Shown here piece after piece: positions 1 to 64,000 of a stretch of DNA of 64,000 bases (its first letter is position 1; the number at the start of each line of letters is the position of its first letter). The position numbers and the translations under genes are program-made. The notes under the pieces were generated by a model. The model searched no databases and was not told where the DNA came from. It saw only the letters and a list, made by a program, of their open reading frames with translations. This stretch comes from Deltaproteobacteria bacterium (GTDB lineage Bacteria; Desulfobacterota; DSM-4660; Desulfatiglandales; HGW-15). Location of the stretch: positions 4,434 through 68,433 of the forward strand of contig JAFDEF010000007.1 of the NCBI GenBank assembly GCA_019310485.1. The letters run 5' to 3'.

Positions 1-77
1 TCTGATCCGACGCGGATTTCTTTTTTGCCCGCCCTGTAGGCAAGGTCTATATCTTCTCCGGTTAATACGTTCCTCAC
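1..77 (-). CDS. 5' end of an unidentified CDS that runs off the window (GTG start)
   Basis: Open minus-strand frame from GTG at 77 (VRNVLTGEDIDLAYRAGKKEIRVGS...) with GGAGG about 8 nt upstream. Too short to identify. Confidence 0.3.
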   Translation of the reverse strand, partial: MRNVLTGEDIDLAYRAGKKEIRVGS

Positions 78-216
78 GGGGAAACCTCCATTTGTGCGCA
101 AATGATCCCGGTCAGGGGGCTATAATAGTAAAATAGCTCAAAATGTAAAGCATAAACCTTGGCAGTAAGTGCATAGGAATCCGTGCAAAAATAAATTTTG
201 CTATTTGCACCTAGCC

Positions 217-1494
217 TCAGTAACCCATAAAAATCTTAGGCAGAATCATTGAAAACCAAGGTACGTATGTCACGACAAACAAAAAGCCGATCATGGTTAA
301 AATATAGGGCAAAATTGGCTTGATGATTGATGTCAACGGTATCTTTGCAATTCCCGAGGCAATAAACAAGGACAGGCCAAAAGGGGGCGTGGTGAATCCG
401 ATTCCAAGATTCATGACAACAAAGGTGCCGAAATGCACTGGATGAATTCCCAGTTTCACTGCCACAGGAAAAAGAATGGGAACTAGAATAACGACGGAGA
501 GAGAGGCATCGAAAAACATACCCATAGCCAAAAGAAGGATGTTTACCGCAAAGAGAAACATCCATTTGCCACCTGGAATACTGATCATGAAATTAGCGAG
601 TTTCAGTGGAACCTGTTCTTTTCCCATGACCCAGCCAAAACCGTATGAGATCCCAACTACGAACATCACCACGCCGGAGATCACGGCAGACTTCCAGAGG
701 ATTTCAGGGAGCTGGGAGAGCTTTATCTCTTTATAGAAAACTACGGAAAGAAAGAATCCGTAAATAACAGCAACGGCGGCAGCCTCTGTGGCGGTGAAAA
801 TGCCAAGGATGATCCCCCCCAGGATAATAACCCCCATAAACAAGGAGAGGAATGATCTCTTGAAGGCGACAAGAAGCTCAATGAAAGTGGCCCTTTTTTC
901 TTTGGGTAAGTTCTTTTTCCGGGCAATAATGTAAGTAAGAATCATGAGGATAATACCCATGCTGATTCCAGGGATGAAACCGGCCAGAAAAAGTGCCCCT
1001 ATTGATGTATTTGTGAGGCTCCCAAAGACTACCATCGTAAGACATGGGGGGATCAGAACACCCATGCCACCTGCTGCAGTGACGAGAGCAGCGGCGAAAT
1101 TAGGTGCATAACCTCTTTTTTTCATGGGGGGAATCATTACACTCCCGATGGCAGCGGTATCAGCCGCAGAAGAACCTGAGATATCGGAGAAAAAAATTGT
1201 AGCCACCATGACAACTATTCCCATGCCCCCCCTGATATGACCCACCAATGCATTTGAAAGATCCACTATGCGCTTGGAAATACCACCTGTTTCCATGAGC
1301 ATGCCTGCCAGGACAAACAGTGGAACAGCCAGATACGGAAAATGGGCTAGGCCGGAGAAAATCTTTTCCGGGAGAATTTCAAGTGGAATCCCACCTGCAA
1401 TTAGAGCTGCTGTTGTTCCCACTCCGATGGCAAAAACAATCGGTGCCCCTAAAACCAGGAGGAAGAAAAAAACAACAAAGAGGGTAATCGCCAT
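217..1494 (-). CDS. dctM: TRAP transporter large permease (DctM family)
   Basis: 425-aa polytopic membrane protein with a DctM-like sequence. It sits directly downstream of DctQ- and DctP-like genes on the same strand. Confidence 0.9.
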   Translation of the reverse strand: MAITLFVVFFFLLVLGAPIVFAIGVGTTAALIAGGIPLEILPEKIFSGLAHFPYLAVPLFVLAGMLMETGGISKRIVDLSNALVGHIRGGMGIVVMVATIFFSDISGSSAADTAAIGSVMIPPMKKRGYAPNFAAALVTAAGGMGVLIPPCLTMVVFGSLTNTSIGALFLAGFIPGISMGIILMILTYIIARKKNLPKEKRATFIELLVAFKRSFLSLFMGVIILGGIILGIFTATEAAAVAVIYGFFLSVVFYKEIKLSQLPEILWKSAVISGVVMFVVGISYGFGWVMGKEQVPLKLANFMISIPGGKWMFLFAVNILLLAMGMFFDASLSVVILVPILFPVAVKLGIHPVHFGTFVVMNLGIGFTTPPFGLSLFIASGIAKIPLTSIIKPILPYILTMIGFLFVVTYVPWFSMILPKIFMGY

Positions 1495-1499
1495 ATAGC

Positions 1500-1985
1500 C
1501 TAGTCCTTATCAGGTGTTCTTCTAAACAGTGCAATGGTTTGCACAATTATGTGGACGAGCATGATAAGAGCAGAGATTGGGAGCACTGCGTACACAAAAG
1601 AAACGGAATAGCCAAGTGCTGCAGTTCGCTGCATCTTCATCATGACCGTCAGTTTGTACCCATAAACCAGCAAAACCACCAACATAAAGATAATGGCAAA
1701 ATTAATGATGATCCTCGCGATTTTTTGTGCACTCTCAGGAAAGCGTGAGAAGAAAATATCCAGCCGGGGGTGTTCGTCGTAGCGCAAGCCAACACTGGCT
1801 CCCAGAAGGCACATCCAGGCAAAAGCAAAAGTTGACATTTCCTCCGACCAGTCAAGGGGTTGATCCAGTACATATCTGAACAACACTTCAAGAAAAACCA
1901 GCACTGAGATGCCGGCTGTAAGCATGCCTGAGGTATGCCTTACAAGTGTGTTAAGGCGTTCACTAAAGTGTTCCAGCCTGCTCAT
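1500..1985 (-). CDS. dctQ: TRAP transporter small permease (DctQ family)
   Basis: 161-aa protein with four predicted TM helices, placed between the DctP and DctM genes. This is the classic TRAP gene order. Confidence 0.85.
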   Translation of the reverse strand: MSRLEHFSERLNTLVRHTSGMLTAGISVLVFLEVLFRYVLDQPLDWSEEMSTFAFAWMCLLGASVGLRYDEHPRLDIFFSRFPESAQKIARIIINFAIIFMLVVLLVYGYKLTVMMKMQRTAALGYSVSFVYAVLPISALIMLVHIIVQTIALFRRTPDKD

Positions 1986-2063
1986 GCGATTCTAACCTCA
2001 CTTAGAAACTGGTCACTTGATCAGGGGACTCTCAAAAAAGGGGCCCCTGAAACAAATGTCTTT

Positions 2064-3065
2064 TCACTTTACAGCCTTGATCTGTCGTATAATGTCCGTG
2101 CCGACTTTCCTGGAATACTTGTCGCTCACGGACTGGGATGCCTTCCTGAAAGCATCAATATCTGCCACGTTAAAAAGCACCTTGTTTTCACGGACAAGTT
2201 TGCCGATTATTCGATAGTCTATATCTTTGGTGATTTTGACGCCCACGGGAATAACAGCTTTTGCTGTATCAAGTATGGCTCGCTGTACGTCAGCGGGGAG
2301 TGAGTCAAATTTTTTCTTGGACATGGTAAGAACAAAAGATTGGTATATATGATTGGTAATTGAAAAATAGGGGGCCACCTCATAATGTTTCATGATTTCA
2401 TAAGAGTATGGTTCAAGACCTGCTGCATCCAGGACGCCCTGCTGAAGAGCAGTGTATACTTCCCCGAAGTTCATGGGCACTGCTTTTGCTCCCCAGGAAT
2501 TGATGACATCAACGTAAAGGGGATTTTGAATGACCCTGTATTTCATTCCCGCCACATCCGAGGGTTTATAAATTGGCCTGTGCCTGTTGTAAATTCCCCG
2601 AAAACCAAGGTTCATACAGGCAAGAACCATTACTCCATGCTTTTCCATTTTCTTATTAATAGACTGGCCTATCGGACCATTCATCACTTTTATGGCGTGG
2701 TCAACGCTTCGATATAGAAACGGGATATCAATATACACCATTTGGGGTTCCCACAGTGCCAGAAGGGAGCTCTGCACAATGGCCATGTCAACTGTGCCGA
2801 TGATTTCGCCTTCTATCGTGTCTTTTTCACCGCCAAGCTGGCCAGAATGGTAAATTTTGATGTTCACCTTGTCGCCAATCTTGTCTTCGAGCATTTGCTT
2901 AAACTTCTTGGAAACAACGGTGTACACAAAAAACGGGGGAGCCTCATTTGCAAGCGACAGCTCTATCTTCTTTGCTCTTGCCTGGGGGGGGTGAACGCCA
3001 ACGGCAAAGGCTACTGAAATCAGGGCTACCGCGCACGACAAAAGAATTCTTCTTGCTTTTTTCAT
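2064..3065 (-). CDS. dctP: TRAP transporter periplasmic solute-binding protein (DctP family)
   Basis: 333 aa with an N-terminal signal peptide (MKKARRILLSCAVALISVAFA...ARA). First gene of the TRAP operon. Confidence 0.9.
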   Translation of the reverse strand: MKKARRILLSCAVALISVAFAVGVHPPQARAKKIELSLANEAPPFFVYTVVSKKFKQMLEDKIGDKVNIKIYHSGQLGGEKDTIEGEIIGTVDMAIVQSSLLALWEPQMVYIDIPFLYRSVDHAIKVMNGPIGQSINKKMEKHGVMVLACMNLGFRGIYNRHRPIYKPSDVAGMKYRVIQNPLYVDVINSWGAKAVPMNFGEVYTALQQGVLDAAGLEPYSYEIMKHYEVAPYFSITNHIYQSFVLTMSKKKFDSLPADVQRAILDTAKAVIPVGVKITKDIDYRIIGKLVRENKVLFNVADIDAFRKASQSVSDKYSRKVGTDIIRQIKAVK

Positions 3066-3257
3066 TTCCTATCCTCCATTCGTTAAAATGTTATTGATCA
3101 CACATATGCCAAGAGGTCAATAAACTTGCTTTTTTCACCTCCTTCCTAAGGGTAAGCACGCTTTTCTAGTTCAAATACCTGAAACATTTATAGGTAGGTG
3201 AAGCCAGGCTTAAATAAGCCGGGCCTCACGTTCCAGTTGTATGACAAGTCTTCATTC

Positions 3258-4064
3258 CTATGGTAGGATGGCTATGACCCTCACCGGGAAGCCTGTCGCT
3301 TTTTCTGCCTTCGGGACCCCCACAAAGACCAGGAAGTCCCTGGGAGGCAATTGGTCCAGGTTGTTGAGCATCTCGATTTGCCACAAATTCTTTCCCAGAA
3401 CGTATGACTCCAGGGGCCATCCCTTGTCAACACCACAGGTTATTCCACTGTCAGTGTCGGGGGTTTCATGACCGATTGCCCTTATCTTCCTCTTTTCAAC
3501 GAGGTACTGAAGGGCCTCCTTGCCCCAGCCGGGATAGTGCTTCTGCCCCTTCTTGTCTTTTGCAAAAAAAGCATTCGGGTCAGTCCATCGGTAGCTCCAG
3601 TCGGTTCTCAGCATTACCATGGAGCCTTCGGGAATCGGACCATATTTTTCCTCCCATTTTTTGACGTCTGATAGCTTAAGCTGGTAGTCAAAATTATTGA
3701 TGGCTTGTCTGGAGATGTCTATGACACATCCCGGAAGTACAAATTCATAAGGCGGAATTGCATCCACCAGTCTCATCCCCTTGTGAAAATGACCTGCTGC
3801 ATCCAGATGGGTTCCATATTGACCGGCGTGTGTGAAGATCTGGACAGCTCCACCGTATATTGACTTCCTTTTGGGCTTGGGAAGGCCTTCCGGAATAGGG
3901 ATGGAAGGGGAAAACGCGTGGGTCAAATCCACAAACTTATCTTTCGGGATCGAACTGATAGGCTTCCCCATTACAGTAGGGCCTTTTACCATGCTCATCC
4001 CACAACCGGAAAGGGCCAGGCACACTGCACCGATCAGGACTGAGTACATAATAGTGGTTTTCAT
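3258..4064 (-). CDS. Cyclase-family protein (kynurenine-formamidase-like), predicted lipoprotein
   Basis: Lipobox LALSGC near the N-terminus. Contains the motif HAGQYGTHLDAAGHFH, which resembles the HxGTHxDxPxH metal site of the putative-cyclase family. Confidence 0.75.
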   Translation of the reverse strand: MKTTIMYSVLIGAVCLALSGCGMSMVKGPTVMGKPISSIPKDKFVDLTHAFSPSIPIPEGLPKPKRKSIYGGAVQIFTHAGQYGTHLDAAGHFHKGMRLVDAIPPYEFVLPGCVIDISRQAINNFDYQLKLSDVKKWEEKYGPIPEGSMVMLRTDWSYRWTDPNAFFAKDKKGQKHYPGWGKEALQYLVEKRKIRAIGHETPDTDSGITCGVDKGWPLESYVLGKNLWQIEMLNNLDQLPPRDFLVFVGVPKAEKATGFPVRVIAILP

Positions 4065-4169
4065 TTTTTCATCCTCCTTCCGTTTATTAAAGTTCGGCGT
4101 TTTGTGTTGAACAGGTTACTGGTTAGCAAATGAACCTTTTCCCTCAAGCGTTTTGTTGGTGACGCCTGG

Positions 4170-4679
4170 TTAAGTTTTTCGCGGAGGCCAATCCCCAGGC
4201 TTCAAAAGGAGCCTTGACACAGTATCAAGACTCCCTCGCTTTTCTCTCGTTTTGGGAATCACACGATCCGCATTAATGCCCCATGCCGTACCGTAACTCA
4301 AAAGTTTATAAAATGCTTTGAGATCCCATGCCGGGTTATGCCCCTCTTCCCTTAAACGTTTGTATTCATCCAGAACCTCTGGGAACTTATATAGCACGAA
4401 CCAGTTGAGTCTTGCCTTTTCAGGTATGTCTGGGTTCTTTTCGTACCACAAGAAAACTCCTTGCTCTTTGGCGATTTTCTTTGCCTCCGGGAGAAGCTTT
4501 TCATAGTCTTCAGGGTAAAATGGCGGAGAGAACGCTATTTTTTTGCACTCATTGGCCAGACATTCGCAAAAGGCGGTTATCATCCCTAGGATAAAGGATT
4601 TTCTGTTAAAGCAATGAGAGTGTTGATTTTTTTTGCTCAATAGTTGGTCCTCAACACGTATAGAAGTAGTTTCATACAA
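4170..4679 (-). CDS. Hypothetical protein, last gene of the liv-type operon
   Basis: 169-aa ORF, co-directional with livF and 14 nt downstream of it. No motif recognised. Confidence 0.5.
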   Translation of the reverse strand: MYETTSIRVEDQLLSKKNQHSHCFNRKSFILGMITAFCECLANECKKIAFSPPFYPEDYEKLLPEAKKIAKEQGVFLWYEKNPDIPEKARLNWFVLYKFPEVLDEYKRLREEGHNPAWDLKAFYKLLSYGTAWGINADRVIPKTREKRGSLDTVSRLLLKPGDWPPRKT

Positions 4680-4692
4680 ACCCGTGCCAAGC

Positions 4693-5406
4693 CTAGCCTG
4701 TGGCGAGGTACGCTTTTTTCATCATTTCGTTATTAAGCAAGTTTTCTGCCTTGTCGTGCAAAACGATTTTTCCCAGTTGCAAAACGTAGCCGCGGTCTGC
4801 TATTGATAAAGCCATATTTGCGTTTTGCTCGACCACAAATATCGTGACACCTTCCCTATTTACCCTCTGAATGATTTCAAAGGAATTTTCAACCAGCACG
4901 GGCGCAAGCCCCATGGAGGGCTCATCCATCAGCAAAAGCTTGGGCCGCGACATGAGGGCTCGGCCCATAGCCAACATTTGCTGTTCTCCTCCACTAAGGG
5001 TCGCCCCGTATTGTTTGAGCCTTTCTTTGATTCTAGGAAAGAGGTTAAATACCCGCTCCATATCCTGGGATATACCCCTAGGGTCATTTCTGAGGTAAGC
5101 GCCCAGCTCCAGGTTTTCAAGAACAGTGAGCCTGGGAAAGATTCTTCTATTTTCTGGCACTATCGACACACCCCTTTGCACAATCTTCCCGGTGGGGAGG
5201 CCGCTTATTTTATCTCCCATAAACTCCACTCTTCCCCGGGCCGGCTTCACGACACCTAGGATGGTTTTAAGGGTAGTTGATTTGCCGGAAGCATTCCCGC
5301 CCAACAGGCAAACCAGTTCTTTTTCTTCAATATGAACCTGGATATCTTCAAGAGCCTGGATTTTCCCGTAAAAAACGTCGACATCTATGAGTTCTAGGAT
5401 CCTCAC
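4693..5406 (-). CDS. livF: Branched-chain amino-acid ABC transporter ATP-binding protein (LivF type)
   Basis: Walker A (GGNASGKST), ABC signature (LSGGEQQ) and Walker B (LLLMDEP). Confidence 0.9.
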   Translation of the reverse strand: MRILELIDVDVFYGKIQALEDIQVHIEEKELVCLLGGNASGKSTTLKTILGVVKPARGRVEFMGDKISGLPTGKIVQRGVSIVPENRRIFPRLTVLENLELGAYLRNDPRGISQDMERVFNLFPRIKERLKQYGATLSGGEQQMLAMGRALMSRPKLLLMDEPSMGLAPVLVENSFEIIQRVNREGVTIFVVEQNANMALSIADRGYVLQLGKIVLHDKAENLLNNEMMKKAYLATG

Positions 5407-5409
5407 TTG

Positions 5410-7281
5410 TTATACTCGCCCCTTTTTGCGCCCCAGATAGGCCTGCACAACGTATTCATTGTCGGCAACTTCGTCATATGACCCTTCGGCTATCTTTTTA
5501 CCGTAGTCAAGGGCGATCACTCGGTCTGAGATTGTTCTTACCACGTTAAGCTTGTGTTCGATAATAATAAAAGTGTACCCGTACTTGTCACGAAGATTTC
5601 TTATAAAGCGAGTTATCTCTTCGGTCTCCTTGGGATTCATTCCGGCCGAGGGTTCATCGAGAAGAATCAGGCGAGAGTCAGTGGCAAGGGCTCTGGCTAT
5701 CTCCAGCCGACGCCTGTTGGCGTAAGAAAGGTTGATTGCTTTTTGCTTGTACCTGAAACCTGTAAGCCTGGCACCAAAAAGGCCAAGGTTTTCCTTGGCA
5801 ACCCTTTCGATTCTTTCTTCTTCTTTCAGAAAACCCGGCAACCTGAAAAGTATGCTGAAAAGTCCCGACTTTGTTCTGCAGTGCTGGGCAACCATAGCGT
5901 TTTCGAGCACGGTCATGTTGGTAAAAAGCCTAAGGGTTTGAAAGGTTCTTGCAACCCCTTTTTCTACCACTTTATGGGGTTTTAAACCCGTGATTTCTTT
6001 CCCATCAAAGATTATGTGTCCGCTTGTCGGAGGATATATGCCTGTTATCAGGTTGAAAACAGTGGTTTTGCCAGCCCCATTCGGGCCAATGATGCTCAGG
6101 ATTTCCCCTTCGTACACTTTTAGAGAAAGTCTGTCCACTGCGTGGAGACCGCCAAAGATCATTGTTAGGTCTTTCAGCTCCAGTAACACTCGATCTTTGT
6201 TAAGTTTTCCTTTTTTGAGTGGCTTTACAAAATCGTGGCTTCCGTCTCCGTAAAAAAGTTCTTCTGCTGCCTTAAGGGTCTCCGGTTCCTCGACTTCCTT
6301 TTTCTTGCGCTTGGGCCTGAGGCTTATCTCGCCCAGTATGCCCTGGGGTCTGAGGGCCATCAATACCACCAGCAAAAGCCCGTACCCTATCATCCTGAAA
6401 GCCCCATACTCTCTAAGCGCCTCCGGCAAAATCGAGAGAATAATAGCGGCAAGAATGACGCCCCAGATATTGCCAACCCCCCCCAGAATGAGCATGCAGT
6501 AAACAGTTACCAGTTGAGAGAACCCAAAGTTATTTGGAAAAACACCTCCCTGCCATGATGCAAATACAGCCCCCGCACCTCCGGCGATTGAAGCCCCGAT
6601 TCCAAAGGCAAGAAGTTTCATGTAGGTGGTATTCACGCCCATGGCGTCAGCGGCAAGCTCGTCTTCACGCAAAGCTTCCCAACCCCTGCCCAGCCTGGAA
6701 CGCTTGAGCCTGTAAGAAGCAAGAATTACCAGGAGGGCAAAAAACATGACGAGGTAGTAATATTGAGTGACAGTTCTGAAAGTAAACCCGAATATGTGGG
6801 CAAAGTCCAGGTCAGGGAGGCCATTCGGGCCGCCGGTAATATTAATTGGGCGATCTAAGTTCAAAAGCAGGAGCCGGACGATTTCAGCAAACCCCAGGGT
6901 CACGATGGCCAGATAATCTCCTGATACTCTCAAAGATGTGAACCCCAGACCCCAGCCACACGCTGACGCTGCAAGTGCACAAATCGGAACAACAAGCCAG
7001 AAGGGTAGATGGATATTCCAGTGTCCGGAGCAGAGCAGCGCATAGGTGTATCCGCCTATAGCGTAAAAGGCAACATAGCCAAGGTCAAGAAGCCCCGCGA
7101 AACCCGCAACCACGTTCAAACCAAGAGAAAGCATTATCCAGAGTCCTGCATTCCCGGCAATGCGTATCCAGTAATTATTCGGCATTATCCAGGGAATAAC
7201 TACTACCACAGCGAGTATAAGAACGAGGCTTTGGAGAGGAATATCACCGATTTTTTTTTGGCCTAAGCTTGAAAGTGCCAC
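5410..7281 (-). CDS. Fused LivM-type permease and LivG-type ATPase
   Basis: 623 aa. The N-terminal ~330 aa are polytopic and LivM-like. A Lys/Glu-rich linker follows, then an ATPase with GPNGAGKTT and the signature region LSYANRRRLEIARAL. Confidence 0.85.
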   Translation of the reverse strand: MALSSLGQKKIGDIPLQSLVLILAVVVVIPWIMPNNYWIRIAGNAGLWIMLSLGLNVVAGFAGLLDLGYVAFYAIGGYTYALLCSGHWNIHLPFWLVVPICALAASACGWGLGFTSLRVSGDYLAIVTLGFAEIVRLLLLNLDRPINITGGPNGLPDLDFAHIFGFTFRTVTQYYYLVMFFALLVILASYRLKRSRLGRGWEALREDELAADAMGVNTTYMKLLAFGIGASIAGGAGAVFASWQGGVFPNNFGFSQLVTVYCMLILGGVGNIWGVILAAIILSILPEALREYGAFRMIGYGLLLVVLMALRPQGILGEISLRPKRKKKEVEEPETLKAAEELFYGDGSHDFVKPLKKGKLNKDRVLLELKDLTMIFGGLHAVDRLSLKVYEGEILSIIGPNGAGKTTVFNLITGIYPPTSGHIIFDGKEITGLKPHKVVEKGVARTFQTLRLFTNMTVLENAMVAQHCRTKSGLFSILFRLPGFLKEEERIERVAKENLGLFGARLTGFRYKQKAINLSYANRRRLEIARALATDSRLILLDEPSAGMNPKETEEITRFIRNLRDKYGYTFIIIEHKLNVVRTISDRVIALDYGKKIAEGSYDEVADNEYVVQAYLGRKKGRV

Positions 7282-7283
7282 CT

Positions 7284-8219
7284 TTAAACCTTTTCCGGTG
7301 CTTTTTCACCCAGAATTCCCCAGGGTCTTATGAGGAGAACCAGGATAAGAATGATGAATGAGACAACGTCCTTGTAAGTGGAAGAAATTAGTGTAGTAGC
7401 AAGGCTTTCTACAATTCCCAGGATAAAACCACCGACCATGGCACCGGGTATGCTGCCGATGCCTCCGAGTACTGCAGCTGTAAATCCCTTGAGCCCTGCC
7501 ACATATCCGACATAGTAATCCACCTGCGTGAAGAGAAGGCCAACCAATGCACCTGCCGCTCCTCCAAGCGCCGAGCCAATTAAAAAGGTAAGCAAGATGA
7601 TTCGGTTTACGTCAATGCCCATAAACGTGGCTGCCTCGGTGTCTTGCGCCGTAGCGCGCATTGCCTTCCCCATTTTGGTCTCTTTTACAAACCAGGTTAG
7701 AATCGCCATCAAACCGATAGATACACCGATAACCAGAAGCCTCATGAAGGAAATGACGGTTCCGCCAATGTGAAACACTTGTATTGACTTGGGAATCAGT
7801 GCTGATGTGTGAAAGAAGCGAATCTTCGCTCCCTGAAGGTTAAGTACGAGGTTACGTAGTACGATGGTAACGCCAAGAGCACTTAGCAGCAGGTTCATAC
7901 GCGGGGCATTTCTAAGGGGCCTGTAGGCAAACCGCTCAATACCCATTCCCAGCGCACCTGTCAGGGCCATGGCAAATAGGATCATCAGGATTATGACAAT
8001 AAAACCATTTAGTAGCAGCCCACCTGAAGAGTTGGTCAACAGGTGAAGCACCCACCACCCTGTGAATCCGCCTATCATATAAACTTCGCCATGGGCGAAG
8101 TTCAGCATGAACAGAATGCCATAGACCATGGTGTAGCCAATGGCTATAAGAGCGTAAACCCCACCTACGGTGACACCATTAATCAGTTGCTGGGGAATCT
8201 GCTGAAGTATTTGATCCAT
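7284..8219 (-). CDS. livH: Branched-chain amino-acid ABC transporter permease (LivH type)
   Basis: Polytopic LivH-like protein. The ORF extends to 8285, but the ATG at 8219 (MDQILQQIPQQLINGVTVGGVYALIAIG) matches typical LivH N-termini better. Confidence 0.85.
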   Translation of the reverse strand: MDQILQQIPQQLINGVTVGGVYALIAIGYTMVYGILFMLNFAHGEVYMIGGFTGWWVLHLLTNSSGGLLLNGFIVIILMILFAMALTGALGMGIERFAYRPLRNAPRMNLLLSALGVTIVLRNLVLNLQGAKIRFFHTSALIPKSIQVFHIGGTVISFMRLLVIGVSIGLMAILTWFVKETKMGKAMRATAQDTEAATFMGIDVNRIILLTFLIGSALGGAAGALVGLLFTQVDYYVGYVAGLKGFTAAVLGGIGSIPGAMVGGFILGIVESLATTLISSTYKDVVSFIILILVLLIRPWGILGEKAPEKV

Positions 8220-8352
8220 GCTTTCCAGTTTTTCGGCATATACAAAATGGGAAAGATAAGAGAACCAGTCCCTTATCTTTCCCACTTGTTTCTGTCAAGG
8301 GCCTCATCCATTCAGCTGCTTTTCTCGATTCCCAGGAAAAGCCCTGAAGCGC

Positions 8353-9513
8353 CTACATACCCTTAGCCACCTTGACAAGTTTGAAATCTCCTCCTACGAC
8401 TTTGAAAATATAGGTGGCGCCACCAAGGAGGTCGCCCTTTTTATCAAAAGTTATGGGGAACCCAAGGATGCCCCTGTAGTTCTTGGTTTGAGCCATGTAT
8501 TTCATGACTTCCTTGCGGGTTATGTCGCCGTCTGCAGCAGCTTTTTCCATGGCATTAAGAAGGATGTTCGTGGCATCATAGGCAGGGGGGCCGAATCCGC
8601 TCAGGCTTCCATACTTGCTCTCGTAAACCTTTACGTAGTGAGCAGCCTCGGGGATCTTGTAGATATCGGGGGCAAAGTGATTCAGGTAAGCCCCTTCGGC
8701 AGCGCCTTCGGAAGCCTGTATAAAGTCCTTTTTGTCCTTGGCACCTTCCGAGCCAAAATAGATGGCCTTGATTCCCAGTTCCCTCATCTGCCGAACCATG
8801 ACGGCATGATCAGGTGCTGTCTTGGCTCCCACAACAAGCACATCGGGGTTCTTGGCCTTTACACGGGTCAGGACAGAAGAGTAGTCTTTTGCGCTGGCAA
8901 CGATCGTATCCCTCCAAATCTTTTTGACACCCAGCTTTTTCAAGGTTGCAACCACCTGGTCGGCATAGCCCTGCGAGTAAGTATCCTTGGTATTCAGCAC
9001 GTATACGCTCTTGGCTTTCAGATCCTCGGCAATGAAATGTCCTACAGCAGGCCCGTGGGCATCATCCCTCGCATTGACCCTGAAGAAGTGATGGTATCCC
9101 TTCTCGGTCAGGTCAGGTCTTGATGCAGCCGTTGTGATACAGGTAAGGTTGCATTGAGCATACATCCTGAGCGTTGCCTCAGCGACATTACTCATGGGGG
9201 GGCCAATCACACCGTACATGGTTTTGTCAGCGCAAAATTTCTCAGCCACATTTACACCCTGCGCTGCATCACCTGCATCGTCGCCCATAACCAGTTTCAC
9301 CTTTACTCCCTTTATGCCGCCGGCAGCATTTTTCTCATCAACCGCAATCTTTATAGAATTAAAGATTTCCATGCCGGGCGCTGCAGCAGGGCCGGTAAAG
9401 GGGCCGGCAGCGCCTATGCTTAAACCTTTTGAAACATCAGCTGCGTAACCATTGATTGTTGAAAAAGCAATAATTAAGCAAACACTTAGACCCAACAAAA
9501 GAACCTTTTTCAT
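8353..9513 (-). CDS. livK: Periplasmic amino-acid-binding protein (LivK/LivJ family)
   Basis: 386 aa with a signal peptide and a type-I periplasmic binding-protein sequence. First gene of the liv operon, with AGGAGG upstream. Confidence 0.9.
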   Translation of the reverse strand: MKKVLLLGLSVCLIIAFSTINGYAADVSKGLSIGAAGPFTGPAAAPGMEIFNSIKIAVDEKNAAGGIKGVKVKLVMGDDAGDAAQGVNVAEKFCADKTMYGVIGPPMSNVAEATLRMYAQCNLTCITTAASRPDLTEKGYHHFFRVNARDDAHGPAVGHFIAEDLKAKSVYVLNTKDTYSQGYADQVVATLKKLGVKKIWRDTIVASAKDYSSVLTRVKAKNPDVLVVGAKTAPDHAVMVRQMRELGIKAIYFGSEGAKDKKDFIQASEGAAEGAYLNHFAPDIYKIPEAAHYVKVYESKYGSLSGFGPPAYDATNILLNAMEKAAADGDITRKEVMKYMAQTKNYRGILGFPITFDKKGDLLGGATYIFKVVGGDFKLVKVAKGM

Positions 9514-10055
9514 TTTGACGCCTCCTTTGGTTAAGAAATGAAAGGGTTAAAGCAAACTATATCCCACCTCCTTTCTGGTACGGATCTAGAAGTTCTCCAT
9601 TATTAATGGTCATTTTAAACCCAAAATCAATCTTAACTATGCAATTTTGCAGATCAAAACTCCAGTCCCCACAAATTTCATGGGAGGAAAAAAATGTCAA
9701 GAAATTTTTCCCTCATCCATGTCAATTATTTTATAGTTTGCTAGAATGCCTCGGATTGGTTCCTCCTTTGATAGCACTTATAATGAAAGTGTCAATTGCC
9801 CGGGGAGACTCAAGAGATTTCCATTCCTTGTCAGGGCGGTGGATTTGTGCTCTTTTCACGTGTTCTTGAATTTTCCAGTTTACTATGTTAGGTGTCGACC
9901 GGTTATAGAAGCAGAACATATGCTATGCTGGAAAAGTTATTTCAGTGTTTGGTGCTTCCCATATTTTGAGCAATAAGCGCGAAAGAGGAGTTAGGAGATA
10001 TATTTGTGGCGAACTCATTGAAAGTTGCTGTGAGTAAAAATAGAAAGAGGCGGGT

Positions 10056-11057
10056 GTGAACGGAGCTCAGGAATCTGGATTTAGACTAGCCACTTTCAAA
10101 TCGGCTGGCAAGCCTCAGGTGGGCATGGTTGAAAAAGAGAGGATTATCGAAATAAACCATGCTTTCTCTTTTCTGAGCGACGAGGAAAAGAAAAATCTCG
10201 AGCCAGCCATGCCTATTGTGTCAATGGAAGGGCTTCTTGAAAACTGGGAAAAGGTTTTTCCTTTTCTTTGCAAAGCCGCTAATCTTCTCACCCGCACGCC
10301 TCAGAAAAGAGCGATCTGGCGCAATGTAGGAGAAGTCATTCTGCTGGCTCCTGTCACTACTCCGGGGAAAATGATCAACACGGGCCTCAACTTCCATGAT
10401 CATGCACGTGAAATGGACATTGATGTTCCCTCTAGCGGGTTTCAGCCCAACTTTTTCTTTAAGGGGGATCGGAATTGCATTATAGGCAGCGGGCAAAAAA
10501 TTGAGCTTTCCTCGAATTTCGTGGACTGGGAGGCTGAACTTGCCCTGGTAATAGGCAAGAAAGGGAAGGACATTAAGCCCGAAGATGCTCCGGACTATAT
10601 AGCTGGATATACCTGTCACAATGATATCACGGATCGAAGCTTGATGATCAGGAAAGACGGGAGCCTGGATTTTTTCAGGGGTAAATCCCGTGACACATTT
10701 GGTCCCCTTGGGCCGTTCCTTGTGCCAAAAGAGTTCTTTCCCGGTCCTGACGACCTTAGAATACGATGCTTTGTGAATGGGGAGGTCATGCAGGATTTCA
10801 GCACAGCTCAGATGATCTGGGGTCCGGAGAAGTGCATAGCGTATATTTCTTCCTGTGTCACGCTTATGCCGGGGGATATAATTGCGCTGGGGACCGGGGC
10901 GGGGACAGGGTGGGCCAAAGGCCTGCCGGACGGCGAAAAAAATCTTCATAGGATCCTTGAACTCATGGAACAAGGCGGCGGGAGATTCTTGCGGCCAGGG
11001 GATTGCGTAGTCGTTGAGATAGAGGGTATCGGAAGATTAGAAAACGAGGTGAAATAG
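10056..11057 (+). CDS. Fumarylacetoacetate hydrolase (FAH) family protein
   Basis: 333 aa with FAH-family C-terminal features (WEAELALVIGK, GDIIALGTGAGTG). GTG start. Confidence 0.85.
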   Translation: MNGAQESGFRLATFKSAGKPQVGMVEKERIIEINHAFSFLSDEEKKNLEPAMPIVSMEGLLENWEKVFPFLCKAANLLTRTPQKRAIWRNVGEVILLAPVTTPGKMINTGLNFHDHAREMDIDVPSSGFQPNFFFKGDRNCIIGSGQKIELSSNFVDWEAELALVIGKKGKDIKPEDAPDYIAGYTCHNDITDRSLMIRKDGSLDFFRGKSRDTFGPLGPFLVPKEFFPGPDDLRIRCFVNGEVMQDFSTAQMIWGPEKCIAYISSCVTLMPGDIIALGTGAGTGWAKGLPDGEKNLHRILELMEQGGGRFLRPGDCVVVEIEGIGRLENEVK

Positions 11058-11059
11058 CG

Positions 11060-12232
11060 ATGGAAAAAGATGATAGCAAAGCGGTCAAGAGGTTGAAACC
11101 TGTTGTTAGGGAATCGGATAGCTCACCCATGCGGGAAATGATGAAGATGATGGAGGAGCATAAAGATCTTTTGAGTCTTTCAGCCGGGGAGGCAAATTTC
11201 GATCCCCCTGAACAACTTATAAATCTGGCGATAGATGCGATGAGAAAAGACAAGAACCGGTACACTTCTACTAACGGGATTCCCGAGATCCGTGAAGCGG
11301 TAGCCAGATTCGTCTATGATCAGTGGGGGGTAAAGGTTGATCCCGGGCAAAATATTTTGATGACAGTCGGCGGGATGGAAGCCATTTTCCTGGCTGCCAG
11401 GATAGTGCTGGAAAAAGGCGACAGGGTGCTTCTTCCGGACCCGGGCTGGGGCGTCATGCGAACCGTTGTGGAAAGGCTTGGTGCTGTAATAGATTACTAT
11501 CCCTTGCGCGAGGGGGAGCAATGGATCATTGACCACGATGCTATTCTGAGCCGTATGAATGAAAACACGAAGCTCGTGGTTGTCAATACTCCATCTAATC
11601 CCACAGGAGCCACACTTTCAAGAGAAGGGTTTGGTGCATTGTTGGAGAGGGCCGAAAAACTAGGCACTTTTATCCTCTCAGACGAGGTGTACCATAACTA
11701 TGTTTACGAAGGCCAGCATGTCAGCGGACTAAGCTTTGATAGTCTTGACAACTTGATTTTTGTCAACAGCTTCTCAAAGGCATTTGCAGTCACGGGGTGG
11801 CGACTTGGTTACGCAATCGCCCACCCCTGGATCATACGGCAGATGGGGATATTCAAAGAAAGCATCTCTCTTTGCTCTTTTTCCATCGGCCAGTGGGCAA
11901 TGTCCGAGTTTCTACCCGTATGTAAGGGCTACCTTCAGGAGGCGCGAGAATTTTGTAGGAAAAACATGGAAATGTTGGTGGAGGGACTGCAAGCTATTCC
12001 CGGTGTCAGGTGCACTCCGCCCCTGGGAGGGCTCTATGTTTTTCCAGACTTTTCAGAGATTGAGCCCTCTTCACAAGAGCTTTTCAAGCGACTACTCAAC
12101 GCAGGCGTGGCTGTCGCGCCGGGAGCTTTTTTTGGCTCCCAGGGTGAGGGGCGCGCTAGGCTCATGTTTGCATGTCCTCCTGAGAGAATAGAAAAAGGAC
12201 TTGAAAGGATTCGGGCTGCTCTTGACAGGTAG
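11060..12232 (+). CDS. Pyridoxal-phosphate-dependent aminotransferase, class I/II
   Basis: 390 aa with NTPSNPTG and SFSKAFAVTGWRLGY (PLP lysine region). Starts 3 nt after the FAH gene. Confidence 0.9.
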   Translation: MEKDDSKAVKRLKPVVRESDSSPMREMMKMMEEHKDLLSLSAGEANFDPPEQLINLAIDAMRKDKNRYTSTNGIPEIREAVARFVYDQWGVKVDPGQNILMTVGGMEAIFLAARIVLEKGDRVLLPDPGWGVMRTVVERLGAVIDYYPLREGEQWIIDHDAILSRMNENTKLVVVNTPSNPTGATLSREGFGALLERAEKLGTFILSDEVYHNYVYEGQHVSGLSFDSLDNLIFVNSFSKAFAVTGWRLGYAIAHPWIIRQMGIFKESISLCSFSIGQWAMSEFLPVCKGYLQEAREFCRKNMEMLVEGLQAIPGVRCTPPLGGLYVFPDFSEIEPSSQELFKRLLNAGVAVAPGAFFGSQGEGRARLMFACPPERIEKGLERIRAALDR

Positions 12233-12239
12233 CCGCCTC

Positions 12240-12575
12240 CTAGAGGGCTCTTGAGAGGGGATCACCGGGTTCTTCTTGAAGCAAAATTTTGGCCATTTCA
12301 GCAGCCTGGTCATATGTTCTGAGCCCCTTGTCAAGGAATTCGTCTGATTCATCCCGGTTTGATTCTACAAAAACGGCTTTCAAAATTGCGATTCGTTGAT
12401 CAATGGCTACGAATGCAGCCTCACCCGAAGAGTCTTCATCCGCCGGAACGGGCGGGATGCCCATGAGCATGTACCAGACTAGCTTGTCCAGGTCGGGCAA
12501 AAAGCCCCCTCTGTTAAGATTAATGGTTTTCCTGAAAGCATAATAGGCTTGAATGAATGCATCTTTGGGGTTCAT
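12240..12575 (-). CDS. Hypothetical protein
   Basis: 111-aa ORF convergent with the aminotransferase gene. No recognisable motif. Confidence 0.45.
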   Translation of the reverse strand: MNPKDAFIQAYYAFRKTINLNRGGFLPDLDKLVWYMLMGIPPVPADEDSSGEAAFVAIDQRIAILKAVFVESNRDESDEFLDKGLRTYDQAAEMAKILLQEEPGDPLSRAL

Positions 12576-12875
12576 GTTCTACCTTCTTGTATATGCTAAG
12601 ACCCTTAATCAATAACAAGTACTAGAAATCCGTGCAGAAAATCAAGAGGTTTTGAGTTGTGTCTCAAAAAACTAGGAGTAAAAGTCTCCCGCTCCGGCCT
12701 TTTTAGTTCAAGCAGGGCAGAGGAGGGGCATTTTATTTGTAGTTGGTTTCAAAAAAGATTGAAATCCGGTATAGAAAATGGTAATCGAGTATCAGATAAT
12801 AGACTGCTTCATACCTTCGTTCTCGCATTTCCAACCATTTTGAACGTACTTTGTTGCAAAAAGCAGAGGTGCTAG

Positions 12876-14324
12876 ATGGCAGAGAAAGAATTTTTGGATT
12901 TTTGCTCCTTCCTCTCCGGGGTGAGCCTGGCATCTGTGCCACAAAGTGTCGTAGATCACGCCAAGCTGGTGCTGCTGGACACGCTTGGTGTCGTTATTGC
13001 TGGTTCGCAAAACGCTGAAGTAGACAAAATTGCAAAGCATCTTTGCCTAATTGGCAACCGGGACAGAAGTGCCACATGGCCTGGGAGGCAAGAGCGTTTC
13101 AATCCTTTGGACGCGGCTCTGGTTAGCGGTATTTCGGGTTCAAGCCTTGAATATGAGGAAGGTAACTCCAGGGCCATGGGCCATCCTGCGATTCAGCTCA
13201 TCCCGGGGCTTATGGCTGCTTGCGAATCGGAAAACCTGACAGGGGAAAGGGTGCTGAGGGGTCTTATTGCGGGCTACGAGGCGGGCAGCAGGGTGAGCCG
13301 TGCTTCCTCAATCAGAAAGGGCCTTCATCCGACCGGAACATGGGGTGTAGTGGGATGTGCACTCGCTGTGGCGTGTGCATCTGGAAAAAAGCCCCAAGAT
13401 CTGGTTCAGATTTTAAACATCGCTTCGTCCTTTGCTCTTTCTCCTTATGTGAAAAACTCTTTTGTGGGGAAAAACGTAGCAGCAACGTTTGCAGGAGTTA
13501 CAAACTACCTGGGGTTGCTTGCAAATCTTTTTTTTGACAGTGGCATCCGGGCTGACGAGAGCAGCTTCAAAATGACCTTTTCCAGGTTTGTCTCAGATGA
13601 TTTCGAGCCGGATCTTCTCTATGATAATCTTGGAAAAGAATACGCAATAGCCGAAAATTACTTCAAGCCTTACCCAACATGCCGGTTTACCCATCCTTCA
13701 CTTGACGCCCTGAAAGCTATCTTGGAGAGGGAGCAGGTCAATCCCGAAGATGTTGCCCGCGTTAAGGTCTGGAGCTTCAGGGCAGCAGTTCATACTTCTT
13801 CCAGCCCGCCGTCAAATGCCGAGGCCATGCGTTTCTCAACCCCTTATCTTGTTGCCGTGATGCTGGTTTATGGAAATATCAACCTTGGAATAATGAACTT
13901 CCCCGCCGCAAGCAGCGGGGTATCAATCGGAAACCATCTTAACCGCCCCAAGGGGCGGGGAATCAAACCCTTGTCCGCCTCTGGCGGATTGAAAGACGAA
14001 CTGATCGAGGATCATAAAATAAAGGACCTTGCTGCCAGGGTTGAAATGATTCACTCTCGTGAATACGAAAGAATGCTGCCCAGGCACAATCCTGCCAGGG
14101 TTACCGTTCAGCTCAAGGATGGGCGAGAGTTTACCCATGAAACCCTAAACTGCAGGGGAGATCCTTTAAACCCATTGACAGGAGAAGAAGTATCACAAAA
14201 ATTCCTGTCACTCGCAGGGCCTGTCATAGGAGACAAAAGAGCTGAACAGTTTTTGGAGAAGCTCAAGAATCTTGAGTCAGAGAAGCACATTCAAGAATTA
14301 ACGGCACTGCTGAGGCCTGCTTAG
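12876..14324 (+). CDS. MmgE/PrpD family protein carrying a 32-codon repeat-derived insertion
   Basis: 482 aa with PrpD-like sequence throughout (VLLDTLGVVIAGS, HPTGTWGVVG, KPYPTCRFTHP). Residues NFPAASSGVSIGNHLNRPKGRGIKPLSASGGL are encoded by a family-1 repeat. Confidence 0.85.
   Translation: MAEKEFLDFCSFLSGVSLASVPQSVVDHAKLVLLDTLGVVIAGSQNAEVDKIAKHLCLIGNRDRSATWPGRQERFNPLDAALVSGISGSSLEYEEGNSRAMGHPAIQLIPGLMAACESENLTGERVLRGLIAGYEAGSRVSRASSIRKGLHPTGTWGVVGCALAVACASGKKPQDLVQILNIASSFALSPYVKNSFVGKNVAATFAGVTNYLGLLANLFFDSGIRADESSFKMTFSRFVSDDFEPDLLYDNLGKEYAIAENYFKPYPTCRFTHPSLDALKAILEREQVNPEDVARVKVWSFRAAVHTSSSPPSNAEAMRFSTPYLVAVMLVYGNINLGIMNFPAASSGVSIGNHLNRPKGRGIKPLSASGGLKDELIEDHKIKDLAARVEMIHSREYERMLPRHNPARVTVQLKDGREFTHETLNCRGDPLNPLTGEEVSQKFLSLAGPVIGDKRAEQFLEKLKNLESEKHIQELTALLRPA
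13892..13992 (-). repeat. Family-1 structured repeat, subfamily 1b short form, inside the MmgE/PrpD CDS
   Basis: Near-identical to the copy at 59021-59121 in reverse orientation. Flanked by AATGA and ATTGA. Removing 96 nt leaves an intact frame (..GIM-K-DELIE..). Confidence 0.9.
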
Positions 14325-14343
14325 AGCTCAAAAGGGCTGGGAC

Positions 14344-14937
14344 ATGGCTAATCGGTTAAAGGAAAAACGAGAAGTAAGGTCTTTTCAGGGATCCAGCCAG
14401 GAAGAGGTTCTTAAAAGAATTGGAGCCAGGATTCGAGCTGAAAGAAATCGTCTTGGCCTTTCTCTGGAGGCGCTTGCAAGGAAAGTGGGTATCAGCAAAA
14501 TGACTCTACACCGGATCGAAACCGGTGCCACTTCGCCTTCAATAATTAATCTTACTGAAATATCATTCCACCTGAAAAAACCGATTGAGTCTCTTATCAG
14601 GCAGGGAGAACCCAAAGTTGTCCTGATCAGAGAGGATCAACAAAACACCATCATGGATCCTGAAAGCGGGATCAAGGTTCTGGCTCCAAGGGGCCTCATC
14701 TCTGATAGAATCACGATCACCTCGGCTGAGCTTGATACAGGTGTGGAGATTGACCCTCATGTAAATAAAGGATTTGAGTGGGCTTACCTGACAGAGGGCA
14801 AGGCTGTTGTTAGGGTTGGTGACAGGAAATATAAGATTCAGGCCGGGGACTCGATCTTTTACGATGCGCACTTCCCGCATTCAATAAAAGTTGAAGAGAA
14901 GGTGAAATACATTGGTATTTTTCTGCGCGATGAATGA
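14344..14937 (+). CDS. XRE-family HTH transcriptional regulator with C-terminal cupin domain
   Basis: HTH region (LSLEALARKVGISKMTLHRIETG) followed by a cupin-like C-terminus (GDSIFYDAHFPHS). Confidence 0.85.
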   Translation: MANRLKEKREVRSFQGSSQEEVLKRIGARIRAERNRLGLSLEALARKVGISKMTLHRIETGATSPSIINLTEISFHLKKPIESLIRQGEPKVVLIREDQQNTIMDPESGIKVLAPRGLISDRITITSAELDTGVEIDPHVNKGFEWAYLTEGKAVVRVGDRKYKIQAGDSIFYDAHFPHSIKVEEKVKYIGIFLRDE

Positions 14938-15103
14938 AGCTTAAGGCAGCGAGCCGGGGTGTATCAAGGGAGAAATTCCCGCCAGGCTGTAGATTGCCTT
15001 CATCGATTTCCTCTTTGCCAGGCCCTCACCGCGGCTCCTTAACAAGATGTGAAACATTAGGGCTCTTTGGCCCTTTCTGGTGCTTATATACGGGGTTTTG
15101 TTT

Positions 15104-15222
15104 TTAATCCGCCAGAGGCGGATTAATCCGCCAGAGGCGGACGAGGGTTCAATTCCCCGCCCCTCAGGGTGTTAAGAAAATTTCCGATTGATACCCCGTC
15201 CGCTTGCGGCGGGGTAGTTAAT
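15104..15222 (+). repeat. Family-1 structured repeat, subfamily 1a long form
   Basis: 119 bp, bounded by TTAAT at both ends. About 95% identical by hand count to 62454-62572. Carries a tandem CCGCCAGAGGCGG hairpin module plus two more GC hairpins. Confidence 0.9.
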
Positions 15223-15320
15223 TTACGTATGTGCCATGGATTTCACTGGTATTAACGGGGCTTTTGCAATAAGAAACAGATGATTGCAAGTGCAAACGTA
15301 AAAAATTGAGGAGAGCGACC

Positions 15321-16628
15321 ATGATTAAGCTCTTGCAAAAAAAGGGGGAATTGGAAGTCCATCTTCCATCAAAGTGGAAGGTTGCGCAGACAATTTTCAA
15401 AGAACCGGCGCAGGTGGATGCTTCGCCGTCAGAACTGATGAAGACGGCATTGGACAATCCGGTTGGTGCCCCGCGCCTGGAGGAGCTTTTGAAACCAGGC
15501 TCAAAGGTTGCTGTTGTGGTGGATGACATGACGCGACATACCCCGGTAAAGGATCTTTTGCCTCCACTACTTGAAGTGATAGATGGGGCTGGTATTCCAC
15601 CTGAAGACGTTGATATAGTTATAGGAGTCGGCACTCACCGTCCTATGACCACTGATGAGATCAAAGAGCGAGTCGGAGCAGGGATAGTAAAAAGTTATCG
15701 TATTCAAAACCACGACGCACACTCCTCTGAGCTGGTGGTTATGGGCGAACTTCCCGGCTATGGTCCCGTATCATTCAATGCCGCGGTGGCAAGGGCTGAT
15801 GTGAAGGTTATCGCCGGATCAATTGTTCCTCACGTCCATAACGGCTTTGGTGGTGGTCCCAAAAACATAATGCCGGGAATTTGCAATTTTGATACTATCC
15901 GGCGACATCACATGAAGAATGTGTTACACCACAGGGCCAGGGTCGGAATAGTAGAGGGAAACCCATTTTTGAAAGATACCGTCGAGATTGCAAAACTGGC
16001 CGGAGTAAATTTTGCTGTTCAGTGTCTAGGAGATACCATGGGTCAGATTTACGAGGTGCTTGCAGGAGACGTATTTGGAGTTTACGGCCTTGGCATTGAA
16101 AAGCAGAAAAAATATCTTGGGGTGCAGGTTTCAGGCCGTTCGGATGTAACTCTCGTCTCCTCCCATCCCTATGATGAAGGAGTCCAGATCATGAAGGCAT
16201 TTATGCCCTCAGCGATGGTCACTAAAGACGGAGGAAGCATCCTAGTGATCACTGAACTAAAGGATCCGTTGCCGGATTTTTTCCTGGATAGCGTGAGAAA
16301 AGTCAGAGGTAAAGGGGGCAGCGAGGCAGAAGCAGGTGCCTTAGAGAAACTAAAACACTACGAACCGCTTATTGAAGAAGCAGCCATGGATTTCAACATG
16401 GCGATCATCTTGATTCTTGCAATCACGAGACGGTTTAAGTTGGTGCTGGTTGGTCATGAAGTGCTTAGGGATGCTGCAAAGGCTATAGGATGTCGATATT
16501 CGCCTGACTTGAGCACTGCCCTGAAGGAGGAAAGCAGCAGGGTGAAAGAGGCCTCAGTCAGCATAATTCCGGCAGGCGGTTATATTTTTCCAATAATCTC
16601 AGAGCCGTTTTACCTGCTTGAAAACTGA
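15321..16628 (+). CDS. LarA-like protein (lactate-racemase N-terminal domain / DUF2088 family)
   Basis: The motifs GVGTHRP and HNGFGGGPKNIMPG resemble the catalytic-His and cofactor-Lys regions of LarA as I recall them. The ATG at 15321 has AGGAG 7 nt upstream; the ORF extends to a TTG at 15306. Confidence 0.75.
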   Translation: MIKLLQKKGELEVHLPSKWKVAQTIFKEPAQVDASPSELMKTALDNPVGAPRLEELLKPGSKVAVVVDDMTRHTPVKDLLPPLLEVIDGAGIPPEDVDIVIGVGTHRPMTTDEIKERVGAGIVKSYRIQNHDAHSSELVVMGELPGYGPVSFNAAVARADVKVIAGSIVPHVHNGFGGGPKNIMPGICNFDTIRRHHMKNVLHHRARVGIVEGNPFLKDTVEIAKLAGVNFAVQCLGDTMGQIYEVLAGDVFGVYGLGIEKQKKYLGVQVSGRSDVTLVSSHPYDEGVQIMKAFMPSAMVTKDGGSILVITELKDPLPDFFLDSVRKVRGKGGSEAEAGALEKLKHYEPLIEEAAMDFNMAIILILAITRRFKLVLVGHEVLRDAAKAIGCRYSPDLSTALKEESSRVKEASVSIIPAGGYIFPIISEPFYLLEN

Positions 16629-16707
16629 GGCACGCAACGGAGTAAAGAAGAGGCCTTGAGACTATGCGCCTGAGTAATTACCATAATTTCTTGCACGCGA
16701 GGGTGCC

Positions 16708-17853
16708 ATGAAACAACTGATGACAGGAAATGAGGCTGCGGCTTTAGCTGCAAAAATGGCCAAGCCTCAGGTGGTGGCTGCCTATCCAATTACACCTCAG
16801 ACCAGTATTGCAGAGAAACTGGCCTCTTACGTGGCCAGGGGAGAACTGGCCTCCCGCTATATCAAAGTGGAATCAGAAACATCAGCCCTGGCCGCGTGTA
16901 TGGGGGGATCGCTGGCTGGCGCAAGAGTGTTCACGGCTACCTCTTCACAGGGACTGGCCCTCATGCACGAACTGCTCCACTGGGCATCCGGGGCACGGCT
17001 GCCCGTAATCATAGTTGACGTGAACCGATCCATGGCAGCTCCGTGGTCACTGGGTGTTGATCATAATGACAGCCTTTCCCAGCGCGATACAGGCTGTATA
17101 CAGATCTATTGCGAGACAGCACAGGAGGCACTGGACAACGTTTTGATCGCGTTCAAGCTTGCAGAAAAGGTGCTGTTGCCTACCATGGTATGTTTGGACG
17201 GCTTCTACCTTTCCCACTACTCGGAGCCGGTAGATATCCCGGAGCAAGCTGATGTGGACAGGTTTCTTCCCCGGCGGAAGGCAAAATACAGAATGGACCC
17301 GAATGACCCCTTTACTTTTGGGGGAGGGGTTAGCCCCCAGGTGTTATTCGGGTTAAGAAAGCGAATTCAGAGTGACATGGACAGTGCACTGGACTGTTTC
17401 AGGCAGATTTGCACACAGTTTTTCAGGTATTTTAAAAGAAGATACAGAGCAGTGGAATCTTTTGAGATAAAAGGAAAAGATATTGCCCTCGTAACGAATG
17501 GAACTCTGTCGGGGACCGTAAGAGCGTTTGTAGAGCAGAACGGCAAAGAAAAAGGAGTGGGGCTAGTAAAGATGCGGCTTTTTCGGCCATTCCCGAAAGG
17601 AGAATTCAAGAAAGCTATAAAGGGTCTCAAGAAACTTGTGGTGATTGATCGAAACCTATCACCAGGGAGCGGGGGTATTTTTTCGCAAGAGATAAGATCT
17701 GCGATTTATGGAATTGAGGCCGCGCTTCCTATTGTCAGTGTGATAGGAGGCCTGGGTGGGGTGGACGTCAGCATCGAGGACCTGGATCGCTTGGTTGACA
17801 GAATCCGGGAGGGAGGAGATCTACAGGATGAAACGATCTGGATGGAGGCTTAA
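16708..17853 (+). CDS. 2-oxoacid:ferredoxin oxidoreductase, alpha subunit
   Basis: 381 aa with an N-terminus (MTGNEAAALAAKMAKPQVVAAYPITPQT) typical of Por/Vor/Kor alpha subunits. Confidence 0.9.
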   Translation: MKQLMTGNEAAALAAKMAKPQVVAAYPITPQTSIAEKLASYVARGELASRYIKVESETSALAACMGGSLAGARVFTATSSQGLALMHELLHWASGARLPVIIVDVNRSMAAPWSLGVDHNDSLSQRDTGCIQIYCETAQEALDNVLIAFKLAEKVLLPTMVCLDGFYLSHYSEPVDIPEQADVDRFLPRRKAKYRMDPNDPFTFGGGVSPQVLFGLRKRIQSDMDSALDCFRQICTQFFRYFKRRYRAVESFEIKGKDIALVTNGTLSGTVRAFVEQNGKEKGVGLVKMRLFRPFPKGEFKKAIKGLKKLVVIDRNLSPGSGGIFSQEIRSAIYGIEAALPIVSVIGGLGGVDVSIEDLDRLVDRIREGGDLQDETIWMEA

Positions 17854-17855
17854 GC

Positions 17856-18749
17856 ATGGCAAAAGTTCGCGTGAAAGAAGAGCTCGTATACCCTGGTAGT
17901 TTTGCATGTCCAGGATGCGGTTTAATGATGGCCTTCCGACATGTTCTAAGAGTTCTTGGCAGAAATACTGCGGTAGTAACAACCGCAGGGTGTGGGTCTG
18001 TTGTAGCTGGGTCGTATCCGCAAACCATATCCAAGGTGCCCTTTTTTCACTGTTCCTTTGGCACTGCGGCGTCGACAGCGGCAGGGCTGAAAGCAGGTTA
18101 CGATATGATGGGGAAACGATCCATAAATGTACTTGCCTGGGCAGGGGATGGCGGGACATTCGATATAGGTTTGCAGTCTTTGTCCGGCGCAGCAGAGCGA
18201 AACGAAGACATCATCTACGTTTGCTATGATAATGAAGCTTATATGAATACGGGCGTACAGAGAAGTTCAGGAACCCCCATGGGCGCGTGGACGACTACGA
18301 CTCCCCGGGAATCACTTGAGGACCGTCCCAAGAAAAAGATGGCGGCTATTATGGCAGCCCACGAAATCCCTTATATTGCCACGGCTTCGGTATCTTACCC
18401 GGAGGATCTTGATAGGAAAATAAGAAAGGCCAAGGGGATTAAAGGATTTCGATTTATTCATATTATTGTTCCATGCCCCACAGGTTGGCTATATCCTGCG
18501 AGTGAGACTGTGCGACTAGGGCGAGAAGCTGTCCTTTCCAGAATATTCCCCCTTTTTGAGATCATGGCTGGAAAAAAGTATCGGCTGAGTCCCATGGGGG
18601 CAAAAACTCCCGTAAGGGAATATCTGGTATCTCAGGGACGGTTCAAGGGATTATCCGAGAAAGATATTTCTCTTATCCAGGAAAAGGTTGATGAATACTG
18701 GTCTGAGCTGGAGGAACTGGCGGCCAGGAGCAGGGAGTCGCATTCATGA
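17856..18749 (+). CDS. 2-oxoacid:ferredoxin oxidoreductase, beta (TPP-binding) subunit
   Basis: CPGCG motif and the TPP-binding region GDGGTFDIG...YDNEAYMNTG. Confidence 0.9.
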   Translation: MAKVRVKEELVYPGSFACPGCGLMMAFRHVLRVLGRNTAVVTTAGCGSVVAGSYPQTISKVPFFHCSFGTAASTAAGLKAGYDMMGKRSINVLAWAGDGGTFDIGLQSLSGAAERNEDIIYVCYDNEAYMNTGVQRSSGTPMGAWTTTTPRESLEDRPKKKMAAIMAAHEIPYIATASVSYPEDLDRKIRKAKGIKGFRFIHIIVPCPTGWLYPASETVRLGREAVLSRIFPLFEIMAGKKYRLSPMGAKTPVREYLVSQGRFKGLSEKDISLIQEKVDEYWSELEELAARSRESHS

Positions 18750-19303
18750 TAGAGATAAAACTTTCAGGCCGGGGTGGGCAAGGTGCTGTGCTGGCCTCCC
18801 AAATTCTTGGCTCTGCTTTTTTTAAAATAGGCAACTGGGTCCAGTCTTTTCCTTCCTTCGGTGCTGAGAGGCGGGGTGCACCAGTGTCTGCATTCCTGAG
18901 GGTGGATACTAAAGAGATTACGCTTCGCTATGGGGTAAAGCACCCTGAGTGGTTAGTATTGTTTGACCCGGGCCTTGTTAAAAACAAGATGGTCATGGAT
19001 GGGGTGAGGTCCGACACCTCGATAATCGTGAATAGCACCGAACCTGCGGGAAAGGGGAGATTCGGCCTGGAGCAAAGGCTTTTTATCGTTGACGCCACAA
19101 GCATCGCTGAAGGCCTTAATCTCAGGACAACTTCCTTTTCCATAGTCAATACTGCTATGGTGGGAGCTTTTGCCAAAGCTTCAGGACTGATTGATCTGGA
19201 CAGCGTAAGTGCGGCCATAGGCGAGCTGGTGCCCGTGAAAAAAGAGGAAAACATAGCTGCCGCCAAAGAGGCCTATGGAAAAGTTAAGGAGGTTTCTCTA
19301 TGA
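18746..19303 (+). CDS. 2-oxoacid:ferredoxin oxidoreductase, gamma subunit
   Basis: 185 aa with GRGGQG near the N-terminus. Start and stop overlap the neighbouring genes, suggesting translational coupling. Confidence 0.85.
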   Translation: MIEIKLSGRGGQGAVLASQILGSAFFKIGNWVQSFPSFGAERRGAPVSAFLRVDTKEITLRYGVKHPEWLVLFDPGLVKNKMVMDGVRSDTSIIVNSTEPAGKGRFGLEQRLFIVDATSIAEGLNLRTTSFSIVNTAMVGAFAKASGLIDLDSVSAAIGELVPVKKEENIAAAKEAYGKVKEVSL

Positions 19304-20991
19304 GCGCAAAGGAGAGTATCGCCCCTCCCATGGCGGCGGCCAAGATGCCGGCGAGTCCGAACAAGACCGGAGCGTGGAGATTTGAAAGACCAATTCTTGA
19401 AGACAGGCTTGCCCCTTGCAGCGAGGCATGCCCGTTGGGGGAGAATATTCCTGCTATAATGTCCCTTAACAGTCGAGGTGCTTTCAAGGAAGCATATGGT
19501 GAAATTAGAAAAGAGAACCCGTTCCCTGGAATCTGTGGGAAAATATGCTTTCATCCTTGCGAAAGGGTGTGCAACCGCGGCAGGTTTGATGAACCGGTGT
19601 CCATCCAGGAATTGGAGTTTCTTGTAACGGTGCTGTCAAGGGATGGGGTCTCGGGTATCGAAGAAAGGCACGGACCGAGCCTTCAGCGTGTCGCGGTCAT
19701 CGGGGGGGATATTGCTGGTCTATCATGCGCTTACTTTCTTCGTCTCCTGGGATACACTGTGACAATCCTTGAACCAGGGGCACGCCTGAGGGTCTTTGAT
19801 CTTCCAACAAAAGGATCAGATTTGAACACAAAATACCTCGAAAGTGACGTAAAGAGCGTTCTGGACATAGGTATAGATCTTCGAATACGCACAACACCGG
19901 AGGCTATTTACTACCATCAACTGGTAAAAGAATTTCAGGCTGTTTATGTGTCTCCCGGTGCGGTTGATTCAGAGGCTCGGGAGTTCCTGAAAGGGCCGGA
20001 TGTATACTCTGTTTACAATGCTATTGAGGTGGAGAGGATGATAAGGGACGGAAACCCTCTGCCCCTGCGGGGAAAGGTCGCTGTGACGGGCAGCGCGCGT
20101 GAGGCGCTCAAAACAGCAATGAGCGTCAAGGCAATTGGGGGTGAGCCGGTCGTGCTTGTTCCTTTCTTTCCGGACGATTTAGAGCACATGGCTGAAGATC
20201 TCGAAGATGCCGAAAGGAAAGGAGTGTCCCTGAAATTTGGGTCCGCTCCTTTTGCCCTGAGTGAAAGGGATGGAAGGATAAGTGGTTTAGCCTGTTTCAA
20301 AGCCGGGAAAGGGAGGTTTTTGGAAGCAAAAAGGCGAGGACCAGAATCAGAGCAAACAGGCAGTTTTGAGCAAAGGGCAGAGGCGGTGATTATTGCCTCA
20401 CCAGAAAAGACAGGAGTGAACCTGATGCCTCCAATCCTCCAGGAGACGGGGTTGGTGGTGGTTTTTCCTGACCGATTTCCCAGAGCACGCTCCAGAAAGT
20501 TAGGCAAGGAGAAAGACCTTTCAAGAGCGGTTGTGCGCCACATGTCGGAGGGGAAACAGGCGGCTCTCAGTCTGGATCTGTGCTTGCGCAAAAGGCCGTT
20601 TGAAGAGATCTACTCGGTGGCGGTGGGGAGACTTGGAGCGCTATCTTTTGAAGCTTACAAAATGAATCATCCTCACCGCTATCAGAGGCCACTGGGAAAC
20701 GTTGTTCGAGCGGCAGATCTGAATCCGGCCTATTTCAAAAAAGCGCCCAGAATTAAGCCCTCCTCTCCTGAGAACGGCCTCACCAGACGACAGGGAGTTT
20801 TGTCGGCCAGGCGCTGCTTCCAATGCGGACGTTGTAACTCGTGTCAAACGTGCTACCAGTACTGCCCTGACTTAGCGATAAGTGTGGAACCTGAGACGGG
20901 GCGCCCGGAAATCGACTATGATCACTGCAAAGGTTGCGGTATATGCTTCAAAGAGTGCCCGAGAGGGGCTATTTCACTTCAAAGGGAATAA
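19300..20991 (+). CDS. GltD-like FAD/NAD(P)-binding oxidoreductase fused to a 2x[4Fe-4S] ferredoxin (OFOR delta-like) domain
   Basis: N-terminal Cys cluster region (PCSEACPLGENIP...CGKICFHPCERVCNRG), a Rossmann motif (VAVIGGDIAGLSCA), and C-terminal CFQCGRCNSCQTCYQYCP...CKGCGICFKECP. Confidence 0.75.
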   Translation: MSAKESIAPPMAAAKMPASPNKTGAWRFERPILEDRLAPCSEACPLGENIPAIMSLNSRGAFKEAYGEIRKENPFPGICGKICFHPCERVCNRGRFDEPVSIQELEFLVTVLSRDGVSGIEERHGPSLQRVAVIGGDIAGLSCAYFLRLLGYTVTILEPGARLRVFDLPTKGSDLNTKYLESDVKSVLDIGIDLRIRTTPEAIYYHQLVKEFQAVYVSPGAVDSEAREFLKGPDVYSVYNAIEVERMIRDGNPLPLRGKVAVTGSAREALKTAMSVKAIGGEPVVLVPFFPDDLEHMAEDLEDAERKGVSLKFGSAPFALSERDGRISGLACFKAGKGRFLEAKRRGPESEQTGSFEQRAEAVIIASPEKTGVNLMPPILQETGLVVVFPDRFPRARSRKLGKEKDLSRAVVRHMSEGKQAALSLDLCLRKRPFEEIYSVAVGRLGALSFEAYKMNHPHRYQRPLGNVVRAADLNPAYFKKAPRIKPSSPENGLTRRQGVLSARRCFQCGRCNSCQTCYQYCPDLAISVEPETGRPEIDYDHCKGCGICFKECPRGAISLQRE

Positions 20992-21002
20992 GAATCTTTT
21001 TG

Positions 21003-22223
21003 CTACCCTTTAGCCATGTTCTCACATACCAGTTCTGAGAAATGTGAGCAAGAAACCTCGGTTGCACCATCCATTAATCTGGCAAGGTCATAAGTGACCT
21101 TTCTGGACGCAAATGTTTTTTCAAGACCGGATTCGATCTTTTTTGCAGCTTCTGGCCATCCAAGAAACTCGAGCATCATTGCTCCGCTTAGAATTAAAGA
21201 GGTGGGATTGACCTTGTTCAAGCCCGCATACTTTGGGGCAGTCCCGTGGGTTGCCTCAAAAATGGCATAGCCTTTGTGGTAGTTGATATTCGCTCCAGGG
21301 GCCATGCCTACACCGCCCACCTGGGCGGCAAGGGCATCCGATATATAGTCTCCATTCAGGTTGGTAGTGGCAATGACGTCAAAATCCTCGGGTCTGAGCA
21401 AAGCTTGTTGAAAAAAAATGTCAGCGATGGCATCCTTGATCAACAATTTTCCCTCAGGTGGACTTTCCTGGATTTCTTCCCATGTCACAATTTTGTCCCT
21501 GTAATCCAGCCTGGCAATTTCGTATCCCCAGCTTCTAAATGCCCCCTCTGTAAATTTCTGGATATTGCCTTTATGCACAAAGGTCACGCTGCGCCTGTTT
21601 TTAGAGAGTGCAAAATCAATCGCCGCCTTTACGAGTCGCTGACTGGCGCTCTTGCTAATCGGCTTAATGCCAATGCCCGAGTCCCGTGATATGTCCCAGC
21701 CGTGAGCCTTGCGAAGATAATTTGCAAGATCTCTCGTCTCCTTTCTGCCCGCTTCAAGCTCGAGCCCTGCGTAGACATCTTCGGTGTTTTCTCTGAAAAC
21801 CACCATATCGACTTTTTGTGGTTCTTTTACAGGACTGGGGACTCCGGGGAAATACCGAATGGGCCTGACACACGCATAAAGATCAAGCTTTTGGCGCAGT
21901 GCCACGTTAAGGCTTCTGAACCCTTCCCCAACAGGTGTGGTTAGCGGTCCTTTTATACCGACCCTGTATTCTTGAAACGCGTCGATCGTCTCTCGTGGTA
22001 GCCACCTCCCAGTTCGTTTGTAAGCTTTTTCACCTGCCAGGACTTCCTTCCAGATGATGTGGCGTTTTCCTCTCCAGCATATTTCTACGGCACGGTCAAT
22101 TACCTTGACAGCGGCACTCCAAATGTCAGGACCTATCCCGTCGCCCTCTATAAAGGGGATCACAGGATTTTCTGGAACGAGAAGCGTGCTTTTTTGAAAA
22201 GAAATTTTGCCCTGTTGATTCAA
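21003..22223 (-). CDS. icd: NADP-dependent isocitrate dehydrogenase
   Basis: The sequences [20 protein letters not shown] and [26 protein letters not shown] are Icd-like. I place the start at TTG 22223, with GGAGG 9 nt upstream. The 30 codons up to 22313 (rich in His/Arg/Tyr) look non-coding. Confidence 0.9.
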
Positions 22224-22363
22224 TGTAGTTAGCCTCCTTCTATGATTATGGCGGTGATAGTAACCATAATTGTGCCGGACTTCGATCTGAGTGCAGGACT
22301 TGACTGTGCCCAAAATAGCATTTTTGGTATTGAGGTCAATCCATTTGTTCGGGAAAAGCTCTG

Positions 22364-23119
22364 TTGACAGGAGAGAAAGAGCCTGCTAGGGAAGGATATA
22401 GTTTCTCTGAGAGCGGAGCGCAGGATTGGTTTCGCATAAGACACATTCGAGGTGAGTTTGCGGTGACCTGGCCTGAATTCAAGATAACCTCAGCTTACAA
22501 GGACAGGTATCCTGGCCTGAGTTTCGGTATGGCTTTGATTTGCCAGTGCCGGCCCTCGACAAATCCACCTGGTTTTGACCAACACAAGAGGAAATTGCTT
22601 CGCAAGATGAGAAAAAAAGAGACTCTCGCGGAGATCTCAAACCGAATTGAAATTTATGACAAATTTTTTAAGAGTTTCGGTTTTGAATGCCCTTTGCCAA
22701 AACACCTCAAGCGTACGATCTACAGCGGCTTTCCCCGGTATAACTTGATGGTGGATACCCACTTTATGGCTGAAATGTGTGCGGGAATTCTGGTAGCGGT
22801 CGCCGACTATGACCGCTTTGAAGGCGGGCTCACCCTGGATCTTGCCAGTGAAGGGGAGACCTGCCTTGGAATGGGTAAGCGAACACTGGTTGCCAGGCAG
22901 GGGGAAATAGTATTCCGAGACGAAAAAGACATTGTTTGCATCCTTTGCCAGGGAGCGGATGAGAAGACCAGGGTGAGAGACACAACGCGTAACGTGCTTT
23001 TTTATTCATACGCGGTTCCCGGTATTGAGGCAGGGCATCTTGAAAAAGGGCTAAAGATAGCTGCTGAAACCATGGCTGAATTCGGTGGGGGTACAATCGA
23101 GGGCATCCAGATATACTGA
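22364..23119 (+). CDS. Probable B3/B4 tRNA-binding-domain-like protein
   Basis: 251-aa ORF whose layout resembles B3/4-domain proteins, from memory only. The true start may be the GTG near 22463. Confidence 0.5.
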
Positions 23120-23170
23120 ATAACTTCTTGGGTGCATTTGGACTAATTTAAAGGGTGCGGGAAAAAAAGC

Positions 23171-23199
23171 TTGACACGGCAAAATCAATAAGCTAGTTT
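23171..23199 (+). promoter_or_regulatory. Sigma70-type promoter of the BCAA operon leader
   Basis: TTGACA (23171-23176), a 17-nt spacer, then TAGTTT (23194-23199), about 30 nt upstream of the leader ATG. Confidence 0.45.
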
Positions 23200-23232
23200 T
23201 ACACCATTATATAAACTGGTCACTTAGCAAGC

Positions 23233-23352
23233 ATGCAAAGTCTTACTCAAATCATAATTCTCATTACCAGCGCAATAGGGGTACTCCTGTCCCTATTGCT
23301 CCTCCTTTGGGTCGTAAACCTGAAGCGCCCGGGCCTGGTAATGAGAACATGA
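23233..23352 (+). CDS. Leader peptide of the cimA-leu-ilv operon (39 aa, 20 of 39 residues Ile/Leu/Val)
   Basis: MQSLTQIIILITSAIGVLLSLLLLLWVVNLKRPGLVMRT. It is embedded in mutually exclusive helices and followed by an intrinsic terminator. No clear SD. Confidence 0.6.
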   Translation: MQSLTQIIILITSAIGVLLSLLLLLWVVNLKRPGLVMRT

Positions 23353-23373
23353 CTTGAGTAAAATTCCTTCAAA

Positions 23374-23410
23374 AACCGTTATCAGGCCCTCCTGATAACG
23401 GTTTTTTTTT
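23374..23410 (+). terminator. Intrinsic terminator (attenuator) upstream of cimA
   Basis: Perfect 13-bp stem AACCGTTATCAGG/CCTGATAACGGTT with a 4-nt loop, followed by a run of T residues. It lies 24 nt before the cimA start. Confidence 0.85.
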
Positions 23411-23436
23411 GAAAGAGCTGTGCAGGGGGCAAGGTG

Positions 23437-25011
23437 ATGAAAAGGCAAATCATCCTTTATGACACCACGTTAAGAGATGGTACCCAGGGAGAACAGATTG
23501 CTCTTTCAGCAGAAGACAAACTCCGAATCGCAAAGAAACTTGATGAGTTTGGAATCTCTTATGTTGAAGGGGGCTGGCCGGGGTCCAATCCGAGAGACGT
23601 GCGCTTTTTCAAAATGGCACGCCGCGCTACGTTCCAGACTGCACGTATTACGGCGTTCGGCAGCACGCGGCGCCCAGGCCTGCGTCCTGAAATGGATAAG
23701 AACTTGAAGGCGCTTCTGGAGACAGAGGTGCAGACAGTGGCGATATTTGGGAAGAGCTGGGATTTACACGCATCCAAGATCTTGGGTATTTCCATGGATG
23801 AGAACATTTCAATGATAGAAGACAGCGTTGCATACTTGAGAAAACGAGATCGGGAACTGATCTACGACGCTGAGCACTTTTTCGATGGATACAAGCGAAA
23901 CCCTGAATATGCTCTTAAAACACTTAAAGCAGCAGAAAACGGGGGCGCGCACGTGATCGTTTTGTGCGACACGAACGGGGGAACTTTTCCATATGAAATA
24001 AGCAAAATAATAGAAGAGGTAAAGGAGCAAGTGCCTGTGCCCCTTGGTATACATGCCCACAATGATTCAGGTCTAGCTCTTGCCAATACCCTAGAGGCGG
24101 CGCGCGAAGGGGCGACAATGGTTCAGGGGACGATTAACGGGTACGGAGAGCGTTGCGGCAATACGGACCTGATTAGTGCTATCGGGAATCTTCAGTTAAA
24201 AATGGGCTATGCATGCATCTCTCGTGAAGCTGTTAAGAGGCTAACCGAGCTTTCCCGCTTTGTAAGTGAAGTTGCGAACGTACCCCCTGAGAATCAGCGC
24301 CCGTTTGTGGGCAAAAGTGCTTTCGCACATAAGGGCGGGGTTCATGTAAGTGCGATATTGAAAGATCCGGCAGCTTATGAACATATCGCCCCCGAGCTGG
24401 TGGGTAACAGAAGAAGGGTGCTGGTATCAGACCTTTCCGGCAAGAGCAACATTGCCTACAAAACCCGTGAAATGGGCATAAAGGTGGGGGGAAATGGCTT
24501 CAACAATGAGAAAATTGTTCAAAAGATCAAGGAACTGGAAGACCAGGGCTACCAGTTCGACGCTGCGGAAGGCTCGCTGGAGCTTCTGATCAAGAAAGTG
24601 ACAGGCCAGTTTGAGGAACCATTCAAGCTTGAATCCTTCAGGGTGACGATTGAGAAAGACAGGTCAGGGCCGAGCACTGCTCATGCCACAATAAAGATTT
24701 CCGTGGGGGAAGATCAAGAGATAACCGCTGCAGAAGGTGACGGCCCTGTTAATGCACTGGACAATGCCTTGAGGAAGGCACTTACGAAATTCTTTCCACA
24801 GATTGACGAGATGGGTCTGGTTGACTTTAAAGTCAGGGTGATCGGTGCCGGAAAAGGGACGGCAGCCAAGGTCAGGGTTCAAATAGAATCAAGGGACTCA
24901 AGCGAAATATGGTCTACTATCGGAGTCTCTGAAAACGTTATTGAAGCAAGCTGGCAGGCGCTGGTGGACAGCGTGCAGTACAAACTATCCAGGGTTCTCA
25001 ATGGGAAATAG
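23437..25011 (+). CDS. cimA: Citramalate synthase-type member of the 2-isopropylmalate synthase family
   Basis: About 524 aa. The N-terminus (LYDTTLRDGTQGEQIALSAEDKLRIAKKLDEFGISYVEGGWPGSNPRD) and the length match the CimA-type clade as I recall it. A GTG at 23434 is an alternative start. Confidence 0.75.
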   Translation: MKRQIILYDTTLRDGTQGEQIALSAEDKLRIAKKLDEFGISYVEGGWPGSNPRDVRFFKMARRATFQTARITAFGSTRRPGLRPEMDKNLKALLETEVQTVAIFGKSWDLHASKILGISMDENISMIEDSVAYLRKRDRELIYDAEHFFDGYKRNPEYALKTLKAAENGGAHVIVLCDTNGGTFPYEISKIIEEVKEQVPVPLGIHAHNDSGLALANTLEAAREGATMVQGTINGYGERCGNTDLISAIGNLQLKMGYACISREAVKRLTELSRFVSEVANVPPENQRPFVGKSAFAHKGGVHVSAILKDPAAYEHIAPELVGNRRRVLVSDLSGKSNIAYKTREMGIKVGGNGFNNEKIVQKIKELEDQGYQFDAAEGSLELLIKKVTGQFEEPFKLESFRVTIEKDRSGPSTAHATIKISVGEDQEITAAEGDGPVNALDNALRKALTKFFPQIDEMGLVDFKVRVIGAGKGTAAKVRVQIESRDSSEIWSTIGVSENVIEASWQALVDSVQYKLSRVLNGK

Positions 25012-25169
25012 CAATGCAAGAGGTCAAGCACGAACAAAAGGAGAAGACAGCCGCAGGTTCCTTTGATGACCGGAATCTGCGGAGGGTCCTTAGCGGATAC
25101 CGAAGCTGCAAAGATCGGATCTTTCCTAAAAGCAGATAATAAGAAGGTTTCGCTAAAGGAGGTTTTCCC

Positions 25170-26714
25170 ATGGACAACAAGGTTATTGTCTTTGATACCA
25201 CGCTGCGGGATGGAGAGCAGTCCCCCGGAGCCAGCATGAATGCGGCCGAAAAGCTACGTCTGGCGATGCAACTTGAAAAGCTGGGAGTTGATGTCATAGA
25301 AGCTGGCTTTCCCGCTTCGTCTCCCGGCGATTTTGAATCCGTGAAAATGATAAGCAAAAAAATGAACAGGACTCGAGTAGCGGCCCTGGCCAGGACGTCT
25401 AAAGACGACATTGATCAAGCGTGGGCTGCGGTTTGTGAGGCAGTGCGACCAAGAATACATGTGTTTATCGCAACTTCCGACATCCACCTGCAACACAAAC
25501 TGAAAATGACTCGCGAAGAGCTGATAAAAGAAGCTGTCGCGGGAGTCAGGTATGCGAAGAAATTCACTGATGATGTGGAGTTTTCAACTGAAGACGGTAC
25601 CAGAAGTGATAGGGACTTTGTAAGCAAGGTACTTGAAGCCGTCATTGATGCAGGTGCCAGCACGGTGAATATTCCTGATACTGTTGGATACGCACTTCCT
25701 GAAGAGTTTGGTGAACTGATTTCCTACATAAGGCAGCACACTGGAAATATTGACAAGGCTGTTATGAGCGTGCACTGCCATAACGACCTGGGCCTTGCTA
25801 CTGCCAACACGCTTGCGGGCCTGAGGGCGGGTGCCCGGCAGGCGGAAGTTACCATAAACGGGATTGGTGAGAGGGCTGGAAACACCTCACTCGAAGAAGT
25901 GGTCATGGCTCTTTCCACCAGAAAAGACCTGACGGATCTCAGCACATCAATCAACACGGAGGAGATTTATCCAACCAGCCGATTGGTTTCCATGATAACC
26001 GGCATTGTGGTGCAGCCCAACAAGGCCATTGTGGGGGCAAATGCTTTTGCCCATGAGGCGGGCATTCATCAGGATGGGGTGCTTAAGAACCCCATGACAT
26101 ACGAGATTATGAAACCGGAAATCATAGGTCTTGTCAGCAACAAGCTGGTAATGGGTAAACATTCAGGAAGGCATGCATTCAAAGCGAGGATCCTCGAACT
26201 GGGCTATGACCTGAATCAAGAAGAGCTTGATCGGCTTTTCAAGAAGTTCAAGGAGCTGGCTGACAAAAGGAAAGAGATAGTTGATGAAGATATCGAGGTT
26301 CTTGTAGCAGAAGAACTTTTGCGAGGCCAGGATAAATACGAACTTGATTACCTCAACGTAGTGAGTGGTACCGTGGCGGTCCCTACGGCCACTGTCAAAC
26401 TGCGGATAGACGGAGAAGAGGTTCAGGGTGCCGGCTTTGGAGTGGGCCCTATTGACGCCACTTTTAATACTATTGCAAAAATGGCCGGGACCAAATCGAA
26501 GCTCGTGCGGTTTTCAATCAATGCCATCAGTGGAGGAACCGATGCTCAAGGTGAAGTTACGGTGCGGCTTCAGGAAAACGGCCTGGTTGCGCTGGGCAGG
26601 GGAGCAGACCCTGACATCTTCATCGCCAGCGCAAAAGCCTATGTCAACGGACTTAACAGGCTCGAACACCTTAAGAAAAACCCCTCACTTGTTTCGCAGG
26701 CAAGGGCTCTTTGA
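25170..26714 (+). CDS. leuA: 2-isopropylmalate synthase
   Basis: 514 aa with VFDTTLRDGEQSPGASM, HCHNDLGLATANTLAG and a C-terminal LeuA dimerisation/regulatory region. Confidence 0.9.
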   Translation: MDNKVIVFDTTLRDGEQSPGASMNAAEKLRLAMQLEKLGVDVIEAGFPASSPGDFESVKMISKKMNRTRVAALARTSKDDIDQAWAAVCEAVRPRIHVFIATSDIHLQHKLKMTREELIKEAVAGVRYAKKFTDDVEFSTEDGTRSDRDFVSKVLEAVIDAGASTVNIPDTVGYALPEEFGELISYIRQHTGNIDKAVMSVHCHNDLGLATANTLAGLRAGARQAEVTINGIGERAGNTSLEEVVMALSTRKDLTDLSTSINTEEIYPTSRLVSMITGIVVQPNKAIVGANAFAHEAGIHQDGVLKNPMTYEIMKPEIIGLVSNKLVMGKHSGRHAFKARILELGYDLNQEELDRLFKKFKELADKRKEIVDEDIEVLVAEELLRGQDKYELDYLNVVSGTVAVPTATVKLRIDGEEVQGAGFGVGPIDATFNTIAKMAGTKSKLVRFSINAISGGTDAQGEVTVRLQENGLVALGRGADPDIFIASAKAYVNGLNRLEHLKKNPSLVSQARAL

Positions 26715-26751
26715 TGAGTGAAACGGGTGAATAATAAGAGGAGGGTAATGG

Positions 26752-28017
26752 ATGGACACTCCCATGACAATGACGGAAAAGATACTGGCAGCGCATGCAG
26801 GGATAGATCGGGTTGTTCCCGGAGAGTTAATTAAGGTTAATGTTGACATCGCACTTGCAAACGATATTACAGCACCGCTGGCTATAGGGGTGTTCAATGA
26901 AATTGGAAAAGAAGAAGTCTTTGACCCTGAAAAAGTGGCTTTGGTTGCAGACCATTTTGTGCCAAACAAAGATATTGCCTCGGCCGAGCAGGCGAAAATG
27001 ATGAGGGAATTTGCCATGGGGAAAAGAGTACGCCACTACTATGAGTTAGCTGAGGGCGGGATTGAACATGTCATCATGCCTGAAAAAGGGCTCGTAATGC
27101 CGGGGGAAGTAGTGATAGGAGCTGACAGCCACACCTGTACTTATGGGGCCCTGGGTGCATTTGCTTCAGGTGTCGGCAGCACAGATCTCGGGGTGATTTT
27201 ATCGACCGGGAAAATATGGATCAAGGTTCCCTCAACCATCAAGATACAATACGAGGGGAAACTGAAACCGTGGGTTGGCGGAAAGGATTTGATCCTCTTT
27301 ACGCTGGGTAAGCTCGGCGTGGAAGGAGCTAATTACAAAGCAGTTGAGTTCTCGGGTGAGGTGGTGAGAAACCTACCAATGGATCACAGGTTTACCATGG
27401 CCAATATGGCAGTGGAGTGTGGAGCAAAGAACGGCATCTTTGAAGTCGATGAAATGATCATAAACTATGTTTCGAAAGTGACGGGAAGAAGCCCGAAAGA
27501 GCTCAGGAGCGATTCAGGTGCCGGGTTTGAGCAAGTGCTGACGATCAGTGTGGACAACATTGAACCCCAGGTCGCTTTTCCTCACTCCCCGGATAATGTT
27601 TGCCCTGTATCAAAGGTCGACAATATTTTGCTCGATCAGGTCTTTATCGGATCCTGTACCAATGGCCGGCTTGATGATCTGCGCATCGCAGCAAAAATAC
27701 TGAAAGGCAGGTCTGTGGCAAAGGGGCTTAGGCTCATTATCATTCCTGGCTCATCTAATATTTATAAGAAGGCTATCCAGGAAGGTCTCATCGAGACCCT
27801 GGTGGAGGCGGGCGCAGTAATCGGCCCGCCATGTTGCGGACCCTGTCTGGGGGGCCACATGGGTGTCCTTGCCTCGGGCGAAAGGGCGCTGTCCACGAGC
27901 AACAGGAATTTCCGTGGCAGGATGGGTCATCCGGATAGTGAAGTTTACCTGGCAAACCCTGCACTCGCTGCTGCCTCTGCTGTGTTGGGGAGGATAGGGT
28001 CTCCGGATGAACTTTAG
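26752..28017 (+). CDS. leuC: 3-isopropylmalate dehydratase large subunit
   Basis: 421 aa of the aconitase family, with GADSHTCTYGALGAFA and IGSCTNGR...CGPCLG cluster ligands. Confidence 0.9.
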   Translation: MDTPMTMTEKILAAHAGIDRVVPGELIKVNVDIALANDITAPLAIGVFNEIGKEEVFDPEKVALVADHFVPNKDIASAEQAKMMREFAMGKRVRHYYELAEGGIEHVIMPEKGLVMPGEVVIGADSHTCTYGALGAFASGVGSTDLGVILSTGKIWIKVPSTIKIQYEGKLKPWVGGKDLILFTLGKLGVEGANYKAVEFSGEVVRNLPMDHRFTMANMAVECGAKNGIFEVDEMIINYVSKVTGRSPKELRSDSGAGFEQVLTISVDNIEPQVAFPHSPDNVCPVSKVDNILLDQVFIGSCTNGRLDDLRIAAKILKGRSVAKGLRLIIIPGSSNIYKKAIQEGLIETLVEAGAVIGPPCCGPCLGGHMGVLASGERALSTSNRNFRGRMGHPDSEVYLANPALAAASAVLGRIGSPDEL

Positions 28018-28112
28018 AAACGTTAAACCAAACTTGAACGATTCCCAAGGTGGGAGCAGATGCTGTGAAATTGTGAATCGTGAAGCGCTGGAATCAACTT
28101 AGAGGGGGAATA

Positions 28113-28607
28113 ATGAAACTCAACGGCAGGGTATGGAAATTCAATGATAACATTGACACGGACGTGATCATTCCGGCCAGTTTTCTTAACACTTCAGATA
28201 GGGAAGAACTTGGCAGACACTGCTTTGCTTATCTCAGGCCTGATTTTACCCGGAACGTTAAAACAGGGGACATTATAGTGGCTGGAAGGAATTTTGGTTG
28301 TGGCTCATCCAGAGAGCACGCTCCGCTGGCGCTGAAGGAGGCGGGCGTTCGGCTCATTATTGCAAAAAGTTTTGCGAGAATATTTTACAGAAATGCCTTT
28401 AATATTGGGCTTCCCCTGCTGGAATCAGAAGAGGTTCAGGACAGAGTCTCGGAGGGTGATCGTATTAGCGTTGATCTGCTTTCAGGGGAGATAACCGGAG
28501 GGTCGTTGGAAAAAGCGCTTTTTGCCAGACCGATACCGGATTTCATGATGGAGATCGTGCGCTCCGGCGGCTTAGTGAAATACATAAAGGAGAAGGGAAC
28601 GTTTTAA
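28113..28607 (+). CDS. leuD: 3-isopropylmalate dehydratase small subunit
   Basis: Swivel-domain motif [13 protein letters not shown]. The ATG at 28113 has GAGGGGG upstream; the ORF extends to a GTG at 28080. Confidence 0.9.
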
Positions 28608-28674
28608 CTTTGTCCAAAAATGGAGGAATGACCCGTTTCCACAGAGAACCTAAAAAGGAGGGATAGCCATTAAA

Positions 28675-30357
28675 TTGTTAACAGGTGCACAAATTCTAAT
28701 AAAGACGTTACAGGAGGAAGGGGTGGATACCATTTTCGGGTATCCGGGTGGCGCCACTGTTGATATTTATAACGAGCTGGTCAAAACCGAAATCGGACAC
28801 ATCACGGTCCGCCACGAGCAGGGTGCTGTTCATGCAGCCGATGGCTACGCCAGAGCTTCAGGCAAGGTGGGGGTCTGCTTGGTGACCTCAGGGCCTGGAG
28901 CCACCAATACGGTATCGGGCATTGCCTCGGCATTTATGGATTCGATCCCCGTGGTTGTTCTCACCGGCCAGGTGCCGACTTCGCTAATTGGAAATGATGC
29001 GTTCCAGGAGGTAGACATTGTAGGCATCACCAGGCCCTGCACCAAACATAACTACCTTGTGAAAGACGTAAGGGAGCTTTCTCAGACCGTCAGGGAAGCG
29101 TTCTTCATCGCAAGATCAGGGCGCCCCGGTCCGGTACTGGTGGACCTTCCCAAAGACGTGATTCAATCAAGAGCCACTTATAAGACCATAAAAGAAGTGC
29201 GGCTCAGGTCATATAACCCAACGTATGAACCAAATGCCAAGCAACTGCCAAAGGTTGTGAAACTTATAAGAGAGTCCACACGCCCGGTTATTTTGGCCGG
29301 AGGCGGTGTCATTCTCTCCGGCGCCTCGGATGCACTCAGGAAATTCGCAAAGAAGATTCAGTCTCCTGTTACAGCCACGCTAATGGGCCTCGGAGGGTTT
29401 CCGGCAAGTCATCCCTTGTGGCTCGGAATGATTGGTATGCATGGAACTTACAGGGCTAACATGGCATCAGGAGAATGTGACCTTCTCATCGCTATCGGCG
29501 CCCGTTTCGACGATCGGGTCACCGGCAGGACGGACACCTTTGCTCGGGGGGCCAAAATTGTCCATATTGATATTGATCCAACATCGATTCGAAAGAATGT
29601 ACCCGTTGCGATTCCGATCGTTGGTGACTGTAAAATTACCCTGGAAAAACTCAACAAGATTCTGGAGCAAGAAGACCTTGGGGATTTCAAAAAGATCCGC
29701 AGGCCATGGTTTCGTCAAATAGAGAAATGGAAAGCTACCCAGCCGCTTGCCTATCACCAGGAAGATATGATCAAGCCCCAGTTTGTGATAGAGAAGTTGT
29801 ATGAAGTAACGAAAGGCAAGGCGATCATCACGACGGAAGTGGGTCAAAATCAGATGTGGGCAGCCCAGTTTTACAAATTCGATTACCCGAATTGTTTTAT
29901 TACCTCAGGGGGCCTTGGGTGCATGGGGTTCGGGTTTCCTGCTGCTCTGGGTGCTCAGATAGCGTGTCCGGGGAAATTGGTGGTTGATGTCGCAGGGGAT
30001 GCAAGCATCCAGATGAACATTCAGGAAATGGCTACTGCGGTGCAATACAATCTCCCTGTAAAAATCGTTGTACTTAATAACGGCTACATGGGAATGGTGC
30101 GGCAGTGGCAGCAGTTGTTTTATGAAAAGCGCTATGCATGCACGGAAATGGAGGCAGCCCCTGATTTTGTAAAGCTGGCTGAGGCATACGGTGCTGTGGG
30201 TCTTAGGGCCACAAGGCCTGAAGAAGTGGAGCAGGTGTTGAATAAGGGCATGTCGACAAAAAAGCCGGTCATCATGGATTTTGTCGTTGAACGCGAAGAG
30301 TGTGTCTACCCCATGGTTCCGGCTGGCTCGCCTATAACAGAGATGTTACTTGTATGA
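28675..30357 (+). CDS. ilvB: Acetolactate synthase large subunit
   Basis: 560-aa TPP enzyme with GYPGGA, GPGATN, and GGLGCMGFGFPAALGA...GDASIQMNIQE. Confidence 0.9.
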   Translation: MLTGAQILIKTLQEEGVDTIFGYPGGATVDIYNELVKTEIGHITVRHEQGAVHAADGYARASGKVGVCLVTSGPGATNTVSGIASAFMDSIPVVVLTGQVPTSLIGNDAFQEVDIVGITRPCTKHNYLVKDVRELSQTVREAFFIARSGRPGPVLVDLPKDVIQSRATYKTIKEVRLRSYNPTYEPNAKQLPKVVKLIRESTRPVILAGGGVILSGASDALRKFAKKIQSPVTATLMGLGGFPASHPLWLGMIGMHGTYRANMASGECDLLIAIGARFDDRVTGRTDTFARGAKIVHIDIDPTSIRKNVPVAIPIVGDCKITLEKLNKILEQEDLGDFKKIRRPWFRQIEKWKATQPLAYHQEDMIKPQFVIEKLYEVTKGKAIITTEVGQNQMWAAQFYKFDYPNCFITSGGLGCMGFGFPAALGAQIACPGKLVVDVAGDASIQMNIQEMATAVQYNLPVKIVVLNNGYMGMVRQWQQLFYEKRYACTEMEAAPDFVKLAEAYGAVGLRATRPEEVEQVLNKGMSTKKPVIMDFVVEREECVYPMVPAGSPITEMLLV

Positions 30358-30417
30358 TCGTAGCGGTAGGTAAGATGCCCTTTTCTGGTGTTGCGGTGAG
30401 CTGGCCTGATGCCCGAG

Positions 30418-30530
30418 GTGGAGCCCCACGGGCAAGCCCGTGGCACCACTTAGTCTCGCCGAATTGCTTCGCAATCGGCGGGACTTAGTGGTACGACATC
30501 CCGCCCGCCCTTAACCGCATTCATCCACGG
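30418..30530 (+). repeat. Family-3 structured repeat, in the ilvB-ilvN spacer
   Basis: A core of about 113 bp matches the reverse complement of 54913-55026, with 2-3 differences by hand alignment. It contains the hairpin CCACGGGCAAGCCCGTGG and a roughly 45-nt imperfect hairpin (CCACTTAGTC...GACTTAGTGG). Confidence 0.85.
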
Positions 30531-30551
30531 TAAAAGCAAGGAGAGGAAATC

Positions 30552-31052
30552 ATGGTAGCAAACGAGAGCACAAAGAGAAATATACTGTCTCTACTGGTTG
30601 ACAACAAGCCCGGGGTCCTGTCCCGTGTTGCTGGATTTTTTAGCGGGCGGGGGTTTAACATTGACAGTCTTTGCGTTTCGGAGACCACGGACCCGCTTGT
30701 CTCAAGAATTACCTTGGTGGCCATGGGTGACATGGCTATTCTTGAGCAGATCAAGAAGCAGTTGAATAAACTGATTAACGTGATCAAAGTCATGGATTTT
30801 ACGGACACAGAATTTGTTCAGCGAGAGACGGCACTTATCAAGGTTAGGGCAAAAGTGAACCAGCGTGCTGAGATTCTACGGATGGTGGATATTTTTAGGG
30901 CGAAAGTCGTAGACGTTGCATCAGAATATTACACGATAGAGATCACCGGTGATGAAGGCAAACTGAGCGCTTTTCTCAGGCTCTTGAAGCCTCTTGGCAT
31001 AAAAGAGATCGCAAGGACCGGGGTGGTGGCACTTGCTCGCGAAAAAAAATAG
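30552..31052 (+). CDS. ilvN: Acetolactate synthase small (regulatory) subunit
   Basis: 166 aa with an ACT domain (ILSLLVDNKPGVLSRVAGFFSGRGFNIDSL). Confidence 0.9.
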   Translation: MVANESTKRNILSLLVDNKPGVLSRVAGFFSGRGFNIDSLCVSETTDPLVSRITLVAMGDMAILEQIKKQLNKLINVIKVMDFTDTEFVQRETALIKVRAKVNQRAEILRMVDIFRAKVVDVASEYYTIEITGDEGKLSAFLRLLKPLGIKEIARTGVVALAREKK

Positions 31053-31090
31053 AGCAGCGCTCAATGGCCGCTTGGACTTTGTTCAGAAAA

Positions 31091-31199
31091 GTAAACCCTG
31101 TGGAATTTCGCACGGGGCATTGAACCCCGTGCGAAAAAGCGGAAAAAAACTTTATTTACCATCCCCGTGCTCCCGCACGGGGCGTTCCTACGGGGTAAA
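31091..31199 (+). repeat. Family-2 structured repeat, in the ilvN-ilvC spacer
   Basis: 109 bp, starting GTAAACCC and ending GGGGTAAA. Hairpins TCGCACGGGG/CCCCGTGCGA and CCCCGTGC/GCACGGGG. Nearly identical to 39048-39156, 46784-46892 and 61823-61930. Confidence 0.9.
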
Positions 31200-31219
31200 T
31201 AAACGGGAAAGGAGGATAT

Positions 31220-32281
31220 ATGGCAAAGATTGATTTTGGCGGAGTTGTGGAGGACGTGGTTACTTCAGAGGAATTTCCCTTGCAGAGGGCTCGGGAAGTG
31301 CTTGAGGATGAAGTGGTGGCTGTCCTTGGATATGGTGTTCAGGGCCCTGGCCAGGCTTTGAATATGAGAGATAACGGGGTACGGGTGATCATCGGTCAAA
31401 GGCAAGGCGGGCCGTCCTGGCAAAGAGCCCTGGAAGATGGATTTGTACCCGGGGAAACCCTCTTCCCACTGGCTGAAGCCGCAGAAAGGGGGACAATCAT
31501 TCAATACCTCGTTTCAGATGCGGGCCAGGTGGCAACCTGGGCGGAGGTGAAGCCATGCCTTCAGGAAGGCAATGCCCTTTATTTTTCCCATGGATTTTCA
31601 ATTGTTTACAGTGACCAGACAGGAATCATTCCCCCTGAGAACGTAGATGTTATCATGGTAGCGCCGAAAGGGTCGGGGCGCACCGTTAGGAGCAATTTCC
31701 TCGAAGGGAGCGGGATTAATTCAAGCTACGCAGTCTACCAGGACTCCACAGGCAGAGCGCTTGAGCGAACCTTGGCCCTTGGCATTGCAATAGGATCAGG
31801 GTATCTTTTTCCCACAACCTTCGAGAAAGAAGTGCACAGCGATTTGGTTGGAGAAAGAGGCGTGTTAATGGGATGCTTGGCTGGTGTCATGGAAGCCCAG
31901 TATAAACTACTTCGCGCGCACGGCCACACTCCAAGTGAGGCCTTCAACGAAACCGTGGAAGAGCTGACCCAGAGCCTTATCAGGTTGGTAGCTGAAAACG
32001 GTATGGACTGGATGTATGCTAACTGCAGCACCACAGCCCAGAGAGGGGCGCTTGACTGGCGGCATCGGTTCCGCGAAGCCGTGAAACCTGTTTTCGATGA
32101 GCTTTATAAAAGCGTGGTGAGCGGAGAGGAAACCCGAATCGTGCTGGATGCCAACAGTGCCCCAGATTACAGGGAACGACTGCGGGAAGAGCTCGACGAA
32201 ATTAAGAATTCGGAGATGTGGAGAGCTGGCGCTGCTGTTCGTGCGTTGAGACCGGAGAACAGAGCCAAGAAAAAACTGTAG
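31220..32281 (+). CDS. ilvC: Ketol-acid reductoisomerase
   Basis: 353 aa with the Rossmann motif LGYGVQGPGQALNMRDNG and KARI-like sequence throughout. Confidence 0.9.
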   Translation: MAKIDFGGVVEDVVTSEEFPLQRAREVLEDEVVAVLGYGVQGPGQALNMRDNGVRVIIGQRQGGPSWQRALEDGFVPGETLFPLAEAAERGTIIQYLVSDAGQVATWAEVKPCLQEGNALYFSHGFSIVYSDQTGIIPPENVDVIMVAPKGSGRTVRSNFLEGSGINSSYAVYQDSTGRALERTLALGIAIGSGYLFPTTFEKEVHSDLVGERGVLMGCLAGVMEAQYKLLRAHGHTPSEAFNETVEELTQSLIRLVAENGMDWMYANCSTTAQRGALDWRHRFREAVKPVFDELYKSVVSGEETRIVLDANSAPDYRERLREELDEIKNSEMWRAGAAVRALRPENRAKKKL

Positions 32282-32419
32282 GGAGATACACAGGTTTTTA
32301 GGTTTAAGGCTGAAGGTAGAAGGATTTTCACCTTGGCCTTTTACCAACCACGATACTTGCGGATAAACCTTCACTCTATCCACCTGGGAGGCTACAGTAG
32401 GAAGTAGCATGTTAAGGGG

Positions 32420-33064
32420 GTGTTTGAAACTGAGATGAGGGAAACGCCCGATAGCAAACTCCAGGCAGATGCAGTGGAAACACCTGATATAAGATGGCTC
32501 AAGATCTTGACGGAGTATTTGCAAAAGTGCGATGTCAGGTTGGATTCTTGTCCAAGAATATTGGATATCGGTTGCGGTAATAATGTTAAGTGGAACTATC
32601 TGGCCATCACCTACTACCTTGCAGGCCATGGGCTGGGCATGCCACACTACGTGGGGATTGACCAAAGCGAAGAAGCATTTGAAGAAGCGAAAAAAATCCT
32701 TGGCGAACTTGTGGAATTCAAGGCTGAGGATGCGCAAAATCTTACCGATTTCTTGAGGCAGCAATTCCAAATTGTACTGATTAGGCACCCTGATATTGCT
32801 ACTGCGCCTGATCGGCCAAGAATATGGCATAAGATTTTCCTTGAGACCGCAAAAGTCCTGGATCCGAATGGCTGTGTCATTCTCACAAGCTTCTGGCTGA
32901 AGGATCATATTCCGGCACAAGCCCTGCTTGAAAAAACCGGTCTTAGCATTGTTTTCAGCGGAAGTAACAAGTACCCGGGTAAGCAATTTGATATTTCAAG
33001 CGAGGGAGAGCCCTTAAGGTTTGACAAATATATTCTTATAGCGAAAAAGAGCACCTTGCACTAA
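32420..33064 (+). CDS. Probable SAM-dependent methyltransferase
   Basis: 214 aa with the motif ILDIGCGNN (SAM-binding motif I). GTG start. Confidence 0.6.
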   Translation: MFETEMRETPDSKLQADAVETPDIRWLKILTEYLQKCDVRLDSCPRILDIGCGNNVKWNYLAITYYLAGHGLGMPHYVGIDQSEEAFEEAKKILGELVEFKAEDAQNLTDFLRQQFQIVLIRHPDIATAPDRPRIWHKIFLETAKVLDPNGCVILTSFWLKDHIPAQALLEKTGLSIVFSGSNKYPGKQFDISSEGEPLRFDKYILIAKKSTLH

Positions 33065-33086
33065 TAGAGTAACAGCTTAATAAGGG

Positions 33087-33980
33087 GTGGAAGGGCAAGG
33101 ATCAATTGGCGTAGAGGATTCGGAGCTTTCACGCGTGAGAGACATAAAAGTTGCCATGGTGTGTATGCATAGTGAGATAGGCGAAGTTGCCGGAAATCTC
33201 GCCAAGGTTGAATCATATACCTCCCAGGCTTCAGACAAGGGGGTTGAGATCATTTGTTTTCCCGAGCTCTCCCTGAGTGGTTACACTCTTAGCAATCCGC
33301 AAAAGGCTTATGTCGGCTTAAGGACCGAGGAAGTTGTTGAAACAATCGTCCAGACGGCAAAACAAAAAGGCATAATTGTTATCGCCGGTCTTATCGAACC
33401 TTCAACAAAAAGAAAACCTTACATTAGTCAGATTGTGGCAGGGCCTCAAGGACTGCTAGGTCTTTACAGGAAAACCCATCTTTCTCCTCTGGAAAAAGGG
33501 GTGTACCTTGAGGGTGAGAAGATTCAAATTTTTTCAAGCAATGCAGTATCTTTCGGAATTCAGCTTTGTTATGAATCGCATTTTCCAGAGATAAGTACTG
33601 TGATGGCTCTTAAGGGCGCTGAAATCATCTTTCTTCCCCACGCCTCACCTCGCGGTAGCCCCGAGGAAAAGCTGGAAAGCTGGAGGCGGCACTTGCCAAG
33701 CCGCGCTTTTGATAATTCCGTTTTTGTTCTAGCTTGTAATCAGGTTGGGGAAACCAGTGAAGGATTCTCATTTCCCGGTGTTGCGCTCGCCCTCGCGCCT
33801 ACGGGCGAAATGGTAGAAAGCTACTGTGGAAAAGATGAGCAAATGATCACGGTAAGCCTTCAGAGGGAAAAGCTTGAGGAAGTTAGAAAACACAAGATGA
33901 AATATTTCCTCCGACACAGGCGCCCTCGCCTTTACGCGGAGATAGCCTCACCCGTCTCAAGACTAAATCGTGAACTCTAG
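33087..33980 (+). CDS. Carbon-nitrogen hydrolase (nitrilase superfamily) protein
   Basis: CFPELSLSGY (catalytic Glu region), YRKTHL (Lys) and LCYESHFPE (Cys). The start may be the GTG at 33135. Confidence 0.8.
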   Translation: MEGQGSIGVEDSELSRVRDIKVAMVCMHSEIGEVAGNLAKVESYTSQASDKGVEIICFPELSLSGYTLSNPQKAYVGLRTEEVVETIVQTAKQKGIIVIAGLIEPSTKRKPYISQIVAGPQGLLGLYRKTHLSPLEKGVYLEGEKIQIFSSNAVSFGIQLCYESHFPEISTVMALKGAEIIFLPHASPRGSPEEKLESWRRHLPSRAFDNSVFVLACNQVGETSEGFSFPGVALALAPTGEMVESYCGKDEQMITVSLQREKLEEVRKHKMKYFLRHRRPRLYAEIASPVSRLNREL

Positions 33981-33997
33981 CCGTCGGATACTTGGCA

Positions 33998-34036
33998 CAA
34001 AAAAAGGCACCCAAGGGAGTTTCTCCCTCGTGTGCC
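33998..34036 (-). terminator. Intrinsic terminator downstream of dsrC
   Basis: On the minus strand, GGCACACGAGGGAG-AAA-CTCCCTTGGGTGCC is followed by T8. Confidence 0.7.
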
Positions 34037-34064
34037 CAATGCTGCGTTTAGAATGGTTTAGCTA

Positions 34065-34382
34065 CTACACGCATCCGGTGGGCTTGGGTAGGCCAGCCAT
34101 TTTGCAAGCTCCTTTACCGGGTCCGGATGGAAACAGCTCGTAAATATACTTGAGCTTGTAGCCTGTCACCTTTGAAAGAATCCTTACCATGGGAGCAATC
34201 CCGTTTTTCTTATAATAATCCTGAAGGACTTTGATTACCTTCCAGTGTTCATCAGTGAGCTCCTCGATTCCCTCGGTTTGCTTCACATGTCGTACCCAGG
34301 CCTCGTTCCAGTTATTGAAATCATCAATAAAACCGTCTTCATCGACGTTAAAAGTATGTCCTTCAAATTCTACCGTGGGCAT
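34065..34382 (-). CDS. dsrC: DsrC (TusE/DsrC family sulfur carrier)
   Basis: 105 aa ending in ...GACKMAGLPKPTGCV, which carries the two conserved C-terminal Cys. AGGAGG SD. Confidence 0.9.
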   Translation of the reverse strand: MPTVEFEGHTFNVDEDGFIDDFNNWNEAWVRHVKQTEGIEELTDEHWKVIKVLQDYYKKNGIAPMVRILSKVTGYKLKYIYELFPSGPGKGACKMAGLPKPTGCV

Positions 34383-34438
34383 ATGCTACGACCTCCTTTT
34401 TATAATAATCTTAAGGACTTACCAAAATACAATATACT

Positions 34439-34467
34439 TGTATATCCTAAATCTATCACAATGTCAA
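34439..34467 (-). promoter_or_regulatory. Sigma70-type promoter for dsrC
   Basis: On the minus strand, TTGACA, a 17-nt spacer, then TATACA, about 55 nt upstream of the dsrC ATG. Confidence 0.5.
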
Positions 34468-34482
34468 TCCTTCTTTTTGCAA

Positions 34483-35898
34483 TTATTCTGAAAATTTTTT
34501 CTCTCCGAGTTTTCTAAAATCAATCGCGGCACTGAAAAGCCCCTTTCCCCACAGCTTATTTCCCCGAGCATGGACATGGGAATAGGTGGCAAGCAGATTT
34601 TTCCTAACAACGCCATCGCTGGAGCCGTCCAGGCCTTGACCTCGAATCACCTTAAAAACTGAAGGTATTTTAGCATGAGCCTTTGGTAAAGGTTTTGAAT
34701 AATGAAATTCGTGGCCTTTGAGCACAGTCCCTGGCGAATAGAAAGGATTTTCCCCGCAAACTTCCAAAACGGTGTAACCATGTCCCTGAGGTTTTTTCTC
34801 CATCAAGAATTTCATGGGAATAGCTCCCACCATAGGATACGTCTTGTGGTCTGCTATCAGATCTTCCCCCAAGTATATAAGCCCTCCGCACTCGGCATAT
34901 ACTGGCAGCCCCCTTTCAATAGCGAGCCTAAGGGATGTCCGGAACTCACTGTTCGAGGCCAGGGCGTGGGCTTGCATCTCCGGGAATCCTCCACCGATGT
35001 AGAGTGCGTCAAGCTCGGGGAGTTTAGAGTCAATCATGGAGTTGATTTCAACAAGCTCTGCCCCCATGTGTCGGAGATGATCAAGGTTTTCCGGATAGTA
35101 AAACCAGAATGCTTTATCCCTAATGATTCCAATACGTAGGGATTTGCCCCCAAAGGTAACAGGTGATTCGTGATACTCTACCTGAGGCGATTGGTGGAGG
35201 GCTTTGGCCTTGCAAGCAATTTCGCGGATTCGGTCAAGGTCAACATTTTCCTCCACAACTTTTCTTGCCCATTCAACTGCCTTGGCAGCGTAAGTTCTTT
35301 CAATATGAGGTACCAGGCCCATATGTCTTTCAGGAAACATGTTCCCTTTGAGCTTGGGGATCGCCCCAACCACAGGTACATCGCAGTACTTTTCAATGGA
35401 GTTGCGTATAAGGGATTGGTGACGGAAACCTCCCACTCGATTTAAAATGATTCCCGTGATCTCAAGGTCAGGGTCGAATTTCTGGCAACCCATAATGAGG
35501 GCGGCTGCGGTCCTGGTAACCATCGTGACATCTACGATGATAAATACAGGCGTCTTGAGGGTTTTTGCCAGCTCCGCAGTGCTGCATTGCCCTTCAAGAT
35601 CCAGCCCGTCAAACAGGCCTCGGTTTCCCTCGATCAAAGAAATATCTGCCGTAGACGAATTAACAAGGAAGGAGTTCAGGATTTGCTCTTTTGTCATTAA
35701 GAACGGGTCCAGATTATAACAGGGACGAGCAGAGACAAAACTAAGCCAACCCGCGTCGATGAAGTCCGGGCCCTTCTTGAAGGTGGCGACTTTATAGCTT
35801 TTTTCCCTGAGCGCTGAGACCACGCCAATTGAGAGCATCGTTTTCCCGGAGTCCCCTTTGAGGGCCGAAATAATCATCCTGGGCAAGTTAGCTGGCAT
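34483..35898 (-). CDS. dsrN: Cobyrinic acid a,c-diamide synthase family protein (DsrN-like siroheme amidase)
   Basis: CbiA-family P-loop (GDSGKT) and a C-terminal glutamine amidotransferase (YAECGGLIYLG). Adjacent to dsrC and dsrAB. The ORF extends to 35955, but the ATG at 35898 has GGAG upstream. Confidence 0.8.
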   Translation of the reverse strand: MPANLPRMIISALKGDSGKTMLSIGVVSALREKSYKVATFKKGPDFIDAGWLSFVSARPCYNLDPFLMTKEQILNSFLVNSSTADISLIEGNRGLFDGLDLEGQCSTAELAKTLKTPVFIIVDVTMVTRTAAALIMGCQKFDPDLEITGIILNRVGGFRHQSLIRNSIEKYCDVPVVGAIPKLKGNMFPERHMGLVPHIERTYAAKAVEWARKVVEENVDLDRIREIACKAKALHQSPQVEYHESPVTFGGKSLRIGIIRDKAFWFYYPENLDHLRHMGAELVEINSMIDSKLPELDALYIGGGFPEMQAHALASNSEFRTSLRLAIERGLPVYAECGGLIYLGEDLIADHKTYPMVGAIPMKFLMEKKPQGHGYTVLEVCGENPFYSPGTVLKGHEFHYSKPLPKAHAKIPSVFKVIRGQGLDGSSDGVVRKNLLATYSHVHARGNKLWGKGLFSAAIDFRKLGEKKFSE

Positions 35899-36397
35899 AG
35901 CGCTCCAATAATTAATGTTCCCTTGATATCTGGGCAGTGAAAAACCTAACAGCATTTCCTCGTTGCACGGGCCGAATTTTCTGGCGCAGTCCCGTTTTGA
36001 TCTCTGGCAATGCTGTGTGTAGTCTGCATCCCTATTATGAAGGACTATAGGGGGCTATAAATTGCATTGCTGATATTGTCAACAAAATAGGGAAAAAGGG
36101 CTTGATGCGAAAAGAGGCCAGTTGGCTGCACTAGGTTTCGCATTTGGGCGCTCGTTTGATTTTTTCTTGACATTCAGTCTTGATTCAGATTAAAAGCATT
36201 TTGTTTGGTTTTGAAATAGGAAAAGAAGCCCGGCGGAGTTGGGCGATAGTGATAAACACACTGATTTTTTTAGGAAAAGCTGCAAGTTGAAGGGAGGAGG
36301 TGAATCTTAGAACCTTATTTTGGAAACCGTTTTCTTAGGGGAAAGCCCCTTTTCAGAGCGGAGGTAAACTTTCATTTTCTAGAAGGAGGCGTGAATA

Positions 36398-37816
36398 ATG
36401 GCTTTTGAACCGAGAGAACCACAAAAGGAGCTGAAATATGATGAGCTCAGGATCTACTCAGATGACGAGCTTAATAACTACACCGAAGAAGAGCTCAAAA
36501 ACTTTAAAGTTAAACACAATATTCCTGATGTAGAAGAACTGGAAAAAGGCCCGTGGCCAAGCTTTGTAGCAGATGCAAAGCGCGAAGCATTGCACAGAAG
36601 AAAACTTAGTGAAGATCGAATGATGATTGAAAGAGATGTGGTCGAAGACCTGCTCGGCCAGCTCCAGGTTTCGTTTGATGATGGCGAAACGCACTGGAAG
36701 CACGGCGGGATAGTGGGAGTTTTCGGCTACGGCGGCGGGGTCATAGGGCGGTATTCAGACCTTCCCAAAAAATTCCCCTCTATTGCTCACTTTCACACCC
36801 TGCGCGTAAACCAGCCGGCAAGTAAGTTTTACAGCACTGACTATCTCAGAAGCATTTGTGACCTGTGGGAATTCCGCGGCAGCGGACTGCTGAACATGCA
36901 CGGTTCAACTGGTGACATTATCTTTCTGGGGACCTTTACCGAGCAGCTGGAACCTGTCTTCTATGAGCTGACCCATGTTTTACAACAAGACCTCGGGGGC
37001 TCGGGCTCTAACCTTCGCACCCCTTCATGCTGCGTTGGTAGAGCGCGATGTGAGTGGGCCTGTTATGACACCCAGGATATGTGCTATGAACTGACTCACT
37101 ATTACCAGGATGAATTGCACAGGCCCGCGTTTCCCTACAAGTTCAAATTCAAATTTGACGGATGTCCTAATTGCTGCGTGGCATCTATTGCGCGTGCTGA
37201 TATGTCTTTCATAGGCACATGGAGGGATAACATCCGCATCGACCAGAAAGCTGTCAAGGCCTACATCGGGGGTGAAATCAAGCCTAACGGAGGCGCTCAC
37301 ACTGGAAAGGACTGGGGTAAGTTTGATATCCAGAAGGAAGTTATTGACCTTTGCCCCACGCAGTGCATGTGGATGGAAGACGGAAAGCTCATGATCGATG
37401 ACAAGGAGTGCACGCGGTGCATGCACTGCATCAACGTGATGCCTCAAGCCTTGAGGCCTGGAAAAGATACGGGGGTCACCATCCTTTTTGGAGCAAAGGC
37501 ACCGATTCTGGAAGGTGCGCAAATGGCCCTTCTGACCGTACCTTTCATGAAGGTTGAACACCCCTATGATAACGTAAAGGAGCTGATAGACAAAGTGTGG
37601 GATTGGTGGATGGAAGAGGGCAAGAACCGCGAACGACTCGGGGAATTGATCCAGCGCTATGGCGTGCCGAAATTCCTGGACGTTATCGGCCTCCCGCCCA
37701 TGCCTCAGATGGTGAAAGAGCCTCGCTCCAATCCTTATATTTTCTGGAAAGAGGAAGATGTACCCGGCGGATGGAAGCGTACGATTGAAGATTACAGAAA
37801 AAGACACGCGAGATAG
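36398..37816 (+). CDS. dsrA: Dissimilatory sulfite reductase alpha subunit
   Basis: GPWPSFV, ETHWKHGGIVGVFGYGGGVIGRY, and the siroheme/FeS Cys motifs match DsrA closely. Strong SD. Has an acidic N-terminal extension of about 36 aa. Confidence 0.95.
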   Translation: MAFEPREPQKELKYDELRIYSDDELNNYTEEELKNFKVKHNIPDVEELEKGPWPSFVADAKREALHRRKLSEDRMMIERDVVEDLLGQLQVSFDDGETHWKHGGIVGVFGYGGGVIGRYSDLPKKFPSIAHFHTLRVNQPASKFYSTDYLRSICDLWEFRGSGLLNMHGSTGDIIFLGTFTEQLEPVFYELTHVLQQDLGGSGSNLRTPSCCVGRARCEWACYDTQDMCYELTHYYQDELHRPAFPYKFKFKFDGCPNCCVASIARADMSFIGTWRDNIRIDQKAVKAYIGGEIKPNGGAHTGKDWGKFDIQKEVIDLCPTQCMWMEDGKLMIDDKECTRCMHCINVMPQALRPGKDTGVTILFGAKAPILEGAQMALLTVPFMKVEHPYDNVKELIDKVWDWWMEEGKNRERLGELIQRYGVPKFLDVIGLPPMPQMVKEPRSNPYIFWKEEDVPGGWKRTIEDYRKRHAR

Positions 37817-37842
37817 CTACAGAGAAGAGGAGGTAAATAACC

Positions 37843-39030
37843 ATGGCATTATCCCAAGAAAGATTAGGACGATATAATCCCGAAAAACCAATGGAAAACA
37901 GGATCACAGACCTGGGGCCAAGGCATTTCTGGCAGTATTTTCCGCCTGTTATACAAAAGAACTACGGAAAATGGCTTTATCACGAAATTCTGGAGCCCGG
38001 CGTTTTGGTCCATGTTTCAGAAACAGGCGATAAAGTTTTCACAGTCAGGTGTGGCGGGTGCAGGTTCATGAGCGTAGAGCATGTGAGGGAGATTTGCGAG
38101 ATAGCGGACAAATATTGTGACGGATATGTGCGCTTTACCACCCGTAACAATATTGAGTTCATGGTAACAAGCACGGATAAGCTCGAAGCCTTGAAAAAAG
38201 ACCTTATTAGCCGAAAGCATGTATCCGGGAGCTATAAGTTTCCCATCGGCGGCACTGGGGCCGGCCTCACCAATATAGTTCACACCCAGGGCTATTTGCA
38301 CTGTCACACGCCTGCAACCGATGCTTCCTCAATGGTGAAGGCCGTAATGGATGAGCTCTTTGACTATTTTCAGGGCATGACTCTTCCTGCTCAGGTAAGG
38401 ATATCCATGGCATGCTGTCTGAATATGTGTGGTGCCGTGCATTGTTCTGACATAGCCCTTCTGGGTTATCATCGAAAGCCACCTGTCATTGACCATGAGG
38501 TTATAGATAAGGTATGCGAGATTCCACTTGTTATAGCGGCGTGTCCCACAGGAGCAATCTCACCGGCCAAGACCGAGGACGGCCAGAAGACAGTAAAAAT
38601 CAAAGAGGAACGCTGCATGTTCTGCGGTAATTGCTATACCATGTGTATGGCTGTTCCGCTTTCCGATAAAGAAGGAGACGGTGTCACAATCATGGCTGGG
38701 GGCAAGGTGTCAAACCGAATGTCGCAACCCAAGTTTTCCAAAGTAGTTGTTCCATGGGTGCCGAACAACTTTCCCCGCTATCCGGAGGTTTGCGAGTCAG
38801 TCAAGAAGATTCTCGAGGCCTATGCCAAAGATGCCAATAAGTATGAGCGAATTGGAGACTGGGCAGAAAGAATAGGATGGGAAAAGTTCTTTGAAAAGTG
38901 TGACCTTCCGTTTACCGAGCACCTTATTGATGATTATCGCTTGGCATATGACACATACAGGACTTCCAGCCAGTTCAAGTATACCGACGCAGCCTGGGAA
39001 GTTTCAAAGGCGGCCGGCGGTATTGATTAG
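37843..39030 (+). CDS. dsrB: Dissimilatory sulfite reductase beta subunit
   Basis: [41 protein letters not shown] and [11 protein letters not shown] match DsrB. Confidence 0.95.
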
Positions 39031-39047
39031 GGTACGATTTAGCTAAA

Positions 39048-39156
39048 GTAAACCCTGTGGAATTTCGCACGGGGCATTGAACCCCGTGCGAAAAAGCGGG
39101 AAAAAACTTTATTTACCATCCCCGTGCTCCCGCATGGGGCATTCCTACGGGGTAAA
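39048..39156 (+). repeat. Family-2 structured repeat, in the dsrB-dsrD spacer
   Basis: 109 bp in the same orientation as the other three copies. Its 3' end (GGGGTAAA) runs directly into the dsrD SD (AAGGAG). Confidence 0.9.
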
Positions 39157-39167
39157 GGAGCATGACC

Positions 39168-39398
39168 ATGGAAGACATACGAAAGGCAATTCTTGACTTT
39201 GCCGAGGGAAGTAAGAAAACAAAATTTTATTTCAAGGACATGGAGAGGGCTGTGCAAAAGGTTATTCCTGGAGCAAAAGCCAGGGACATCAAAAAGGCGG
39301 CTACTGCCCTTGTCAACGAAGAGAAACTGGTCTTTTTTTCCACCGGCAGTACCACCATGTATGGCCTGAAGGGACGCGGTCAAACGGAAGACCACTAG
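39168..39398 (+). CDS. dsrD: DsrD
   Basis: Contains ...KFYFKDM...VNEEKLVFFSTGSTTMYGLKG, which is DsrD-like. The ATG at 39168 lies 7 nt after AAGGAG; the upstream ATG at 39162 is only 1 nt after it. Confidence 0.9.
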   Translation: MEDIRKAILDFAEGSKKTKFYFKDMERAVQKVIPGAKARDIKKAATALVNEEKLVFFSTGSTTMYGLKGRGQTEDH

Positions 39399-39433
39399 GC
39401 CTGATTTTGATCTTTGGTTTATGAAATGGTGTT

Positions 39434-39471
39434 GAGGTCGCTTTCCCAGGGGGAGAGCGACCTCTTTTATT
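39434..39471 (+). terminator. Probable intrinsic terminator after dsrD
   Basis: GAGGTCGC...GCGACCTC stem followed by TTTTATT. Confidence 0.55.
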
Positions 39472-39484
39472 AAAGGGATTTCCA

Positions 39485-40111
39485 GTGAAAGAACCACAGG
39501 ACTCTGAGGAATTCATTGCTGAGCAGAAAAAAATCCTTGCGGAAAACCCTGAATGCGCTAGTTCTCAGTACAATCTGGGTGTTGCGCTGATGGAGCAGGG
39601 TAAATTCGATGAAGCGATTCCCTTTTTCGAGGAAGCAATTGCCAATAGCGGTCGGATGTTTGAGGGATGGGTAAATCTGGGATATATTTATTTCAAGAAA
39701 GGCAAACTTGATAAGGTAGCAGAGGCTAATAGAAACGCTGTTGCAATTGAGCCCAGGTACGCTCGCGGATATGCAAACCTCGGATTTGCCTATCTCCAGA
39801 TGGCAAGGACAGATGAGGCGATAGCAGCGCTTGAAAAAGCCATCGAGCTGAATCCGGATATTGTCCAGGCCTGGAACAACCTAACCAATGCCTATCTTCA
39901 AAAAGGCGACGTAGGAAAAGCCATAGAAACCGGCAAGAAACTTCTGGAACTGGCTCCAACCTTTGCCCTGGGACATAATAACCTTGGATATGCATATTAT
40001 GTAAAAGGTGCCTATGAAAAGGCAATCAAGCATGTGGACAGGGCCAGGGAGCTGGGGTTCCAGGTTCCCCGTGAATTCCTGGAAAAACTGGAACCTTACC
40101 GTAAGAAATGA
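39485..40111 (+). CDS. Tetratricopeptide-repeat protein
   Basis: 208 aa with repeated TPR-like units (A..Y.NLG.AY...G..DEAI..FEKAIELNP). Confidence 0.8.
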   Translation: MKEPQDSEEFIAEQKKILAENPECASSQYNLGVALMEQGKFDEAIPFFEEAIANSGRMFEGWVNLGYIYFKKGKLDKVAEANRNAVAIEPRYARGYANLGFAYLQMARTDEAIAALEKAIELNPDIVQAWNNLTNAYLQKGDVGKAIETGKKLLELAPTFALGHNNLGYAYYVKGAYEKAIKHVDRARELGFQVPREFLEKLEPYRKK

Positions 40112-40746
40112 ATCCCACTCAGTTTTTCCGAAGCTATGAATTTCTGGTGGACAGGGCTGATGCTTTCTTCGCGAAAATGGAGAAAGGCTACGGCTCGTGT
40201 ATCAATTGCAAGAGGCACTGCTCTGATTGTTGTCAGGCCGTATTCGGGTTGTTCCTGATCGAGTCGGCCTACATAAAATCTCGTTTCGACCAGCTTGACC
40301 CTGATACAAGGAAACAGGCCATTTTGAGGTGCAATGAGGCTGACAGGGGTCTGAAAAGACTCGAGACAAAGCTGGAGATCAATAATGGCGACCCGGAAGC
40401 CCAGTCCTCAATTATGGCAAAAGAAAGAATCCGTTGTCCCCTCTTGGACGATAACGAGGACTGTATCCTTTACACGAACCGTCCCATAACGTGCCGCGTA
40501 TATGGTGCCCCTACAAGAATCCATGGCAAAGTCAGGGCTTGCAGCAGGTCAGGGTTCAAGGCAGGCGAACGGTATCCGGTATTTGACCTTGACGGCACTT
40601 ACAGGGAACTTTACTTGCTCTCAAGAGAGTTCCTGAGTACTGCGGGAGACGCTGATCCTGAAAAAGCCTCTTTGCTTATCTCTGTTTCAAAAGCAATAAG
40701 AACGCCACTAGAGGAGCTCGTATACGAGATCTTCCGACGAGGTTAA
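40108..40746 (+). CDS. YkgJ-family Cys-cluster protein (CxxCxxCC putative Fe/Zn-binding domain)
   Basis: CINCKRHCSDCC near the N-terminus and a later CPLL...C...C. Its start overlaps the TPR gene stop (ATGA). Confidence 0.7.
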   Translation: MNPTQFFRSYEFLVDRADAFFAKMEKGYGSCINCKRHCSDCCQAVFGLFLIESAYIKSRFDQLDPDTRKQAILRCNEADRGLKRLETKLEINNGDPEAQSSIMAKERIRCPLLDDNEDCILYTNRPITCRVYGAPTRIHGKVRACSRSGFKAGERYPVFDLDGTYRELYLLSREFLSTAGDADPEKASLLISVSKAIRTPLEELVYEIFRRG

Positions 40747-40865
40747 ATGAACTTCCCCGCCGCAAGCAGCGGGGTATCAATCGGAAACCATCTTAACCGC
40801 CCCAAGGGGCGGGGAATCAAAGCCTTGTCCGCCAGAGGCGGATTAATCCGCCTCTGGCGGATTGC
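40746..40865 (-). repeat. Family-1 structured repeat, subfamily 1b long form
   Basis: About 120 bp, inverted relative to 59021-59121, with one extra 19-nt CCGCC...GGCGG module. It begins at the last base of the ykgJ-like stop codon. Confidence 0.9.
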
Positions 40866-40882
40866 AGGACACAGAGGTGCGG

Positions 40883-42001
40883 TCAAATCGCAGACCTAGA
40901 CTGTATCTTTTCTAAACAATATGATGCCAGGTCCGATACTGAGGTGTTTTCCAGTTGCCCGTTTTGATAGATCACGATGGCTGAGTGGTCTTTTACAAGA
41001 CTCTCCACCTCCTCTCTCACTTCGCGCGCCTCCAGGTTTGCCAGAAGTATTAATGTGTAAGCTCTTACCTCCGGGTCGGAATGATAGAGGAGAGGGAAGA
41101 ATTGAAATGTTTCCTTCCTGATGAGTTGTGGTTTTTTTTCACTTATTCTTCCCAGGGCGCGCAAAATATTTACAAGGAAAGTCCTATCCCTGGTCAAAGC
41201 ATACAATTGAGGAATATACTCCGAGAGTGAAAATTCCTCAGGGCAGTGACCTATGATCTCTCCAATAGCATCAAGGGCACCCCAGCTTGAGGCAGCCGTG
41301 TCCGTAATGGAGATAAACAGCCCTTGAAGGAGCCTCGAGATTGCACCTGGATTTTTCGCCGCTATCAAAGCTGAAACTCTTCCAAGTGCCTCTGCGGCCC
41401 TATAGCGTAAAAGATCGTCGGCAGAGTAAAGAAGCCTTTTAAGGTCCGGTATGATCCTGGTTCCCTGCTCAGCGAGGGCCAAAATCGAGCCGAGATCATA
41501 GCTTTTGACAAATTTCTCCACATCTCTTTTTGAGAACTTTTTTCTTTTAGTGGTTCTTGCGGTTGACTCTGGAACAGGTGTCCTGGGTTGCCGGGTATGT
41601 TTTGAAACGCTTTTCCTGGCCGTTTCGCGAACGTGGTCATAAAGTCTGATAAAATATAGGGTGCCTGCTATGCGTCTCCCCCTAAAAGCTCCAGCATGAA
41701 CGATGAAGTGCGTTTCGTAGTCATAGTGCTCGAGCCGGCTTTCAATATAGTCATCTTCAGGTAAAAGGTTCCACGCCAGATCGTAGTCCCCGCCGCAAGC
41801 ATAAACAAGGGCCTCTATCATGGCTGTGCCGAGGTTATGACCCGTCACATCGCAGGAGTAAACTGCCCCGCATTCGCATGCTCCTAGTGGCATCTCGTTG
41901 GGCAAACTGGTGATGATCTCTTCGGGCTTTTCAATTAACCTGCCGCAAAAGGGACAAAGAGGCTTTTGGATTATTTCCCTGCCTATGAATTTCCCTTCCA
42001 T
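40883..42001 (-). CDS. Conserved hypothetical protein with a Cys-rich N-terminal domain and HEAT-like C-terminal repeats
   Basis: 372 aa with CPFCG...CECG at the N-terminus. The C-terminal half has HEAT-like helices (DPEVRAYTLILLANL). Confidence 0.6.
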   Translation of the reverse strand: MEGKFIGREIIQKPLCPFCGRLIEKPEEIITSLPNEMPLGACECGAVYSCDVTGHNLGTAMIEALVYACGGDYDLAWNLLPEDDYIESRLEHYDYETHFIVHAGAFRGRRIAGTLYFIRLYDHVRETARKSVSKHTRQPRTPVPESTARTTKRKKFSKRDVEKFVKSYDLGSILALAEQGTRIIPDLKRLLYSADDLLRYRAAEALGRVSALIAAKNPGAISRLLQGLFISITDTAASSWGALDAIGEIIGHCPEEFSLSEYIPQLYALTRDRTFLVNILRALGRISEKKPQLIRKETFQFFPLLYHSDPEVRAYTLILLANLEAREVREEVESLVKDHSAIVIYQNGQLENTSVSDLASYCLEKIQSRSAI

Positions 42002-42018
42002 CTCCTGTTCCAGTAAGT

Positions 42019-42312
42019 TCAGAGGTCCAGCTCTAAGCTCCGGGCATCCTCGTCGTATTCGAAGTCAACAATTTCAAATCCTCTGCCCCTTGAAGTGAAG
42101 CGCGCCTGCCAATTCTTGTATTTCGTGCCAGCAAAGTCGCAGCATATCACACCGTTCCGAGCCTGCAGTTTTTGAAGCTTGGGCACTACATCGTTAAGGA
42201 AAACTTCTCTTATTTGGTTTTTTTCCTCGTCATCCAGTTCGGGCTGGAATGCGGGAAGAGGTTCTTTGCTATGCGTTGTTTCTGTCTGCTTCATAAATGC
42301 CTGGATTTTCAC
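42019..42312 (-). CDS. Hypothetical protein
   Basis: 97-aa ORF, co-directional with the preceding gene and 18 nt upstream of it. Confidence 0.5.
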   Translation of the reverse strand: MKIQAFMKQTETTHSKEPLPAFQPELDDEEKNQIREVFLNDVVPKLQKLQARNGVICCDFAGTKYKNWQARFTSRGRGFEIVDFEYDEDARSLELDL

Positions 42313-42371
42313 CCTATTGTTGTTGATGCACTAATCTTCCACGATTACCTTCAAAGAGGGGAGCTGGTTTG

Positions 42372-42617
42372 CTATTTCGTATACCCCGGAAGATCGAGAG
42401 TCATGCACGAGTTAGCTGGGCCGCAAGATTTTGTGCTAATTTTTGCCTTTTTGCCCCCTTTTCCGGTTCCCATCACATAGTTGGTCGCGCTCACAACGCG
42501 TTCGAGATTTGTGCCATGGCATTCTGGACACGACAGATCTGCCTCATGATTGGGACTCGTAAAGAGCATTTCAAAGACATTTCCACATTTCATGCATCTA
42601 AACTCAAAAATAGGCAT
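42372..42617 (-). CDS. FmdB-family zinc-ribbon protein
   Basis: MPIFEFRCMKCGNVFE...CPECHG is the typical CxxC...CxxC FmdB/zinc-ribbon N-terminus. Confidence 0.8.
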   Translation of the reverse strand: MPIFEFRCMKCGNVFEMLFTSPNHEADLSCPECHGTNLERVVSATNYVMGTGKGGKKAKISTKSCGPANSCMTLDLPGYTK

Positions 42618-42760
42618 TGTGTTTCTCCTACTTTGGTGCCGATTGAAGATTTGCTTCTACTGTTTTGTTAAACTATAGTTACTTGAGTTCACTAAGTCAA
42701 ATGAAAGGCAAAGAGAAACCTTTGTGATTAGCGGATATTTTTGAAAAGATGGACTAAGAA

Positions 42761-43621
42761 ATGATTCTTTCGTTTCACCCATGCTTTGAGACGCACTGCC
42801 AGATTATTTTAGGGGATAAAGGATTACACCCGAGCCACCTGCCTCTTATCCGCCGGGCTGAAGCCATCATTCTTCCCCAGACGTGCTCGCCTGAGCTCTA
42901 CAAAGCGTGCAAGGAGTCAGCTGCCCTCTTGTTTCCTAACTACGATGTAAGGTTTCTGTATCCGGGAAAACTGGGTCAGAGTCTCCTCTTTGAAATAATC
43001 GGGCTCCCTCACCCCAAGACTATGAGATGGAACTCAGTGAGAGATTACGAGCTGTCGTTTTCGGGCAAGAAGGGGGGGTATCCGCACAAATTGCCTTTTT
43101 TCGTCAAGGCGGATAGAAGCCACGAGGCTGAAGGGGTTTTTCTGGTCAGTGATGAAAGAAGCCTTGAATCGGCTCTTGCATACCTCAGGGACCTGGAGAA
43201 TTCAGGATTTTCAGGTTTTGCCACTCAAGAGTGCATAAGAACAGAAGGAAACGTGCTTCGGGCAGTTATCGTGGGGAAAAGGATTATTACTTACTGGAAA
43301 AGGCCGAGCAGGCCTGGCCAGATGATAACCACCATCGGCAGAGGGTGCATAGTCGACAAGGGCTGGAGAGAGGACCTTCAAGATATTGCCCGAGCAGCTG
43401 CACTACAATTTTCAAAAAGGACAGGGGCAAATCTGGCTGCAGTGGATTTTGTCTTTTCCTCTGCCCAACCCAGTCCTCTGGCTCTGTTTCTGGAAATAAA
43501 TTACTATTTCGGAAGGAGGGGGCTGGGAGGCTCAAAGAGTTACTACCAGCTCTTATACGAGGCTATTGTGGAGTGGCTGATTGAGAATAAAATGGATCCA
43601 CAGTCAGTCAAGCTCGTGTAG
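42761..43621 (+). CDS. Probable ATP-grasp domain protein
   Basis: 286 aa with an ATP-grasp-like layout (PFFVKADRSHEAEGVFLV, QECI...RAVIVG, AAVDFVF...LEINYYFG). Assigned from pattern memory only. Confidence 0.55.
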   Translation: MILSFHPCFETHCQIILGDKGLHPSHLPLIRRAEAIILPQTCSPELYKACKESAALLFPNYDVRFLYPGKLGQSLLFEIIGLPHPKTMRWNSVRDYELSFSGKKGGYPHKLPFFVKADRSHEAEGVFLVSDERSLESALAYLRDLENSGFSGFATQECIRTEGNVLRAVIVGKRIITYWKRPSRPGQMITTIGRGCIVDKGWREDLQDIARAAALQFSKRTGANLAAVDFVFSSAQPSPLALFLEINYYFGRRGLGGSKSYYQLLYEAIVEWLIENKMDPQSVKLV

Positions 43622-43662
43622 TTCTCCTTCGAGCTTTACCTCGCCTGCAGAAGCCCCCGGCT

Positions 43663-43781
43663 TTAATCCGCCAGGGGCGGACGAGCCCGCCAGAGGCGGA
43701 CAAGGGTTCAATTCCCCGCCCCTTGGGGCGTTAAGAAAATTTCCGATTGATACCCCGTCCGCTTGCAGCGGGGTAGTTAAT
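43663..43781 (+). repeat. Family-1 structured repeat, subfamily 1a
   Basis: 119 bp bounded by TTAAT at both ends. Lies in the convergent gap between the ATP-grasp gene and yjbQ. Confidence 0.9.
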
Positions 43782-43806
43782 CCTGGCGGCTCGAGCGGTG
43801 CTGGAC

Positions 43807-44202
43807 CTATTTGACCAAGTTAACGTAAACTCTGCGGGAGCGGGGGCCGTCAAATTCACAGAAGAATATCTTCTGCCACGTTCCAAGAACGAGCCTTCCT
43901 TTTTCCACAATAACGGAAACGGAATTTCCAATTAAGGAAGCCTTGATATGGCTGTCTGCATTCCCTTCCATGTGCCGATACCCGGCATTTGGGGGAACCA
44001 GTTCTTTCAATTTTGCAATGATATCTTCACAAACAGCCGGATCTGCCCCCTCGTTTATGGTCACCCCCGCAGTGGTGTGCGGCACATAGACAAAGCACAT
44101 GCCCTCCTCAGCCCCCGCTTTTGACACTTCTTTTTGAACCAGGGAGGTGATATCAACCATGTCGACCCTGGAACCGGTTTTTAGGCTAATGCTAATAGGC
44201 AT
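43807..44202 (-). CDS. yjbQ: YjbQ/UPF0047 family protein (secondary thiamine-phosphate synthase-like)
   Basis: 131 aa with the YjbQ-like sequences VPHTTAGVTINEGADP and NADSHIKASLIG. Confidence 0.85.
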   Translation of the reverse strand: MPISISLKTGSRVDMVDITSLVQKEVSKAGAEEGMCFVYVPHTTAGVTINEGADPAVCEDIIAKLKELVPPNAGYRHMEGNADSHIKASLIGNSVSVIVEKGRLVLGTWQKIFFCEFDGPRSRRVYVNLVK

Positions 44203-44273
44203 ATTGTGACCCTCTTCTCAGAGCTAGTTCAAGTGTAAGGTGAAAGTCTCGTCTGGATTTTGGTCCACGGTTT

Positions 44274-44384
44274 TCAATCCGCCAGAGGCGGATTAATCCG
44301 CCTCTGGCGGACAAGGGTTTGATTCCCCGCCCCTTGGGGCGGTTAAGATGGTTTCCGATTGATACCCCGCTGCTTGCGGCGGGG
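44274..44384 (+). repeat. Family-1 structured repeat, subfamily 1b long form with divergent 3' end
   Basis: Starts with TCAAT and carries the double first module. The usual AAGTTCAAT end is missing. It sits between yjbQ and the upstream hypothetical gene. Confidence 0.85.
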
Positions 44385-44402
44385 CCTCCTCAGGATAACG
44401 AA

Positions 44403-44726
44403 TCAATAAACTTTGCTTCGAGGTGCTTTTCCGGCGAGCGGATTGTAAAGCTTAACTATTGCAACCTTCATGCAATCAAGGGTCTTTGAAGTTGTTATAA
44501 CTTCAAGCAACTTCTGCTGTGCATCGTCGGGTAGAACACAAGCATTCGAAGAGTCGAATTCAAGATCAGGGAACGCCTTGAGGAGCTTTTTTTGTTCCTT
44601 GGGACCAACCGCAACTTTAACAGCTTTTTTGCCGCCTATTTCTTCTACATGCTCTCCAAGTCCTGCATCCTCAACCTTTTTCAACTGTTCGTCATCCAGA
44701 AACACGTTAATACAATAATCTGCCAT
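44403..44726 (-). CDS. Hypothetical protein
   Basis: The ATG at 44726 has AGGAGG 7 nt upstream; the ORF extends to 44765. No motif recognised. Confidence 0.5.
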   Translation of the reverse strand: MADYCINVFLDDEQLKKVEDAGLGEHVEEIGGKKAVKVAVGPKEQKKLLKAFPDLEFDSSNACVLPDDAQQKLLEVITTSKTLDCMKVAIVKLYNPLAGKAPRSKVY

Positions 44727-45120
44727 TGATTTACCTCCTGTTAAGTATTCAAAATCCACGGCCACCTGAAAGATGACCTATAGCTTTTTGCCTCGCCGCC
44801 TGATAAAAGGATCTTTGCGAGACCATTAATTCAACCTCAATATTGCCGACAGAGTAGTCCTACTGTCAAGGGGTCGCTGCTTTTTTCTTTATCATGTTTG
44901 CTCTTAATTTATTCTGTAAGTTGAAGATGTTACAACCCCGGAGCCACCCGTTTTTCGCGAACATCTATATTATGAAGAATGCACAATTGTCAATACCATA
45001 AATCAGCGCTCAAGTGTTAAGTGTCTTGTTGGTATATCTTTTTTTGGTGATGCCTCGGCTCTTTGACCCATGGTGATGGGGCTCGAAGGGAAGATAAACG
45101 GCCCGATGATTGGATCAGGT

Positions 45121-46326
45121 CTATGGGGGAAGGATAATCCCTGTGGAAGGGGTTGAGAGGAGGTTCTCGTCCTCATCCTTTTTATCCTGCGCCCCCTCGA
45201 GGTAATATTCCAGGCTATGGTTCACCATTTCCATAAGAAAAACATTTTCTCTAAAAACAGATTGTTTTTCCGCCAGGCTGCTTGCAGCCGCTAGCGAAAG
45301 ACGGGCGTTAGTTTCATCTTCGAGCTTGAAAAACATGTAGGCCATTTCTTCAAGGCGGTTTTTCATAACCTTACGCCTCTTGGGCGGGTACAGGTTTGCT
45401 ATAGCCTCCTTCTTCAATTCCTCGATACGATCTAGTTTTTGAGATTCGGAGACAAGGATTGGGCTTTGTTCGGCTTTTATTATCTCCTCCACCAGAGGTT
45501 TTAGTTCTTCAGGATCAAGGATCCAAGTTGCCATCAAATCGTTCTCGAGCAGCTTTCTAGCCTGCGAAACCGTGATCTCCCCACTTGGTGCATTCCCTTC
45601 ACCAATTAATTCATATACAGGAGGGGCATCAAGGAGCTCAGTGCGCTCGAGGAGCCAGGCCCTAAGTTCGAGATATGCCCGCGAGGATTGATCCGATGGA
45701 CTTTCTTTTTTTCTGTATGCATTTTCAAGAACCGTGGCCGCATGGGCAAGGGTTGTCTCGACCATTGGCTCTACTCTCTCAAAGAAGAATTTTTTTACCT
45801 CTTGGGCTTGTTTCCTGCTGAACTTATTTGCTGCGAATTCCATGATTCCATTTTCATCGCTGGCCACTGCGGTGACAACGGTCATCCCTTTTGGAATTTG
45901 AGGTGCCATAATGAACACGCCGCGTGCCCCCGTGCCGTCAATGGGCCCAACGTAAGCCAAGGGTTGAGAGACTTGAACTTTCTTGAGGATAATTCCCTCG
46001 CTTTTTTCAGGCTCAAGGTCAGGAACTGAGATGCCGCTTTGTTTCAGCTTAAAAGCTGCTTTCCTGATTGCCTTTCGAACCTCTTTCTGGTCAAAAAGCT
46101 CCTTTATTGCCAGAAGAATATTACTGGCGCGCGGGTCATTGGCAGGGAGATTATCTATGAGTGCGCAGGCAAGCTTGGGGCTTGAGAGATTCTGCTTCAA
46201 ATCAGAAAGGATGACGTCTGGTGATTTTTCGAGCAAGCCGCCTAGAGTTGCTTCCTCTTCCGGAGACAGTACAACCGAGCTAGGTGCCTTTTTTCTGTCA
46301 GCTTTTTTCTTCTTCCTGGCTTTCAA
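45121..46326 (-). CDS. Hypothetical protein with Lys-rich N-terminus
   Basis: 401-aa ORF (MKARKKKKADRKKAP...). Its composition is consistent with coding sequence, but no motif was recognised. Confidence 0.6.
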   Translation of the reverse strand: MKARKKKKADRKKAPSSVVLSPEEEATLGGLLEKSPDVILSDLKQNLSSPKLACALIDNLPANDPRASNILLAIKELFDQKEVRKAIRKAAFKLKQSGISVPDLEPEKSEGIILKKVQVSQPLAYVGPIDGTGARGVFIMAPQIPKGMTVVTAVASDENGIMEFAANKFSRKQAQEVKKFFFERVEPMVETTLAHAATVLENAYRKKESPSDQSSRAYLELRAWLLERTELLDAPPVYELIGEGNAPSGEITVSQARKLLENDLMATWILDPEELKPLVEEIIKAEQSPILVSESQKLDRIEELKKEAIANLYPPKRRKVMKNRLEEMAYMFFKLEDETNARLSLAAASSLAEKQSVFRENVFLMEMVNHSLEYYLEGAQDKKDEDENLLSTPSTGIILPP

Positions 46327-46783
46327 GGAAAGCTATGCTCCACTCTATCAAGGAATTGGCTCCAGCTCCTTGCATACGCAACCGCATGCTGAAGGAGCCT
46401 TTATTCAAACACTAAAGCAAAATTATTTTACCTGCACAAAAAAATCAACATAAAACGCATGCCCCCATCCACCATTAAGCCATCATGTGCAGCACCTGCA
46501 AGCCCGTTTGGTCGAGCTCAAGAAGATCCCCCAATGCCCCCTGTTGTGCTTCAAACCACGTGGTCTGAAAAGGTCATCTCGCTCCAAAGTCCCAGCTTCT
46601 ATCTCGGTTAGAGAGGCATCGACGACATGGTGTCTCACCCGCCCCACCCTTGAGTGACATTTAGCGCAGCCTCGGTTACAGTCGCCCTCCGTTTAAGGAA
46701 ACAGGAGCTATATGAGCCATTTTAACAGCGAACCCATGCTGGAGCTCCTTGACTTCAGGCACGAGGCCTTTTTATAGTAAAAA

Positions 46784-46892
46784 GTAAACCCTGTGGAATT
46801 TCGCACGGGGCATTGAACCCCGTGCGAAAAAGCGGAAAAAAACTTTATTTACCATCCCCGTGCTCCCGCACGGGGCGTTCCTACGGGGTAAA
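46784..46892 (+). repeat. Family-2 structured repeat, 91 nt upstream of rnc
   Basis: 109 bp. By hand alignment, identical to the 31091-31199 copy. Confidence 0.9.
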
Positions 46893-46982
46893 CACTTGCA
46901 GGGTACCCCTGGCGCGTATATTAGAGGGCCGCCTTCTGAGCTAAATAAGGGGCTCCATTCCTGCGCATGAAGGGAGGAGAAG

Positions 46983-47696
46983 GTGAACAGGGAAAGCAAT
47001 ATGGTGGAGCTCTGCAGGAAGCTTGGCTACGAATTCCAAGACCCCGACTTGTTGGCAGAAGCCCTCAGGCACGCCTCATATGTGAATGAAGTTGGAGATG
47101 CAAGGCTAAGAGACAACGAGCGACTTGAATTTCTTGGGGATGCCGTGCTGGATTTGGCGATAAGCCACATTCTCATGGAGCTTTTTCCTGATGCGAAAGA
47201 GGGGGATTTATCCAAGCTTAGGGCCTCCGTTGTGAACGAAAAAGGACTATCAATGGTTGCTGCTGAACTGGACCTAGGGAGTCATCTTTTGTTGGGAAAA
47301 GGAGAGGAACACACGGGTGGCAGGCAAAAAACCTCAATCCTTGCTGATACTCTGGAGGCTTTGCTCGGGGCCATATACATGGATGGTGGGTTTGCGAAGG
47401 CCATGCAGATTATCCGCAAACTTTTTCTTACATATATAGAGGGACTTAGTTCACGGAGCCTCGATGGTGATTTCAAGAGCCTGCTCCAGGAATTTACCCA
47501 AGAGGCATACAAAACCAGGCCGGAATATGAGCTGGTGGGGGAAAGCGGCCCCCCACATCAAAAGATATTCACCGTGGCACTTCGCATTGGGGGAAAGTTT
47601 GTAGCAAAAGGCGAGGGCAAAAGCAAGAAGGAGGCTGAACAGCGAGCGGCAAAGGAGGCTTTCTTTTGTTTGAACAAAGAAAGAAGAAACCGCTGA
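46983..47696 (+). CDS. rnc: Ribonuclease III
   Basis: Signature ERLEFLGDAVL and a C-terminal dsRBD (KSLLQEFTQ...GEGKSKKEAEQRAAKEA). GTG at 46983 with GGAGG upstream; the ATG at 47001 is an alternative start. Confidence 0.9.
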   Translation: MNRESNMVELCRKLGYEFQDPDLLAEALRHASYVNEVGDARLRDNERLEFLGDAVLDLAISHILMELFPDAKEGDLSKLRASVVNEKGLSMVAAELDLGSHLLLGKGEEHTGGRQKTSILADTLEALLGAIYMDGGFAKAMQIIRKLFLTYIEGLSSRSLDGDFKSLLQEFTQEAYKTRPEYELVGESGPPHQKIFTVALRIGGKFVAKGEGKSKKEAEQRAAKEAFFCLNKERRNR

Positions 47697-48700
47697 TTGT
47701 GCCGATTTTCATCCCAAGCGAGGGTTGCCCCTATAGGTGCGTATACTGTGATCAAGAAAAAATAACGGGGCAAGCACCGCAGATTGGCCCTGATGGTATT
47801 AGAAAGCGTTTGGAACTTGCAATACGCTCCCCTGGTTATGACAGGCAAAGGGAACCGGAAGTTGCCTTCTATGGCGGTACTTTTACAAATCTCTCTTTAG
47901 GGCGGATGTACGCTCTGCTGGGCGCTGTAAGGCCTTACCTGAGAAGTGGACTTTTCAAGTCCGTAAGAGTATCAACCAGGCCTGATGCAATAGACAAGGA
48001 GGGGCTTGACCTGTTAATGCGACTGGGGGTAGACACGGTGGAACTGGGCGCTCAGTCCCTGGATAACGAGGTTTTGCAACTTTCCAGGCGGGGATACACT
48101 TCCAGGGAGGTGATAGAGTCAATCCAACTTTTGAAGCAGCGAGGATTCAAAGTGGGTGTACAGTTGATGCCGGGGCTACCCGGGGATACGGCTTCAAAGT
48201 TCTTGAGGGGCATAGAAAAGGTAATTGCCGTCAGGGCTGACATGGTTAGGTTATATCCCACCCTGGTTATCCGCGGCACGGCCTTGGCCACCTGGTACCA
48301 AAGTAAAAAGTATAAACCTTGGAGTCTGCAAGATGCGGTAAGAATATGTAGCGAAAGTTGCCTTAGGCTGGAGCAGGCGGGGATACCCGTTATAAGAATC
48401 GGACTGATGTCTTCTCCCGGCCTGCTTAATAGGGGGGAGATAATAGCCGGTCCGTGGCATGAATGCTTCGGTTTTTTGGTTCGCTCGGAGATCTACCACA
48501 GAAAAATTGAAAAGTACCTTCCTGCACCAGGAGCGGCACAGGGAATCACGCTGAGGGTCTGTCCGAGGGAGATCCCTCTGGCCAGGGGATATAAAAACCT
48601 TGGGCTGAAACGCATTGAGCGAAAAACCGGCGCAAAGGTAGTGCGCGTGCGCGCAGAAAAATCTTTTCGACCTGGAATGATCGAGGTTGAAATGAAATGA
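47666..48700 (+). CDS. Radical SAM protein (ELP3-like core without GNAT domain)
   Basis: CPYRCVYCDQ (CxxxCxxC) near the N-terminus. Sits in the rnc - radical SAM - era arrangement. Start uncertain: the ORF-track start is a TTG that overlaps rnc. Confidence 0.75.
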   Translation: MFEQRKKKPLIVPIFIPSEGCPYRCVYCDQEKITGQAPQIGPDGIRKRLELAIRSPGYDRQREPEVAFYGGTFTNLSLGRMYALLGAVRPYLRSGLFKSVRVSTRPDAIDKEGLDLLMRLGVDTVELGAQSLDNEVLQLSRRGYTSREVIESIQLLKQRGFKVGVQLMPGLPGDTASKFLRGIEKVIAVRADMVRLYPTLVIRGTALATWYQSKKYKPWSLQDAVRICSESCLRLEQAGIPVIRIGLMSSPGLLNRGEIIAGPWHECFGFLVRSEIYHRKIEKYLPAPGAAQGITLRVCPREIPLARGYKNLGLKRIERKTGAKVVRVRAEKSFRPGMIEVEMK

Positions 48701-49581
48701 CATTTCTCTCCGGCTTTGTTGCTATCGTAGGGCCTCCGAATGTTGGAAAATCCACCTTGTTGAACAGGGTGCTTGGCACAAAAGTGGCAATAATCTCGCC
48801 TAAACCCCAAACCACCAGGAATCGCATAATAGGGATTTATCATGGGGAGCAATATCAGATTGTTTTTATGGACACGCCCGGCATTCATAAAACTCGTAGT
48901 CTCCTCCACAAAAGCATGGTCACGTCAGCGAAGGCTGCTTTCAAAGAGGTGGACATAGTGGTGGTAATGATTGAATTGCCTTCTCCGGACCCTCCTGAAA
49001 TCTCAATGATTTTGGCAAACCTGAAGACAGTAAGAAAACCTGCTGTCCTGGTCGTAAATAAGATTGATCTGAAACAAAGAAAGAGTATTTTACCCGTTAT
49101 AGAAACCTACAAAGACCGCTATCCATTCAAGACCATTATCCCGATATCAGCCCTGAGAGGAGAAGGGGTGGAAGTGCTTCTGGAAGAATTGAAAGCACTT
49201 CTCAAGCCTGGCCCCGCATTTTTTCCGCCTGAGATGAAAACAGATCAACCCGAGTCTTTTCTGGTATCAGAGATAATAAGGGAGAAAATATACCTGCTGA
49301 CCAAGAAGGAACTGCCTTATGCTTGTGCAGTAAACGTTGAACTTATGGAAGAGGTGCCTGAAAAAAATTTTTTGCGTATTTCAGCGAAAATTCACGTGGA
49401 ATCTGAATCACAGAAAAAGATCTTGATAGGGCGGGGAGGCAGGATGATAAGGGACATTGGCCAGGCGGCGAGGCTTGAAATGGAGAAGATATTTGGAGCA
49501 CGTGTTTATTTGGATCTTCTGGTCAGGGTCGAGAAAAACTGGACCAGAGATGCAAAAGCACTCAGAAGACTTGGATATTAA
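48697..49581 (+). CDS. era: GTPase Era
   Basis: G1 (GPPNVGKST), G3 (DTPG), G4 (NKID) and a C-terminal KH domain. Confidence 0.95.
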   Translation: MTFLSGFVAIVGPPNVGKSTLLNRVLGTKVAIISPKPQTTRNRIIGIYHGEQYQIVFMDTPGIHKTRSLLHKSMVTSAKAAFKEVDIVVVMIELPSPDPPEISMILANLKTVRKPAVLVVNKIDLKQRKSILPVIETYKDRYPFKTIIPISALRGEGVEVLLEELKALLKPGPAFFPPEMKTDQPESFLVSEIIREKIYLLTKKELPYACAVNVELMEEVPEKNFLRISAKIHVESESQKKILIGRGGRMIRDIGQAARLEMEKIFGARVYLDLLVRVEKNWTRDAKALRRLGY

Positions 49582-49583
49582 TA

Positions 49584-49619
49584 AAAAAACCAACCTAGGG
49601 AGCATGGGTTGGTTTTTTC
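49584..49619. terminator. Intrinsic terminator after era, possibly bidirectional
   Basis: AAAAAACCAACC...GGTTGGTTTTTT: a GC-poor but long stem flanked by an A-run and a T-run. Confidence 0.7.
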
Positions 49620-49899
49620 TTTAGGAGGAAAGAGTTGATTTAGCTTTTGCCTTTTCTACTAAGCAAAATCCTTGCCAAAAGTGAACATCTCTTGTAGAAA
49701 GCGCGTAAGGTACTGTTCTTAATGCTATATTCTCTTGGTATTCTCCCTCTCTGATTGTCATGGTTTTTGGGGCCGAGTACAAAATTTTGTACCTCAAATT
49801 GCCTGCTGCGAAATTGCCTCATCTAAGCATCTGAATTTACAGAGAGATCCGGAGTCCAAAAAATTTGACCACCAAGCAAAGTTGCTGGACCTCAAATGC

Positions 49900-51264
49900 T
49901 CAGCACAGCTTATATTTTTTCATCTTGTGCTGCATCAAGCTCTTAGTTATTCCAAGCATCTCTGCTGCATGAGCCTGGACATTATTGCACTGTTTAAGAG
50001 CGCGCCGGATTAGCTTTTCTTCAATTATTTCAAGTGTTGGGTGAAGTGGGGCATCAGGTGGAATAAAACCCTCAACGTTTAGCTCCTCCGGAGTGTTGGA
50101 GAATTCAGGGGGCAGGTCTTTGAGTTGTATTGGGCCGCCGGAGCTCAGAACAACCGCCCTTTCAATTACGTTTTCAAGCTCTCTAACATTTCCCGGCCAG
50201 CTATAAGAGTAGAGAGCCTGCCAAGTTTCAGGGGCGAGCTCAATCTTTTCTTTGCCTTCATCCTCCCCGTATTTCTCAATGAAGTGTTTCGCGAGAAGGC
50301 GAATATCCTCTTTTCGCTCCCTGAGCGGAGGGACCTCAACATGAATCACGTTGAGCCTGTAATATAGATCTTCCCTGAAACGCCCTGCAGCAACATCTTC
50401 TTTCAGGTTCCGGTTTGAGGCTGACAAAACCCTCACATCCACTCTGATCGTTTTTGTTCCTCCTACCCTTTCAAAAGCCATTTCCTGAAGAACTCTGAGC
50501 AGTTTTACCTGAAGAGAAGGGGGCATCTCACCTACCTCATCCAAGAAGAGGGTTCCCTTGTCTGCGAGCTCAAAGCGCCCCTTTTTCATGGCAACTGCTC
50601 CTGTAAATGCCCCTTTCTCGTGGCCGAAAAGCTCGCTTTCAAGAAGGGTCTCAGTAAGCGCACCACAGTTGACAGAGATAAAAGGCCGCTCCATCCTTGC
50701 TCTGTCTTCATAATGAATCGCCCTTGCTATGAGCTCTTTGCCAGTGCCTGAAGGCCCCGTGATGAGAACTGAGGCCTTGGACGGCCCCACTTTCTTTATC
50801 AGTTCGTATATTTCCAGCATAGGCTTGCTCTTACCTATGATATTTCCATACCTGTAGCGTTCAGAAAGAGCCTCGGTCAGCAGCCGGTTCTCTTTTATGA
50901 GGCGGTAGTTTTCAAGGGCCTTCTTCACCGTAAGCTTGAGTTCCTCGTTTCGAAACGGCTTGGTAACATAATCGTATGCCTGTTTTTTCATGGCCTCAAC
51001 CGCCATCTCGATTGTGCCGTATGCCGTCATCATGATAACAGGCAGATCGGGTTTTATCCTTTTGGAGGCTTCCAGCAGCTCCATGCCGCTCATCCCCGGC
51101 ATCTTCATATCCGTAATGACTAGGTCCAAATCTGAGTCCTCAATCAAGCGAAGCGCACTCCGCGCATTGTCCGCTGTAAGGATTTCATACCCTTCAGGGC
51201 CCAAGAGCGCTTCCAGCACCACGAGGTAGTTTTTTTCATCATCAACTATCAGGATCGTTTCCAT
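49900..51264 (-). CDS. Sigma54-dependent response regulator (NtrC family)
   Basis: Receiver domain (DLVITDMKMPGMSG), AAA+ domain (GPSGTGKE, GAFTGA) and a C-terminal Fis-type HTH. Confidence 0.9.
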   Translation of the reverse strand: METILIVDDEKNYLVVLEALLGPEGYEILTADNARSALRLIEDSDLDLVITDMKMPGMSGMELLEASKRIKPDLPVIMMTAYGTIEMAVEAMKKQAYDYVTKPFRNEELKLTVKKALENYRLIKENRLLTEALSERYRYGNIIGKSKPMLEIYELIKKVGPSKASVLITGPSGTGKELIARAIHYEDRARMERPFISVNCGALTETLLESELFGHEKGAFTGAVAMKKGRFELADKGTLFLDEVGEMPPSLQVKLLRVLQEMAFERVGGTKTIRVDVRVLSASNRNLKEDVAAGRFREDLYYRLNVIHVEVPPLRERKEDIRLLAKHFIEKYGEDEGKEKIELAPETWQALYSYSWPGNVRELENVIERAVVLSSGGPIQLKDLPPEFSNTPEELNVEGFIPPDAPLHPTLEIIEEKLIRRALKQCNNVQAHAAEMLGITKSLMQHKMKKYKLC

Positions 51265-51285
51265 GAGACACAGACCTCACTAGGC

Positions 51286-52713
51286 TCACATTGTGCTAGG
51301 TAGCCAAATCTTGACATTAGTTCCTTGCCCTTCCCTGCTCTCCACTGAAATGTTACCGTTGTGGTTTTCAATGATCTTTCGAACAATGGCCAGGCCAAGG
51401 CCTGTTCCTTTTTCTTTAGTAGTAAAAAATGGATCAAAAACCCTTTTCAAGTTCTCCGGACTTATGCCCGAGCCGGTGTCCTGGATCTGCAGCAAATAGC
51501 GATCTTTTTGCTGTTCTACCCGAATGTCGATGGTTCCGCTGCCGTCAATGGACTGAATCGCGTTTATAAGCAGGTTTAAGAGAGCCCTGTAAAGAAGTTC
51601 CTCATCAGCCATAAGCCCAAGCACCTTTTCATCCAGGTTATGCTGAATTTTCACATCCCTTTTTTTCAGCTCGGGCTCCAGGAATAATAGATTCTTCTTA
51701 ATGATTTCTCCAAGATCACAAGGAGCAGGTCTGGGGACCTGAGGCCTTGCAAAATCAAGAAACTCTGTCACGATTCTGTTGAGACGATTTGATTCCTCAT
51801 TAATTACCTCTGAAAGTTTCTTTTGTGTATCAGTCGCCCCTGGCATGGTACTAAGAAGTTCTGCTGTGCTACGAATAATGCCGAGAGGATTCTTTATCTC
51901 ATGGGAAACGCCGGCCACCATCTCCCCCAGCGCTGCCAGGCGTTCTGCCTGGTGGAGCTGTGCTTCAAGTTCCTGCTGCTCCTTCATCCGCTGCTCAATG
52001 ATTCTCTCCGCCTTATGCACTATCAAGAGCAAGGCCAGGAAAATGAGCCCCATTATTAGAATTGAGAGTCCAAATATAAGGTATTGGAACCTGACGATGG
52101 AATGATACTCCTGGCTCACGTCCTGTATCAATTCGAAGATTCCCGCCACATAGCGCTCCCCGGTGAAGGGGTGTATTGCCATAAAAGGGATATAGCTTCT
52201 TATCTTTTTTTGGCTGCCCAGAATCTCTATCCCGAGCCCCAGAAGGTCGTACCTGCTCGAGGTGATTGATGAAAAGCTCTCCCCCATGACAGCCTTCTTG
52301 TACCCAATCGTTTGCCTTGTCTTGTGTCCTATAAGGGAGAGATCAGTGCTGTATGCGATCACGCCCTGGTTAATAGAGTGTATGTTTACAAGATCCACTT
52401 TAAACCCGTGGATGGCGTTCCGGACAACCCGGTCCATCAAATCCTGCTGTTCCTTGTCCCTCAGCCTGATCACCCCGTACTGCCTGGTAACGGGCAGGAC
52501 AAAATCTCTAAAAACCTGCTGGTTCAAGTTTTCACCAACCAGGAGGGCGGAATTTTCATAGCTTTCCAGCAAAGCCTCTTTTGCTTTTTGAGAGATAACC
52601 ACGGAAAAAGGAAAGCTGAAAATTACCAGAACAATAAAGCTGGCAACAGCAAAATATTTCACAAGGCGGAACTGTTTTGGTTTTTGTTTTACACTCTGGG
52701 ATGGGGCTATCAT
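51286..52713 (-). CDS. Sensor histidine kinase
   Basis: Two TM segments flank a periplasmic region. H-box (SHEIKNPL) and ATPase boxes (DTGSGI, GTGLGLAIV). Confidence 0.85.
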   Translation of the reverse strand: MIAPSQSVKQKPKQFRLVKYFAVASFIVLVIFSFPFSVVISQKAKEALLESYENSALLVGENLNQQVFRDFVLPVTRQYGVIRLRDKEQQDLMDRVVRNAIHGFKVDLVNIHSINQGVIAYSTDLSLIGHKTRQTIGYKKAVMGESFSSITSSRYDLLGLGIEILGSQKKIRSYIPFMAIHPFTGERYVAGIFELIQDVSQEYHSIVRFQYLIFGLSILIMGLIFLALLLIVHKAERIIEQRMKEQQELEAQLHQAERLAALGEMVAGVSHEIKNPLGIIRSTAELLSTMPGATDTQKKLSEVINEESNRLNRIVTEFLDFARPQVPRPAPCDLGEIIKKNLLFLEPELKKRDVKIQHNLDEKVLGLMADEELLYRALLNLLINAIQSIDGSGTIDIRVEQQKDRYLLQIQDTGSGISPENLKRVFDPFFTTKEKGTGLGLAIVRKIIENHNGNISVESREGQGTNVKIWLPSTM

Positions 52714-52874
52714 GATAAAAGCTCAGAAATTGTTTTTATTTTATTTTGCCCTTGAAAACCATGGTGAATATGAACACTTAAGTTTTTATAATATACCAGT
52801 TATCTATTGTACGGCAATTGCTAAGTTAGACTTTGACTTCAAAGTTGATAAATTGTTAAAAAGGGTGTCTTTGC

Positions 52875-54185
52875 TTGAAAGGGAGAACAACTCAAATGGT
52901 GGGCAGAAATCTAAAGGATCTTCCCTTTATGCTTTATGCAGACAGCAAGGGCCGGGTATACGAGCACCCCTTTTACAGGATGATCGGATTTTTGGGAGAA
53001 TCTCCTGAAATCGTTAAAGAAGATGATTTGATCCCCATGCCGGAGTACAGCAAGCTTTTTTATCTCCCGAATTGTGCTCCAATGGGGCTTGATCCGGTAA
53101 CTGGGGAAATAAAATCGATTCGTAAAATTGAGGTAGGAGGCGAGGTAACGAAGTGTTATGGTGTTGCAGCCTTTCTCGAGCCAGGCTTTGTCCGTACTCA
53201 TCTTCCTGCTGTTGATTACAGCGAAAAAGGTTACTGCCTACCCATGTGGGCTTACACTGCGGTTGGATTCAAGGATGATAAGTACTGGGTGGCAGGCTTT
53301 AGGATTGAATATAACAAAGCATGGGATCCCCGCTACTTTGATGACAAAGAATTGATTCCTGCCATCCAGAAGTACCAGAGCCGACATGGGGAAGGCCCCC
53401 TTCTAAAACACCTAGTTGGTTGTGCCACGAAGAATCACTGCTTTGCGGCAAAGAATCTGTTTCTTGAAAGATGGGAAGCGCCCATGCCGGTCAGCCAGGC
53501 GTGTAATGCCGAGTGCCTGGGATGCCTCTCGTTTCAAAATGAAGGGTTTTGTGAGCCATCTCATGAGAGAATATCATTCAGACCATCAAAAAAGGAAATT
53601 GTCTCGATTGCCGTAAATCATCTGGAAAAGGCTCCGGCTGCTATCATTAGCTTTGGGCAGGGGTGCGAGGGCGACCCGCTTACAGAGGCCGGGCTCATTG
53701 AAGAGAGCATTGAGGAGATCAGGAAACACACTCCCAGGGGAACTATAAACCTCAACACCAACGGAAGCCAGCCTGAAAAAGTGCGTGCTATAGCTGAAAG
53801 CGGCCTGGATTCCATAAGGATCAGTCTCAATAGCGCCAGAGCGGGTTTTTATCGAGCCTATTACAGGCCAAGGGGATATGACCTGGAAGATGTGATAGAG
53901 TCTATATCTCTTTCAAGGAAGCTCGGGCTTTACACAATGCTGAACTATCTCGTATTTCCGGGAATCACCGACCAGAAAGCGGAAATCAAGGCACTGACCG
54001 ATCTGGTAAAAAAAACAGGGGTTAACTTCATCCACCTAAAAAACCTGAATATCGATCCAGAGCTTTACCTGGAGAAAATGCCGAGGGTGGATTCCCCGGC
54101 AGTCGGCTTGAAAAATATGCTGGCATTGCTGAAGGAGGAATTGCCGTCAGTTGAGTTTGGTTATTTCAATAAAACGGTCCGCTGA
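52875..54185 (+). CDS. Radical SAM protein
   Basis: 436 aa with CNAECLGC (CxxxCxxC) after an N-terminal domain of about 200 aa. The start may be the ATG at 52896. Confidence 0.7.
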   Translation: MKGRTTQMVGRNLKDLPFMLYADSKGRVYEHPFYRMIGFLGESPEIVKEDDLIPMPEYSKLFYLPNCAPMGLDPVTGEIKSIRKIEVGGEVTKCYGVAAFLEPGFVRTHLPAVDYSEKGYCLPMWAYTAVGFKDDKYWVAGFRIEYNKAWDPRYFDDKELIPAIQKYQSRHGEGPLLKHLVGCATKNHCFAAKNLFLERWEAPMPVSQACNAECLGCLSFQNEGFCEPSHERISFRPSKKEIVSIAVNHLEKAPAAIISFGQGCEGDPLTEAGLIEESIEEIRKHTPRGTINLNTNGSQPEKVRAIAESGLDSIRISLNSARAGFYRAYYRPRGYDLEDVIESISLSRKLGLYTMLNYLVFPGITDQKAEIKALTDLVKKTGVNFIHLKNLNIDPELYLEKMPRVDSPAVGLKNMLALLKEELPSVEFGYFNKTVR

Positions 54186-54257
54186 ATGCCCAGGACCATT
54201 GCTCTCACATAGAGATTAACTATGCTCTGGACTAGCGGAGGCAGGCGGGGGCTCTTT

Positions 54258-54790
54258 CTACTGGGCGTCCCTTGGCTTTCCAATACCGTTTACGACATTT
54301 TCGGGATTTTCGCCTGAGCTTACGCGAAGAATATTTTCAAGCGCGGCAGTCAGCATGCGGTTAAAAGCAGGTTTAGTTATGCCTGCAATGTGTGGGGTGA
54401 TCAAAAGCTTGTCCTTTGCTTCAGGAGAAAGATTTAGAAGAGGATGATCTGGGGGTGGTGGCTCTGGAAAGACCGTATCTATCGCAGCCCCGCCCAGCGG
54501 TCCCTTTTCAAGAGCTTGAGCAAGGGCATGGGCATCAATTACCTCTCCGCGGGAGGTGTTAATCAGGAGGGCACAGGACGCATTAGATTGATCTCCTTTC
54601 GCCCTATGAGGAACTTGGTTTCTTCTGTCAAAGGAACATGGAGGCTTAGTGCATCACTGGAGGCAATAAGCTCTTTGAATGGCTTGAAGGTCAACCCTAG
54701 AGCTTTTCCTTCAACCGCGTGAGAATTTAGCAGGATCAGTTCACCGCAGTAATCATTTCCGATGCACTTTAGTTGAGCACTGTTCCCGCA
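54258..54790 (-). pseudogene. Decayed D-isomer-specific 2-hydroxyacid dehydrogenase gene
   Basis: The minus strand encodes an intact C-terminal part (...LLINTSRGEVIDAHALAQALEKGPLGGAAIDTVFPEPPPPDHPLL...ITPHIAGIT...). Near 54570-54580 the frame shifts relative to the upstream piece (SDALSLHVPLTEETKFLIGRKEINLMRP). The GxGxxG region and the N-terminus are missing. Confidence 0.65.
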
Positions 54791-54912
54791 ATCGTGGCTG
54801 ATAACAGGAAAAAATTCGTAGGGCTCGGTTCAAACAAGCTGCTTCTTAGGAGGCGCATCGTAAAAATCCTCGCAGGCCCATTTACCCCGCCCGCAGAAAG
54901 CCACGGCTTTAG

Positions 54913-55026
54913 CCGTGGATGAATGCGCTTAAGGGCGGGCGGGATGTCGTACCACTAAGTCCCCGCCGATTGCGAAGCAATTCGGCGAGACTAAGTGGTG
55001 CCACGGGCTTGCCCGTGGGGCTCCAC
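54913..55026 (-). repeat. Family-3 structured repeat, inverted copy
   Basis: Reverse complement of 30418-30530. Lies between the dehydrogenase remnant and purD. Confidence 0.85.
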
Positions 55027-55253
55027 ATGCCCGGCAGCGCGTTGCAAGGAGGTCCATTCACAAAAGAGATTGCCGCAGTTCTCATTCTTATCTGACAAGT
55101 AGAATGTGGTATTGGGCTGCAGGAGAAGGCCCCTTGTGTTTTTCCAAGCACAGGGTATCGTGAGCATGATGCAATAAACGTACACAGTCCAATAAGCAGG
55201 CGCATGGAATCTAGGAATGAAAAGCTGCTTGGATATAGATAGGATGCAGGGTT

Positions 55254-56612
55254 CTACAAACCAATGGTTTCCCTGAAGCGCATGCAATTTGCATTGTTGT
55301 TATTGTGGTCAAGAAAGATAATCTTTTTTATGTTCCTGTAAGCTTTTTCCCTGGCGCCTTCCAGAGTCTGGTCTCCGGCAATCACGTGTAGAACCCTTCC
55401 GCCGTATGTGACAAGGCCTTTTTGTTCGTCCTCATCCACGCCGGCGAAATAAATGGCGATGCCCTTTCCAATATCGTCGAGGCCCACAATCTTATGCCCT
55501 TTTCCATACCGGCCCGGATATCCCTTGTTCCAGCCCCGCGATGCCTTTGAGCGACCCTCCATAGCAATAACATCCACGTAGTACTGGTTGTTCCACACCT
55601 GTTTGACCTGATCTAGGGTCCCTTCCCACACTGCCATCCCGATTTCAAACAGATCCGTGCTCAGTTTTCTTGCAAGCACTTCCCACTCCGGATCTCCATG
55701 CCGGACGTTAATCTCAAAAACCTCCAGGTTATCGTATGGATCCAGGTTCAGCCCAAAGTAAAGCACTCCCTTGTAAGCCCAGCCCAGCTCGTTGTATATG
55801 GCGTTAACGGTCGGGTTTACTATTTCTTTGATAATTCGGTTCACAAGCCACGGGCTTAAAAGCTTGTGGGGACAATAGCAACCCGTACCCCCTGTATTGA
55901 GGTTTCCGCCGAAGCGTTGAATGGATTCCGTATCGTCAGGGTCAAAGGCGGGTTTGTAGTCCTGCGCAAACATCCTCAGTGGCATAATGTGCTCACCGTC
56001 GAGGTAGGCGAAAAAAGAAATTTCAGTGCCATACTTCCGCTCTTCTATGACGACTTTGTTGCCTGATTGGCCGAATATTTTTTCAACCATTATCTTCTCA
56101 ATAGCTGCTTCAGCCTCAGCGGCATCTTCACACACTATGGCGCCCTTCCCGGCAGCCAGGCCGTTCGCCTTAACAACGACCTGGTAGCCAATATTTCTGA
56201 CATAGGACTTTGCCTTTAAAGGATCTGTAAAAACAGCGTACTCCGGCTTTGGGACCCCTATCTTTTGCAGAAGTTTATCCGTGAACTCTCTATCGCTTTC
56301 CAGCTTCACGAAATCTTTTTTGGGGCCCACAGTGCGTATACCTTTCTCATTGAGGATATCAATCAGGCCCTCCTCCAGAGGGTTTTCTGATCCAACGTCA
56401 ACAAGGTCCACCCCCTTTTCAAGGCAAAATTCTGCAACTCGGTAAAAATCGGCAAGCTTCACCACCTCTATCAGGCCTCTCTTACCCTTTGGCGTGTAAG
56501 CAATGCCCGGGTTCCCCGGACAAATATAGACTTTGTCCACGTGCTGGCTGTCTGCGTAGCTATCAGCCAGGCAGTGGTCTCTACCCCCAGAGCCATAAAC
56601 GAGTACTTTCAT
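55254..56612 (-). CDS. purD: Phosphoribosylamine-glycine ligase
   Basis: 452 aa with the N-terminus MKVLVYGSGGRDHCLA and a PurD ATP-grasp core. AAGGAG SD. Confidence 0.9.
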   Translation of the reverse strand: MKVLVYGSGGRDHCLADSYADSQHVDKVYICPGNPGIAYTPKGKRGLIEVVKLADFYRVAEFCLEKGVDLVDVGSENPLEEGLIDILNEKGIRTVGPKKDFVKLESDREFTDKLLQKIGVPKPEYAVFTDPLKAKSYVRNIGYQVVVKANGLAAGKGAIVCEDAAEAEAAIEKIMVEKIFGQSGNKVVIEERKYGTEISFFAYLDGEHIMPLRMFAQDYKPAFDPDDTESIQRFGGNLNTGGTGCYCPHKLLSPWLVNRIIKEIVNPTVNAIYNELGWAYKGVLYFGLNLDPYDNLEVFEINVRHGDPEWEVLARKLSTDLFEIGMAVWEGTLDQVKQVWNNQYYVDVIAMEGRSKASRGWNKGYPGRYGKGHKIVGLDDIGKGIAIYFAGVDEDEQKGLVTYGGRVLHVIAGDQTLEGAREKAYRNIKKIIFLDHNNNNANCMRFRETIGL

Positions 56613-56691
56613 GGCAAAAAGCTCCTTGCAAAAGAGGTACTATTCACAGCAGATAAGAAGAATCTCCAGGACAAATTCAAAGGATCGTTGA

Positions 56692-56720
56692 AGTATATGG
56701 GAGCCCTCAGCCAGTGTCAA
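56692..56720 (-). promoter_or_regulatory. Sigma70-type promoter for purD
   Basis: On the minus strand, TTGACA, a 17-nt spacer, then TATACT, about 75 nt upstream of the ATG. Confidence 0.5.
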
Positions 56721-56870
56721 GTTTACCGGATCGCAGGTTTTCTAAGTCTTGGAAGAAGTTGTAGTTTTTTATTGTCAATCACAAACTTTTAGGCTTTAAT
56801 AAAGAAAAAAGCGAGCTTATTGGGTTTTTAGTGGCTCCGGCTGTTGCGGGAAAGGCTTTTCACCCATTCT

Positions 56871-57692
56871 ATGAAAATGAGAAAAGCGATGAAGATTCTT
56901 TCAGCCATAGTTATTGTGAGCTTTACTTTTGTATCAGTGCTTCTGGGGTGCTCTAAGGAAGAAGATCATCAGGTCGTTTCAAAACCGCCCAAGGTTGTAA
57001 AGCACATTATAAAACCTCAGCCAAAAAGAGTGGTACAGGAAGCGAAACAGAAAAAAGAACAAGCGGCACAAGCCCCAAAGCCAGGTCTTGAACTAAGTGT
57101 CGCTTCGGTGGAGCAGAAAACGCTTCCTTCCAAAAAGGTGCAAGAGAAGAAGCAGGCACGAGCTGAGACGCACGAACCCGGTCAGTATATTGTCAAGAAA
57201 GATGAGACTCTTTCAAGTATTGCGCGCCGAAAGGATGTTTATGGAGATCCGCTGAAATGGCCCATAATTTGTCTTTCTAACTTGGAAAAGCTGGCTGACT
57301 TGGCATCAGGGGAGGATTTCCCTCACAGAGAATTGCCTGAGGGGATAAAGCTGAAAATTATAAGTCGAGTCAGCGCAAAAGAAAGCATTGCGAAAAGTAC
57401 TCCCAAATACTGGGTTGTTAATGTGCTCTCCGCCAAAACCGAGAGGGACATTATTGCACACGCGCTAAAGCTCCTCAAGAAAGGGTATCCGGTTTATATC
57501 ACCTCTACCCAGGTGAAAGGTAAGCAATGGATAAGGCTCAGGGTCGGTTTCTTCAAAACCAAGAAAGAGGCTGACGCTGTGGGCAAAGATATACAGAGAG
57601 TTCTGAATTTCGGCCAAACCTGGTCAACAAAGGCAAAGAGAGAAGAGTTTGAAGAATTTGCTGGATTATTGAGCCAAGGGAAGGGTCCATGA
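56871..57692 (+). CDS. Lipoprotein with LysM and SPOR domains
   Basis: Lipobox VLLGC; a LysM-like segment (YIVKKDETLSSIARR...); a C-terminal SPOR-like segment (WIRLRVGFFKTKKEADAV). The ORF extends to a TTG at 56844. Confidence 0.75.
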   Translation: MKMRKAMKILSAIVIVSFTFVSVLLGCSKEEDHQVVSKPPKVVKHIIKPQPKRVVQEAKQKKEQAAQAPKPGLELSVASVEQKTLPSKKVQEKKQARAETHEPGQYIVKKDETLSSIARRKDVYGDPLKWPIICLSNLEKLADLASGEDFPHRELPEGIKLKIISRVSAKESIAKSTPKYWVVNVLSAKTERDIIAHALKLLKKGYPVYITSTQVKGKQWIRLRVGFFKTKKEADAVGKDIQRVLNFGQTWSTKAKREEFEEFAGLLSQGKGP

Positions 57693-58888
57693 AGGGCAAG
57701 AATGTCGTTGTAGGTGTGACAGGGGGAATTGCCGCTTACAAGGCGGCGGAGCTTGTGCGCCTGCTTGTCAAAGCAGGCGCACAAACAAGGGTTGCCATGA
57801 CTGCTCATGCCACAAAGTTTGTAACCCCTCTCACCTTTGAAGTTCTCTCAGAAAACAGAGTAGTATGGGATATGTGGGACGGGCAAGAAAGTCCCATGTC
57901 TCATATCACCATGAGTCAGGAGGCCGACCTTATCATAATTGCCCCCGCAACAGCGAACTTCATCGGAAAAATTGCACACGGTATTGCGGATGATTTTCTT
58001 TCTACCTCAATTGTTGCCGCTACAGGAAAGATGCTTGTGTGTCCCTCTATGAATAGCCGCATGCTCTCGAACCCTGCAGTGCAGGAGAACATCACTCTGC
58101 TGAGAAAAAGGGGATACACTGTTATGGCTCCACAAGAGGGTGAGCTTGCATGCGGGGAAAGAGGTGTGGGCAGGCTTCCTGAACCGGAACAGATCCTGGA
58201 GCAGGCCAGGATTTTGCTCTCAGAACATGATCTTTCAGGAATGAAAGTACTCGTTACCGCTGGTGCTACGGTAGAACCGATTGACCCTGTGAGGTACATT
58301 ACAAACAGGTCAAGTGGCAAAATGGGTTACGCTTTGGCTAGAGCCGCTGCTCTCAGGGGTGCGGAAGTAATGCTTGTGAGCGGTCCCACCTCCCTTAACC
58401 CACCCCGCAATGTTAAAGTTTTCAGAGTGAAGACAGCCGCAGAGATGAGAGATGCGGTTCTTGGCCACCACGCGGAATGTGATGTTGTTATCAAGGCAGC
58501 CGCTGTCCTTGATTACAAGCCACGGAGACAATCGAAGACCAAGATAAAAAAGCTGGAGGAAATCCAGTCTCTTGAATTGGTACGAAATCCTGATATCCTT
58601 GCAGAGCTCGGGAGACGCAGAAGCGGAAAGAGGTCTCTGTTGGTCGGATTTGCGGCGGAGACCCACGATCTTATGAGCAATGCGAGGGAAAAGCTTCGAA
58701 AGAAAAACCTGGACATGATCATAGCTAATGACGTTTCCAGAGAAGATGCAGGGTTTGAATCGGACACTAATGCAGTTAAAATTATTCACAGGGATGGCCG
58801 CGTGGAAGAGCTTCCACTCATGACAAAGGAAGACCTTGCAGATCGTATTCTGGACAGAGTCAAGAAACTATGGAAAGAAACAGCCTAG
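57689..58888 (+). CDS. coaBC: Bifunctional phosphopantothenoylcysteine decarboxylase / phosphopantothenate-cysteine ligase
   Basis: 399 aa with a flavoprotein N-terminus (VVGVTGGIAAYK, PAMN-like CPSMN) and a CoaB C-terminal domain. Confidence 0.95.
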   Translation: MKGKNVVVGVTGGIAAYKAAELVRLLVKAGAQTRVAMTAHATKFVTPLTFEVLSENRVVWDMWDGQESPMSHITMSQEADLIIIAPATANFIGKIAHGIADDFLSTSIVAATGKMLVCPSMNSRMLSNPAVQENITLLRKRGYTVMAPQEGELACGERGVGRLPEPEQILEQARILLSEHDLSGMKVLVTAGATVEPIDPVRYITNRSSGKMGYALARAAALRGAEVMLVSGPTSLNPPRNVKVFRVKTAAEMRDAVLGHHAECDVVIKAAAVLDYKPRRQSKTKIKKLEEIQSLELVRNPDILAELGRRRSGKRSLLVGFAAETHDLMSNAREKLRKKNLDMIIANDVSREDAGFESDTNAVKIIHRDGRVEELPLMTKEDLADRILDRVKKLWKETA

Positions 58889-59691
58889 AGCCGGTTGAGG
58901 AATTGAGGCAAGTGGTCAGTCACTTGAAAAAACTAATGACCTATGACCGGGACATGGGGCTTGAGCCCCCCATACTGTCTTCTTCAACCCTGGAGTATCT
59001 CCGGAAAGAAGCCTCAAGTTTCAATCCGCCAGAGGCGGACGAGGGTTTGATTCCCCGCCCCTTGGGGCGGTTAAGATGGTTTCCGACTGATACCCCGCTG
59101 CTCGCGGCGGGGAAGTTCAATTCCCTGGAGGATCTTAGAGATTTCATTGGTGAATGCAAGAGATGCAAGCTCTGGCGCGGGAGGACAAATCTGGTGTTTG
59201 GTGAGGGCTCACATAAGGCTCGATTGGTCTTTGTGGGTGAAGGACCCGGAAGGGAAGAAGACATAGCAGGTAGGCCCTTTGTTGGCGAAGCGGGCAAACT
59301 CTTGACCAGAATAATAGAAAACGGAATGGGGCTGAAACGAAATGAAGTTTACATTTGTAATGTTGTAAAATGCCGCCCTCCACGCAACCGGGACCCCGAA
59401 AAAGATGAAATTGAGGCCTGCTTACCCTTTCTGGAGCAGCAGCTTAGAATAATCAGCCCCGAGGTCATCTGCACTCTAGGCAGGGTGTCGGCTCAGGCCT
59501 TGCTCGGGGGGGAGTTCAAGATCACGCGCGAGAGAGGGAAGTGGTTTTCTTTTATGGATATCCCTCTGATGCCCACATACCATCCGGCATATCTTTTGCG
59601 AAACCCATCGGCAAAACGCGATGTATGGGAGGATGCCAAAAAAATTATGAGACACCTGGGGCTGGAGGTCAGGGAGAATGCTCAGGCGTAG
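58870..59691 (+). CDS. Family-4 uracil-DNA glycosylase carrying a 32-codon repeat-derived insertion
   Basis: CKRCKL..R.NLVFGEG, GEGPGREEDIAGRPFVG and HPAYLLR are family-4 UDG motifs. The N-terminal linker contains NPPEADEGLIPRPLGRLRWFPTDTPLLAAGKF, encoded by a family-1 repeat. Confidence 0.85.
   Translation: MERNSLEPVEELRQVVSHLKKLMTYDRDMGLEPPILSSSTLEYLRKEASSFNPPEADEGLIPRPLGRLRWFPTDTPLLAAGKFNSLEDLRDFIGECKRCKLWRGRTNLVFGEGSHKARLVFVGEGPGREEDIAGRPFVGEAGKLLTRIIENGMGLKRNEVYICNVVKCRPPRNRDPEKDEIEACLPFLEQQLRIISPEVICTLGRVSAQALLGGEFKITRERGKWFSFMDIPLMPTYHPAYLLRNPSAKRDVWEDAKKIMRHLGLEVRENAQA
59021..59121 (+). repeat. Family-1 structured repeat, subfamily 1b short form, inside the UDG CDS
   Basis: TCAAT at both ends. 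Deleting 96 nt restores gcc tca agt ttc aat tcc ctg gag (ASSFNSLE) in frame. Confidence 0.9.
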
Positions 59692-60991
59692 AAAAACCAT
59701 ACTTTGTCTGCTTTTCTTGCTTGTAGGGTTTTTGCTCATTGAGCCTGCTGTCTTCAAGCACTCTCAAGGCATCTGCAAAGCCGGGGAAGCGCTTGTAATA
59801 GTGCTTGAAGGCCCGATTAACCCTGGAACAGCCACGTACCTCACAAGAGGCCTGGAGCTGGCCAGGAAGGAAGGCTCCAAGCTGGTTATTGTTCAGCTGG
59901 ATACACCTGGCGGACTGGCTTCCTCAATGCGAACCATGGTAAAAGCAATCATGAATTCCACTGTTCCCGTCGTCGTTTATGTCGCCCCGAGGGGAGCGGG
60001 CGCTGCCTCGGCCGGGGTGCTGGTTACAATTTCAGCTCATGTAGCGGCCATGGCTCCCGGCACTAACATCGGTGCTGCTCACCCCGTAATGGCTGGAGGT
60101 AAAGATATCGGCAAAACCATGTCTGAAAAAGTAGTCAATGATATGGCATCTTATGGCCGAAGCATTGCACAGGAGAAAGGGAGAAATGCCGAATGGGTGG
60201 AGAAGGCTATCCGCGAAAGTGTTTCGATAACTGCTGAAGAAGCCGTTAAGAAAAAAGTTGTGGACCTCGTGGCAGCCAACGTTGACGAGCTGCTTAAGTC
60301 CCTGGACGGAAGGGAAATTACCCTCCGCCAGGGCAAAGTAACCCTTAAAACAAAAGCTCTTGCTCTGAAATACTATCGCCCCGGCTTCCGGGACAAAGTT
60401 CTTAAGATAATAAGCGATCCCAATATCGCCTATATACTCATGATGATCGGCATGGCAGGCCTCTACTTTGAGCTTGCGCACCCTGGCGCTATTTTTCCCG
60501 GTGTTATCGGTGGAATTTCTCTGATTCTTGCTTTTTACTCCTTTCAGACCTTACCGGTAAATTACGCAGGGCTTTTGCTCATAGCTCTTGCTATCATTTT
60601 TTTCATAGCGGAGATCAAGATCACCAGCCACGGCATGCTATCTCTTGGTGGGGTTGTCTCCCTGATCCTGGGTTCCATCATGCTTTTTGAGGATGTCAGG
60701 GTTTCTCTGCGCCTGATGATGCCCACAGTTGTTTTAATAGCAGGGTTCTTTGTTACGGTTTCAACGCTTGCGTTTCGTGCCTATCGGTCAAGGCCGAAAA
60801 GCGGAATGGAAGGCCTGGTGGGATCAGTAGGGGTGGTGAAGGAAACACTGGACCCTGAAGGATTGATTTTTGTTCATGGCGAATACTGGCGTGCCGTATC
60901 TGACGAGAAGATTGAGCCAGGAGAAAGGGTTAAGGTGGAGGGAGCAGATGGCCTGGTTTTGAAAGTGAAGAAGGCAACAAACAGCCAGTAG
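59678..60991 (+). CDS. NfeD-family membrane-bound serine protease
   Basis: ClpP-class N-terminal domain (DTPGG), central TM helices and a C-terminal NfeD OB domain. Immediately upstream of an SPFH gene. Confidence 0.85.
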   Translation: MLRRRKTILCLLFLLVGFLLIEPAVFKHSQGICKAGEALVIVLEGPINPGTATYLTRGLELARKEGSKLVIVQLDTPGGLASSMRTMVKAIMNSTVPVVVYVAPRGAGAASAGVLVTISAHVAAMAPGTNIGAAHPVMAGGKDIGKTMSEKVVNDMASYGRSIAQEKGRNAEWVEKAIRESVSITAEEAVKKKVVDLVAANVDELLKSLDGREITLRQGKVTLKTKALALKYYRPGFRDKVLKIISDPNIAYILMMIGMAGLYFELAHPGAIFPGVIGGISLILAFYSFQTLPVNYAGLLLIALAIIFFIAEIKITSHGMLSLGGVVSLILGSIMLFEDVRVSLRLMMPTVVLIAGFFVTVSTLAFRAYRSRPKSGMEGLVGSVGVVKETLDPEGLIFVHGEYWRAVSDEKIEPGERVKVEGADGLVLKVKKATNSQ

Positions 60992-61088
60992 GTGGAGAGT
61001 GGAAAGCGAAAGGGTATTGCACAGGGAAAACTAAATGCTTCCAATTTACGTTTCACAGTTTTTTGCATAGTCAAGAAAGGGGGATGCA

Positions 61089-61826
61089 ATGTTTTGGATA
61101 TTGGCCGTGGTTTTGATTATCTTTTTTCTGGCTTCCGCTATAAGGATCCTGAGAGAGTATGAGCGGGGGGTCATCTTCAGGCTGGGCAGGGTGATCAAGA
61201 CCAAGGGGCCTGGCCTGATAATTCTAATACCTATTGTGGATAAAATGGTGAAAGTAAGCCTTCGCCTTGTGGCCATGGACGTTCCGCCCCAGGATGTAAT
61301 CACCAGGGATAATGTTTCCGTGAAAGTCAATGCTGTAATCTATTTCAGAGTCATGAACCCGACAAAGGCCACGATTGAAGTGGAAAACTACCTTTTTGCC
61401 ACCTCGCAGCTGGCCCAAACCACCCTGAGGAGTGTTTGTGGGCAGGTGGAGCTGGACGAGCTTCTCGGAGAACGAGAAAAGATCAATACCAGGCTCCAAA
61501 CCATTCTAGACGCCCATACCGATCCCTGGGGGATAAAGGTGTCCACCGTCGAGGTTAAACATATTGATCTGCCCCAAGAGATGCAAAGAGCAATGGCAAA
61601 ACAGGCGGAAGCCGAAAGAGAAAGAAGGGCAAAGGTCATAAATGCGGAAGGGGAGTTTCAGGCGGCAGATCGTCTGACCGAGGCGGCAGGCATAATCGCC
61701 AAGCATCCGGAGGCGCTCCAGTTAAGATATCTTCAGACACTGCGGGAAATATCCTCGGAAAGTAATTCCACGACTTTTTTCCCCATACCGATTGAACTTT
61801 TCAAGCCCTTCATAAAGAAGGAGTAA
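61089..61826 (+). CDS. SPFH/band-7 (stomatin-like) protein
   Basis: 245 aa with an N-terminal TM helix, [13 protein letters not shown], and a coiled [12 protein letters not shown] region. Confidence 0.9.
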
Positions 61827-61930
61827 ACCCTGTCGAATTTCGCACGGGGCATTGAACCCCGTGCGAAAAAGCGGAAAAAGCTTTATTGACCATCCCCGTG
61901 CTCCCGCACGGGGCATTCCTACGGGGTAAA
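61823..61930 (+). repeat. Family-2 structured repeat that overlaps the SPFH stop codon
   Basis: 108 bp, the most divergent of the four copies. Its 5' GTAAA includes the TAA stop (61824-61826). Confidence 0.9.
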
Positions 61931-62002
61931 AATTATCTTGACAAAAGTTGGACTGGACAGGCAAAGATTCTATGCCAATTTTGTGAACAGGAGCGTAGAT
62001 TC

Positions 62003-62395
62003 ATGGAAGATGAGATAAAAAACGACCAGGAGCAAAAAGAAGAGAAACAAGAAAAAGCTCAGTCTGAAAAACCTCTTGACAAGATGACGGCAAAGGAGCT
62101 GAGGGAGATTGCGCTCGAAATTCCTGGGATTAGCGGTGTGCATGCGATGAAGAAGGAGCACCTCCTACAGGCTATAAAAGAAGCAAGGGGAATCAGAGAA
62201 GAAGAGCCGCCCAAGAAGAGAAAGAAAAAAGCAGCAAAGGCAGAGGTGAGCGTTAAGGATCTGAAGAAAAAAATTGCTGAGCTTAAGAAGGAGAAAGAGG
62301 AGGCGCGTCTGAAAAGGGATAAAAGGAAGGTGGATGTTTTGCGCCGCCGAATAAACAGAATGAAAAAAAGAACCAAAAAAGCTGCTCAAGCCTGA
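62003..62395 (+). CDS. Lys/Glu-rich protein with Rho-N/SAP-like helix-extended-helix motif
   Basis: MTAKELREIALEIPGISGVHAMKKEHLLQAI resembles a Rho N-terminal-type motif. The ATG at 62003 has AGGAG upstream. The longer ORF from 61886 would begin inside the repeat. Confidence 0.6.
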   Translation: MEDEIKNDQEQKEEKQEKAQSEKPLDKMTAKELREIALEIPGISGVHAMKKEHLLQAIKEARGIREEEPPKKRKKKAAKAEVSVKDLKKKIAELKKEKEEARLKRDKRKVDVLRRRINRMKKRTKKAAQA

Positions 62396-62414
62396 TGGCG
62401 GAGGAAGATCGCAG

Positions 62415-62450
62415 CAGGCTCATGGGGTCGGTTGCCCTGAGCCTGTTTTT
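62415..62450 (+). terminator. Intrinsic terminator
   Basis: CAGGCTCA...TGAGCCTG stem followed by TTTTTATTTT. Confidence 0.7.
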
Positions 62451-62453
62451 ATT

Positions 62454-62572
62454 TTAATCCGCCAGAGGCGGATTAATCCGCCAGGGGCGGACGAGGGTTC
62501 AATTCCCCGCTCCTTGGGGCGTTAAGAAAATTTCCGATTGACACCCCGTCCGCTTGCGGCGGGGTAGTTAAT
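62454..62572 (+). repeat. Family-1 structured repeat, subfamily 1a long form
   Basis: 119 bp bounded by TTAAT at both ends. Lies between the terminator and ispD. Confidence 0.9.
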
Positions 62573-62620
62573 CATGGACCATGGGTCATATTTGTTTGAG
62601 GGGTTACAGGAAAGAGATTC

Positions 62621-63346
62621 ATGGCCGAGAAAGAATCAAAAGATGCTCTTCTTAGTACAGTGGCTGTTATAGCCGCAGGAGGTTCTGGTCTGCGCATGGA
62701 AAGCGAGAGGCCTAAGCAATTCATGGACCTGGATGGCAGACCCCTGCTTGCGGTAACACTTGAAAAATTCCAGGTCTGCCATGCTGTTGACGCTATCGTA
62801 CTTGTCGCACACCCGGACTATATTGATTATTGCAAAAAGGAGATCGTCGGGCGTTACGCGCTCAGAAAAGTCATAAAAGTCATAGCAGGGGGAAAGCGAA
62901 GGCAAGACTCTGTAAGGCTTGGGATAGAGGCCACTAAAGGAGATTACGGCCTAGTTATCATTCACGACGCTGTAAGGCCGCTGGTTCATCCCGATCTGAT
63001 TGAACGAGTGGTGGCTTCTGCAAAAAAATTCAGAGCGGTCATTGCCGGCCTACCTGCTAAAGAGACAATAAAAGAAGTGGATAAGGACAATACGGTTGTC
63101 AGAACATATGATAGAGCTTCATTATGGCACGCCCAGACTCCGCAGGCCTTTTACTACGAAGACATAAAGAGCGCCCACAAGAAAGCAGTGGAAGAAGGCT
63201 GGGCGGAAGTGACGGACGATGCCCTCCTACTTGAGAAAATGGGCCTTCCTGTAAAAGTTGTTAAAGGGTCTGAAGACAATATCAAAATTACAACCTTACA
63301 TGATCTGGAACTGGCACGCTTCCTCTGGCAGTTAGGCAAGGGATAG
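62621..63346 (+). CDS. ispD: 2-C-methyl-D-erythritol 4-phosphate cytidylyltransferase
   Basis: 241 aa with AAGGSGLRM and IspD-like sequence throughout. Confidence 0.9.
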   Translation: MAEKESKDALLSTVAVIAAGGSGLRMESERPKQFMDLDGRPLLAVTLEKFQVCHAVDAIVLVAHPDYIDYCKKEIVGRYALRKVIKVIAGGKRRQDSVRLGIEATKGDYGLVIIHDAVRPLVHPDLIERVVASAKKFRAVIAGLPAKETIKEVDKDNTVVRTYDRASLWHAQTPQAFYYEDIKSAHKKAVEEGWAEVTDDALLLEKMGLPVKVVKGSEDNIKITTLHDLELARFLWQLGKG

Positions 63347-63362
63347 GAATCATCTGGAAAAG

Positions 63363-64000
63363 ATGCTCTTGAGAATCGGCACAAGGTCAAGCTCATTGGC
63401 AGTCGCGCAGAGCGAGTGGGTCAAGAAAAGGTTACAATTGAGGTACCCTGAACTCAGGGTAGAGCTCGTTAAAATAAGAACAATCGGTGACAGGATCCTG
63501 AATTCTCCCTTGAGCAGGATCGGGGGCAAGGGTCTTTTTGTAAAAGAGATTGAGAATGCCTTGCTTGAAGAAAAAGTGGATGTGGCGGTTCACAGCGCAA
63601 AAGATATTCCGGCCGAATTGCCGGATGGCCTTGAAATTGCTACATTCCCGAAAAGGGAAGACCCACGGGATGCGTGGGTTTCCAACCGCTACCGGAGCAT
63701 TGAGAGATTGCCTGCGGGTGCACGTGTAGGTACGGGAAGTCTCAGGCGTTCAGCGCAATTGAAAAACAAAAGACCCGATCTTCAGGTCATCCCGGTAAGG
63801 GGAAACGTGGACACAAGGCTCCGGAAACTGGACTCAGGCGACTTTGACGGAATCCTTCTCGCTGCAGCAGGCCTCAAGCGTCTTGGGCTTTCAGAAAGAA
63901 TAAGCTCAGTGCTTTTGCCTGAAGAATTCATTCCGGCGATCGGGCAAGGTGCGCTGGGGCTTGAAACCAGGGTGGGTGACAGCTTGTGCCGCAATCTTCT
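63363..64000 (+). CDS. hemC: Hydroxymethylbilane synthase (porphobilinogen deaminase), 5' part, runs off the window
   Basis: MLLRIGTRSSSLAVAQSEWV...TIGDRIL...GGKGLFVKEIE...VHSAKD...RGNVDTRLRKL matches HemC. No stop codon before the window end. Confidence 0.9.
   Translation, partial: MLLRIGTRSSSLAVAQSEWVKKRLQLRYPELRVELVKIRTIGDRILNSPLSRIGGKGLFVKEIENALLEEKVDVAVHSAKDIPAELPDGLEIATFPKREDPRDAWVSNRYRSIERLPAGARVGTGSLRRSAQLKNKRPDLQVIPVRGNVDTRLRKLDSGDFDGILLAAAGLKRLGLSERISSVLLPEEFIPAIGQGALGLETRVGDSLCRNL

Follow-up and report, generated by a model that had tools for sequence, protein, structure and literature searches.

In-frame insertion of a small hairpin-bearing DNA repeat in an MmgE/PrpD-family gene and a uracil-DNA glycosylase gene of an uncultured Desulfobacterales-like bacterium

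Rickettsia palindromic elements (RPEs) are palindromic repeats of about 100-150 bp that lie in frame in housekeeping genes and leave them unbroken (Ogata et al., 2000, summarised in PMC10969869); nearly half of the copies are genic in some families. The intragenic REPs of the GTAG and CGTC super-families form GC-rich stem-loops, have short conserved tails and often occur in clusters; they are occasionally found within genes, in linkers or loops, many of the hosts being DNA repair genes (Di Nocera et al., 2013, PMC3733652). The MITEs, among them Coxiella QMITE1/2 (PMC5896051) and, according to PMC10969869, ERIC and the Anabaena elements, are small non-autonomous repeats that in some cases overlap an ORF or lengthen it and supply extra residues to the product. 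Finally, the IS200/IS605-derived PATEs of haloarchaea are too short to encode a transposase and carry palindromes near both termini (Dyall-Smith et al., 2011, PMC3119063); in-frame gene inserts are not reported for them. The first-pass annotation of the DNA considered here had taken RPEs for the only well-known parallel, a view that the documented intragenic REPs, ERIC, Coxiella QMITEs and Anabaena MITEs contradict (PMC3733652, PMC10969869, PMC5896051). In-frame insertion of hairpin repeats, as known from RPEs and intragenic REPs, is no new biological principle. For the particular repeat family analysed below, no published description was found.

The first host is an MmgE/PrpD-family gene of 482 aa at 12876..14324 (+ strand) of the window, the whole 64,000-nt stretch of DNA that was analysed. 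Pfam finds both PF03972 and PF19305 on an identical product, the sequence matches in the PDB are IRG1 and IDS epimerase, and the AF2 model resembles the crystal structures 6r6u, 7bra and 2hp0 with TM-scores of 0.78-0.88 (Foldseek). The 399 homologs found are typically 450-455 aa long. The gene contains a 96-nt element of the short form, subfamily A, at 13895..13990 (+ strand), which entered between the second and third bases of codon 340 and specifies residues 341-372 (NFPAASSGVSIGNHLNRPKGRGIKPLSASGGL), the ORF remaining intact. The first-pass annotation was right that the ORF reads through the repeat in frame and that the insert comprises 96 nt or 32 codons, and its limits of 13892-13992 and 13897-13992 give way to 13895-13990 for the element proper. 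In an alignment of 99 homologs no protein contains the insert (0/99), including those at 49-69% identity, and the single residue that each homolog places in the insert columns is an alignment-edge effect; a distant ortholog with the 32-residue segment, which would have spoken against an insertion, is thus missing from the set. When the 96 nt are taken out, the product reads ..GNINLGIM/KDELIED.. and aligns to all homologs without a gap, as had been predicted; wherever the boundary is placed within the repeated TGAA, the protein is the same. The copy shows 0/96 differences from the subfamily-A consensus and, judged by that identity, is young.

The second host had been missed. A family-4 uracil-DNA glycosylase (UDG) gene of 273 aa (58870..59691, + strand; PF03167) contains a further 96-nt short form in frame and in the opposite orientation (59023..59118, - strand), which encodes approximately residues 52-83 (NPPEADEGLIPRPLGRLRWFPTDTPLLAAGKF). 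UDG homologs measure 238-239 aa, and 0/82 of them have insert residues. The start codon must lie upstream of the element, because the Cys-X2-Cys motif of the enzyme lies downstream of it. In a sister lineage the site is empty both at the protein level (P0246/P0247, 87% identity) and at the DNA level (L077); the 241-aa members of the UDG cluster, considered as an empty allele of the population itself, turned out to be this sister-lineage empty site. The insert-bearing gene was assembled on 5 contigs. The place of insertion is an N-terminal linker that varies in length in nature, and the insertion looks tolerated. The PrpD and UDG insertions lie 45 kb apart, in opposite orientations.

In structure models the two inserts behave alike. 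With AF2, pLDDT falls below 50 in only one internal segment of each product, residues 343-371 of PrpD and 51-74 of UDG, each a coil beside a confidently modelled core. Both inserts are modelled as disordered; that of PrpD, rich in Gly, Ser, Pro and Ala, is predicted to form a loop within the small domain on the C-terminal side.

Besides these two genic copies, the window contains five intergenic ones, all long forms: 15106..15220 (- strand, 115 nt), 40749..40863 (+ strand, 115 nt, abutting the stop codon of the gene 40108-40746), 43665..43779 and 62456..62570 (both - strand, subfamily B), and 44276..44384 (- strand, without the 6-nt 5' leader). Six copies thus exist apart from that in PrpD, against the five counted initially, and among those then taken for intergenic is the one in UDG; the PrpD element matches them with BLAST E values of 4e-47 to 2e-15, and a repeat search also recovers the family. 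Outside the window, 91 non-redundant copies were collected from Desulfobacterales MAGs and metagenomes, and a scan of viral contigs gave 4 matches. The DNA repeat is primary and the peptide secondary, as was proposed at the outset, the same DNA being found between genes here and in ~90 other non-redundant places.

The genic share is small. About 4 real hosts stand against ~110 copies (~4%), with 2/7 inside the window; the other hosts, on other contigs, are an AAA+/WHD ATPase (L056) and a TPR/SLH protein (L160), and in each the element occupies a linker between domains. An exhaustive HMMER scan with the peptide recovered only PrpD among sizeable protein family representatives, which were clustered at 50% identity and may hide insert-bearing members. 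A word-indexed search with two element peptides returned 18 small ORFs only and missed the known positives, and was not used for frequency. Exact look-ups of the PrpD and UDG proteins with the element precisely deleted found neither.

Short forms of the element measure 96 nt and long forms, in which the last hairpin module is repeated, at least 115 nt when complete; in the window both genic copies are 96 nt and the five intergenic copies 115 or 109 nt. Three GC-rich hairpins are conserved over the 91 copies, with compensatory changes. In the PrpD copy (+ strand) they are H1 (CCCCGCCGCAAGCAGCGGGG, 13901..13920), whose stem has been preserved in 87 copies, the inner pair showing compensatory changes; H2 (CCGCCCCAAGGGGCGG, 13943..13958); and H3 (TCCGCCTCTGGCGGA, 13974..13988), which has a 6-bp GC stem, a 3-nt loop that flips between TCT and AGA among copies, and a TTRAA tail, and whose module is the one duplicated in long forms. 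These descriptions come from per-hairpin analysis, RNAalifold on the 91 copies giving a poor consensus (subfamily indels). The extreme termini (GAACTT.. and ..GGCGGATT) are not inverted repeats; internally, TTCCCCGCC (element nt 5-13) is exactly complementary to GGCGGGGAA downstream of H2, a 9-nt inverted repeat. No Rfam family, tRNA (ARAGORN) or intron signal was found in the element, and a tRNA-derived, SINE-like origin hinted at by the motif GGTTCAATTCC was rejected on the blank ARAGORN and Rfam results.

Compared with REPs, the element is similar in its GC-rich stem-loops and in the UDG host, a repair gene, and differs in detail. A YGTC tag abuts H3 (CGTC in about half of the copies, TGTC in the others), but CGTC REPs have stems of 8-9 bp with A/T in the first two pairs, loops of 4-5 nt and a CCA tail. 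A GTAG REP is a single palindrome of 20-40 bp with an unpaired GTAG at its 5' end, and a REPIN consists of two inverted REPs. GTAG stands beside H1 in subfamily B only, subfamily A having GAAG, and on the opposite (3') side of the palindrome from that of GTAG REPs. The moving unit is moreover composite, 96-115 nt long with three different hairpins that all face the same way, and the element matches the definition of neither the GTAG REP/REPIN nor the CGTC REP. Nor is it a classical MITE, for which terminal inverted repeats and direct repeats of 2-11 nt (TSDs) are characteristic; here duplication amounts to 1 nt at most at a verified empty site. The likeness to RPEs lies in the class of behaviour: a short palindromic repeat of non-coding origin that is found in frame in unrelated genes and also between genes, with the peptide as a by-product expected in fold-compatible loops. 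On the other hand, the host is an environmental, free-living Desulfobacterales-like bacterium and Rickettsia an obligate intracellular alphaproteobacterium, the element measures 96 nt against about 100-150 bp, only ~4% of copies are genic where RPEs have a large genic fraction, and its open frames are no more numerous than expected by chance.

The insertion site is well defined. The family-wide signature is a target R-A-T followed by the element (KAACT...GGCGGATT) and then R-A-A. Among the 91 copies, R, A and T at positions -3, -2 and -1 are found in 88, 85 and 90, respectively, and R, A and A beyond the far end in 82, 84 and 72. The flanks AATGA and ATTGA noted in the first pass are indeed present; they are an instance of this signature and not arbitrary flanks. 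An empty site was verified at 15106-15220, where exactly 115 nt are absent from two contigs (L070 and L072) with 99.97% identity elsewhere: the site reads CGTAAAT^AAAAAC when empty and is 115 nt longer when filled, with 1 nt (T) ambiguous. In a third contig (L073) the same copy lacks one 19-nt H3 module. Because it is present or absent between contigs so nearly identical, this copy has evidently moved recently. No target-site duplication accompanied the insertion, or at most 1 nt, and the UDG empty site of the sister lineage agrees. A duplication model (ATTAA/TGAA) was rejected, the real empty site being one T shorter than predicted.

In these respects the element comes close to PATEs, which also lack target duplication, have a conserved short target oligonucleotide (4-6 nt) on the 5' side, carry a 5' palindrome farther from the end than the 3' one (H1 begins 6 nt from the 5' end, and H3 stops 2 nt from the 3' end), and differ in presence between strains (PMC3119063). 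The constrained right flank (RAA) and the 9-nt internal inverted repeat set it apart, and an IS605-type parent with matching ends was found neither among the small ORFs of the window nor among the top families of 148 neighbour ORFs. Likewise, no transposase was found among the window's small ORFs or the top 25 Pfam families of the 148 neighbour ORFs, and neither a crude HUH/Y motif screen nor batch Pfam of the latter showed transposase enrichment. Two small ORFs between window copies, considered as transposases, are UPF0047 and DUF6955, and a "left-end only" match (L032), considered as a longer autonomous parent, proved to be a truncated copy flanked by lgt-like and SpoU-like genes. The hairpins are subterminal, the 5' target is fixed and duplication is lacking; on these grounds our best guess for the mobilising enzyme, to which the target motif and the anatomy of the element could lead, is a single-strand HUH/Y1 transposase, either of the IS200/IS605 type or of the RAYT type.

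We consider it probable (roughly 80%) that a selfish DNA repeat was inserted in frame in PrpD, that the survival of such insertions is filtered by frame, absence of stops and tolerance of the site, and that the peptide is a by-product. A small non-autonomous mobile element with three GC-rich hairpins would integrate at A/T-rich R-A-T/R-A-A sites without target-site duplication. The short form being exactly 32 codons and free of stops in the orientation and frame used in PrpD, the ORF would remain open and, if translated, PrpD would gain 32 residues rich in Gly, Ser, Pro and Ala. UDG would have been hit likewise, by the same element in the opposite orientation, in its N-terminal linker. Persisting genic copies would be those with a length that is a multiple of three, in one of two usable frames and in a tolerant loop or linker, and the peptide would have no purpose of its own while the DNA spreads selfishly. 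With the junction included there are two stop-free frames, those used by the two genic copies, a number equal to the chance expectation of 2.16 of 6. For PrpD we infer that the insert is translated and the enzyme function retained. The locus would extend in-frame insertion of selfish palindromic DNA to uncultured environmental Desulfobacterales, on unusually clean evidence: exact boundaries, a sister empty site, a population polymorphism and two cases of opposite orientation within 45 kb.

A bolder and doubtful proposition is that the repeats represent an undescribed, active family of single-strand-transposed hairpins in Desulfobacterota that accretes 19-nt modules and continually seeds new disordered loops into the proteins of free-living sulfate reducers. 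If it held, the family would be built from a 19-nt hairpin module with the element's own target motif (ATT/RAA) at its end, modules would accrete onto and into existing element copies, and RPE-like protein evolution would be observable outside obligate intracellular bacteria, in real time and in natural populations.

Against the filtered selfish insertion stands, first, the possibility that the element inactivated PrpD or struck an already dispensable gene, the open frame then reflecting a recent stop-free insertion that has had no time to decay. We regard this as unlikely, though it deserves to be taken seriously. The population is nearly clonal (99.8-100% identity), PrpD having a single synonymous SNP and UDG a single SNP (E58K, within the insert), so that dN/dS has no power; with a copy still identical to the consensus in such a population, neither the intactness of the ORF nor its "fixation" carries much weight. 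Some contigs have deletions of 306 nt, 31 nt and 56 nt in the adjacent aminotransferase and LarA_N-like genes, and the gene cluster around PrpD may be dispensable. The insertion site, too, falls in a length-conserved region with no natural indel in 99 homologs. However, every family-invariant residue is kept and the host fold is modelled with confidence around the insert; 12/12 contigs examined carry the insertion, whereas an intergenic copy close by varies in presence; the parallel UDG case, in a length-variable linker, looks tolerated; and the genic copies fit the filter of frame and length expected under selection.

Exaptation, by which the 32-residue loop would have taken on a new role in regulation or interaction for the enzyme, is highly improbable. 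The insert is kept in all sampled contigs and the second host is a repair gene, a class for which Di Nocera et al. speculate on effects of intragenic REPs (PMC3733652), but a copy equal to the mobile consensus offers neither time nor signal for adaptation, the insert is predicted to be disordered, the peptide is absent from the other sizeable protein representatives (HMMER), and the count of open frames is what chance predicts.

Still less credible is an insert that never reaches the protein, through programmed translational bypassing or removal from the mRNA. Bypassing has precedents in T4 gene 60 and in the GC-rich "byp" hairpin elements of yeast mitochondria, and the element is rich in hairpins and bounded by short direct repeats (TGAA...TGAA). 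Nevertheless, bypassing requires neither a multiple of three nor a stop-free frame, yet the genic copies are 96 nt and occupy the only two usable frames, intergenic copies being 115 nt; no matched in-frame pair of take-off and landing codons restores the spacing of the homologs; no intron or ribozyme family matches; and 96 nt is below the size of a group I or II intron. An assembly or binning artefact, with a repeat copy mis-threaded into the gene, is practically negligible: repeat-broken assemblies do exist (the partial proteins P0001 and P0242 and the chimeric 619-nt contig P0255), but the insert-bearing 1449-nt gene is identical on 17 contigs from ~10 samples (ENA and JGI), across different assemblers and on contigs of up to 138 kb, which settles this concern of the first-pass annotation, and the UDG insert was likewise assembled repeatedly.

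Wherever the repeat occurs, annotators should be prepared for low-complexity "loops" of 32 residues and for numerous spurious small ORFs.

The MmgE/PrpD-family gene at 12876-14324 (+) is an intact open reading frame of 482 amino acids whose residues 341-372, NFPAASSGVSIGNHLNRPKGRGIKPLSASGGL, are encoded by a copy of a hairpin repeat (13895-13990, +, 96 nt), exactly as the first-pass annotation had given them. A BLAST comparison of 13880-14010 with the window gave six more copies (86-100% identity, E = 4e-47 to 2e-15), and an independent repeat search of the window recovered the same family. PrpD-like homologs are typically 450-455 aa long, and in the homolog alignment which that annotation had proposed (100 sequences, 48-69% identity) the 32 insert columns are empty in 99/99. 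Its proposed excision of 96 nt also holds, restoring the homolog-like junction ..GNINLGIM/KDELIED.. (slashes mark junctions), gapless against ..GKIDLETLRNEVLED.. and similar homolog sequences. To judge from these comparisons, the insert is lineage-specific.

A second in-frame case is found in a gene for a family-4 uracil-DNA glycosylase (UDG; PF03167) at 58870-59691. The copy at 59023-59118 (-), opposite in orientation to that of PrpD, extends the protein by about 32 residues, NPPEADEGLIPRPLGRLRWFPTDTPLLAAGKF. Between it and the Cys-X2-Cys motif, 13 residues downstream, there is no start codon, so the element must be within the coding region. The segment is absent from 12/12, and then from 82/82, UDG homologs, and the site is empty in a sister lineage (proteins P0246 and P0247, 241 aa, 87% identical), which reads ...GASS/FDSLEDL... 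in protein and GCCTCAAGC/TTCGATTCC in DNA. The insert-bearing alleles vary only within the insert (E58K, and A56V in the database protein P0248). Where five other copies had been reported, all as intergenic, there are six, of which five are intergenic and this one is not. The intergenic copies are those of 115 nt at 40749-40863 (+), 43665-43779 (-), 15106-15220 (-) and 62456-62570 (-), and one of 109 nt, without the leader, at 44276-44384 (-).

All copies were aligned in a single orientation to define the parts of the element. The short form (96 nt) opens with a GAACTT or TAACTA leader and closes with TT; between them lie hairpins H1 (CCCCGCCGCAAGCAGCGGGG), H2 (CCGCCCCAAGGGGCGG) and H3 (TCCGCCTCTGGCGGA), with a conserved spacer (TATCAATCGGAAA...) separating H1 from H2 and a linker (GGAATCAAACCCTYG) separating H2 from H3. 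The 115-nt long form repeats the 19-nt H3 module, of which copies elsewhere carry up to four extra, and small indels distinguish subfamilies A and B. Across 87 copies H1 is kept, with compensatory changes in its inner pair (C.A, T-A, C-G, A-T), and the H2 and H3 stems are conserved; the H3 loop is variable, even flipping between TCT and AGA. Rfam and tRNA searches of the element returned no family and no tRNA. In the PrpD copy, TTCCCCGCC (13899-13907) is the exact reverse complement of GGCGGGGAA (13954-13962, after H2), a pairing that gives an alternative long-range stem of ~60 nt, rival to local H1 and H2 in DNA folding. The placement of H3 modules varies among copies from other assemblies (L145, L162, L046 and L134, all of HyVt-17 type, and L157, L026 and L130): in some, an H3-like module of 19 nt lies within the element, exactly at the AATT/AA motif after H2, and in others H3 directly follows H2. 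Every hairpin module ends in the target motif itself, ATT/RAA, which is suggestive of accretion by modules or of self-targeting.

The boundaries of the element were defined by a polymorphic copy. Two contigs from two samples (L070 and L072), otherwise 99.97% identical to the window, lack exactly 115 nt at 15106-15220, and a third (L073) lacks one 19-nt H3 module there. The empty site reads CGTAAAT^AAAAAC in element orientation; with the ambiguity confined to a single T, the target site is not duplicated. A duplication model (ATTAA) was rejected, as it predicts one T more than the real empty site. Among 91 non-redundant copies, the element starts with KAACT and ends with GGCGGATT; positions -3, -2 and -1 are R, A and T in 88, 85 and 90 copies, respectively, and the three bases that follow are R, A and A in 82, 84 and 72. 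Both the PrpD site (GGAATAAT/GAAAGA) and the UDG site (GGGAATT/GAAACT) conform to this profile. Such an A/T-rich target may account for copies lying directly at the ends of genes and for the most part in intergenic DNA. The TAA stop of the gene at 40108-40746 is part of the target motif TAAAT/GAAC (40744-40749).

The most likely explanation is the selfish, site-specific insertion of a non-autonomous hairpin element, with the peptide as a by-product; the 32 residues would persist because they are tolerated as a predicted disordered loop. In the AlphaFold2 model of PrpD (100-sequence alignment; mean pLDDT 89, pTM 0.90), which resembles the full-length family crystal structures 6R6U, 7BRA, 2HP0 and 5MUX (TM 0.77-0.88), residues 343-371 are the only internal segment with pLDDT below 50 and are modelled as coil. 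On the question of a surface loop, the prediction gives a low-confidence coil beside a confident core. In the UDG model (pLDDT 83), residues 51-74, in the N-terminal linker, fall below 50, and in one group of homologs this linker contains a 10-residue insertion of its own. Genic copies are rare; among the long frames that run across copies, two more belong to credible hosts (an AAA+/WHD ATPase, L056; a TPR/SLH protein, L160/L188), each with the element in an inter-domain linker, and the remaining copy-spanning frames look spurious.

A less likely but serious alternative is that the PrpD gene is dead and only recently so. Its copy shows 0/96 differences from the subfamily-A consensus (3/96 in UDG); the insertion is therefore young, an open frame is expected whatever the function, and in a nearly clonal population dN/dS has no power. 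Flanking genes are also damaged in some contigs: the adjacent aminotransferase has lost ~306 nt in frame in L070, between copies of the 8-nt direct repeat TGGATCAT, and 31 nt, with a frameshift, in L069, where the LarA_N-like gene lacks 56 nt (window ~11530-11835 and 16543-16599). The cause may be relaxed selection on this cluster within part of the population, or assembly noise. Against a dead gene, tolerance is favoured in that the window's only 96-nt copies are the two genic ones; that these sit in the only two frames still open when the conserved junction T is counted, T/GA being a stop in the third stop-free frame; and that 4/4 credible genic sites fall in loops or linkers. This pattern is a survivorship filter. 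The element has 2-3 open frames of six, the shuffle expectation being 2.16, and hence is not specially adapted for translation. The reading of the DNA repeat as primary and the peptide as secondary, as had been argued, is supported. Exaptation of the insert is improbable, and its bypass or removal slightly more so. An assembly artefact is hardly credible: 17 contigs, drawn from about ten samples of ENA and JGI, encode the identical PrpD protein (MBW1667257.1 and siblings), all 11 of its gene sequences that were compared are identical save one synonymous SNP, and five contigs encode the 273-aa UDG.

Selfish insertion has close parallels. Hairpins just inside the ends, a short target fixed on the 5' side, insertion without duplication and precise presence/absence between near-identical genomes are shared with IS200/IS605-type "peel and paste" elements and their palindrome-associated (PATE) derivatives (PMC3119063). 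Most PATE features are present, the parent transposon being only a candidate link; no transposase was found in the window or beside other copies. A classical MITE was rejected because no target-site duplication is made, and membership in the GTAG or CGTC REPs, as defined, because tag geometry, stem, loop and tail differ. The Rickettsia palindromic elements (PMC10969869), named by the first-pass annotation as the only well-known parallel, behave likewise in inserting in frame into genes, but they are not alone: intragenic REPs, similar in behavior, have been described from many species, where repair genes are frequent hosts and the insert often falls in a linker or loop (PMC3733652). In a limited search of the searchable literature, no description of the element or of such insertions in Desulfobacterales was found, in line with the stated lack of accounts in sulfate reducers; such a host is consistent with the DsrC gene in the window. 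The original observation is confirmed and its interpretation supported; the present analysis adds a further in-frame insertion, the exact limits and target motif of the element, its empty sites and the distribution of its family.

Real copies occur in Desulfobacterales MAGs (HyVt-17, HyVt-363, FCS_M_Desulfobacterota_02 and MFD03804.bin.2.142) and at least 99 metagenome loci, and fragments in the Olavius Delta-1 symbiont and an Adiutricales MAG. Copies on short Bacteroidota-binned contigs (L048, "Muriicola"; L056, "Bacteroidales") more likely represent mis-binned Desulfobacterales contigs than spread between phyla. The 32-aa peptide, scanned exhaustively with HMMER against 1.84 billion cluster representatives, gave 17 matches, PrpD being the sole sizeable protein. 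Three join the peptide to Pfam-domain fragments (P0267, Big_7; P0277, Rhodanese; P0268, 23S_rRNA_IVP), and the remainder are small ORFs called over intergenic copies. The element is a systematic source of spurious small genes in public annotations; P0250, P0253, P0257 and other "hypothetical proteins" of 50-115 aa are mere translations of intergenic copies.

The window holds other repeats. A different 113-nt family has four copies (31087-31199, 39044-39156, 46780-46892 and 61819-61931; 69-100% identity), three of them (31087, 46780 and 61819) with an H1-like CCCCG...CGGGG hairpin. Two ~120-nt repeats in inverted arrangement (30418-30537 and 54906-55026) lie 24 kb from each other and are 95-100% complementary; BLAST side matches (L002-L004) place their sequence at further positions of the source contigs.

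Follow-up and report, generated by a model that had tools for sequence, protein, structure and literature searches.

We found that Family 1, a set of short hairpin-rich repeats in the 64-kb stretch of DNA analyzed here (the window), very probably consists of the left end and the right end of an IS200-group element without its tnpA gene, that is, a PATE of the IS200/IS605 family. PATEs are defined as ends-only elements that lack terminal inverted repeats, leave no duplication and insert 3′ of a tetra- or pentanucleotide (PMC7290912). The assignment follows from the homology of both ends to those of intact insertion sequences of ~527 bp, together with matching boundaries and a matching target. 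Family 1 inserts without target duplication; it is a well-documented case of a type of element already known, and it brings no new principle.

An alignment of the copies bore out the coordinates and strands of the seven copies listed in the initial annotation, and two core patterns match only these seven sites in the window (dinucleotide shuffles expect 0.00 and 0.16 matches). The unit runs from ATCCGCC to GTT(C/A)A, ranges in length from 96 to 134 nt, has neither tnpA nor tnpB and carries a 19-nt module in variable number. The seven units are the following:

13894-13989, - strand: subfamily 1b, one module, 96 nt, in frame in an MmgE/PrpD-family gene
15107-15221, + strand: focal copy, subfamily 1a, two modules, 115 nt, ATCCGCC...GTAGTTAA, exactly absent in L004 and L121
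40748-40862, - strand: subfamily 1b, two modules, 115 nt, between convergent genes
43666-43780, + strand: subfamily 1a, two modules joined via a CGAGC linker, 115 nt
44277-44384, + strand: subfamily 1b, two modules, right terminus lost
59024-59119, + strand: subfamily 1b, one module, 96 nt, in frame in a uracil-DNA glycosylase gene
62457-62571, + strand: subfamily 1a, two modules, 115 nt, intergenic, upstream of ispD

The focal unit carries a 1-nt ambiguity, in that 15107-15221 could equally be 15106-15220. Both of the subfamilies proposed earlier exist, with an identity of 81-87% between them and, over the 96-nt unit, of 92.7-93.8% within 1a and 92.7-96.9% within 1b; mixed 1a/1b forms are also present in the wider data set. 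At 40748-40862, the loop of the second module is flipped, resulting in a perfect 34-nt palindrome, and the copy at 43666-43780 has strain variants, either with 25 nt inserted into the module loop (L099, L103) or with 67 nt deleted internally (L098). The copy starting at 44274 had been described as having a truncated end, which is indeed missing, but the loss is now seen to be a strain-specific deletion of ~47 nt that is absent from other strains. At this locus, L096-L101 retain AAGTTCATT and an adjoining terminator-like hairpin, and L100 and L101 are without 8-9 nt at the left end.

The three hairpins initially described for Family 1 are real, as they were recovered in folds of single-stranded DNA. 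Hairpin A is CCGCC-AGA-GGCGG, hairpin B is CCGCCCC-TT-GGGGCGG and hairpin C is CCCCG(T)C(C/T)GC-TT-GCGGCGGGG. They are separate in the centroid structure of 1b, and B and C both form in relatives without the module. Hairpins B and C are found on one strand in direct orientation and have (T/C/A)GAT(T/A)-CCCCGC..C-loop-G..GCGG in common, and neither of the termini ATCC... and ...GTTCA is an inverted copy of the other. Read along the top strand (with ^ for a boundary of the element), the layout runs from a TTYA flank through ^AT, the hairpin-A module or modules, a linker with the candidate guide TT(G/A)ATT, hairpin B, remnants around the tnpA start and stop, and hairpin C to (A/T)AGTT(C/A)A^, which is followed by a TT flank. 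In and next to the focal copy, these parts are found at the following positions:

15103-15106, + strand: target tetranucleotide TTTA in the left flank, the left cleavage-site equivalent, present in the empty alleles L004 and L121
15109-15140, + strand: two tandem hairpin-A modules (15109-15121 and 15128-15140) with a 19-nt period
15148-15154, + strand: TTCAATT, candidate guide just 5′ of the left-end hairpin (TTTGATT in 1b)
15155-15171, + strand: hairpin B, the left-end imperfect palindrome, degenerate in the focal copy, CCCCGCCCCTCAGGGTG
15172-15193, + strand: segment between hairpins B and C, aligned to intact insertion sequences
15194-15221, + strand: hairpin C, the imperfect palindrome of the right end (15194-15214), with the linker and TAGTTAA, the right cleavage-site equivalent

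Looking up the neighboring proteins of the focal locus in public assemblies, we recovered near-identical strains in which the locus has three alleles with 100% identical flanks: an empty one in two independent assemblies (L004, L121), a 96-nt one-module form (L118) and the 115-nt two-module form of the window and others. The sequence of the empty site is GTTTTTA^TTTACG, with a junction ambiguity of 1 nt (A). The initial annotation had left open whether the terminal pentamers are target-site duplications or part of the element, and had named the empty site as what would decide. Since that site is without TTAAT and the net gain is 96 or 115 nt, the pentamers are not duplications. The pentamers belong to the element only in part: they are composite, the left TTAAT being made up of TTA from the flank and AT from the element, and the right TTAAT of 4 nt from the element and 1 nt from the flank. 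Duplication models of 5 bp, TTAA, TA or TNA were each off from the empty site by one nucleotide, and models of recombinase crossover with a TTA or TTAA core, like those of an integron attC site, predict an empty sequence that differs from the one observed.

We also analyzed the junctions in a wider data set. A scan of genome representatives found the core in one MAG only, Desulfobacteraceae bacterium HyVt-17, a metagenome scan found it at 88 loci, and an nhmmer profile gave 127 near-full copies at ~74 unique loci, 50 of them with both flanks. In these 50 unique copies, the left flank has T at -4 (49/50), T at -3 (49/50), C or T at -2 (48/50) and A at -1 (44/50), and the right flank has T at +1 (48/50) and at +2 (40/50), beyond which it is random. 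The resulting junction consensus is TTYA^[ATCCGCC...GTT(C/A)A]^TT.

These junctions bear on the possibility that Family 1 is a classical DDE MITE, with terminal inverted repeats and a duplication, be it of the 5-bp pentamers or of TA/TNA as for IS630/IS5 derivatives. Several observations go in this direction: RNA folds of 1a display a long-range pairing of ~19/27 nt, between the module region and the hairpin-C region, that resembles terminal inverted repeats; 1b has TTCA (up to TTCAAT) at both ends; and an IS630-family transposase fragment adjoins the relative found in Trichlorobacter. However, the internal pairing involves the accessory module, the empty site shares 1 nt with both junctions whereas duplication models predict other sequences, the left TTTA and the right TTAA of 1a differ systematically, and the ends of Family 1 are homologous to those of insertion sequences with a Y1 transposase, as described below. 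A DDE origin is thus highly improbable. A MITE in the strict sense has terminal inverted repeats plus a target-site duplication, and the term "MITE" initially applied to the family does not fit it in that sense, as it has neither.

BLAST of the Family 1 consensus against plasmids gave an unexpected match in Xenorhabdus, which, used as a query in turn, led to Klebsiella, Citrobacter, Pantoea, Escherichia coli, Trichlorobacter, Piscirickettsia and the cyanobacterium Kovacikia, while Chroococcidiopsis, Ca. Manganitrophus, Salmonella and Edwardsiella appeared when the right end alone was the query. In the full-length relatives examined, hairpins B and C are retained, as are the termini ATC... and ...TTCA, and the module is absent. 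The relative in Piscirickettsia consists of the left part only; a full-length insertion sequence suspected beside these left-end-only matches turned out to be just a variant non-coding element. Matches in Acinetobacter plasmids were due to chance (E about 2).

In Chroococcidiopsis pB (L136, 2500-2533), 32 of 34 nt agree with the right end of subfamily 1a, including the T bulge and TAGTT, and this right-end hairpin directly follows the stop codon of a PF01797 transposase gene, whose product displays the motifs YHLVFPAKYRR, HVHFLV and YVKKQ (PF01797, E = 2e-30). Upstream of this tnpA lies ATCTCTGCGGGTCAAATT-CCCCGCCGCTTTGCGGCG, the left end. In Citrobacter, a decayed tnpA C terminus is followed by the same right end. 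Used as a protein query, the Chroococcidiopsis transposase retrieved thousands of 147-aa IS200-type proteins, and L138 and L144-L150, which were fetched by protein identity and not by DNA similarity, have intact 147-aa transposase genes followed by a right end of the Family 1 type. The left end of Family 1 is likewise homologous to the sequence upstream of the related tnpA genes, and hairpin B of the focal copy is homologous to the hairpin found there in L136, L138 and L145. Copies of one ~527-bp insertion sequence, located at two or three sites, have ..TTCA^ATCTCT.. or ..TTAA^ATCTCT.. as their left boundary and ..GTTCA^TT.. as their right one, the boundaries and target being the same as those of the window copies. 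Family 1 shares with this IS200 group (~527 bp, cyanobacterial type, L136, L138, L144-L150) homologous ends, the start ATC..., the end ...GTTCA and the target TTNA^TT, and differs from it in having no transposase gene.

The initial annotation had named two kinds of enzyme that might move the copies, a RAYT or an IS200/IS605-type transposase, and the homology of both ends to the ends of PF01797/NF033573 insertion sequences designates the second. We nevertheless considered Family 1 as a REP/REPIN-type element kept by a domesticated RAYT transposase, given that RAYTs are also Y1 HUH enzymes, that JGI labels some of the related transposases "RayT" and that the family is hairpin-rich, mostly intergenic and clustered in number. 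With REP, BIME and REPIN sequences it has in common short GC-rich hairpin repeats, many mostly intergenic copies and a Y1 HUH enzyme. The REP unit is characterized by a conserved GTAG 5′ of the palindrome and is strictly extragenic. Family 1, in contrast, has no 5′-GTAG-hairpin unit (GTAG follows hairpin C in 1a only, 1b having GAAG at this place) and is found within genes, PrpD-like and UDG. Moreover, the related transposase scores 135 bits with the IS200 model NF033573 (cut-off 55) but 33-35 bits with the RAYT model NF047646 (cut-off 80), and it belongs to a true multi-copy mobile insertion sequence with its own ends. The RAYT/REP option is therefore not retained, and we consider it very unlikely.

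No transposase had been noticed in the window, and in agreement with this, a tblastn search of the window finds no Y1 enzyme (best E = 9). Neither was tnpA found in ~0.8 Mb of lineage loci, element-dense contigs among them, using phmmer with IS200, motif regexes and tblastn with the Chroococcidiopsis TnpA; these loci were chosen by a pattern spanning the tnpA deletion, which excludes intact copies, so that its absence from them is weak evidence. This absence would nonetheless be expected if the copies were inactive fossils whose polymorphism reflects host recombination, slippage or deletion instead of ongoing transposition, as would the many small indels in and around the copies (~47 nt, 67 nt, 8-9 nt and the 25-nt loop insertion) and the module number, which clearly changes by slippage. 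Against this, in two assemblies the empty allele agrees with both element boundaries to the nucleotide, with no flanking microhomology to drive a deletion, identity within subfamilies is 93-97%, and the 100% identical flanks at the polymorphic site point to a very recent event. That the copies are fossils is thus very improbable, and the original description of a dense, recently active, non-autonomous family is supported.

Family 1 is presumably moved in trans by single-strand "peel-and-paste," the guide and cleavage-site scheme being that of PMC5934647. Mobilization in trans had been proposed at the outset, and the data support it as an inference. According to this model, a dimer of a Y1 HUH TnpA made elsewhere in the genome would bind hairpins B and C on the single-stranded top strand and cut on the 3′ side of both the flanking TTYA and the terminal TT(C/A)A, which would release a single-strand circle while the donor is sealed precisely. 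Pasting of the circle 3′ of a further TTYA^TT site would then complete the move without any duplication. Hairpin A would act as an accessory left-end hairpin, growing and shrinking by replication slippage or template switching.

The mechanistic model is IS608, in which one cleavage point precedes the left hairpin by ~19 nt and the other follows the right hairpin at ~10 nt. Comparable distances are seen in the module-less relatives of Family 1, in which hairpin B is 17-18 nt 3′ of the left cleavage point and hairpin C is 7 nt 5′ of the right one. The target and guide of IS608 are TTAC/AAAG, as against the target TTYA of Family 1. In copies with hairpin A, the left cleavage point is set at least 29 nt from hairpin B, beyond the IS608 distance; as a hairpin brings its own two ends together, hairpin A may leave the geometry of cleavage undisturbed. 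A PATE of this family would be expected to show an orientation bias linked to replication, with the top strand on the lagging-strand template. Regarding orientation relative to GC skew, five of the seven window copies lie on the G-rich strand, and the loci are distributed 22:15, or 18:8 at an absolute skew >0.03 (p = 0.076), which represents no more than a trend.

The 19-nt module is an insertion in the left end, absent from both the plasmid-borne relatives and the Chroococcidiopsis insertion sequence. Its number is 1, 2, 3 or at least 5 and differs between samples or strains at one locus, its loop is sometimes flipped, and its duplications are not all in one register. This variation at the same locus, together with the multiple registers, suggests slippage or template switching. 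Hairpins B and C are almost invariant across phyla, so that covariation within them is uninformative, and left- and right-end hairpins of nearly the same sequence are found across Cyanobacteriota, Gammaproteobacteria, Nitrospirota and Thermodesulfobacteriota. The related insertion sequence in L138 also has a CCGCC-loop-GGCGG palindrome, located upstream of its left end.

We then searched for internal positions that predict the third base of the target. The best predictor is the G/A of the TT(G/A)ATT linker (mutual information 0.313), G going with a target C 19:6 and A with a target T 20:3 (39/48; Fisher p = 3e-4), followed by a G 3′ of hairpin B (0.302), both ahead of the right-end terminus (0.227). 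Guide pairing in the style of IS608 would predict such covariation between guide and target. Given that these columns are linked by subfamily descent, and that a simple complementarity of guide and target does not hold for E. coli ET745 or for the P0366 insertion sequence, we treat guide-target pairing in Family 1 as suggestive only. A further reading, in which the subfamilies would represent natural DNA-guided retargeting and, jointly, the elements would form slippage-driven reversible gene switches, appears rather unlikely to us. If it were true, a single G-to-A change in the guide plus a neighboring change 3′ of hairpin B would shift the target from TTCA to TTTA, and module slippage would step the in-gene copies between an in-frame 96 nt and an out-of-frame 115 or 134 nt.

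The copies at 13892-13992 and 59021-59121 lie within long ORFs that read through them, a point overlooked in the initial annotation. The two genes are:

12876-14324, + strand: MmgE/PrpD-family gene with an in-frame Family 1 insert
58870-59691, + strand: family-4-type uracil-DNA glycosylase gene with the insert in a variable N-terminal linker

In the PrpD-like protein, the insert splits the Pfam C-terminal domain, and exactly 32 residues are missing there from all seven of the aligned homologues (identity up to 69%), which indicates that the insertion amounts to 96 nt; the homologues listed are mostly ~450 aa long. In an AlphaFold2 model of this protein (pLDDT 85, pTM 0.87), residues 342-372 are the sole low-confidence stretch (pLDDT <50), which coincides with the insert and is predicted as a loop between two helices. 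The closest homologue of the uracil-DNA glycosylase is without ~29 residues at the insert site, and the insertion in this gene was found in every strain seen. In each subfamily, two of the six reading frames are open, and the in-gene copies use exactly those, suggesting that the 96-nt form may persist in a gene when it lands in a tolerant loop. Copies within genes are rare, four of ~74 unique loci, and the public protein database searched contained 19 proteins with element-encoded peptides; with just these 19, the element is not a widespread coding module.

The occurrence inside coding sequence also counts against the idea that Family 1 is a functional structured RNA or a regulatory DNA site (a small RNA, a terminator, an attC-like or an oriT-like site) repeated by chance. 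What could suggest such a role are the strong hairpins, weak full-length Rfam matches to anti-hemB (E = 0.005 to 3) and the presence of single copies on many small mobilizable plasmids. At the gathering threshold, however, no Rfam family was found in the window, permissive E-values giving weak matches only, among them anti-hemB, Gut-1 and CRISPR direct repeats. Moreover, the copies occur in both orientations relative to neighboring genes, and a neighbor gene common to the plasmid copies was looked for and none was found. The conservation of Family 1 is explained by the homology of its ends to insertion-sequence ends, and a functional RNA or site appears extremely improbable. Among specific candidates, ARAGORN found no tRNA gene in the window, and GGTTCAATTCC, which resembles a tRNA T-loop, pairs over 3 bp only. 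Integron attC sites lie in a cassette array and have R″/L″...L′/R′ sites whose core is GTTRRRY; the GTTAATT or GTTCATT of the right end misfits this core, and there is no left inverse core, array or intI context.

The strings of Family 1 that we looked for in the literature appear in no paper. As an IS200-derived PATE, the family agrees with described PATEs in having a left and a right end without tnpA, subterminal hairpins on one strand and a presumed mobilization in trans (PMC7290912), as well as in the absence of inverted repeats and duplication and in insertion 3′ of a fixed tetranucleotide. It differs from them in its very small size (96 nt), its density (seven copies per 64 kb), the variable 19-nt module of its left end and the in-frame location of some copies. 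Pneumococcal BOX elements are similarly modular, with a variable number of a short internal module, but their sequence is unrelated, and to our knowledge they have no IS200 link. Palindromic repeats in frame in unrelated housekeeping genes have been described as Rickettsia RPE and as intragenic MITEs (QMITE1, ERIC, BOX) (PMC10969869). The likeness of Family 1 to the RPE resides in its in-frame behavior, with a peptide at a fold-compatible position, in-gene copies being a small minority in Family 1.

Taken together, these results make Family 1 an annotatable element, with exact boundaries, a target TTYA^TT and a parent in the ~527-bp IS200 group. This helps the annotation of MAGs from hydrothermal sediments, in which such repeats break assemblies and create spurious ORFs. 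The three-allele locus is a record, from wild populations, of an IS200-derived PATE that was gained or lost precisely, and the PrpD-like protein and the uracil-DNA glycosylase indicate that single-strand "peel-and-paste" elements can leave in-frame peptides in enzymes, as do the RPEs of Rickettsia.

The autonomous relatives of Family 1, the short tnpA-less derivatives that combine the left and right ends of an IS200-group insertion sequence, were found at the following loci:

L136 (Chroococcidiopsis pB), 2006-2533: insertion sequence, ~527 bp
L144-L150 (loci with an intact IS200-type transposase, fetched by protein identity): insertion sequences, ~527 bp each

Each consists of a left end of 48 nt, a tnpA gene of 444 nt and a right end of 35 nt, which makes them very small insertion sequences. 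In the Chroococcidiopsis copy, tnpA contains an in-frame TGA. When L147, from a single metagenome contig, is compared with L145 and L146, its left flank matches one insertion-sequence site and its right flank another. Either the assembly has formed a chimera across the repeat, or copies of the insertion sequence have recombined.

The same combination of left and right ends, lacking the 19-nt hairpin module, is present as a single copy at 962-1060 of plasmid locus L130, and ~22 other small ColE1-like plasmids of Klebsiella, Enterobacter and Raoultella likewise hold one module-less copy each. These host plasmids are 3.4-3.8 kb long and encode Rop, and their records leave the element without annotation.

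At window positions 15145-15158, and at matching positions in other Family 1 copies, GGGTTCAATTCCC looks like a tRNA T-arm with a TTCAATT loop. Pairing is limited to 3 bp and ARAGORN predicts no tRNA there; this likeness is probably a coincidence.

The window also holds a second repeat family, of 113 nt and unrelated to Family 1, in four copies:

31087-31199: 113-nt repeat
39044-39156: 113-nt repeat
46780-46892: 113-nt repeat
61819-61931: 113-nt repeat

Three copies are 96-100 % identical to one another, while the fourth shows 69 % identity. The repeat contains two CCCCGTGC/GCACGGGG hairpins and resembles Family 1 in design, both being bounded by constant terminal pentamers (here GTAAA...GTAAA); like Family 1, it may consist only of the ends of an IS200/IS605-type element. 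A search of the plasmid collection with this family returned zero matches.

In one comparison locus, a Family 1 copy forms part of a coding sequence:

L011, 992-1405: region with a Nitro_FeMo-Co-family gene and a diverged Family 1 copy

This copy forms the final ~30 codons of the protein, which ends in DYPAARSGVPIGNFLNAPRGGELNPRPPLAD, such that both the C-terminus and the stop codon come from the element.

Strains also differ just past the window end (~64.3 kb in window coordinates), between hemC and a TP_methylase/HEM4 gene (L106-L115). The start of this downstream gene is strain-dependent, with a shift of 86 nt and products of 520 versus 549 aa, and the interval may contain another polymorphic element.

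Variation among strains also affects the Family 1 copies themselves. Where the window has the copy at 43663-43781, some strains (L099 and L103) have 25 extra nt within the first module's loop (TATAATTGTGCCATATGGCATTACC, containing the palindrome TGCCATATGGCA), a sequence also found in a module of an unrelated Family 1 copy (L074). Comparison with L096-L101 shows that the window strain lacks ~47 nt at 44384-44395, a deletion that removes the right terminus of the copy at 44277-44384 together with a neighbouring terminator-like hairpin (GAGGGCCCC...GGGGCCCTC) located downstream of a DUF6955 gene, whose stop codon lies ~19 nt from the deletion junction. At the left end of the same copy, 8-9 nt are absent in two other strains. 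Small deletions seem to concentrate at the termini of Family 1 elements.

Follow-up and report, generated by a model that had tools for sequence, protein, structure and literature searches.

Comparative evidence for a probable leader-peptide transcription attenuator upstream of the cimA-leuACD-ilvBNC operon in uncultured Desulfobacterota

In the window (the whole 64,000-nucleotide stretch of DNA that was analysed) the cimA-leuACD-ilvBNC operon is very probably subject to transcription attenuation of the classical trp/ilv kind, in which a ribosome translating a leader peptide decides the outcome. Most likely, the operon would be switched on when Ile or Leu runs short. An attenuator had been proposed at this site in a sequence-only reading, and the comparative evidence described below argues for that proposal. 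The products of the operon serve the synthesis of Ile, Leu and Val, and the gene order cimA-leuA-leuC-leuD-ilvB-ilvN-ilvC given in that reading was borne out by NCBIfam matches. No convincing plus strand terminator was listed by a scan inside the rest of the operon (25170..32281). The features of the element and of the operon are summarized in Table 1.

Table 1. Features of the putative attenuator and of the downstream operon (positions are those of the window)
Feature	Position	Strand	Remarks
Putative sigma-70 promoter	23171..23199	+	TTGACA 23171-76, 17-nt spacer, TAGTTT 23194-99
Leader ORF, 39 codons, MQSLTQIIILITSAIGVLLSLLLLLWVVNLKRPGLVMRT	23233..23352	+	ATG 23233, stop TGA 23350-52
Outer extension of 1:2, 5' arm	23243..23255	+	partner 23349-61, one A.C mismatch; in MFE fold
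Putative Ile regulatory codons	23251..23277	+	ATC ATA ATT 23251-59, ATT 23263-65, ATA 23275-77
Region 1 (5' arm of the 1:2 anti-antiterminator)	23258..23271	+	core CTCATTACCAG 23260-70; pairs with 23333-47 in MFE fold
Hairpin A, GCAATAGGGG + 8-nt loop + TCCCTATTGC	23272..23299	+	inside ORF, enclosed by helix 1:2
Five-Leu-codon run CTA TTG CTC CTC CTT	23293..23307	+	preceded by CTC CTG at 23284-89
Hairpin B, CTTTGGGT + 5-nt loop + ACCTGAAG	23305..23325	+	weak, -8.1 kcal/mol
Region 2, GGGCCTGGTAATGAGAA	23331..23347	+	alternative partner of region 1 or region 3; codes P-G-L-V-M-R
Region 2 core, CTGGTAATGAG	23335-45	+	letters confirmed on the window
Outer extension of 1:2, 3' arm	23349..23361	+	includes leader stop TGA 23350-52
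Intrinsic terminator	23371..23410	+	16-bp perfect stem AAAAACCGTTATCAGG / CCTGATAACGGTTTTT, loop CCCT, 9 T at 23402-10
Region 3	23376..23389	+	left terminator arm CCGTTATCAGG + loop CCC; partner region 2 or region 4
Terminator arms	23376-86 and 23391-401	+	CCGTTATCAGG and CCTGATAACGG, confirmed on the window
cimA (citramalate synthase), first regulated gene	23425..25011	+	SD GGGGG 23425-29, ATG 23437; TIGR00977 751 bits vs cutoff 450
leuA	25170-26714	+	NCBIfam match
leuC	26752-28017	+	NCBIfam match
leuD	28080-28607	+	NCBIfam match
ilvB	28675-30357	+	NCBIfam match
ilvN	30552-31052	+	NCBIfam match
ilvC	31220-32281	+	NCBIfam match

The promoter assigned earlier (TTGACA-17-TAGTTT) was checked on the window and its coordinates and letters were found to be right. 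Its -10 hexamer, the end of which lies 33 nt from the leader ATG, is weak. It was absent from the output of a simple promoter scan of the window because the -10 sequence matches TATAAT at only three of six positions, and we read this absence as a limit of the scanner. No fewer than 41 of the 71 relatives carry an exact TTGACA followed by a 16-18 nt spacer and TAnnnT, for the most part 27-50 nt ahead of the leader start codon. The retention of a TTGACA promoter just upstream of the leader indicates that the leader is at the 5' end of the transcript.

All coordinates and sequences assigned to the leader ORF, with its 39 codons and 20 Ile, Leu or Val residues, were verified base by base. The predicted peptide contains 5 Ile, 11 Leu and 4 Val, i.e. 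51% branched-chain residues, as compared with 24% in the operon's own proteins (binomial P = 2e-4). The Ile codons overlap region 1 and adjoin its 5' side. The leader ORF in the window is not preceded by a recognisable Shine-Dalgarno sequence, and an SD-like 4-mer was found before the ORF in only 36 of 71 homologues.

Folding of the leader confirmed the proposed anatomy. The minimum free energy (MFE) of segment 23205-23412 was -79.2 kcal/mol, versus a mean of -43.4 for shuffled sequences (z = -8.3; none of 200 shuffles was equal), and the MFE fold holds helix 1:2 with two hairpins inside it, followed by the terminator. The complementarity claimed for regions 1 and 2 is real: the letters were confirmed and the helix forms in the MFE fold, its core duplex contributing -19.1 kcal/mol, or -31.0 with the outer extension. 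Hairpin A amounts to -15.0 kcal/mol. That region 2 can alternatively pair with the left arm of the terminator also stood, but the 9 Watson-Crick and 2 G-U pairs assigned to this antiterminator were too few. It consists of 13 pairs (23331-43 with 23377-89; 11 Watson-Crick and 2 G-U; -24.2 kcal/mol) and takes in the CCC of the terminator loop. Similarly, the terminator and its T-run were found as described, and the stem, given as 13 bp in the sequence-only reading, has an 11-bp mixed core and measures 16 bp when the flanking A-U pairs are counted (3:4 helix, -21.4 kcal/mol). This terminator was absent from the results of a simple terminator scan of the window because the A-U extension of the stem consumes part of the T-run, which we again take as a limit of the scanner. 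The energies of the three helices (1:2, -19 to -31; 2:3, -24.2; 3:4, -21.4 kcal/mol) are well matched. The leader stop codon, correctly placed just 3' of region 2 in the earlier description, lies 3 nt beyond region 2, with another 23 nt to go to region 3, and the terminator ends 26 nt before the cimA ATG.

When the transcript was cut before region 4 and a ribosome footprint was placed on the Ile codons, 11 bases of region 3 became paired with region 2, as had been predicted, where otherwise just 2 of its bases were paired. The same footprint-driven switch was seen with the cut transcripts of 65 of 71 homologues. In equilibrium folding of the full-length RNA the terminator formed despite the footprint on the Ile codons in 69 of 71. 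As the terminator wins at equilibrium, the switch must be kinetic, as in trp. The full-length equilibrium fold is an invalid test of a kinetic switch, and the folds cut before region 4 were used instead.

Taken together, the following course of events can be envisaged. Transcription would start about 26 nt upstream of the 39-codon leader ORF. If charged tRNA-Ile is scarce, the first ribosome would stall at the Ile codons (23251-65) and cover region 1; scarcity of charged tRNA-Leu would probably have the same effect at the Leu run (23293-307). Region 2 (23331-47), freed in this way, would pair with region 3 (23376-89) once the latter is transcribed, and the resulting 13-bp antiterminator would block the terminator so that RNA polymerase reads into cimA. 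If both Ile and Leu are plentiful, the ribosome would reach the stop codon (23350-52) and mask region 2, the 3:4 helix would form and the transcript would end at about 23408-10. If the leader is not translated at all, pairing of regions 1 and 2 would again lead to termination. Stalling of the ribosome on the leader Ile codons and kinetic coupling of transcription and translation at the leader are inferred from this architecture, and hairpin A may serve as a pause or synchronising hairpin. Leu is probably sensed as well as Ile, with a geometry less clean than that for Ile because a ribosome on the Leu run leaves regions 1 and 2 uncovered.

The relatives were searched for homologous leaders, as the sequence-only reading had advised. 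Among 78 related Desulfobacterota loci, which span Desulfatiglandales-like, Desulfobacteraceae-like and Syntrophales genomes, 71 carry the element ahead of cimA, with one copy per locus. Including the window's own, 70 of 72 elements contain a homologous Ile-rich ORF (at least three Ile codons, end just before region 3). Per-pair and per-codon counts given below refer to an alignment of 57 leaders of the long type; the short-type leaders (Syntrophales) were aligned separately. The terminator was paired, with covariation, in 97.9% of cells across the 57 sequences, and its arms are near-invariant across three orders. For the antiterminator 93.2% of cells were paired, versus 22-52% with the partners slid. 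Six of its pairs had compensatory changes, terminator-loop positions included; the loop bases covary with a GGG located on the 5' side of region 2. Duplex energies calculated per sequence gave z < -2 for 2:3 in all 57 leaders, and in the short type 89.7% of cells were paired (20-50% when slid).

The 1:2 helix is conserved in most relatives, not in all. Its core pairs were 74-100% conserved across the 57 sequences and the per-sequence duplex had z < -2 in 47, pairing being weak in the other 10. RNAalifold, run on the 57-sequence alignment, found hairpin A and the terminator and did not find this helix, which was judged in the long type from per-pair counts and per-sequence duplex energies. In the short type it was found by RNAalifold, with 85% pairing and compensatory changes in 6 of 10 pairs. 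The outer extension of 1:2, described with one mismatch in the sequence-only reading, is present in the window (-12.3 kcal/mol, z = -4.8) and was rejected as a conserved feature, z being below -2 in only 15 of 57 relatives; it is specific to some lineages. Hairpin B was also rejected as a conserved helix and is no firm feature: only 49% of its cells were paired in the alignment, even if many stems seem locally compensated. Hairpin A was paired in 97.9% of cells, with a C-G to U-A swap (39 vs 16), and is missing from the short-type leaders. The original proposal depended on conservation of the leader ORF and of the alternative pairings; among the relatives the ORF and the 2:3 and 3:4 helices are conserved, and 1:2 in most. 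Searches of the window with nhmmer, using both alignments, detected no second copy of the element, and the pattern CCGTTATCAGG, at up to one mismatch, had no other convincing site in the window.

The most conserved block of the leader is region 2 (consensus CCGGGCCTGATAATG), and it is here that the view of the ORF as a gene for a small hydrophobic membrane peptide, having its own terminator and lying upstream of cimA by coincidence without any regulatory function, can be assessed. The conserved C-terminal motif K-x-P-G-L-I-M might be taken for a constraint on such a peptide, yet the conserved C-terminus corresponds exactly to region 2, which is complementary to region 1 and to the terminator arm. 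The product is indeed 39 aa long and transmembrane-like, with sub-threshold Pfam matches to transmembrane segments (E = 0.01-0.03), but its N-terminus is unconserved, short-type peptides have only the Ile runs in common and the variants before MatE operons (see below) lack both Ile and Leu runs. Moreover, the terminator sits between the promoter and cimA, no further promoter-like site follows it, and the element accompanies cimA, leuA or ilv genes whatever the upstream neighbour. We consider a membrane peptide gene extremely improbable, and for annotation the 39-codon ORF would best be recorded as a leader peptide and not as a hypothetical membrane protein.

In the aligned leaders, the conservation pattern of the ORF is the one expected of a translated sequence. 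The distance between regions 1 and 2 varies between 54 and 78 nt and is a multiple of three in 56 of 57 sequences, whereas no such bias was seen in the untranslated spacer of 25-37 nt that follows (modulo 3 split 30:16:11). The start codon is ATG in 49 of 57 leaders. The stop codon, located 2-3 codons after region 2 among the relatives, is fixed 2 codons after it in 44 of 57, and this column contains TAG (22), TAA (16) and TGA (6). Aligned codons 8, 9, 11 and 12 specify Ile in 45, 53, 55 and 40 of 57 leaders (70-96%). These columns retain Ile while alternating between ATT, ATC and ATA (23, 14 and 8 times, respectively, at codon 8), and this also holds for the poorly paired codons 8-9. The conservation of Ile codons may nevertheless reflect RNA pairing in part, because ATT ATC fall inside region 1. 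Leu is specified by aligned codons 21-26 in 57, 57, 53, 35, 44 and 37 of 57 leaders, with synonymous variation; short-type Syntrophales leaders keep Ile runs alone. The leader ORF is thus probably translated in vivo.

The same observations bear on the possibility that the leader is a translation-independent RNA switch, in which the RNA, especially hairpin A and region 2, binds a metabolite, a tRNA or a protein to choose between antiterminator and terminator, the ORF being incidental. A non-coding aptamer would not be expected to show indels that keep the frame in 56 of 57 sequences, stop codons that replace one another at a single position, or synonymous turnover of Ile and Leu codons. The very strong conservation of hairpin A, in sequence as well as in pairing (97.9%), would suit such a switch, but this hairpin is missing in the Syntrophales short type, in which nothing beyond the Ile-rich ORF, region 2 and terminator has been retained. 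The unusual stability of the fold (z = -8.3) and the lack of a Shine-Dalgarno sequence before the ORF of the window also point in this direction, as do the T-boxes reported in Geobacter, another delta-proteobacterial lineage (PMC3766115). Against it, no Rfam family, T-box included, matched the element at E up to 10 or the whole window at gathering scores, and the codon content tracks the downstream genes. A translation-independent switch is in our view highly improbable, and the leader-peptide attenuator remains the preferred reading.

Codon content was compared with the genes downstream. The median of the longest Leu run was 5 where leuA follows cimA, as compared with 3 for long-type leaders lacking leuA and 1 for the short type (Mann-Whitney p = 6e-8, without phylogenetic correction). 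With a solitary cimA, or with cimA followed by leuCD, the leader has Ile runs only, and Val and Leu abound in homologous leaders that lie immediately upstream of leuA (e.g. MNKYTVNIIGLVRVALVSVLALLMVEV). Homologous leaders were also found before ilvD/ilvB, 2-oxoacid:ferredoxin oxidoreductase, acyl-CoA dehydrogenase/ETF and MatE transporter operons, about 190 copies of the element being found in all. Which of the Ile, Leu and Val codons a leader contains, and in what proportions, depends on the genes downstream of it. In cimA leaders Ile appears to be the universally conserved regulatory codon, which fits the place of cimA at the start of the citramalate route to Ile, and the Leu run looks like an add-on accompanying leuA.

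In the leaders of MatE operons the Ile and Leu runs have been lost, while region 2, the position of the stop codon and the terminator were kept; such a leader (MNIIFQYANNIVKATGIRVNSLWKTHKVERMKLPGLIMP) has few Ile or Leu codons. The scaffold by itself is no proof of amino-acid sensing because of these copies, and they would be compatible with a general translation-stress sensor of the same architecture, which responds non-specifically to any slowing of ribosomes (global starvation, ribosome-targeting compounds); wherever a ribosome halted upstream of region 2, formation of the 2:3 helix would be promoted. Non-specific sensing is however difficult to reconcile with the Ile columns of the cimA copies, 70-96% Ile despite nucleotide turnover, with lengths of Ile and Leu runs that follow whether cimA or leuA is regulated, or with the 5 Ile and 11 Leu codons among the 39 of the window copy. 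A general stress sensor appears highly improbable as compared with attenuation by the supply of Ile and Leu.

It is about an even question whether the attenuator of the window is one copy of a single homologous scaffold, which spread among Desulfobacterota operons and had its codon block re-programmed for each target. Regions 2, 3 and 4 are nearly frozen in sequence, and the frozen core possibly derives from the Ile codons, AUU AUC in region 1 fixing GAUAAU in region 2, which in turn would fix both (G)UUAUC (region 3) and GAUAAC (region 4). The codon block appears to consist of Ile alone before a solitary cimA and before cimA-leuCD. Leu seems to be added to Ile before cimA-leuA and before the 2-oxoacid:ferredoxin oxidoreductase and acyl-CoA dehydrogenase/ETF operons; leuA appears to be preceded by Val and Leu codons, ilvD/ilvB by codons of all three amino acids, and the MatE efflux operon by no obvious run. 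The 2-oxoacid:ferredoxin oxidoreductase and acyl-CoA dehydrogenase/ETF operons might supply branched-chain amino acid (BCAA) synthesis through reductive carboxylation. Should the spread to further operons be borne out, the attenuator was copied and re-tuned by codon swapping; the family would then be comparable to the T-box system in its modularity, with leader peptides as the sensors, and these anaerobes would possess an Ile/Leu attenuation regulon.

To our knowledge, gene regulation has hardly been studied in these uncultured Desulfobacterota. The element suggests a concrete regulatory mechanism for BCAA synthesis in this large group of uncultured anaerobes (Desulfatiglandales-like, Desulfobacteraceae-like, Syntrophales). 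The attenuation mechanism itself is ordinary; as far as searched, it is new for the lineage and for the regulated gene. Within the same scope, no earlier leader-peptide attenuator has been assigned to citramalate synthase, with which the citramalate route to isoleucine begins. With a covariance model derived from the approximately 190 copies, annotators could mark the element.

Searches of databases and literature agreed with the earlier remark that such attenuators are rarely documented in Deltaproteobacteria: no Rfam family and no paper was found in the searches described here. A cmscan search of 22900-23700 at E up to 10 gave no match to the Rfam amino-acid leaders (Leu_leader, Trp_leader, His_leader, Thr_leader and others) or to the T-box. 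The matches obtained were atoC (19.7 bits, gathering score 50) and three weaker ones (ncr982 and two microRNA families). The atoC match was rejected, being below the gathering score and covering the terminator segment only, and the three weaker matches lie likewise there. In the whole window there was no Rfam match at gathering scores. Six representative leaders had no NCBIfam match at E up to 10, curated leader-peptide models included, and with Pfam the leader peptides gave no family, only sub-threshold matches to transmembrane segments. A full-text literature search, which did not extend to the 2010 survey of Lopatovskaya et al. (PubMed 20198868; it may cover delta-proteobacteria), found no description of the element in this lineage or for cimA, and it is not described in PMC545781, PMC2965389, PMC3766115, PMC1262725 or PMC4833913.

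In its general design the element resembles the ilvGMEDA attenuator of E. coli and Salmonella, which has a leader peptide, IlvL, of 32 aa. Common to both are a long hydrophobic leader peptide in which codons for Ile, Leu and Val are interspersed, a multivalent response to branched-chain amino acids (probable for the present element), and alternative 1:2, 2:3 and 3:4 helices with an intrinsic terminator before a BCAA operon. In contrast to ilvGMEDA, with which it has no sequence similarity as judged from the lack of NCBIfam leader-peptide and Rfam matches, the gene regulated first would be citramalate synthase, on a different route to Ile, the invariant regulatory residue is Ile and not Val, two extra hairpins are enclosed by 1:2, and the antiterminator recruits the terminator loop. 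With the E. coli trp and leu attenuators (Trp_leader, Leu_leader) it shares regulatory codons in or beside region 1, a stop codon placed so that the terminating ribosome masks region 2, and a terminator more stable than the antiterminator, which makes the decision kinetic. Unlike in trp and leu, the leader is about 2-3 times longer and its regulatory codons specify Ile, supplemented by Leu; no match to either Rfam model was obtained.

According to a published view, amino-acid attenuators are essentially of gamma-proteobacterial origin (PMC3766115), and the element described here would counter that view. Non-gamma-proteobacterial examples include the leader peptides of ilvBNC in Actinobacteria and of ilv-leu in Staphylococcus aureus (PMC1262725, PMC11857589, PMC5794164). 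These are similar in being short ORFs with Ile/Val/Leu runs that overlap or precede a terminator hairpin upstream of BCAA operons, but they belong to different phyla and their sequences are unrelated, and the present family is backed by many more sequences and by the link between codons and operons. For the attenuator-like ilvB leaders of Streptomyces coelicolor, mutation of regulatory codons was without effect and no attenuator behaviour was seen (PMC1262725), and attenuator predictions of this kind therefore need testing. Among delta-proteobacteria, T-box leaders were reported for Geobacter (mentioned in PMC3766115). Like these, the element would be a cis-acting terminator/antiterminator switch that responds to the aminoacylation status of tRNA and controls amino-acid genes in a delta-proteobacterial lineage, and the recurrence of one scaffold before several operons with a changed specificity element is another feature in common with T-boxes. 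In contrast, a T-box binds uncharged tRNA directly and needs no ORF, whereas here T-box matches were absent and a coding frame is strongly supported.

The sequence-only reading had placed a leader-peptide attenuator in front of a cimA-leuACD-ilvBNC operon. Its promoter, its 39-codon leader ORF rich in branched-chain amino acids (BCAA) and the perfect complementarity of regions 1 and 2 were all found in the window sequence, and the genes downstream (cimA, leuA, leuC, leuD, ilvB, ilvN and ilvC) are those it had named. The terminator has the expected perfect stem, which is 16 bp long if the flanking A-U pairs are counted, and the T-run. The proposed alternative pairing of region 2 with the left arm of the terminator is also present and reaches into the terminator loop. 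Ile, Leu and Val make up 51% of the leader peptide versus 24% of the seven downstream proteins (P = 2e-4). Only one copy of the element was detected in the 64-kb window by pattern scan and profile search. When the suggested folding was carried out, the minimum free energy of 23205-23412 was -79.2 kcal/mol as compared to -43.4 ± 4.3 for dinucleotide shuffles (z = -8.3), and none of 200 shuffles folded as well. The minimum free energy structure is the terminated conformer, in which helix 1:2 surrounds two hairpins (A, and B at 23305-23325) and is followed by the terminator.

Parts of the attenuator upstream of cimA, with window coordinates and energies
Feature	Position	Strand	Energy (kcal/mol)	Remark
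Promoter	TTGACA 23171-76; TAGTTT 23194-99	+		17-nt spacer
Leader ORF	23233-23352	+		39 codons, MQSLTQIIILITSAIGVLLSLLLLLWVVNLKRPGLVMRT
Region 1	23260-70	+		CTCATTACCAG
Region 2	23335-45	+		CTGGTAATGAG, perfect complement of region 1
Helix 1:2 (anti-antiterminator), core			-19.1	
Helix 1:2 with extension			-31.0	
Outer extension of helix 1:2	23243-55 with 23349-61	+		one mismatch
Hairpin A stem	23272-81 with 23290-99	+	-15.0	
Helix 2:3 (antiterminator)	23331-43 with 23377-89	+	-24.2	13 bp, includes CCC of terminator loop
Helix 3:4 (terminator)	23376-86 / 23391-401	+	-21.4	arms CCGTTATCAGG / CCTGATAACGG; nine T directly after

The gene upstream of the element (22364-23119, + strand) codes for a B3/4-domain protein of 251 aa that is related to the phenylalanyl-tRNA synthetase beta subunit, and its synteny with the attenuator recurs in 18 related loci. 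Further downstream, ilvB and ilvN are separated by 195 nt (30358-30551), in which GC-rich inverted repeats occur within 30426-30492: the sequence CCACGGGCAAGCCCGTGG (30426-43) and an extended, imperfect hairpin around 30445-92. No T-run was found 3' of these repeats.

Relatives were collected by a CimA protein search with one genome per species, which yielded 80 loci (59-81% protein identity) from Desulfatiglandales-like, Desulfobacteraceae-like and Syntrophales metagenome-assembled genomes. In the 78 loci that include the cimA start, the element was scored by the terminator arm CCGYYDTCAG shortly upstream of the gene, and was found in 71. The same search was negative upstream of cimA in seven loci (L070, L073 and L076-L080), which are the most distant ones (Desulfosarcinaceae, Desulfatitalea and similar); in L073, where cimA lies directly downstream of ilvC, it is apparently located inside an ilv operon. 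The leader ORFs sought in relatives are there: in 70 of 72 elements, the window's included, an ORF of 15 or more codons, three or more of them for Ile, ends just upstream of region 3. The long-form alignment comprises 57 sequences (56 relatives and the window), with peptides mostly of 37-40 aa and the pattern x5-N-I-I-x-I-I-x-A-x-G-x3-S-L-L-L-L-L-L...K-x-P-G-L-I-M-x-stop. The short-form alignment consists of Syntrophales leaders, mostly 16-28 aa long (e.g. MFRNSITIIIILGIIIEGANM), in which nothing but the Ile runs, region 2 and the terminator of the long form is retained. In seven loci (L009, L010, L015, L024, L039, L046 and L053) 100-350 nt of extra sequence separate the terminator from cimA; this sequence resembles small inserted repeat elements, and in L010 it consists of an extended inverted repeat rich in GC (CACCCCCACCC...GGGTGGGGGTG).

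Comparison of these relatives argues for the attenuator. In the long-form alignment the terminator was 97.9% paired, with covariation, as was hairpin A, which shows a C-G to U-A exchange (39 vs 16). Pairing in helix 1:2 was 74-100% at its eight core pairs and weaker at the flanks. The alternative pairing is conserved as well: the antiterminator was 93.2% paired versus 22-52% if its 3' partner was slid by 1-3 columns, and compensatory changes were seen in six of its pairs, some of them to the terminator loop. Nothing else obvious would account for the match between these loop bases and the bases upstream of region 2. In the short form, helices 1:2, 2:3 and 3:4 were 85% (6/10 pairs compensated), 89.7% and 98% paired, respectively. 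RNAalifold recovered helix 1:2 and the terminator unaided from the short-form alignment; from the long-form alignment it recovered only hairpin A and the terminator, and not helix 1:2. Compared with shuffles, the duplex energies of individual sequences gave z < -2 for helix 2:3 in 57/57 and for helix 1:2 in 47/57. The outer extension of helix 1:2, claimed in the sequence-only reading, exists in the window but had to be discarded as a conserved feature (z < -2 in only 15/57 sequences), and hairpin B was rejected as a firm conserved helix on account of its poor support in the long-form pair counts.

Three comparative signals suggest that the leader ORF is translated. Within the ORF, regions 1 and 2 lie 54, 66, 69, 72, 75 or 78 nt apart in 56/57 sequences, all multiples of three; the untranslated spacer between regions 2 and 3 is 25-37 nt long, with a modulo 3 split of 30:16:11. 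Codon columns hold their amino acid despite nucleotide changes: codon 8 is Ile in 45/57 (ATT 23, ATC 14, ATA 8), Ile occupies codons 9, 11 and 12 in 53, 55 and 40 sequences, and at codons 21-26 Leu is found in 57, 57, 53, 35, 44 and 37 of the 57, using CTG, CTA, TTG, CTC and CTT. Codons 8-9 are poorly paired in helix 1:2, thus RNA pairing does not explain the retention of Ile. The stop codon is two codons past region 2 in 44/57 (TAG 22, TAA 16, TGA 6). The weak point is initiation: no Shine-Dalgarno sequence was found before the window's leader ATG, and an SD-like tetramer occurs in only about half of the homologues.

Equilibrium folding of the whole transcript yields the terminator, and a footprint placed on the Ile codons does not change this (69/71 sequences), therefore the readthrough decision must be kinetic; in the trp attenuator the terminator is likewise favoured at equilibrium. 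As a kinetic proxy, the transcript was cut just before region 4 and folded with or without a 30-nt ribosome footprint. In the window, only two bases of region 3 paired with upstream sequence if no ribosome was present, because helix 1:2 holds region 2, and 11 paired with region 2 if the footprint covered the Ile codons. This switch was reproduced in 65/71 homologues, the partner always lying 3-13 nt before the stop codon. Shortage of Ile-tRNA would stall the ribosome over region 1, helix 2:3 would form and RNA polymerase would enter cimA. A ribosome at the stop codon (23350-52) would cover region 2 and spare region 3, 23 nt further, so that helix 3:4 could form and transcription would end at the T-run. 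Stalling and transcription-translation coupling at the leader are presumed in this scheme, in which hairpin A would serve as a pause or synchronising hairpin. Helix 1:2 is required solely for the default state without translation, and for the choice between readthrough and termination, regions 2, 3 and 4 and the stop-codon position suffice. Taking sequence and comparison together, the element very probably operates by classical leader-peptide attenuation.

The first regulated gene encodes citramalate synthase (TIGR00977 match). This enzyme catalyses the committed reaction when isoleucine is made by the citramalate route, which makes Ile biochemically sensible as the invariant regulatory codon. 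Leu is presumably sensed too, with a geometry less clean than for Ile, since a ribosome on the Leu run (23293-307) would cover neither region 1 nor region 2. Median longest Leu and Ile runs were 5 and 2 in the 45 loci where leuA follows cimA, 3 and 5 in seven long-form leaders before cimA alone or before leuCD, and 1 and 3 in 12 short-form leaders. Leu runs differed between loci with and without leuA (Mann-Whitney p = 6e-8, uncorrected for shared ancestry), and leader codon content follows operon content. In one cimA leader (L003, 2760-2946) Val codons replace Ile (MLHLLNNVVVITT..., AAC GTC GTC GTT ATT ACC), and sensing may have shifted from Ile towards Val.

An exact-pattern terminator scan of metagenome contigs gave at least 119 stretches. 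Leader contexts were assigned by homology searches with profiles from both alignments and by the downstream genes. At least 72 leaders precede cimA. At least about nine have leuA directly downstream, among them L093, L105, L111, L112, L134, L165, L179 and L181, before leuA(-leuCD-ilvB), in which regions 1 and 2 and the terminator are kept. The ORFs of L093, L105, L165 and L179 are Val- and Leu-rich (e.g. MNKYTVNIIGLVRVALVSVLALLMVEV) and stop short of region 2; in L112 and L181 the ORF is more similar to that of the long-form cimA leaders. In the leuA leaders the regulatory codons appear re-tuned to the operon. Ile/Leu/Val-rich leaders also precede ilvD-ilvB (at least one locus, L198, MVDFFYSIIAIISAAGISVPLLLLLWVVRLKFLDLIMT; ilvD called from N-terminal sequence only) and ilvBNC (at least one, L166, MIVDTHSIIVIIGAVGVVVSLLLVLLGG...). 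The cimA, leuA, ilvD-ilvB and ilvBNC contexts strengthen an amino-acid-specific reading.

At least seven leaders (L083, L094, L100, L129, L164, L173 and L176; in L173, leader 251-418, genes 502-3928) precede a P-loop ATPase-like gene (about 230 aa, no Pfam match), a three-subunit 2-oxoacid:ferredoxin oxidoreductase (Pfam POR_N, TPP_enzyme_C, POR) and a flavin-reductase-like protein; this operon might be a reductive-carboxylation route to BCAA keto-acids under Ile/Leu attenuation. At least six (L123, L132, L138, L160, L163 and L189; in L160, leader 889-1066, genes 1758-4732) precede Pfam-confirmed acyl-CoA dehydrogenase and ETF beta and alpha genes. At least 15 (L095, L103, L108, L113, L141, L147, L153, L156, L162, L168, L172, L178, L184, L191 and L197; in L197, leader 1300-1476, genes 1580-3316) precede a conserved 96-aa protein, for which no Pfam family was found, and a MatE efflux transporter. 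The MatE leaders (MNIIFQYANNIVKATGIRVNSLWKTHKVERMKLPGLIMP) keep the scaffold intact despite having lost the Ile and Leu runs, a caution that the scaffold can apparently outlast obvious regulatory codons; perhaps they are general sensors of translation stress or drugs. Together, the metagenome copies suggest a modular, operon-hopping family.

No Rfam family was found for the element (local region and whole window), nor an NCBIfam or Pfam model for the leader peptide. The literature searched contained no published description of it; a 2010 survey of classical attenuation may overlap. In its working principle the cimA leader would match the ilvGMEDA, leu and trp attenuators of enterobacteria. The element also resembles the predicted or studied ilvB leaders of Actinobacteria and the ilv-leu leader of Staphylococcus (PMC1262725, PMC11857589, PMC5794164). 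Mutation of candidate regulatory codons in the S. coelicolor ilvB leader had no effect (PMC1262725), thus attenuator architecture alone is no proof of mechanism. The probable mechanism is classical, and what is new is the lineage and the first gene regulated.

Follow-up and report, generated by a model that had tools for sequence, protein, structure and literature searches.

A four-copy repeat between genes of the window

The DNA analyzed here, a stretch of 64,000 nt that we refer to as the window, carries a 109-nt element in the spacer between ilvN and ilvC (copy 1; 31091..31199, plus strand). The element starts 38 nt past the ilvN stop and its 3' end lies 20 nt ahead of the ilvC ATG, with the AGGAGG Shine-Dalgarno sequence of ilvC immediately 3' of it. 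A second copy of 109 nt (copy 2; 39048..39156, plus strand) occupies the dsrB/dsrD spacer, 17 nt past the dsrB stop, where its 3' TAAA touches the GGAG Shine-Dalgarno sequence of dsrD; this site was occupied in 6 of the 6 assemblies compared. A canonical terminator-like hairpin, consisting of a 14-bp stem and then TTTTATT, follows dsrD (39434..39464, plus strand) and thereby places copy 2 within the dsrABD transcription unit.

Copy 3 (46784..46892, plus strand, 109 nt) is identical to copy 1 and sits 90 nt 5' of rnc, the gene for RNase III, in a divergent spacer of 657 nt whose upstream neighbor (45121-46326) is on the minus strand. A promoter-like site identified only as a consensus match, TTGACT-18-TATAGT (46749..46778, plus strand), ends 5 nt 5' of this copy, so that the rnc leader would begin with this copy if the predicted promoter is active. 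Copy 4 (61823..61930, plus strand) has one A fewer, for a length of 108 nt, and separates an SPFH/Band_7 gene from a gene encoding a 130-aa Lys-rich protein; its left GTAAA contains the TAA stop codon of the SPFH gene. Pfam searches with identical proteins agree with the flanking genes named in an earlier, sequence-only reading of this DNA, returning ACT/ALS_ss_C and KARI for ilvN/ilvC, NIR_SIR and DsrD for dsrB/dsrD, Ribonuclease_3 for rnc, and Band_7 for the SPFH gene, followed by the 130-aa protein without a Pfam match.

A MAFFT alignment of the four copies with 20-nt flanks shows them to be 95-100% identical and all on the plus strand, with similarity switching on exactly at GTAAACCC and off at GGGGTAAA. 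A repeat finder recovered the family in the window, and the 25-nt hairpin core gives 4 matches there, all on the plus strand, versus 0.00 expected from shuffles. The four plus-strand copies described in the sequence-only reading are thus confirmed, and no further copies occur within 10 kb beyond either window end. The same reading had placed every copy between co-directional genes, which holds for copies 1, 2 and 4 and fails for copy 3 with its divergent spacer, and had estimated that about half of the window genes are on the plus strand, a figure that the trained ORF caller revised to 37 of 57 (65%).

Predicted fold and anatomy of the element

Structure prediction folds the element into a three-way junction with a minimum free energy of -53.5 kcal/mol (z = -6.1), a value reached by 0 of 200 shuffles. 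The outer stem comprises 12 bp, in which element positions 5-16 pair with positions 94-106, including one G-U pair and interrupted by a single bulged U, and it encloses two hairpins at element positions 17-45 and 73-92. On the plus strand of copy 1, the 5' arm of the outer stem spans 31095..31106 (element positions 5-16) and also forms the left terminal inverted repeat CCCTGTGGAAT. It is followed by hairpin 1 (31107..31135; TTCGCACGGGG / CATTGAA / CCCCGTGCGAA), with an 11-bp stem and a 7-nt loop, by an A/U-rich unpaired linker of 27 nt (31136..31162; AAAGCGGAAAAAAACTTTATTTACCAT), and by hairpin 2 (31163..31182; CCCCGTGC / TCCC / GCACGGGG), with an 8-bp stem. The 3' arm of the outer stem, TTCCTACGGGG, and the terminal TAAA complete the element (31184..31199). 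Hairpin 2 reuses the arms of hairpin 1 with their order exchanged, and the length of the A-run in the linker differs among copies. Both ends carry imperfect terminal inverted repeats of 11 nt, reading CCCYGTRGGAA on the left and TTCCTACGGGG on the right. The predicted fold agrees with the closing stem, two hairpins and A-rich linker that had been proposed from the sequence.

Consensus scans of the four copies detected neither promoter-like nor terminator-like sites inside any of them on either strand, as expected from the earlier statement that the hairpins are not terminators. An intrinsic terminator was consequently rejected as an identity for the element, the scans calling no hairpin followed by a U-run in any copy on either strand. 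A known RNA family was also discarded, with 0 matches to Rfam 15 in the window at gathering score and only noise at a lax threshold (best matches <=22 bits versus cut-offs of 40-100), as was an integron attC site, since on sequence reading the termini are unlike RYYYAAC/GTTRRRY and the flanks are core operons.

Further copies and variant forms in metagenome contigs

Scanning metagenome contigs with the hairpin 1 pattern yielded 19 contigs, which contribute 10 additional independent, unlinked full-length sites and bring the total to 14. The contigs with further sites appear to derive from the same organism as the window. Full-length copies are ~94-100% identical to copy 1, and mean column identity in a 15-copy alignment is 96%.

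Five variant sites were found besides the 14 full-length ones. The 62-nt form (L013) consists of GTAAA, a near-perfect 23-bp hairpin and TAAA (-45.4 kcal/mol), with outer stem and hairpin 1 fused into a single 23-bp helix; in the 109-nt form, a second GC hairpin and the A-rich linker interrupt the 3' arm of this helix. A shorter form of 44 nt, present at L011, L025 and L134, corresponds to a deletion between internal GCACGGGGC repeats. At L022 (3535-3680), hairpin 1 of the present family (family 2) is joined to a segment of family 3 in a chimera. A truncated copy comprising element positions 1-88 lies on contig L133 (10123-10210, minus strand; MAG GCA_003646955.1) inside a CxxCH multihaem-cytochrome-like reading frame, and an annotated 79-aa 'protein' (P0001) runs through it. 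The 44-nt form at L134 (7180-7223, minus strand) separates a Pyr_redox_2 gene that is truncated at its N-terminus from an upstream gene that is both fragmented and truncated, a context suggesting that the element marks the endpoint of a deletion or rearrangement.

Several contigs of other assemblies (L109, L111, L112 and L116) end inside or beside the element, as is typical of repeats. Searching for new sites through spurious ORFs, a route skewed toward antisense copies, returned only two proteins, corresponding to one known site and one truncated intragenic copy. For annotators of uncultured sulfate reducers, the relevant lesson is that structured repeats of 100-130 nt in core operons (dsrABD, ilvBNC) break assemblies and yield spurious ORFs.

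The exact DsrB protein of the window occurs on contigs of several JGI and ENA metagenomes and in MAG GCA_029932405.1. Using the exact IlvN, Era-like, SPFH and DsrB proteins as probes, we found no empty alleles within the species, the four window sites being filled in every sample. Pattern scans gave no copies in plasmids, in viral contigs (two patterns) or in the representative genomes of GTDB, and the lack of hairpin 1 matches in the latter indicates that the species is not among them.

The element is an insertion relative to related genomes

Among reference genomes, MAGs of uncultured Desulfatiglandales-like or "Desulfobacteraceae" bacteria come closest, strain NaphS2 among them, with a best DsrB identity of 93%. 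The sequence-only reading had suggested a covariance-model search in related genomes; our model R1, built from 15 copies, and BLAST both found the element missing in 80 related species across 1.2 Mb around dsrB. The ilvN/ilvC spacer of these relatives measures 13-22 nt, with one outlier (L089), and typically reads TAAAGGAG..ATG, and their dsrB/dsrD spacer is mostly ~30-50 nt long (e.g., GTAAAGGAGCAaacagATG). In silico excision leaving one GTAAA restores GTAAAGGAGCA before dsrD, and the simulated empty dsrB/dsrD site aligns uninterrupted across relatives. Matches in relatives to a pattern resembling the terminal inverted repeats occur at chance level, the one in L030 falling inside ilvC. Judged by these sequence comparisons, the element is an insertion, young and restricted to one lineage.

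Two further observations were made in the spacers of related species. In the dsrB/dsrD spacer of the closest relative (a HyVt-17 MAG; L026, ~4975-4990), the stretch TTTTACCCCATAG matches the terminus TTTACCCCGTAGG at 11 of 13 positions, and may be a relic, a footprint or a chance resemblance (rough p ~0.002). The outlier L089 contains an unrelated hairpin-forming insert of ~100 nt (3821-3939) in its ilvN/ilvC spacer; different repeats have independently invaded this junction.

Polarity-locked flanks point to oriented insertion

The layout of the sites is always A-rich/GTAAA[element]TAAA, with no further duplication. An A precedes GTAAA in 16 of 17 sites and positions -6 to -2 are purine-rich and T-poor, and the right flank past the 3' TAAA is unconserved across the 17 sites. 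At 17 of 17 sites, the polarity of the TAAA equals that of the element, so the flanking TAAA would be either part of the element or the mark of an insertion oriented on an asymmetric target. The left GTAAA contains or abuts the upstream stop codon at 7 of 19 sites (w4, L008, L009, L018, L022 and the short forms at L011 and L025), in the forms G-TAA, TAG/TAA or TAA/GTAAA. The 3' end lies 2-20 nt ahead of a start codon at 6 of 10 sense full-length sites, several of which have their TAAA immediately 5' of the Shine-Dalgarno sequence. These arrangements of the flanks point to an oriented, site-specific insertion.

The fixed polarity of the TAAA is a poor fit to random-orientation DDE transposition with target duplication, which bears on a possible origin of the element as a DDE-type MITE. 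Such an element would be bounded by the 11-nt terminal inverted repeats CCCYGTRGGAA and would have duplicated a TAAA target, leaving its orientation bias wholly to selection. The imperfect inverted repeats, the TAAA on both sides, and a size, copy identity and set of variant forms typical of MITEs all fit this origin. Target-specific MITEs have precedent, reportedly including bcr1 with TTTAT. Another target-specific MITE is Chunjie (reviewed in PMC10969869). Nevertheless, DDE insertion should ignore target asymmetry, and the left signal (A at -1, purines, G before TAAA) is on the same side of the element in 16-17 of 17 sites; furthermore, the window and contigs L001-L025 yielded no parent insertion sequence bearing these ends, and the sister family 1 inserts without duplication. 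We consequently consider a DDE-type origin unlikely.

No longer element bounded by the same termini was detected in the window and contigs L001-L025, where every terminus match belongs to a short copy. A screen for the HUH...Y motif in ~300 kb apparently from this species found no transposase or RAYT partner and 0 HUH-Y1 motif ORFs, a result that is weak evidence given the incompleteness of the genome.

Orientation of copies relative to neighboring genes

We classified the orientation of 19 sites on contigs with an ORF caller trained on the window, checking its calls against deposited gene calls and Pfam. Seven sites are sense with co-directional neighbors (w1, w2, w4, L018, L025, L009 and the L022 variant), and five are sense and 5' of a gene with a divergent or unknown neighbor (w3, L020, L019, L016 and the L013 variant). 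Three sites lie between convergent neighbors, abutting the stop of the same-strand upstream gene (L008 and the short forms at L011 and L025), and four are antisense (L012/L014, L011/L015, L021 and the short form at L134). Among the antisense copies, that of L012/L014 lies between two intact co-directional genes, that of L011/L015 (a site also represented by L134/L135, with its antisense orientation confirmed by deposited gene calls) in a gene-poor gap, that of L021 among pseudogene and IS debris (transposase and amidohydrolase fragments), and the L134 short form at the junction of two truncated genes.

Sense copies hence amount to 12 of 19 under a strict count and to 15 of 19 under a broad one (two-sided p ~0.02). 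An earlier tally had given 15 of 18 by the broad count (p = 0.0075) and, before the L134 short form joined the census, 12 sense versus 3 antisense by the strict count (p = 0.035); full-length copies alone give 10 sense versus 3 antisense (p = 0.09). The orientation census proposed in the sequence-only reading therefore upholds a sense bias but not the rule, drawn from the window, that copies are always sense, the four antisense sites being incompatible with uniform orientation. That reading had itself cautioned that four sense copies out of four are only suggestive, in agreement with the corresponding one-sided p of 0.06.

The same reading had also taken sense orientation to argue against neutral insertion, an argument undercut by the locking of polarity to the asymmetric A-rich-GTAAA left flank in 17 of 17 sites. 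Because this left flank is often a stop codon or the TAAA preceding a Shine-Dalgarno sequence, part of the sense bias would follow from oriented insertion. In the intergenic spacers of relatives, GTAAA occurs 66 times in sense versus 46 in antisense orientation and A[AG]TAAA 56 versus 35 times, and PWM matches number 103 sense versus 66 antisense at a loose threshold and are unbiased at strict ones. Target-motif polarity was rejected as the full cause of the bias, since it predicts ~59-61% sense copies versus the 79% seen; the observed 15 of 19 exceeds the prediction of ~60%, although not decisively. Selection against disruptive copies may supply the remainder, and the finding that antisense copies are mostly in decaying contexts fits such extra filtering. 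An always-sense rule based on four copies can thus arise from polarity-locked insertion at stop or pre-Shine-Dalgarno TAAA sites plus filtering, with no RNA function involved.

The contexts of the antisense copies also bear on the idea that the reversed element is polar, acting as a terminator or as a false translation start, and that selection purges antisense copies from operons for this reason. In the antisense direction, UUUAC and then the complement of the A-rich left flank come after the closing stem (e.g., UUUACUUUUUUG at L011), the antisense strand contains a GGGAG-N7-AUG that opens a frame annotated by gene callers (P0001, P0002), and antisense copies are mostly in decaying or terminal contexts. 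However, no minus-strand terminator is called at any of the four window copies, internal U-runs begin 13 nt past the hairpin, and the antisense copy of L012/L014 persists between two intact co-directional genes, so that we hold this effect to be quite improbable as the source of the bias.

A bias relative to genes could also have its origin in replication instead of transcription, if a single-strand transposase targeted one template strand of the fork and copies appeared sense because genes are co-oriented with replication. There is precedent for this in IS608 and ISDra2, which target the lagging-strand template (PMC6006769), and GC skew is uniformly positive around the four window copies, where most genes are on the plus strand. 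GC skew, however, merely tracks gene strand at other loci and the two are inseparable on contigs; sense copies are found in loci with mostly opposite-strand genes (co-oriented fractions of 0.23 at L020, 0.36 at L019 and 0.42 at L025); and, assuming that the leading strand is the one marked by skew, the strand bearing the target is the wrong one for the IS608 rule. A replication-based bias is hence very unlikely in our assessment.

Evidence bearing on a role at the RNA level

Transcripts of dsrABD, ilvBNC and rnc in all likelihood include the element. With coupled junctions of 13 nt expanded to 167 nt, it may plausibly affect mRNA stability or translational coupling. The sequence-only reading suggested a role for the element at the RNA level, such as processing, stability or decoupling of expression. 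The stable fold is shared by both strands, as the antisense RNA folds equally well (-53.5 kcal/mol, z = -5.7) and the DNA strand does likewise. Across 14 distinct copies, compensatory changes were observed in 0 of 31 pairs, and shuffles equaled the copies on every measure. The substitution rate per site-copy is 0.030 for the outer stem, 0.027 for the stem of hairpin 2 and 0.032 for the linker, and 7 of the 16 stem substitutions break a pair. As read from these alignments, the substitution pattern is that of a recent burst from a master copy and not that of a conserved structure. The element thus shows no covariation, has unprotected stems and is absent in 80 relatives, at odds with a conserved cis-regulatory RNA, and the proposed RNA-level role is not supported. 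What the earlier reading had described as a dispersed, structured, non-terminator repeat of the REP/BIME kind inside transcription units is supported.

These results weigh on the possibility that the repeat has been co-opted as an RNA cassette, in which the sense three-way junction would stop exonucleases that degrade in the 3'-5' direction, or the A/U-rich linker would be cleaved by RNase III or RNase E. By analogy with REP, ERIC and Correia repeats, such a cassette would uncouple the stability and translation of dsrAB from those of dsrD, and of ilvBN from those of ilvC. The sense majority (15 versus 4), the lack of internal terminators in the host units, the short distance (2-20 nt) from 3' end to start codon at 6 of the 10 full-length sense sites, the very stable fold (with a 23-bp helix in the 62-nt form) and the fixation of copies in all sampled strains are consistent with this function, and known repeats do influence mRNA (PMC3049150, PMC6006769). 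Yet the antisense RNA folds equally, covariation is absent and the stems are not protected from substitution, relatives manage with coupled junctions of 13-22 nt without the element, and both antisense and intragenic copies occur. Co-option as a cassette is accordingly a minor possibility; were it true, the element would represent a natural rewiring of expression ratios by a mobile element in the dissimilatory sulfite reductase operon.

A more elaborate version, which we deem highly improbable, would make the repeat a domesticated intercistronic module. Sense copies would then set the dsrAB:dsrD and ilvBN:ilvC expression ratios, either as barriers to exonucleases or as substrates of RNase III or RNase E, and the copy in the rnc leader would let RNase III sense the load of element transcripts and autoregulate against it. 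The autoregulation of rnc through its leader in E. coli offers a parallel for this copy, here built from a mobile repeat. The location of the rnc copy right after a promoter-like site is the sole feature that would justify an experiment. If the rnc leader does begin with copy 3, the gene might regulate itself, given the long double-stranded RNA within the element.

Relationship to known classes of repeats

To place the element among known repeats, we compared it with REP/BIME-REPIN repeats (associated with RAYT), with IS200/IS605 PATEs and with co-transcribed MITEs. Like REP repeats, it is an extragenic, species-specific, multi-copy GC-rich hairpin with modular composite forms, and it is a non-terminator tolerated inside operons. 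The REP design places a 5' tetranucleotide GT[AG]G 0-2 nt from the hairpin foot (PMC6006769), and here a GTAA head on the 5' side is separated by 1 nt from the foot of a long stem that contains a 1-nt bulge. The head differs, however, in being GTAA(A), which fits GT[AG]G at 3 of 4 positions with A at position 4 in every aligned copy. The ends of the element are direct (GTAAA...TAAA), whereas those of REPINs and double-foot REPs are inverted, the hairpin 1 loop has 7 nt, and the full form measures 109 nt versus 21-65 nt for REPs. The 62-nt form resembles a 'long REP', but the 109-nt form is not an inverted doublet, as the arms of hairpin 2 are swapped. No RAYT gene or REPtron was found in the HUH...Y screen of ~300 kb of an incomplete genome, and the apparent density of ~1 copy per 20-50 kb is far lower than that of REPs in E. 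coli, which reach up to 1% of the chromosome.

Like IS200/IS605 PATEs, the element has subterminal hairpins, located 13 nt from the left end and 12-17 nt from the right one, and a conserved site of 4-5 nt immediately precedes its left end; polarity is fixed, and nothing is duplicated save the shared TAAA. Copies always lie 3' of A/GTAAA with a random right flank, as in PATEs, and IS608 has the same arrangement of a short site and subterminal hairpins (PMC3201880). Unlike in PATEs, the two hairpins are not alike (their arms being swapped) and the ends pair as a 12-bp outer stem; moreover, no TnpA or TnpB partner was seen, and a lagging-strand bias is inseparable from gene strand on the contigs.

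Co-transcribed MITEs, such as Chunjie of Geobacter uraniireducens, Correia/NEMIS, ERIC and the pneumococcal BOX/RUP/SPRITE elements, are similarly non-coding, ~100-200 nt long and hairpin-forming, with size variants. Chunjie inserts between operon genes and leaves the operon unbroken (PMC10969869), as the present element does in its intergenic operon insertions. By analogy, co-transcription would be expected and orientation-dependent effects would be possible (PMC3049150). The element differs from these MITEs in lacking sequence or Rfam similarity to them, in its polarity-locked flanks and in showing no variable duplication. It does consist of short, non-coding, near-identical copies (14 full-length sites, the intact copies being intergenic) with terminal inverted repeats, as MITEs do. 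No parent insertion sequence was seen in the window and contigs L001-L025, and the TAAA at both ends is invariant and shares the polarity of the element in 17 of 17 sites, with extra conservation on the left only. The element is thus a new family of a known kind (REP/PATE/MITE-like), recently expanded in one uncultured sulfate reducer.

A model for the origin of the element

Taken together, these data make it likely that an uncultured sulfate reducer of the Desulfatiglandales-like group harbors the element as a REP/PATE/MITE-like mobile repeat that is non-autonomous, young and confined to this lineage, inserts with fixed polarity and is passively co-transcribed. This reading builds on the insertion relative to related genomes, the near-identity of copies at multiple sites, their sharp ends and variant forms, the polarity-locked flanks and the lack of structural constraint; the enzyme, its single-strand mechanism and the co-transcription are inferred. 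The element would insert with fixed polarity beside an A-rich ...A-GTAAA site without other duplication, the mode expected of single-strand HUH mobilization (by a RAYT or an IS200/IS605 TnpA) and not of cut-and-paste DDE transposition. Target sites would often coincide with the TAA stop of a gene or with a TAAA just 5' of a Shine-Dalgarno sequence, and copies would persist only where nothing is broken, so that site choice and the survival filter would jointly produce intercistronic positions and a sense majority. The inserted element would be passively co-transcribed and fold as a stable three-way junction, any effect on mRNA being a by-product of its presence and not the cause. If polarity-locked, duplication-free insertion is correct, a GTAA-headed family joins the REP/HUH-mobilized repeats in the Thermodesulfobacteriota.

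Several observations count against this model. Neither a transposase or RAYT nor a larger element sharing the same ends was found in the regions screened, and no filled/empty polymorphism was seen for family 2, the four window sites being occupied in every sample. The ends form an 11-nt inverted repeat, a feature normally missing from IS200/IS605 elements, and the head is GTAA and not the GT[AG]G of REPs. Target polarity alone leaves a gap between ~60% and 79% sense copies, and the census covers 19 sites and not a whole genome.

Other repeat families in the window

Indirect support for the insertion of family 2 comes from family 1, a multi-hairpin repeat that is mobile without duplication. The window (40747-40860) and L003 contain a family-1 copy that is partial in L002 and absent from L001 (~5904) and L006 (~3331). 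The empty site reads GAGGTTAA/TTGCAGG, and the insertion, directly after the TAA stop of the gene at 40108-40746, generated no duplication longer than 1 nt. This presence/absence pattern is direct evidence of current repeat mobility in the species. Family-1 AATCCGCCAGAGGCGGATT units are also found at 13892, 15095, 43654, 44265, 59023 and 62445. At 59005-59125, a family-1 copy lies in the 5' part of a UDG-family ORF (58870-59691), whose annotated start has probably been extended through the repeat.

Family 3 comprises repeats of ~120 nt at 30418-30537 (plus strand) and 54906-55026 (minus strand), with copies 95-100% identical. The plus-strand copy lies in the ilvB/ilvN spacer, the length of which varies between strains, so the ilvBNC operon holds two different repeats. 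Elsewhere in the window, gene strand and GC skew flip at ~9500-10100, with minus-strand genes before this region and plus-strand genes after it, and contigs of two other assemblies (L127 and L128) break near window position 10.8 kb.
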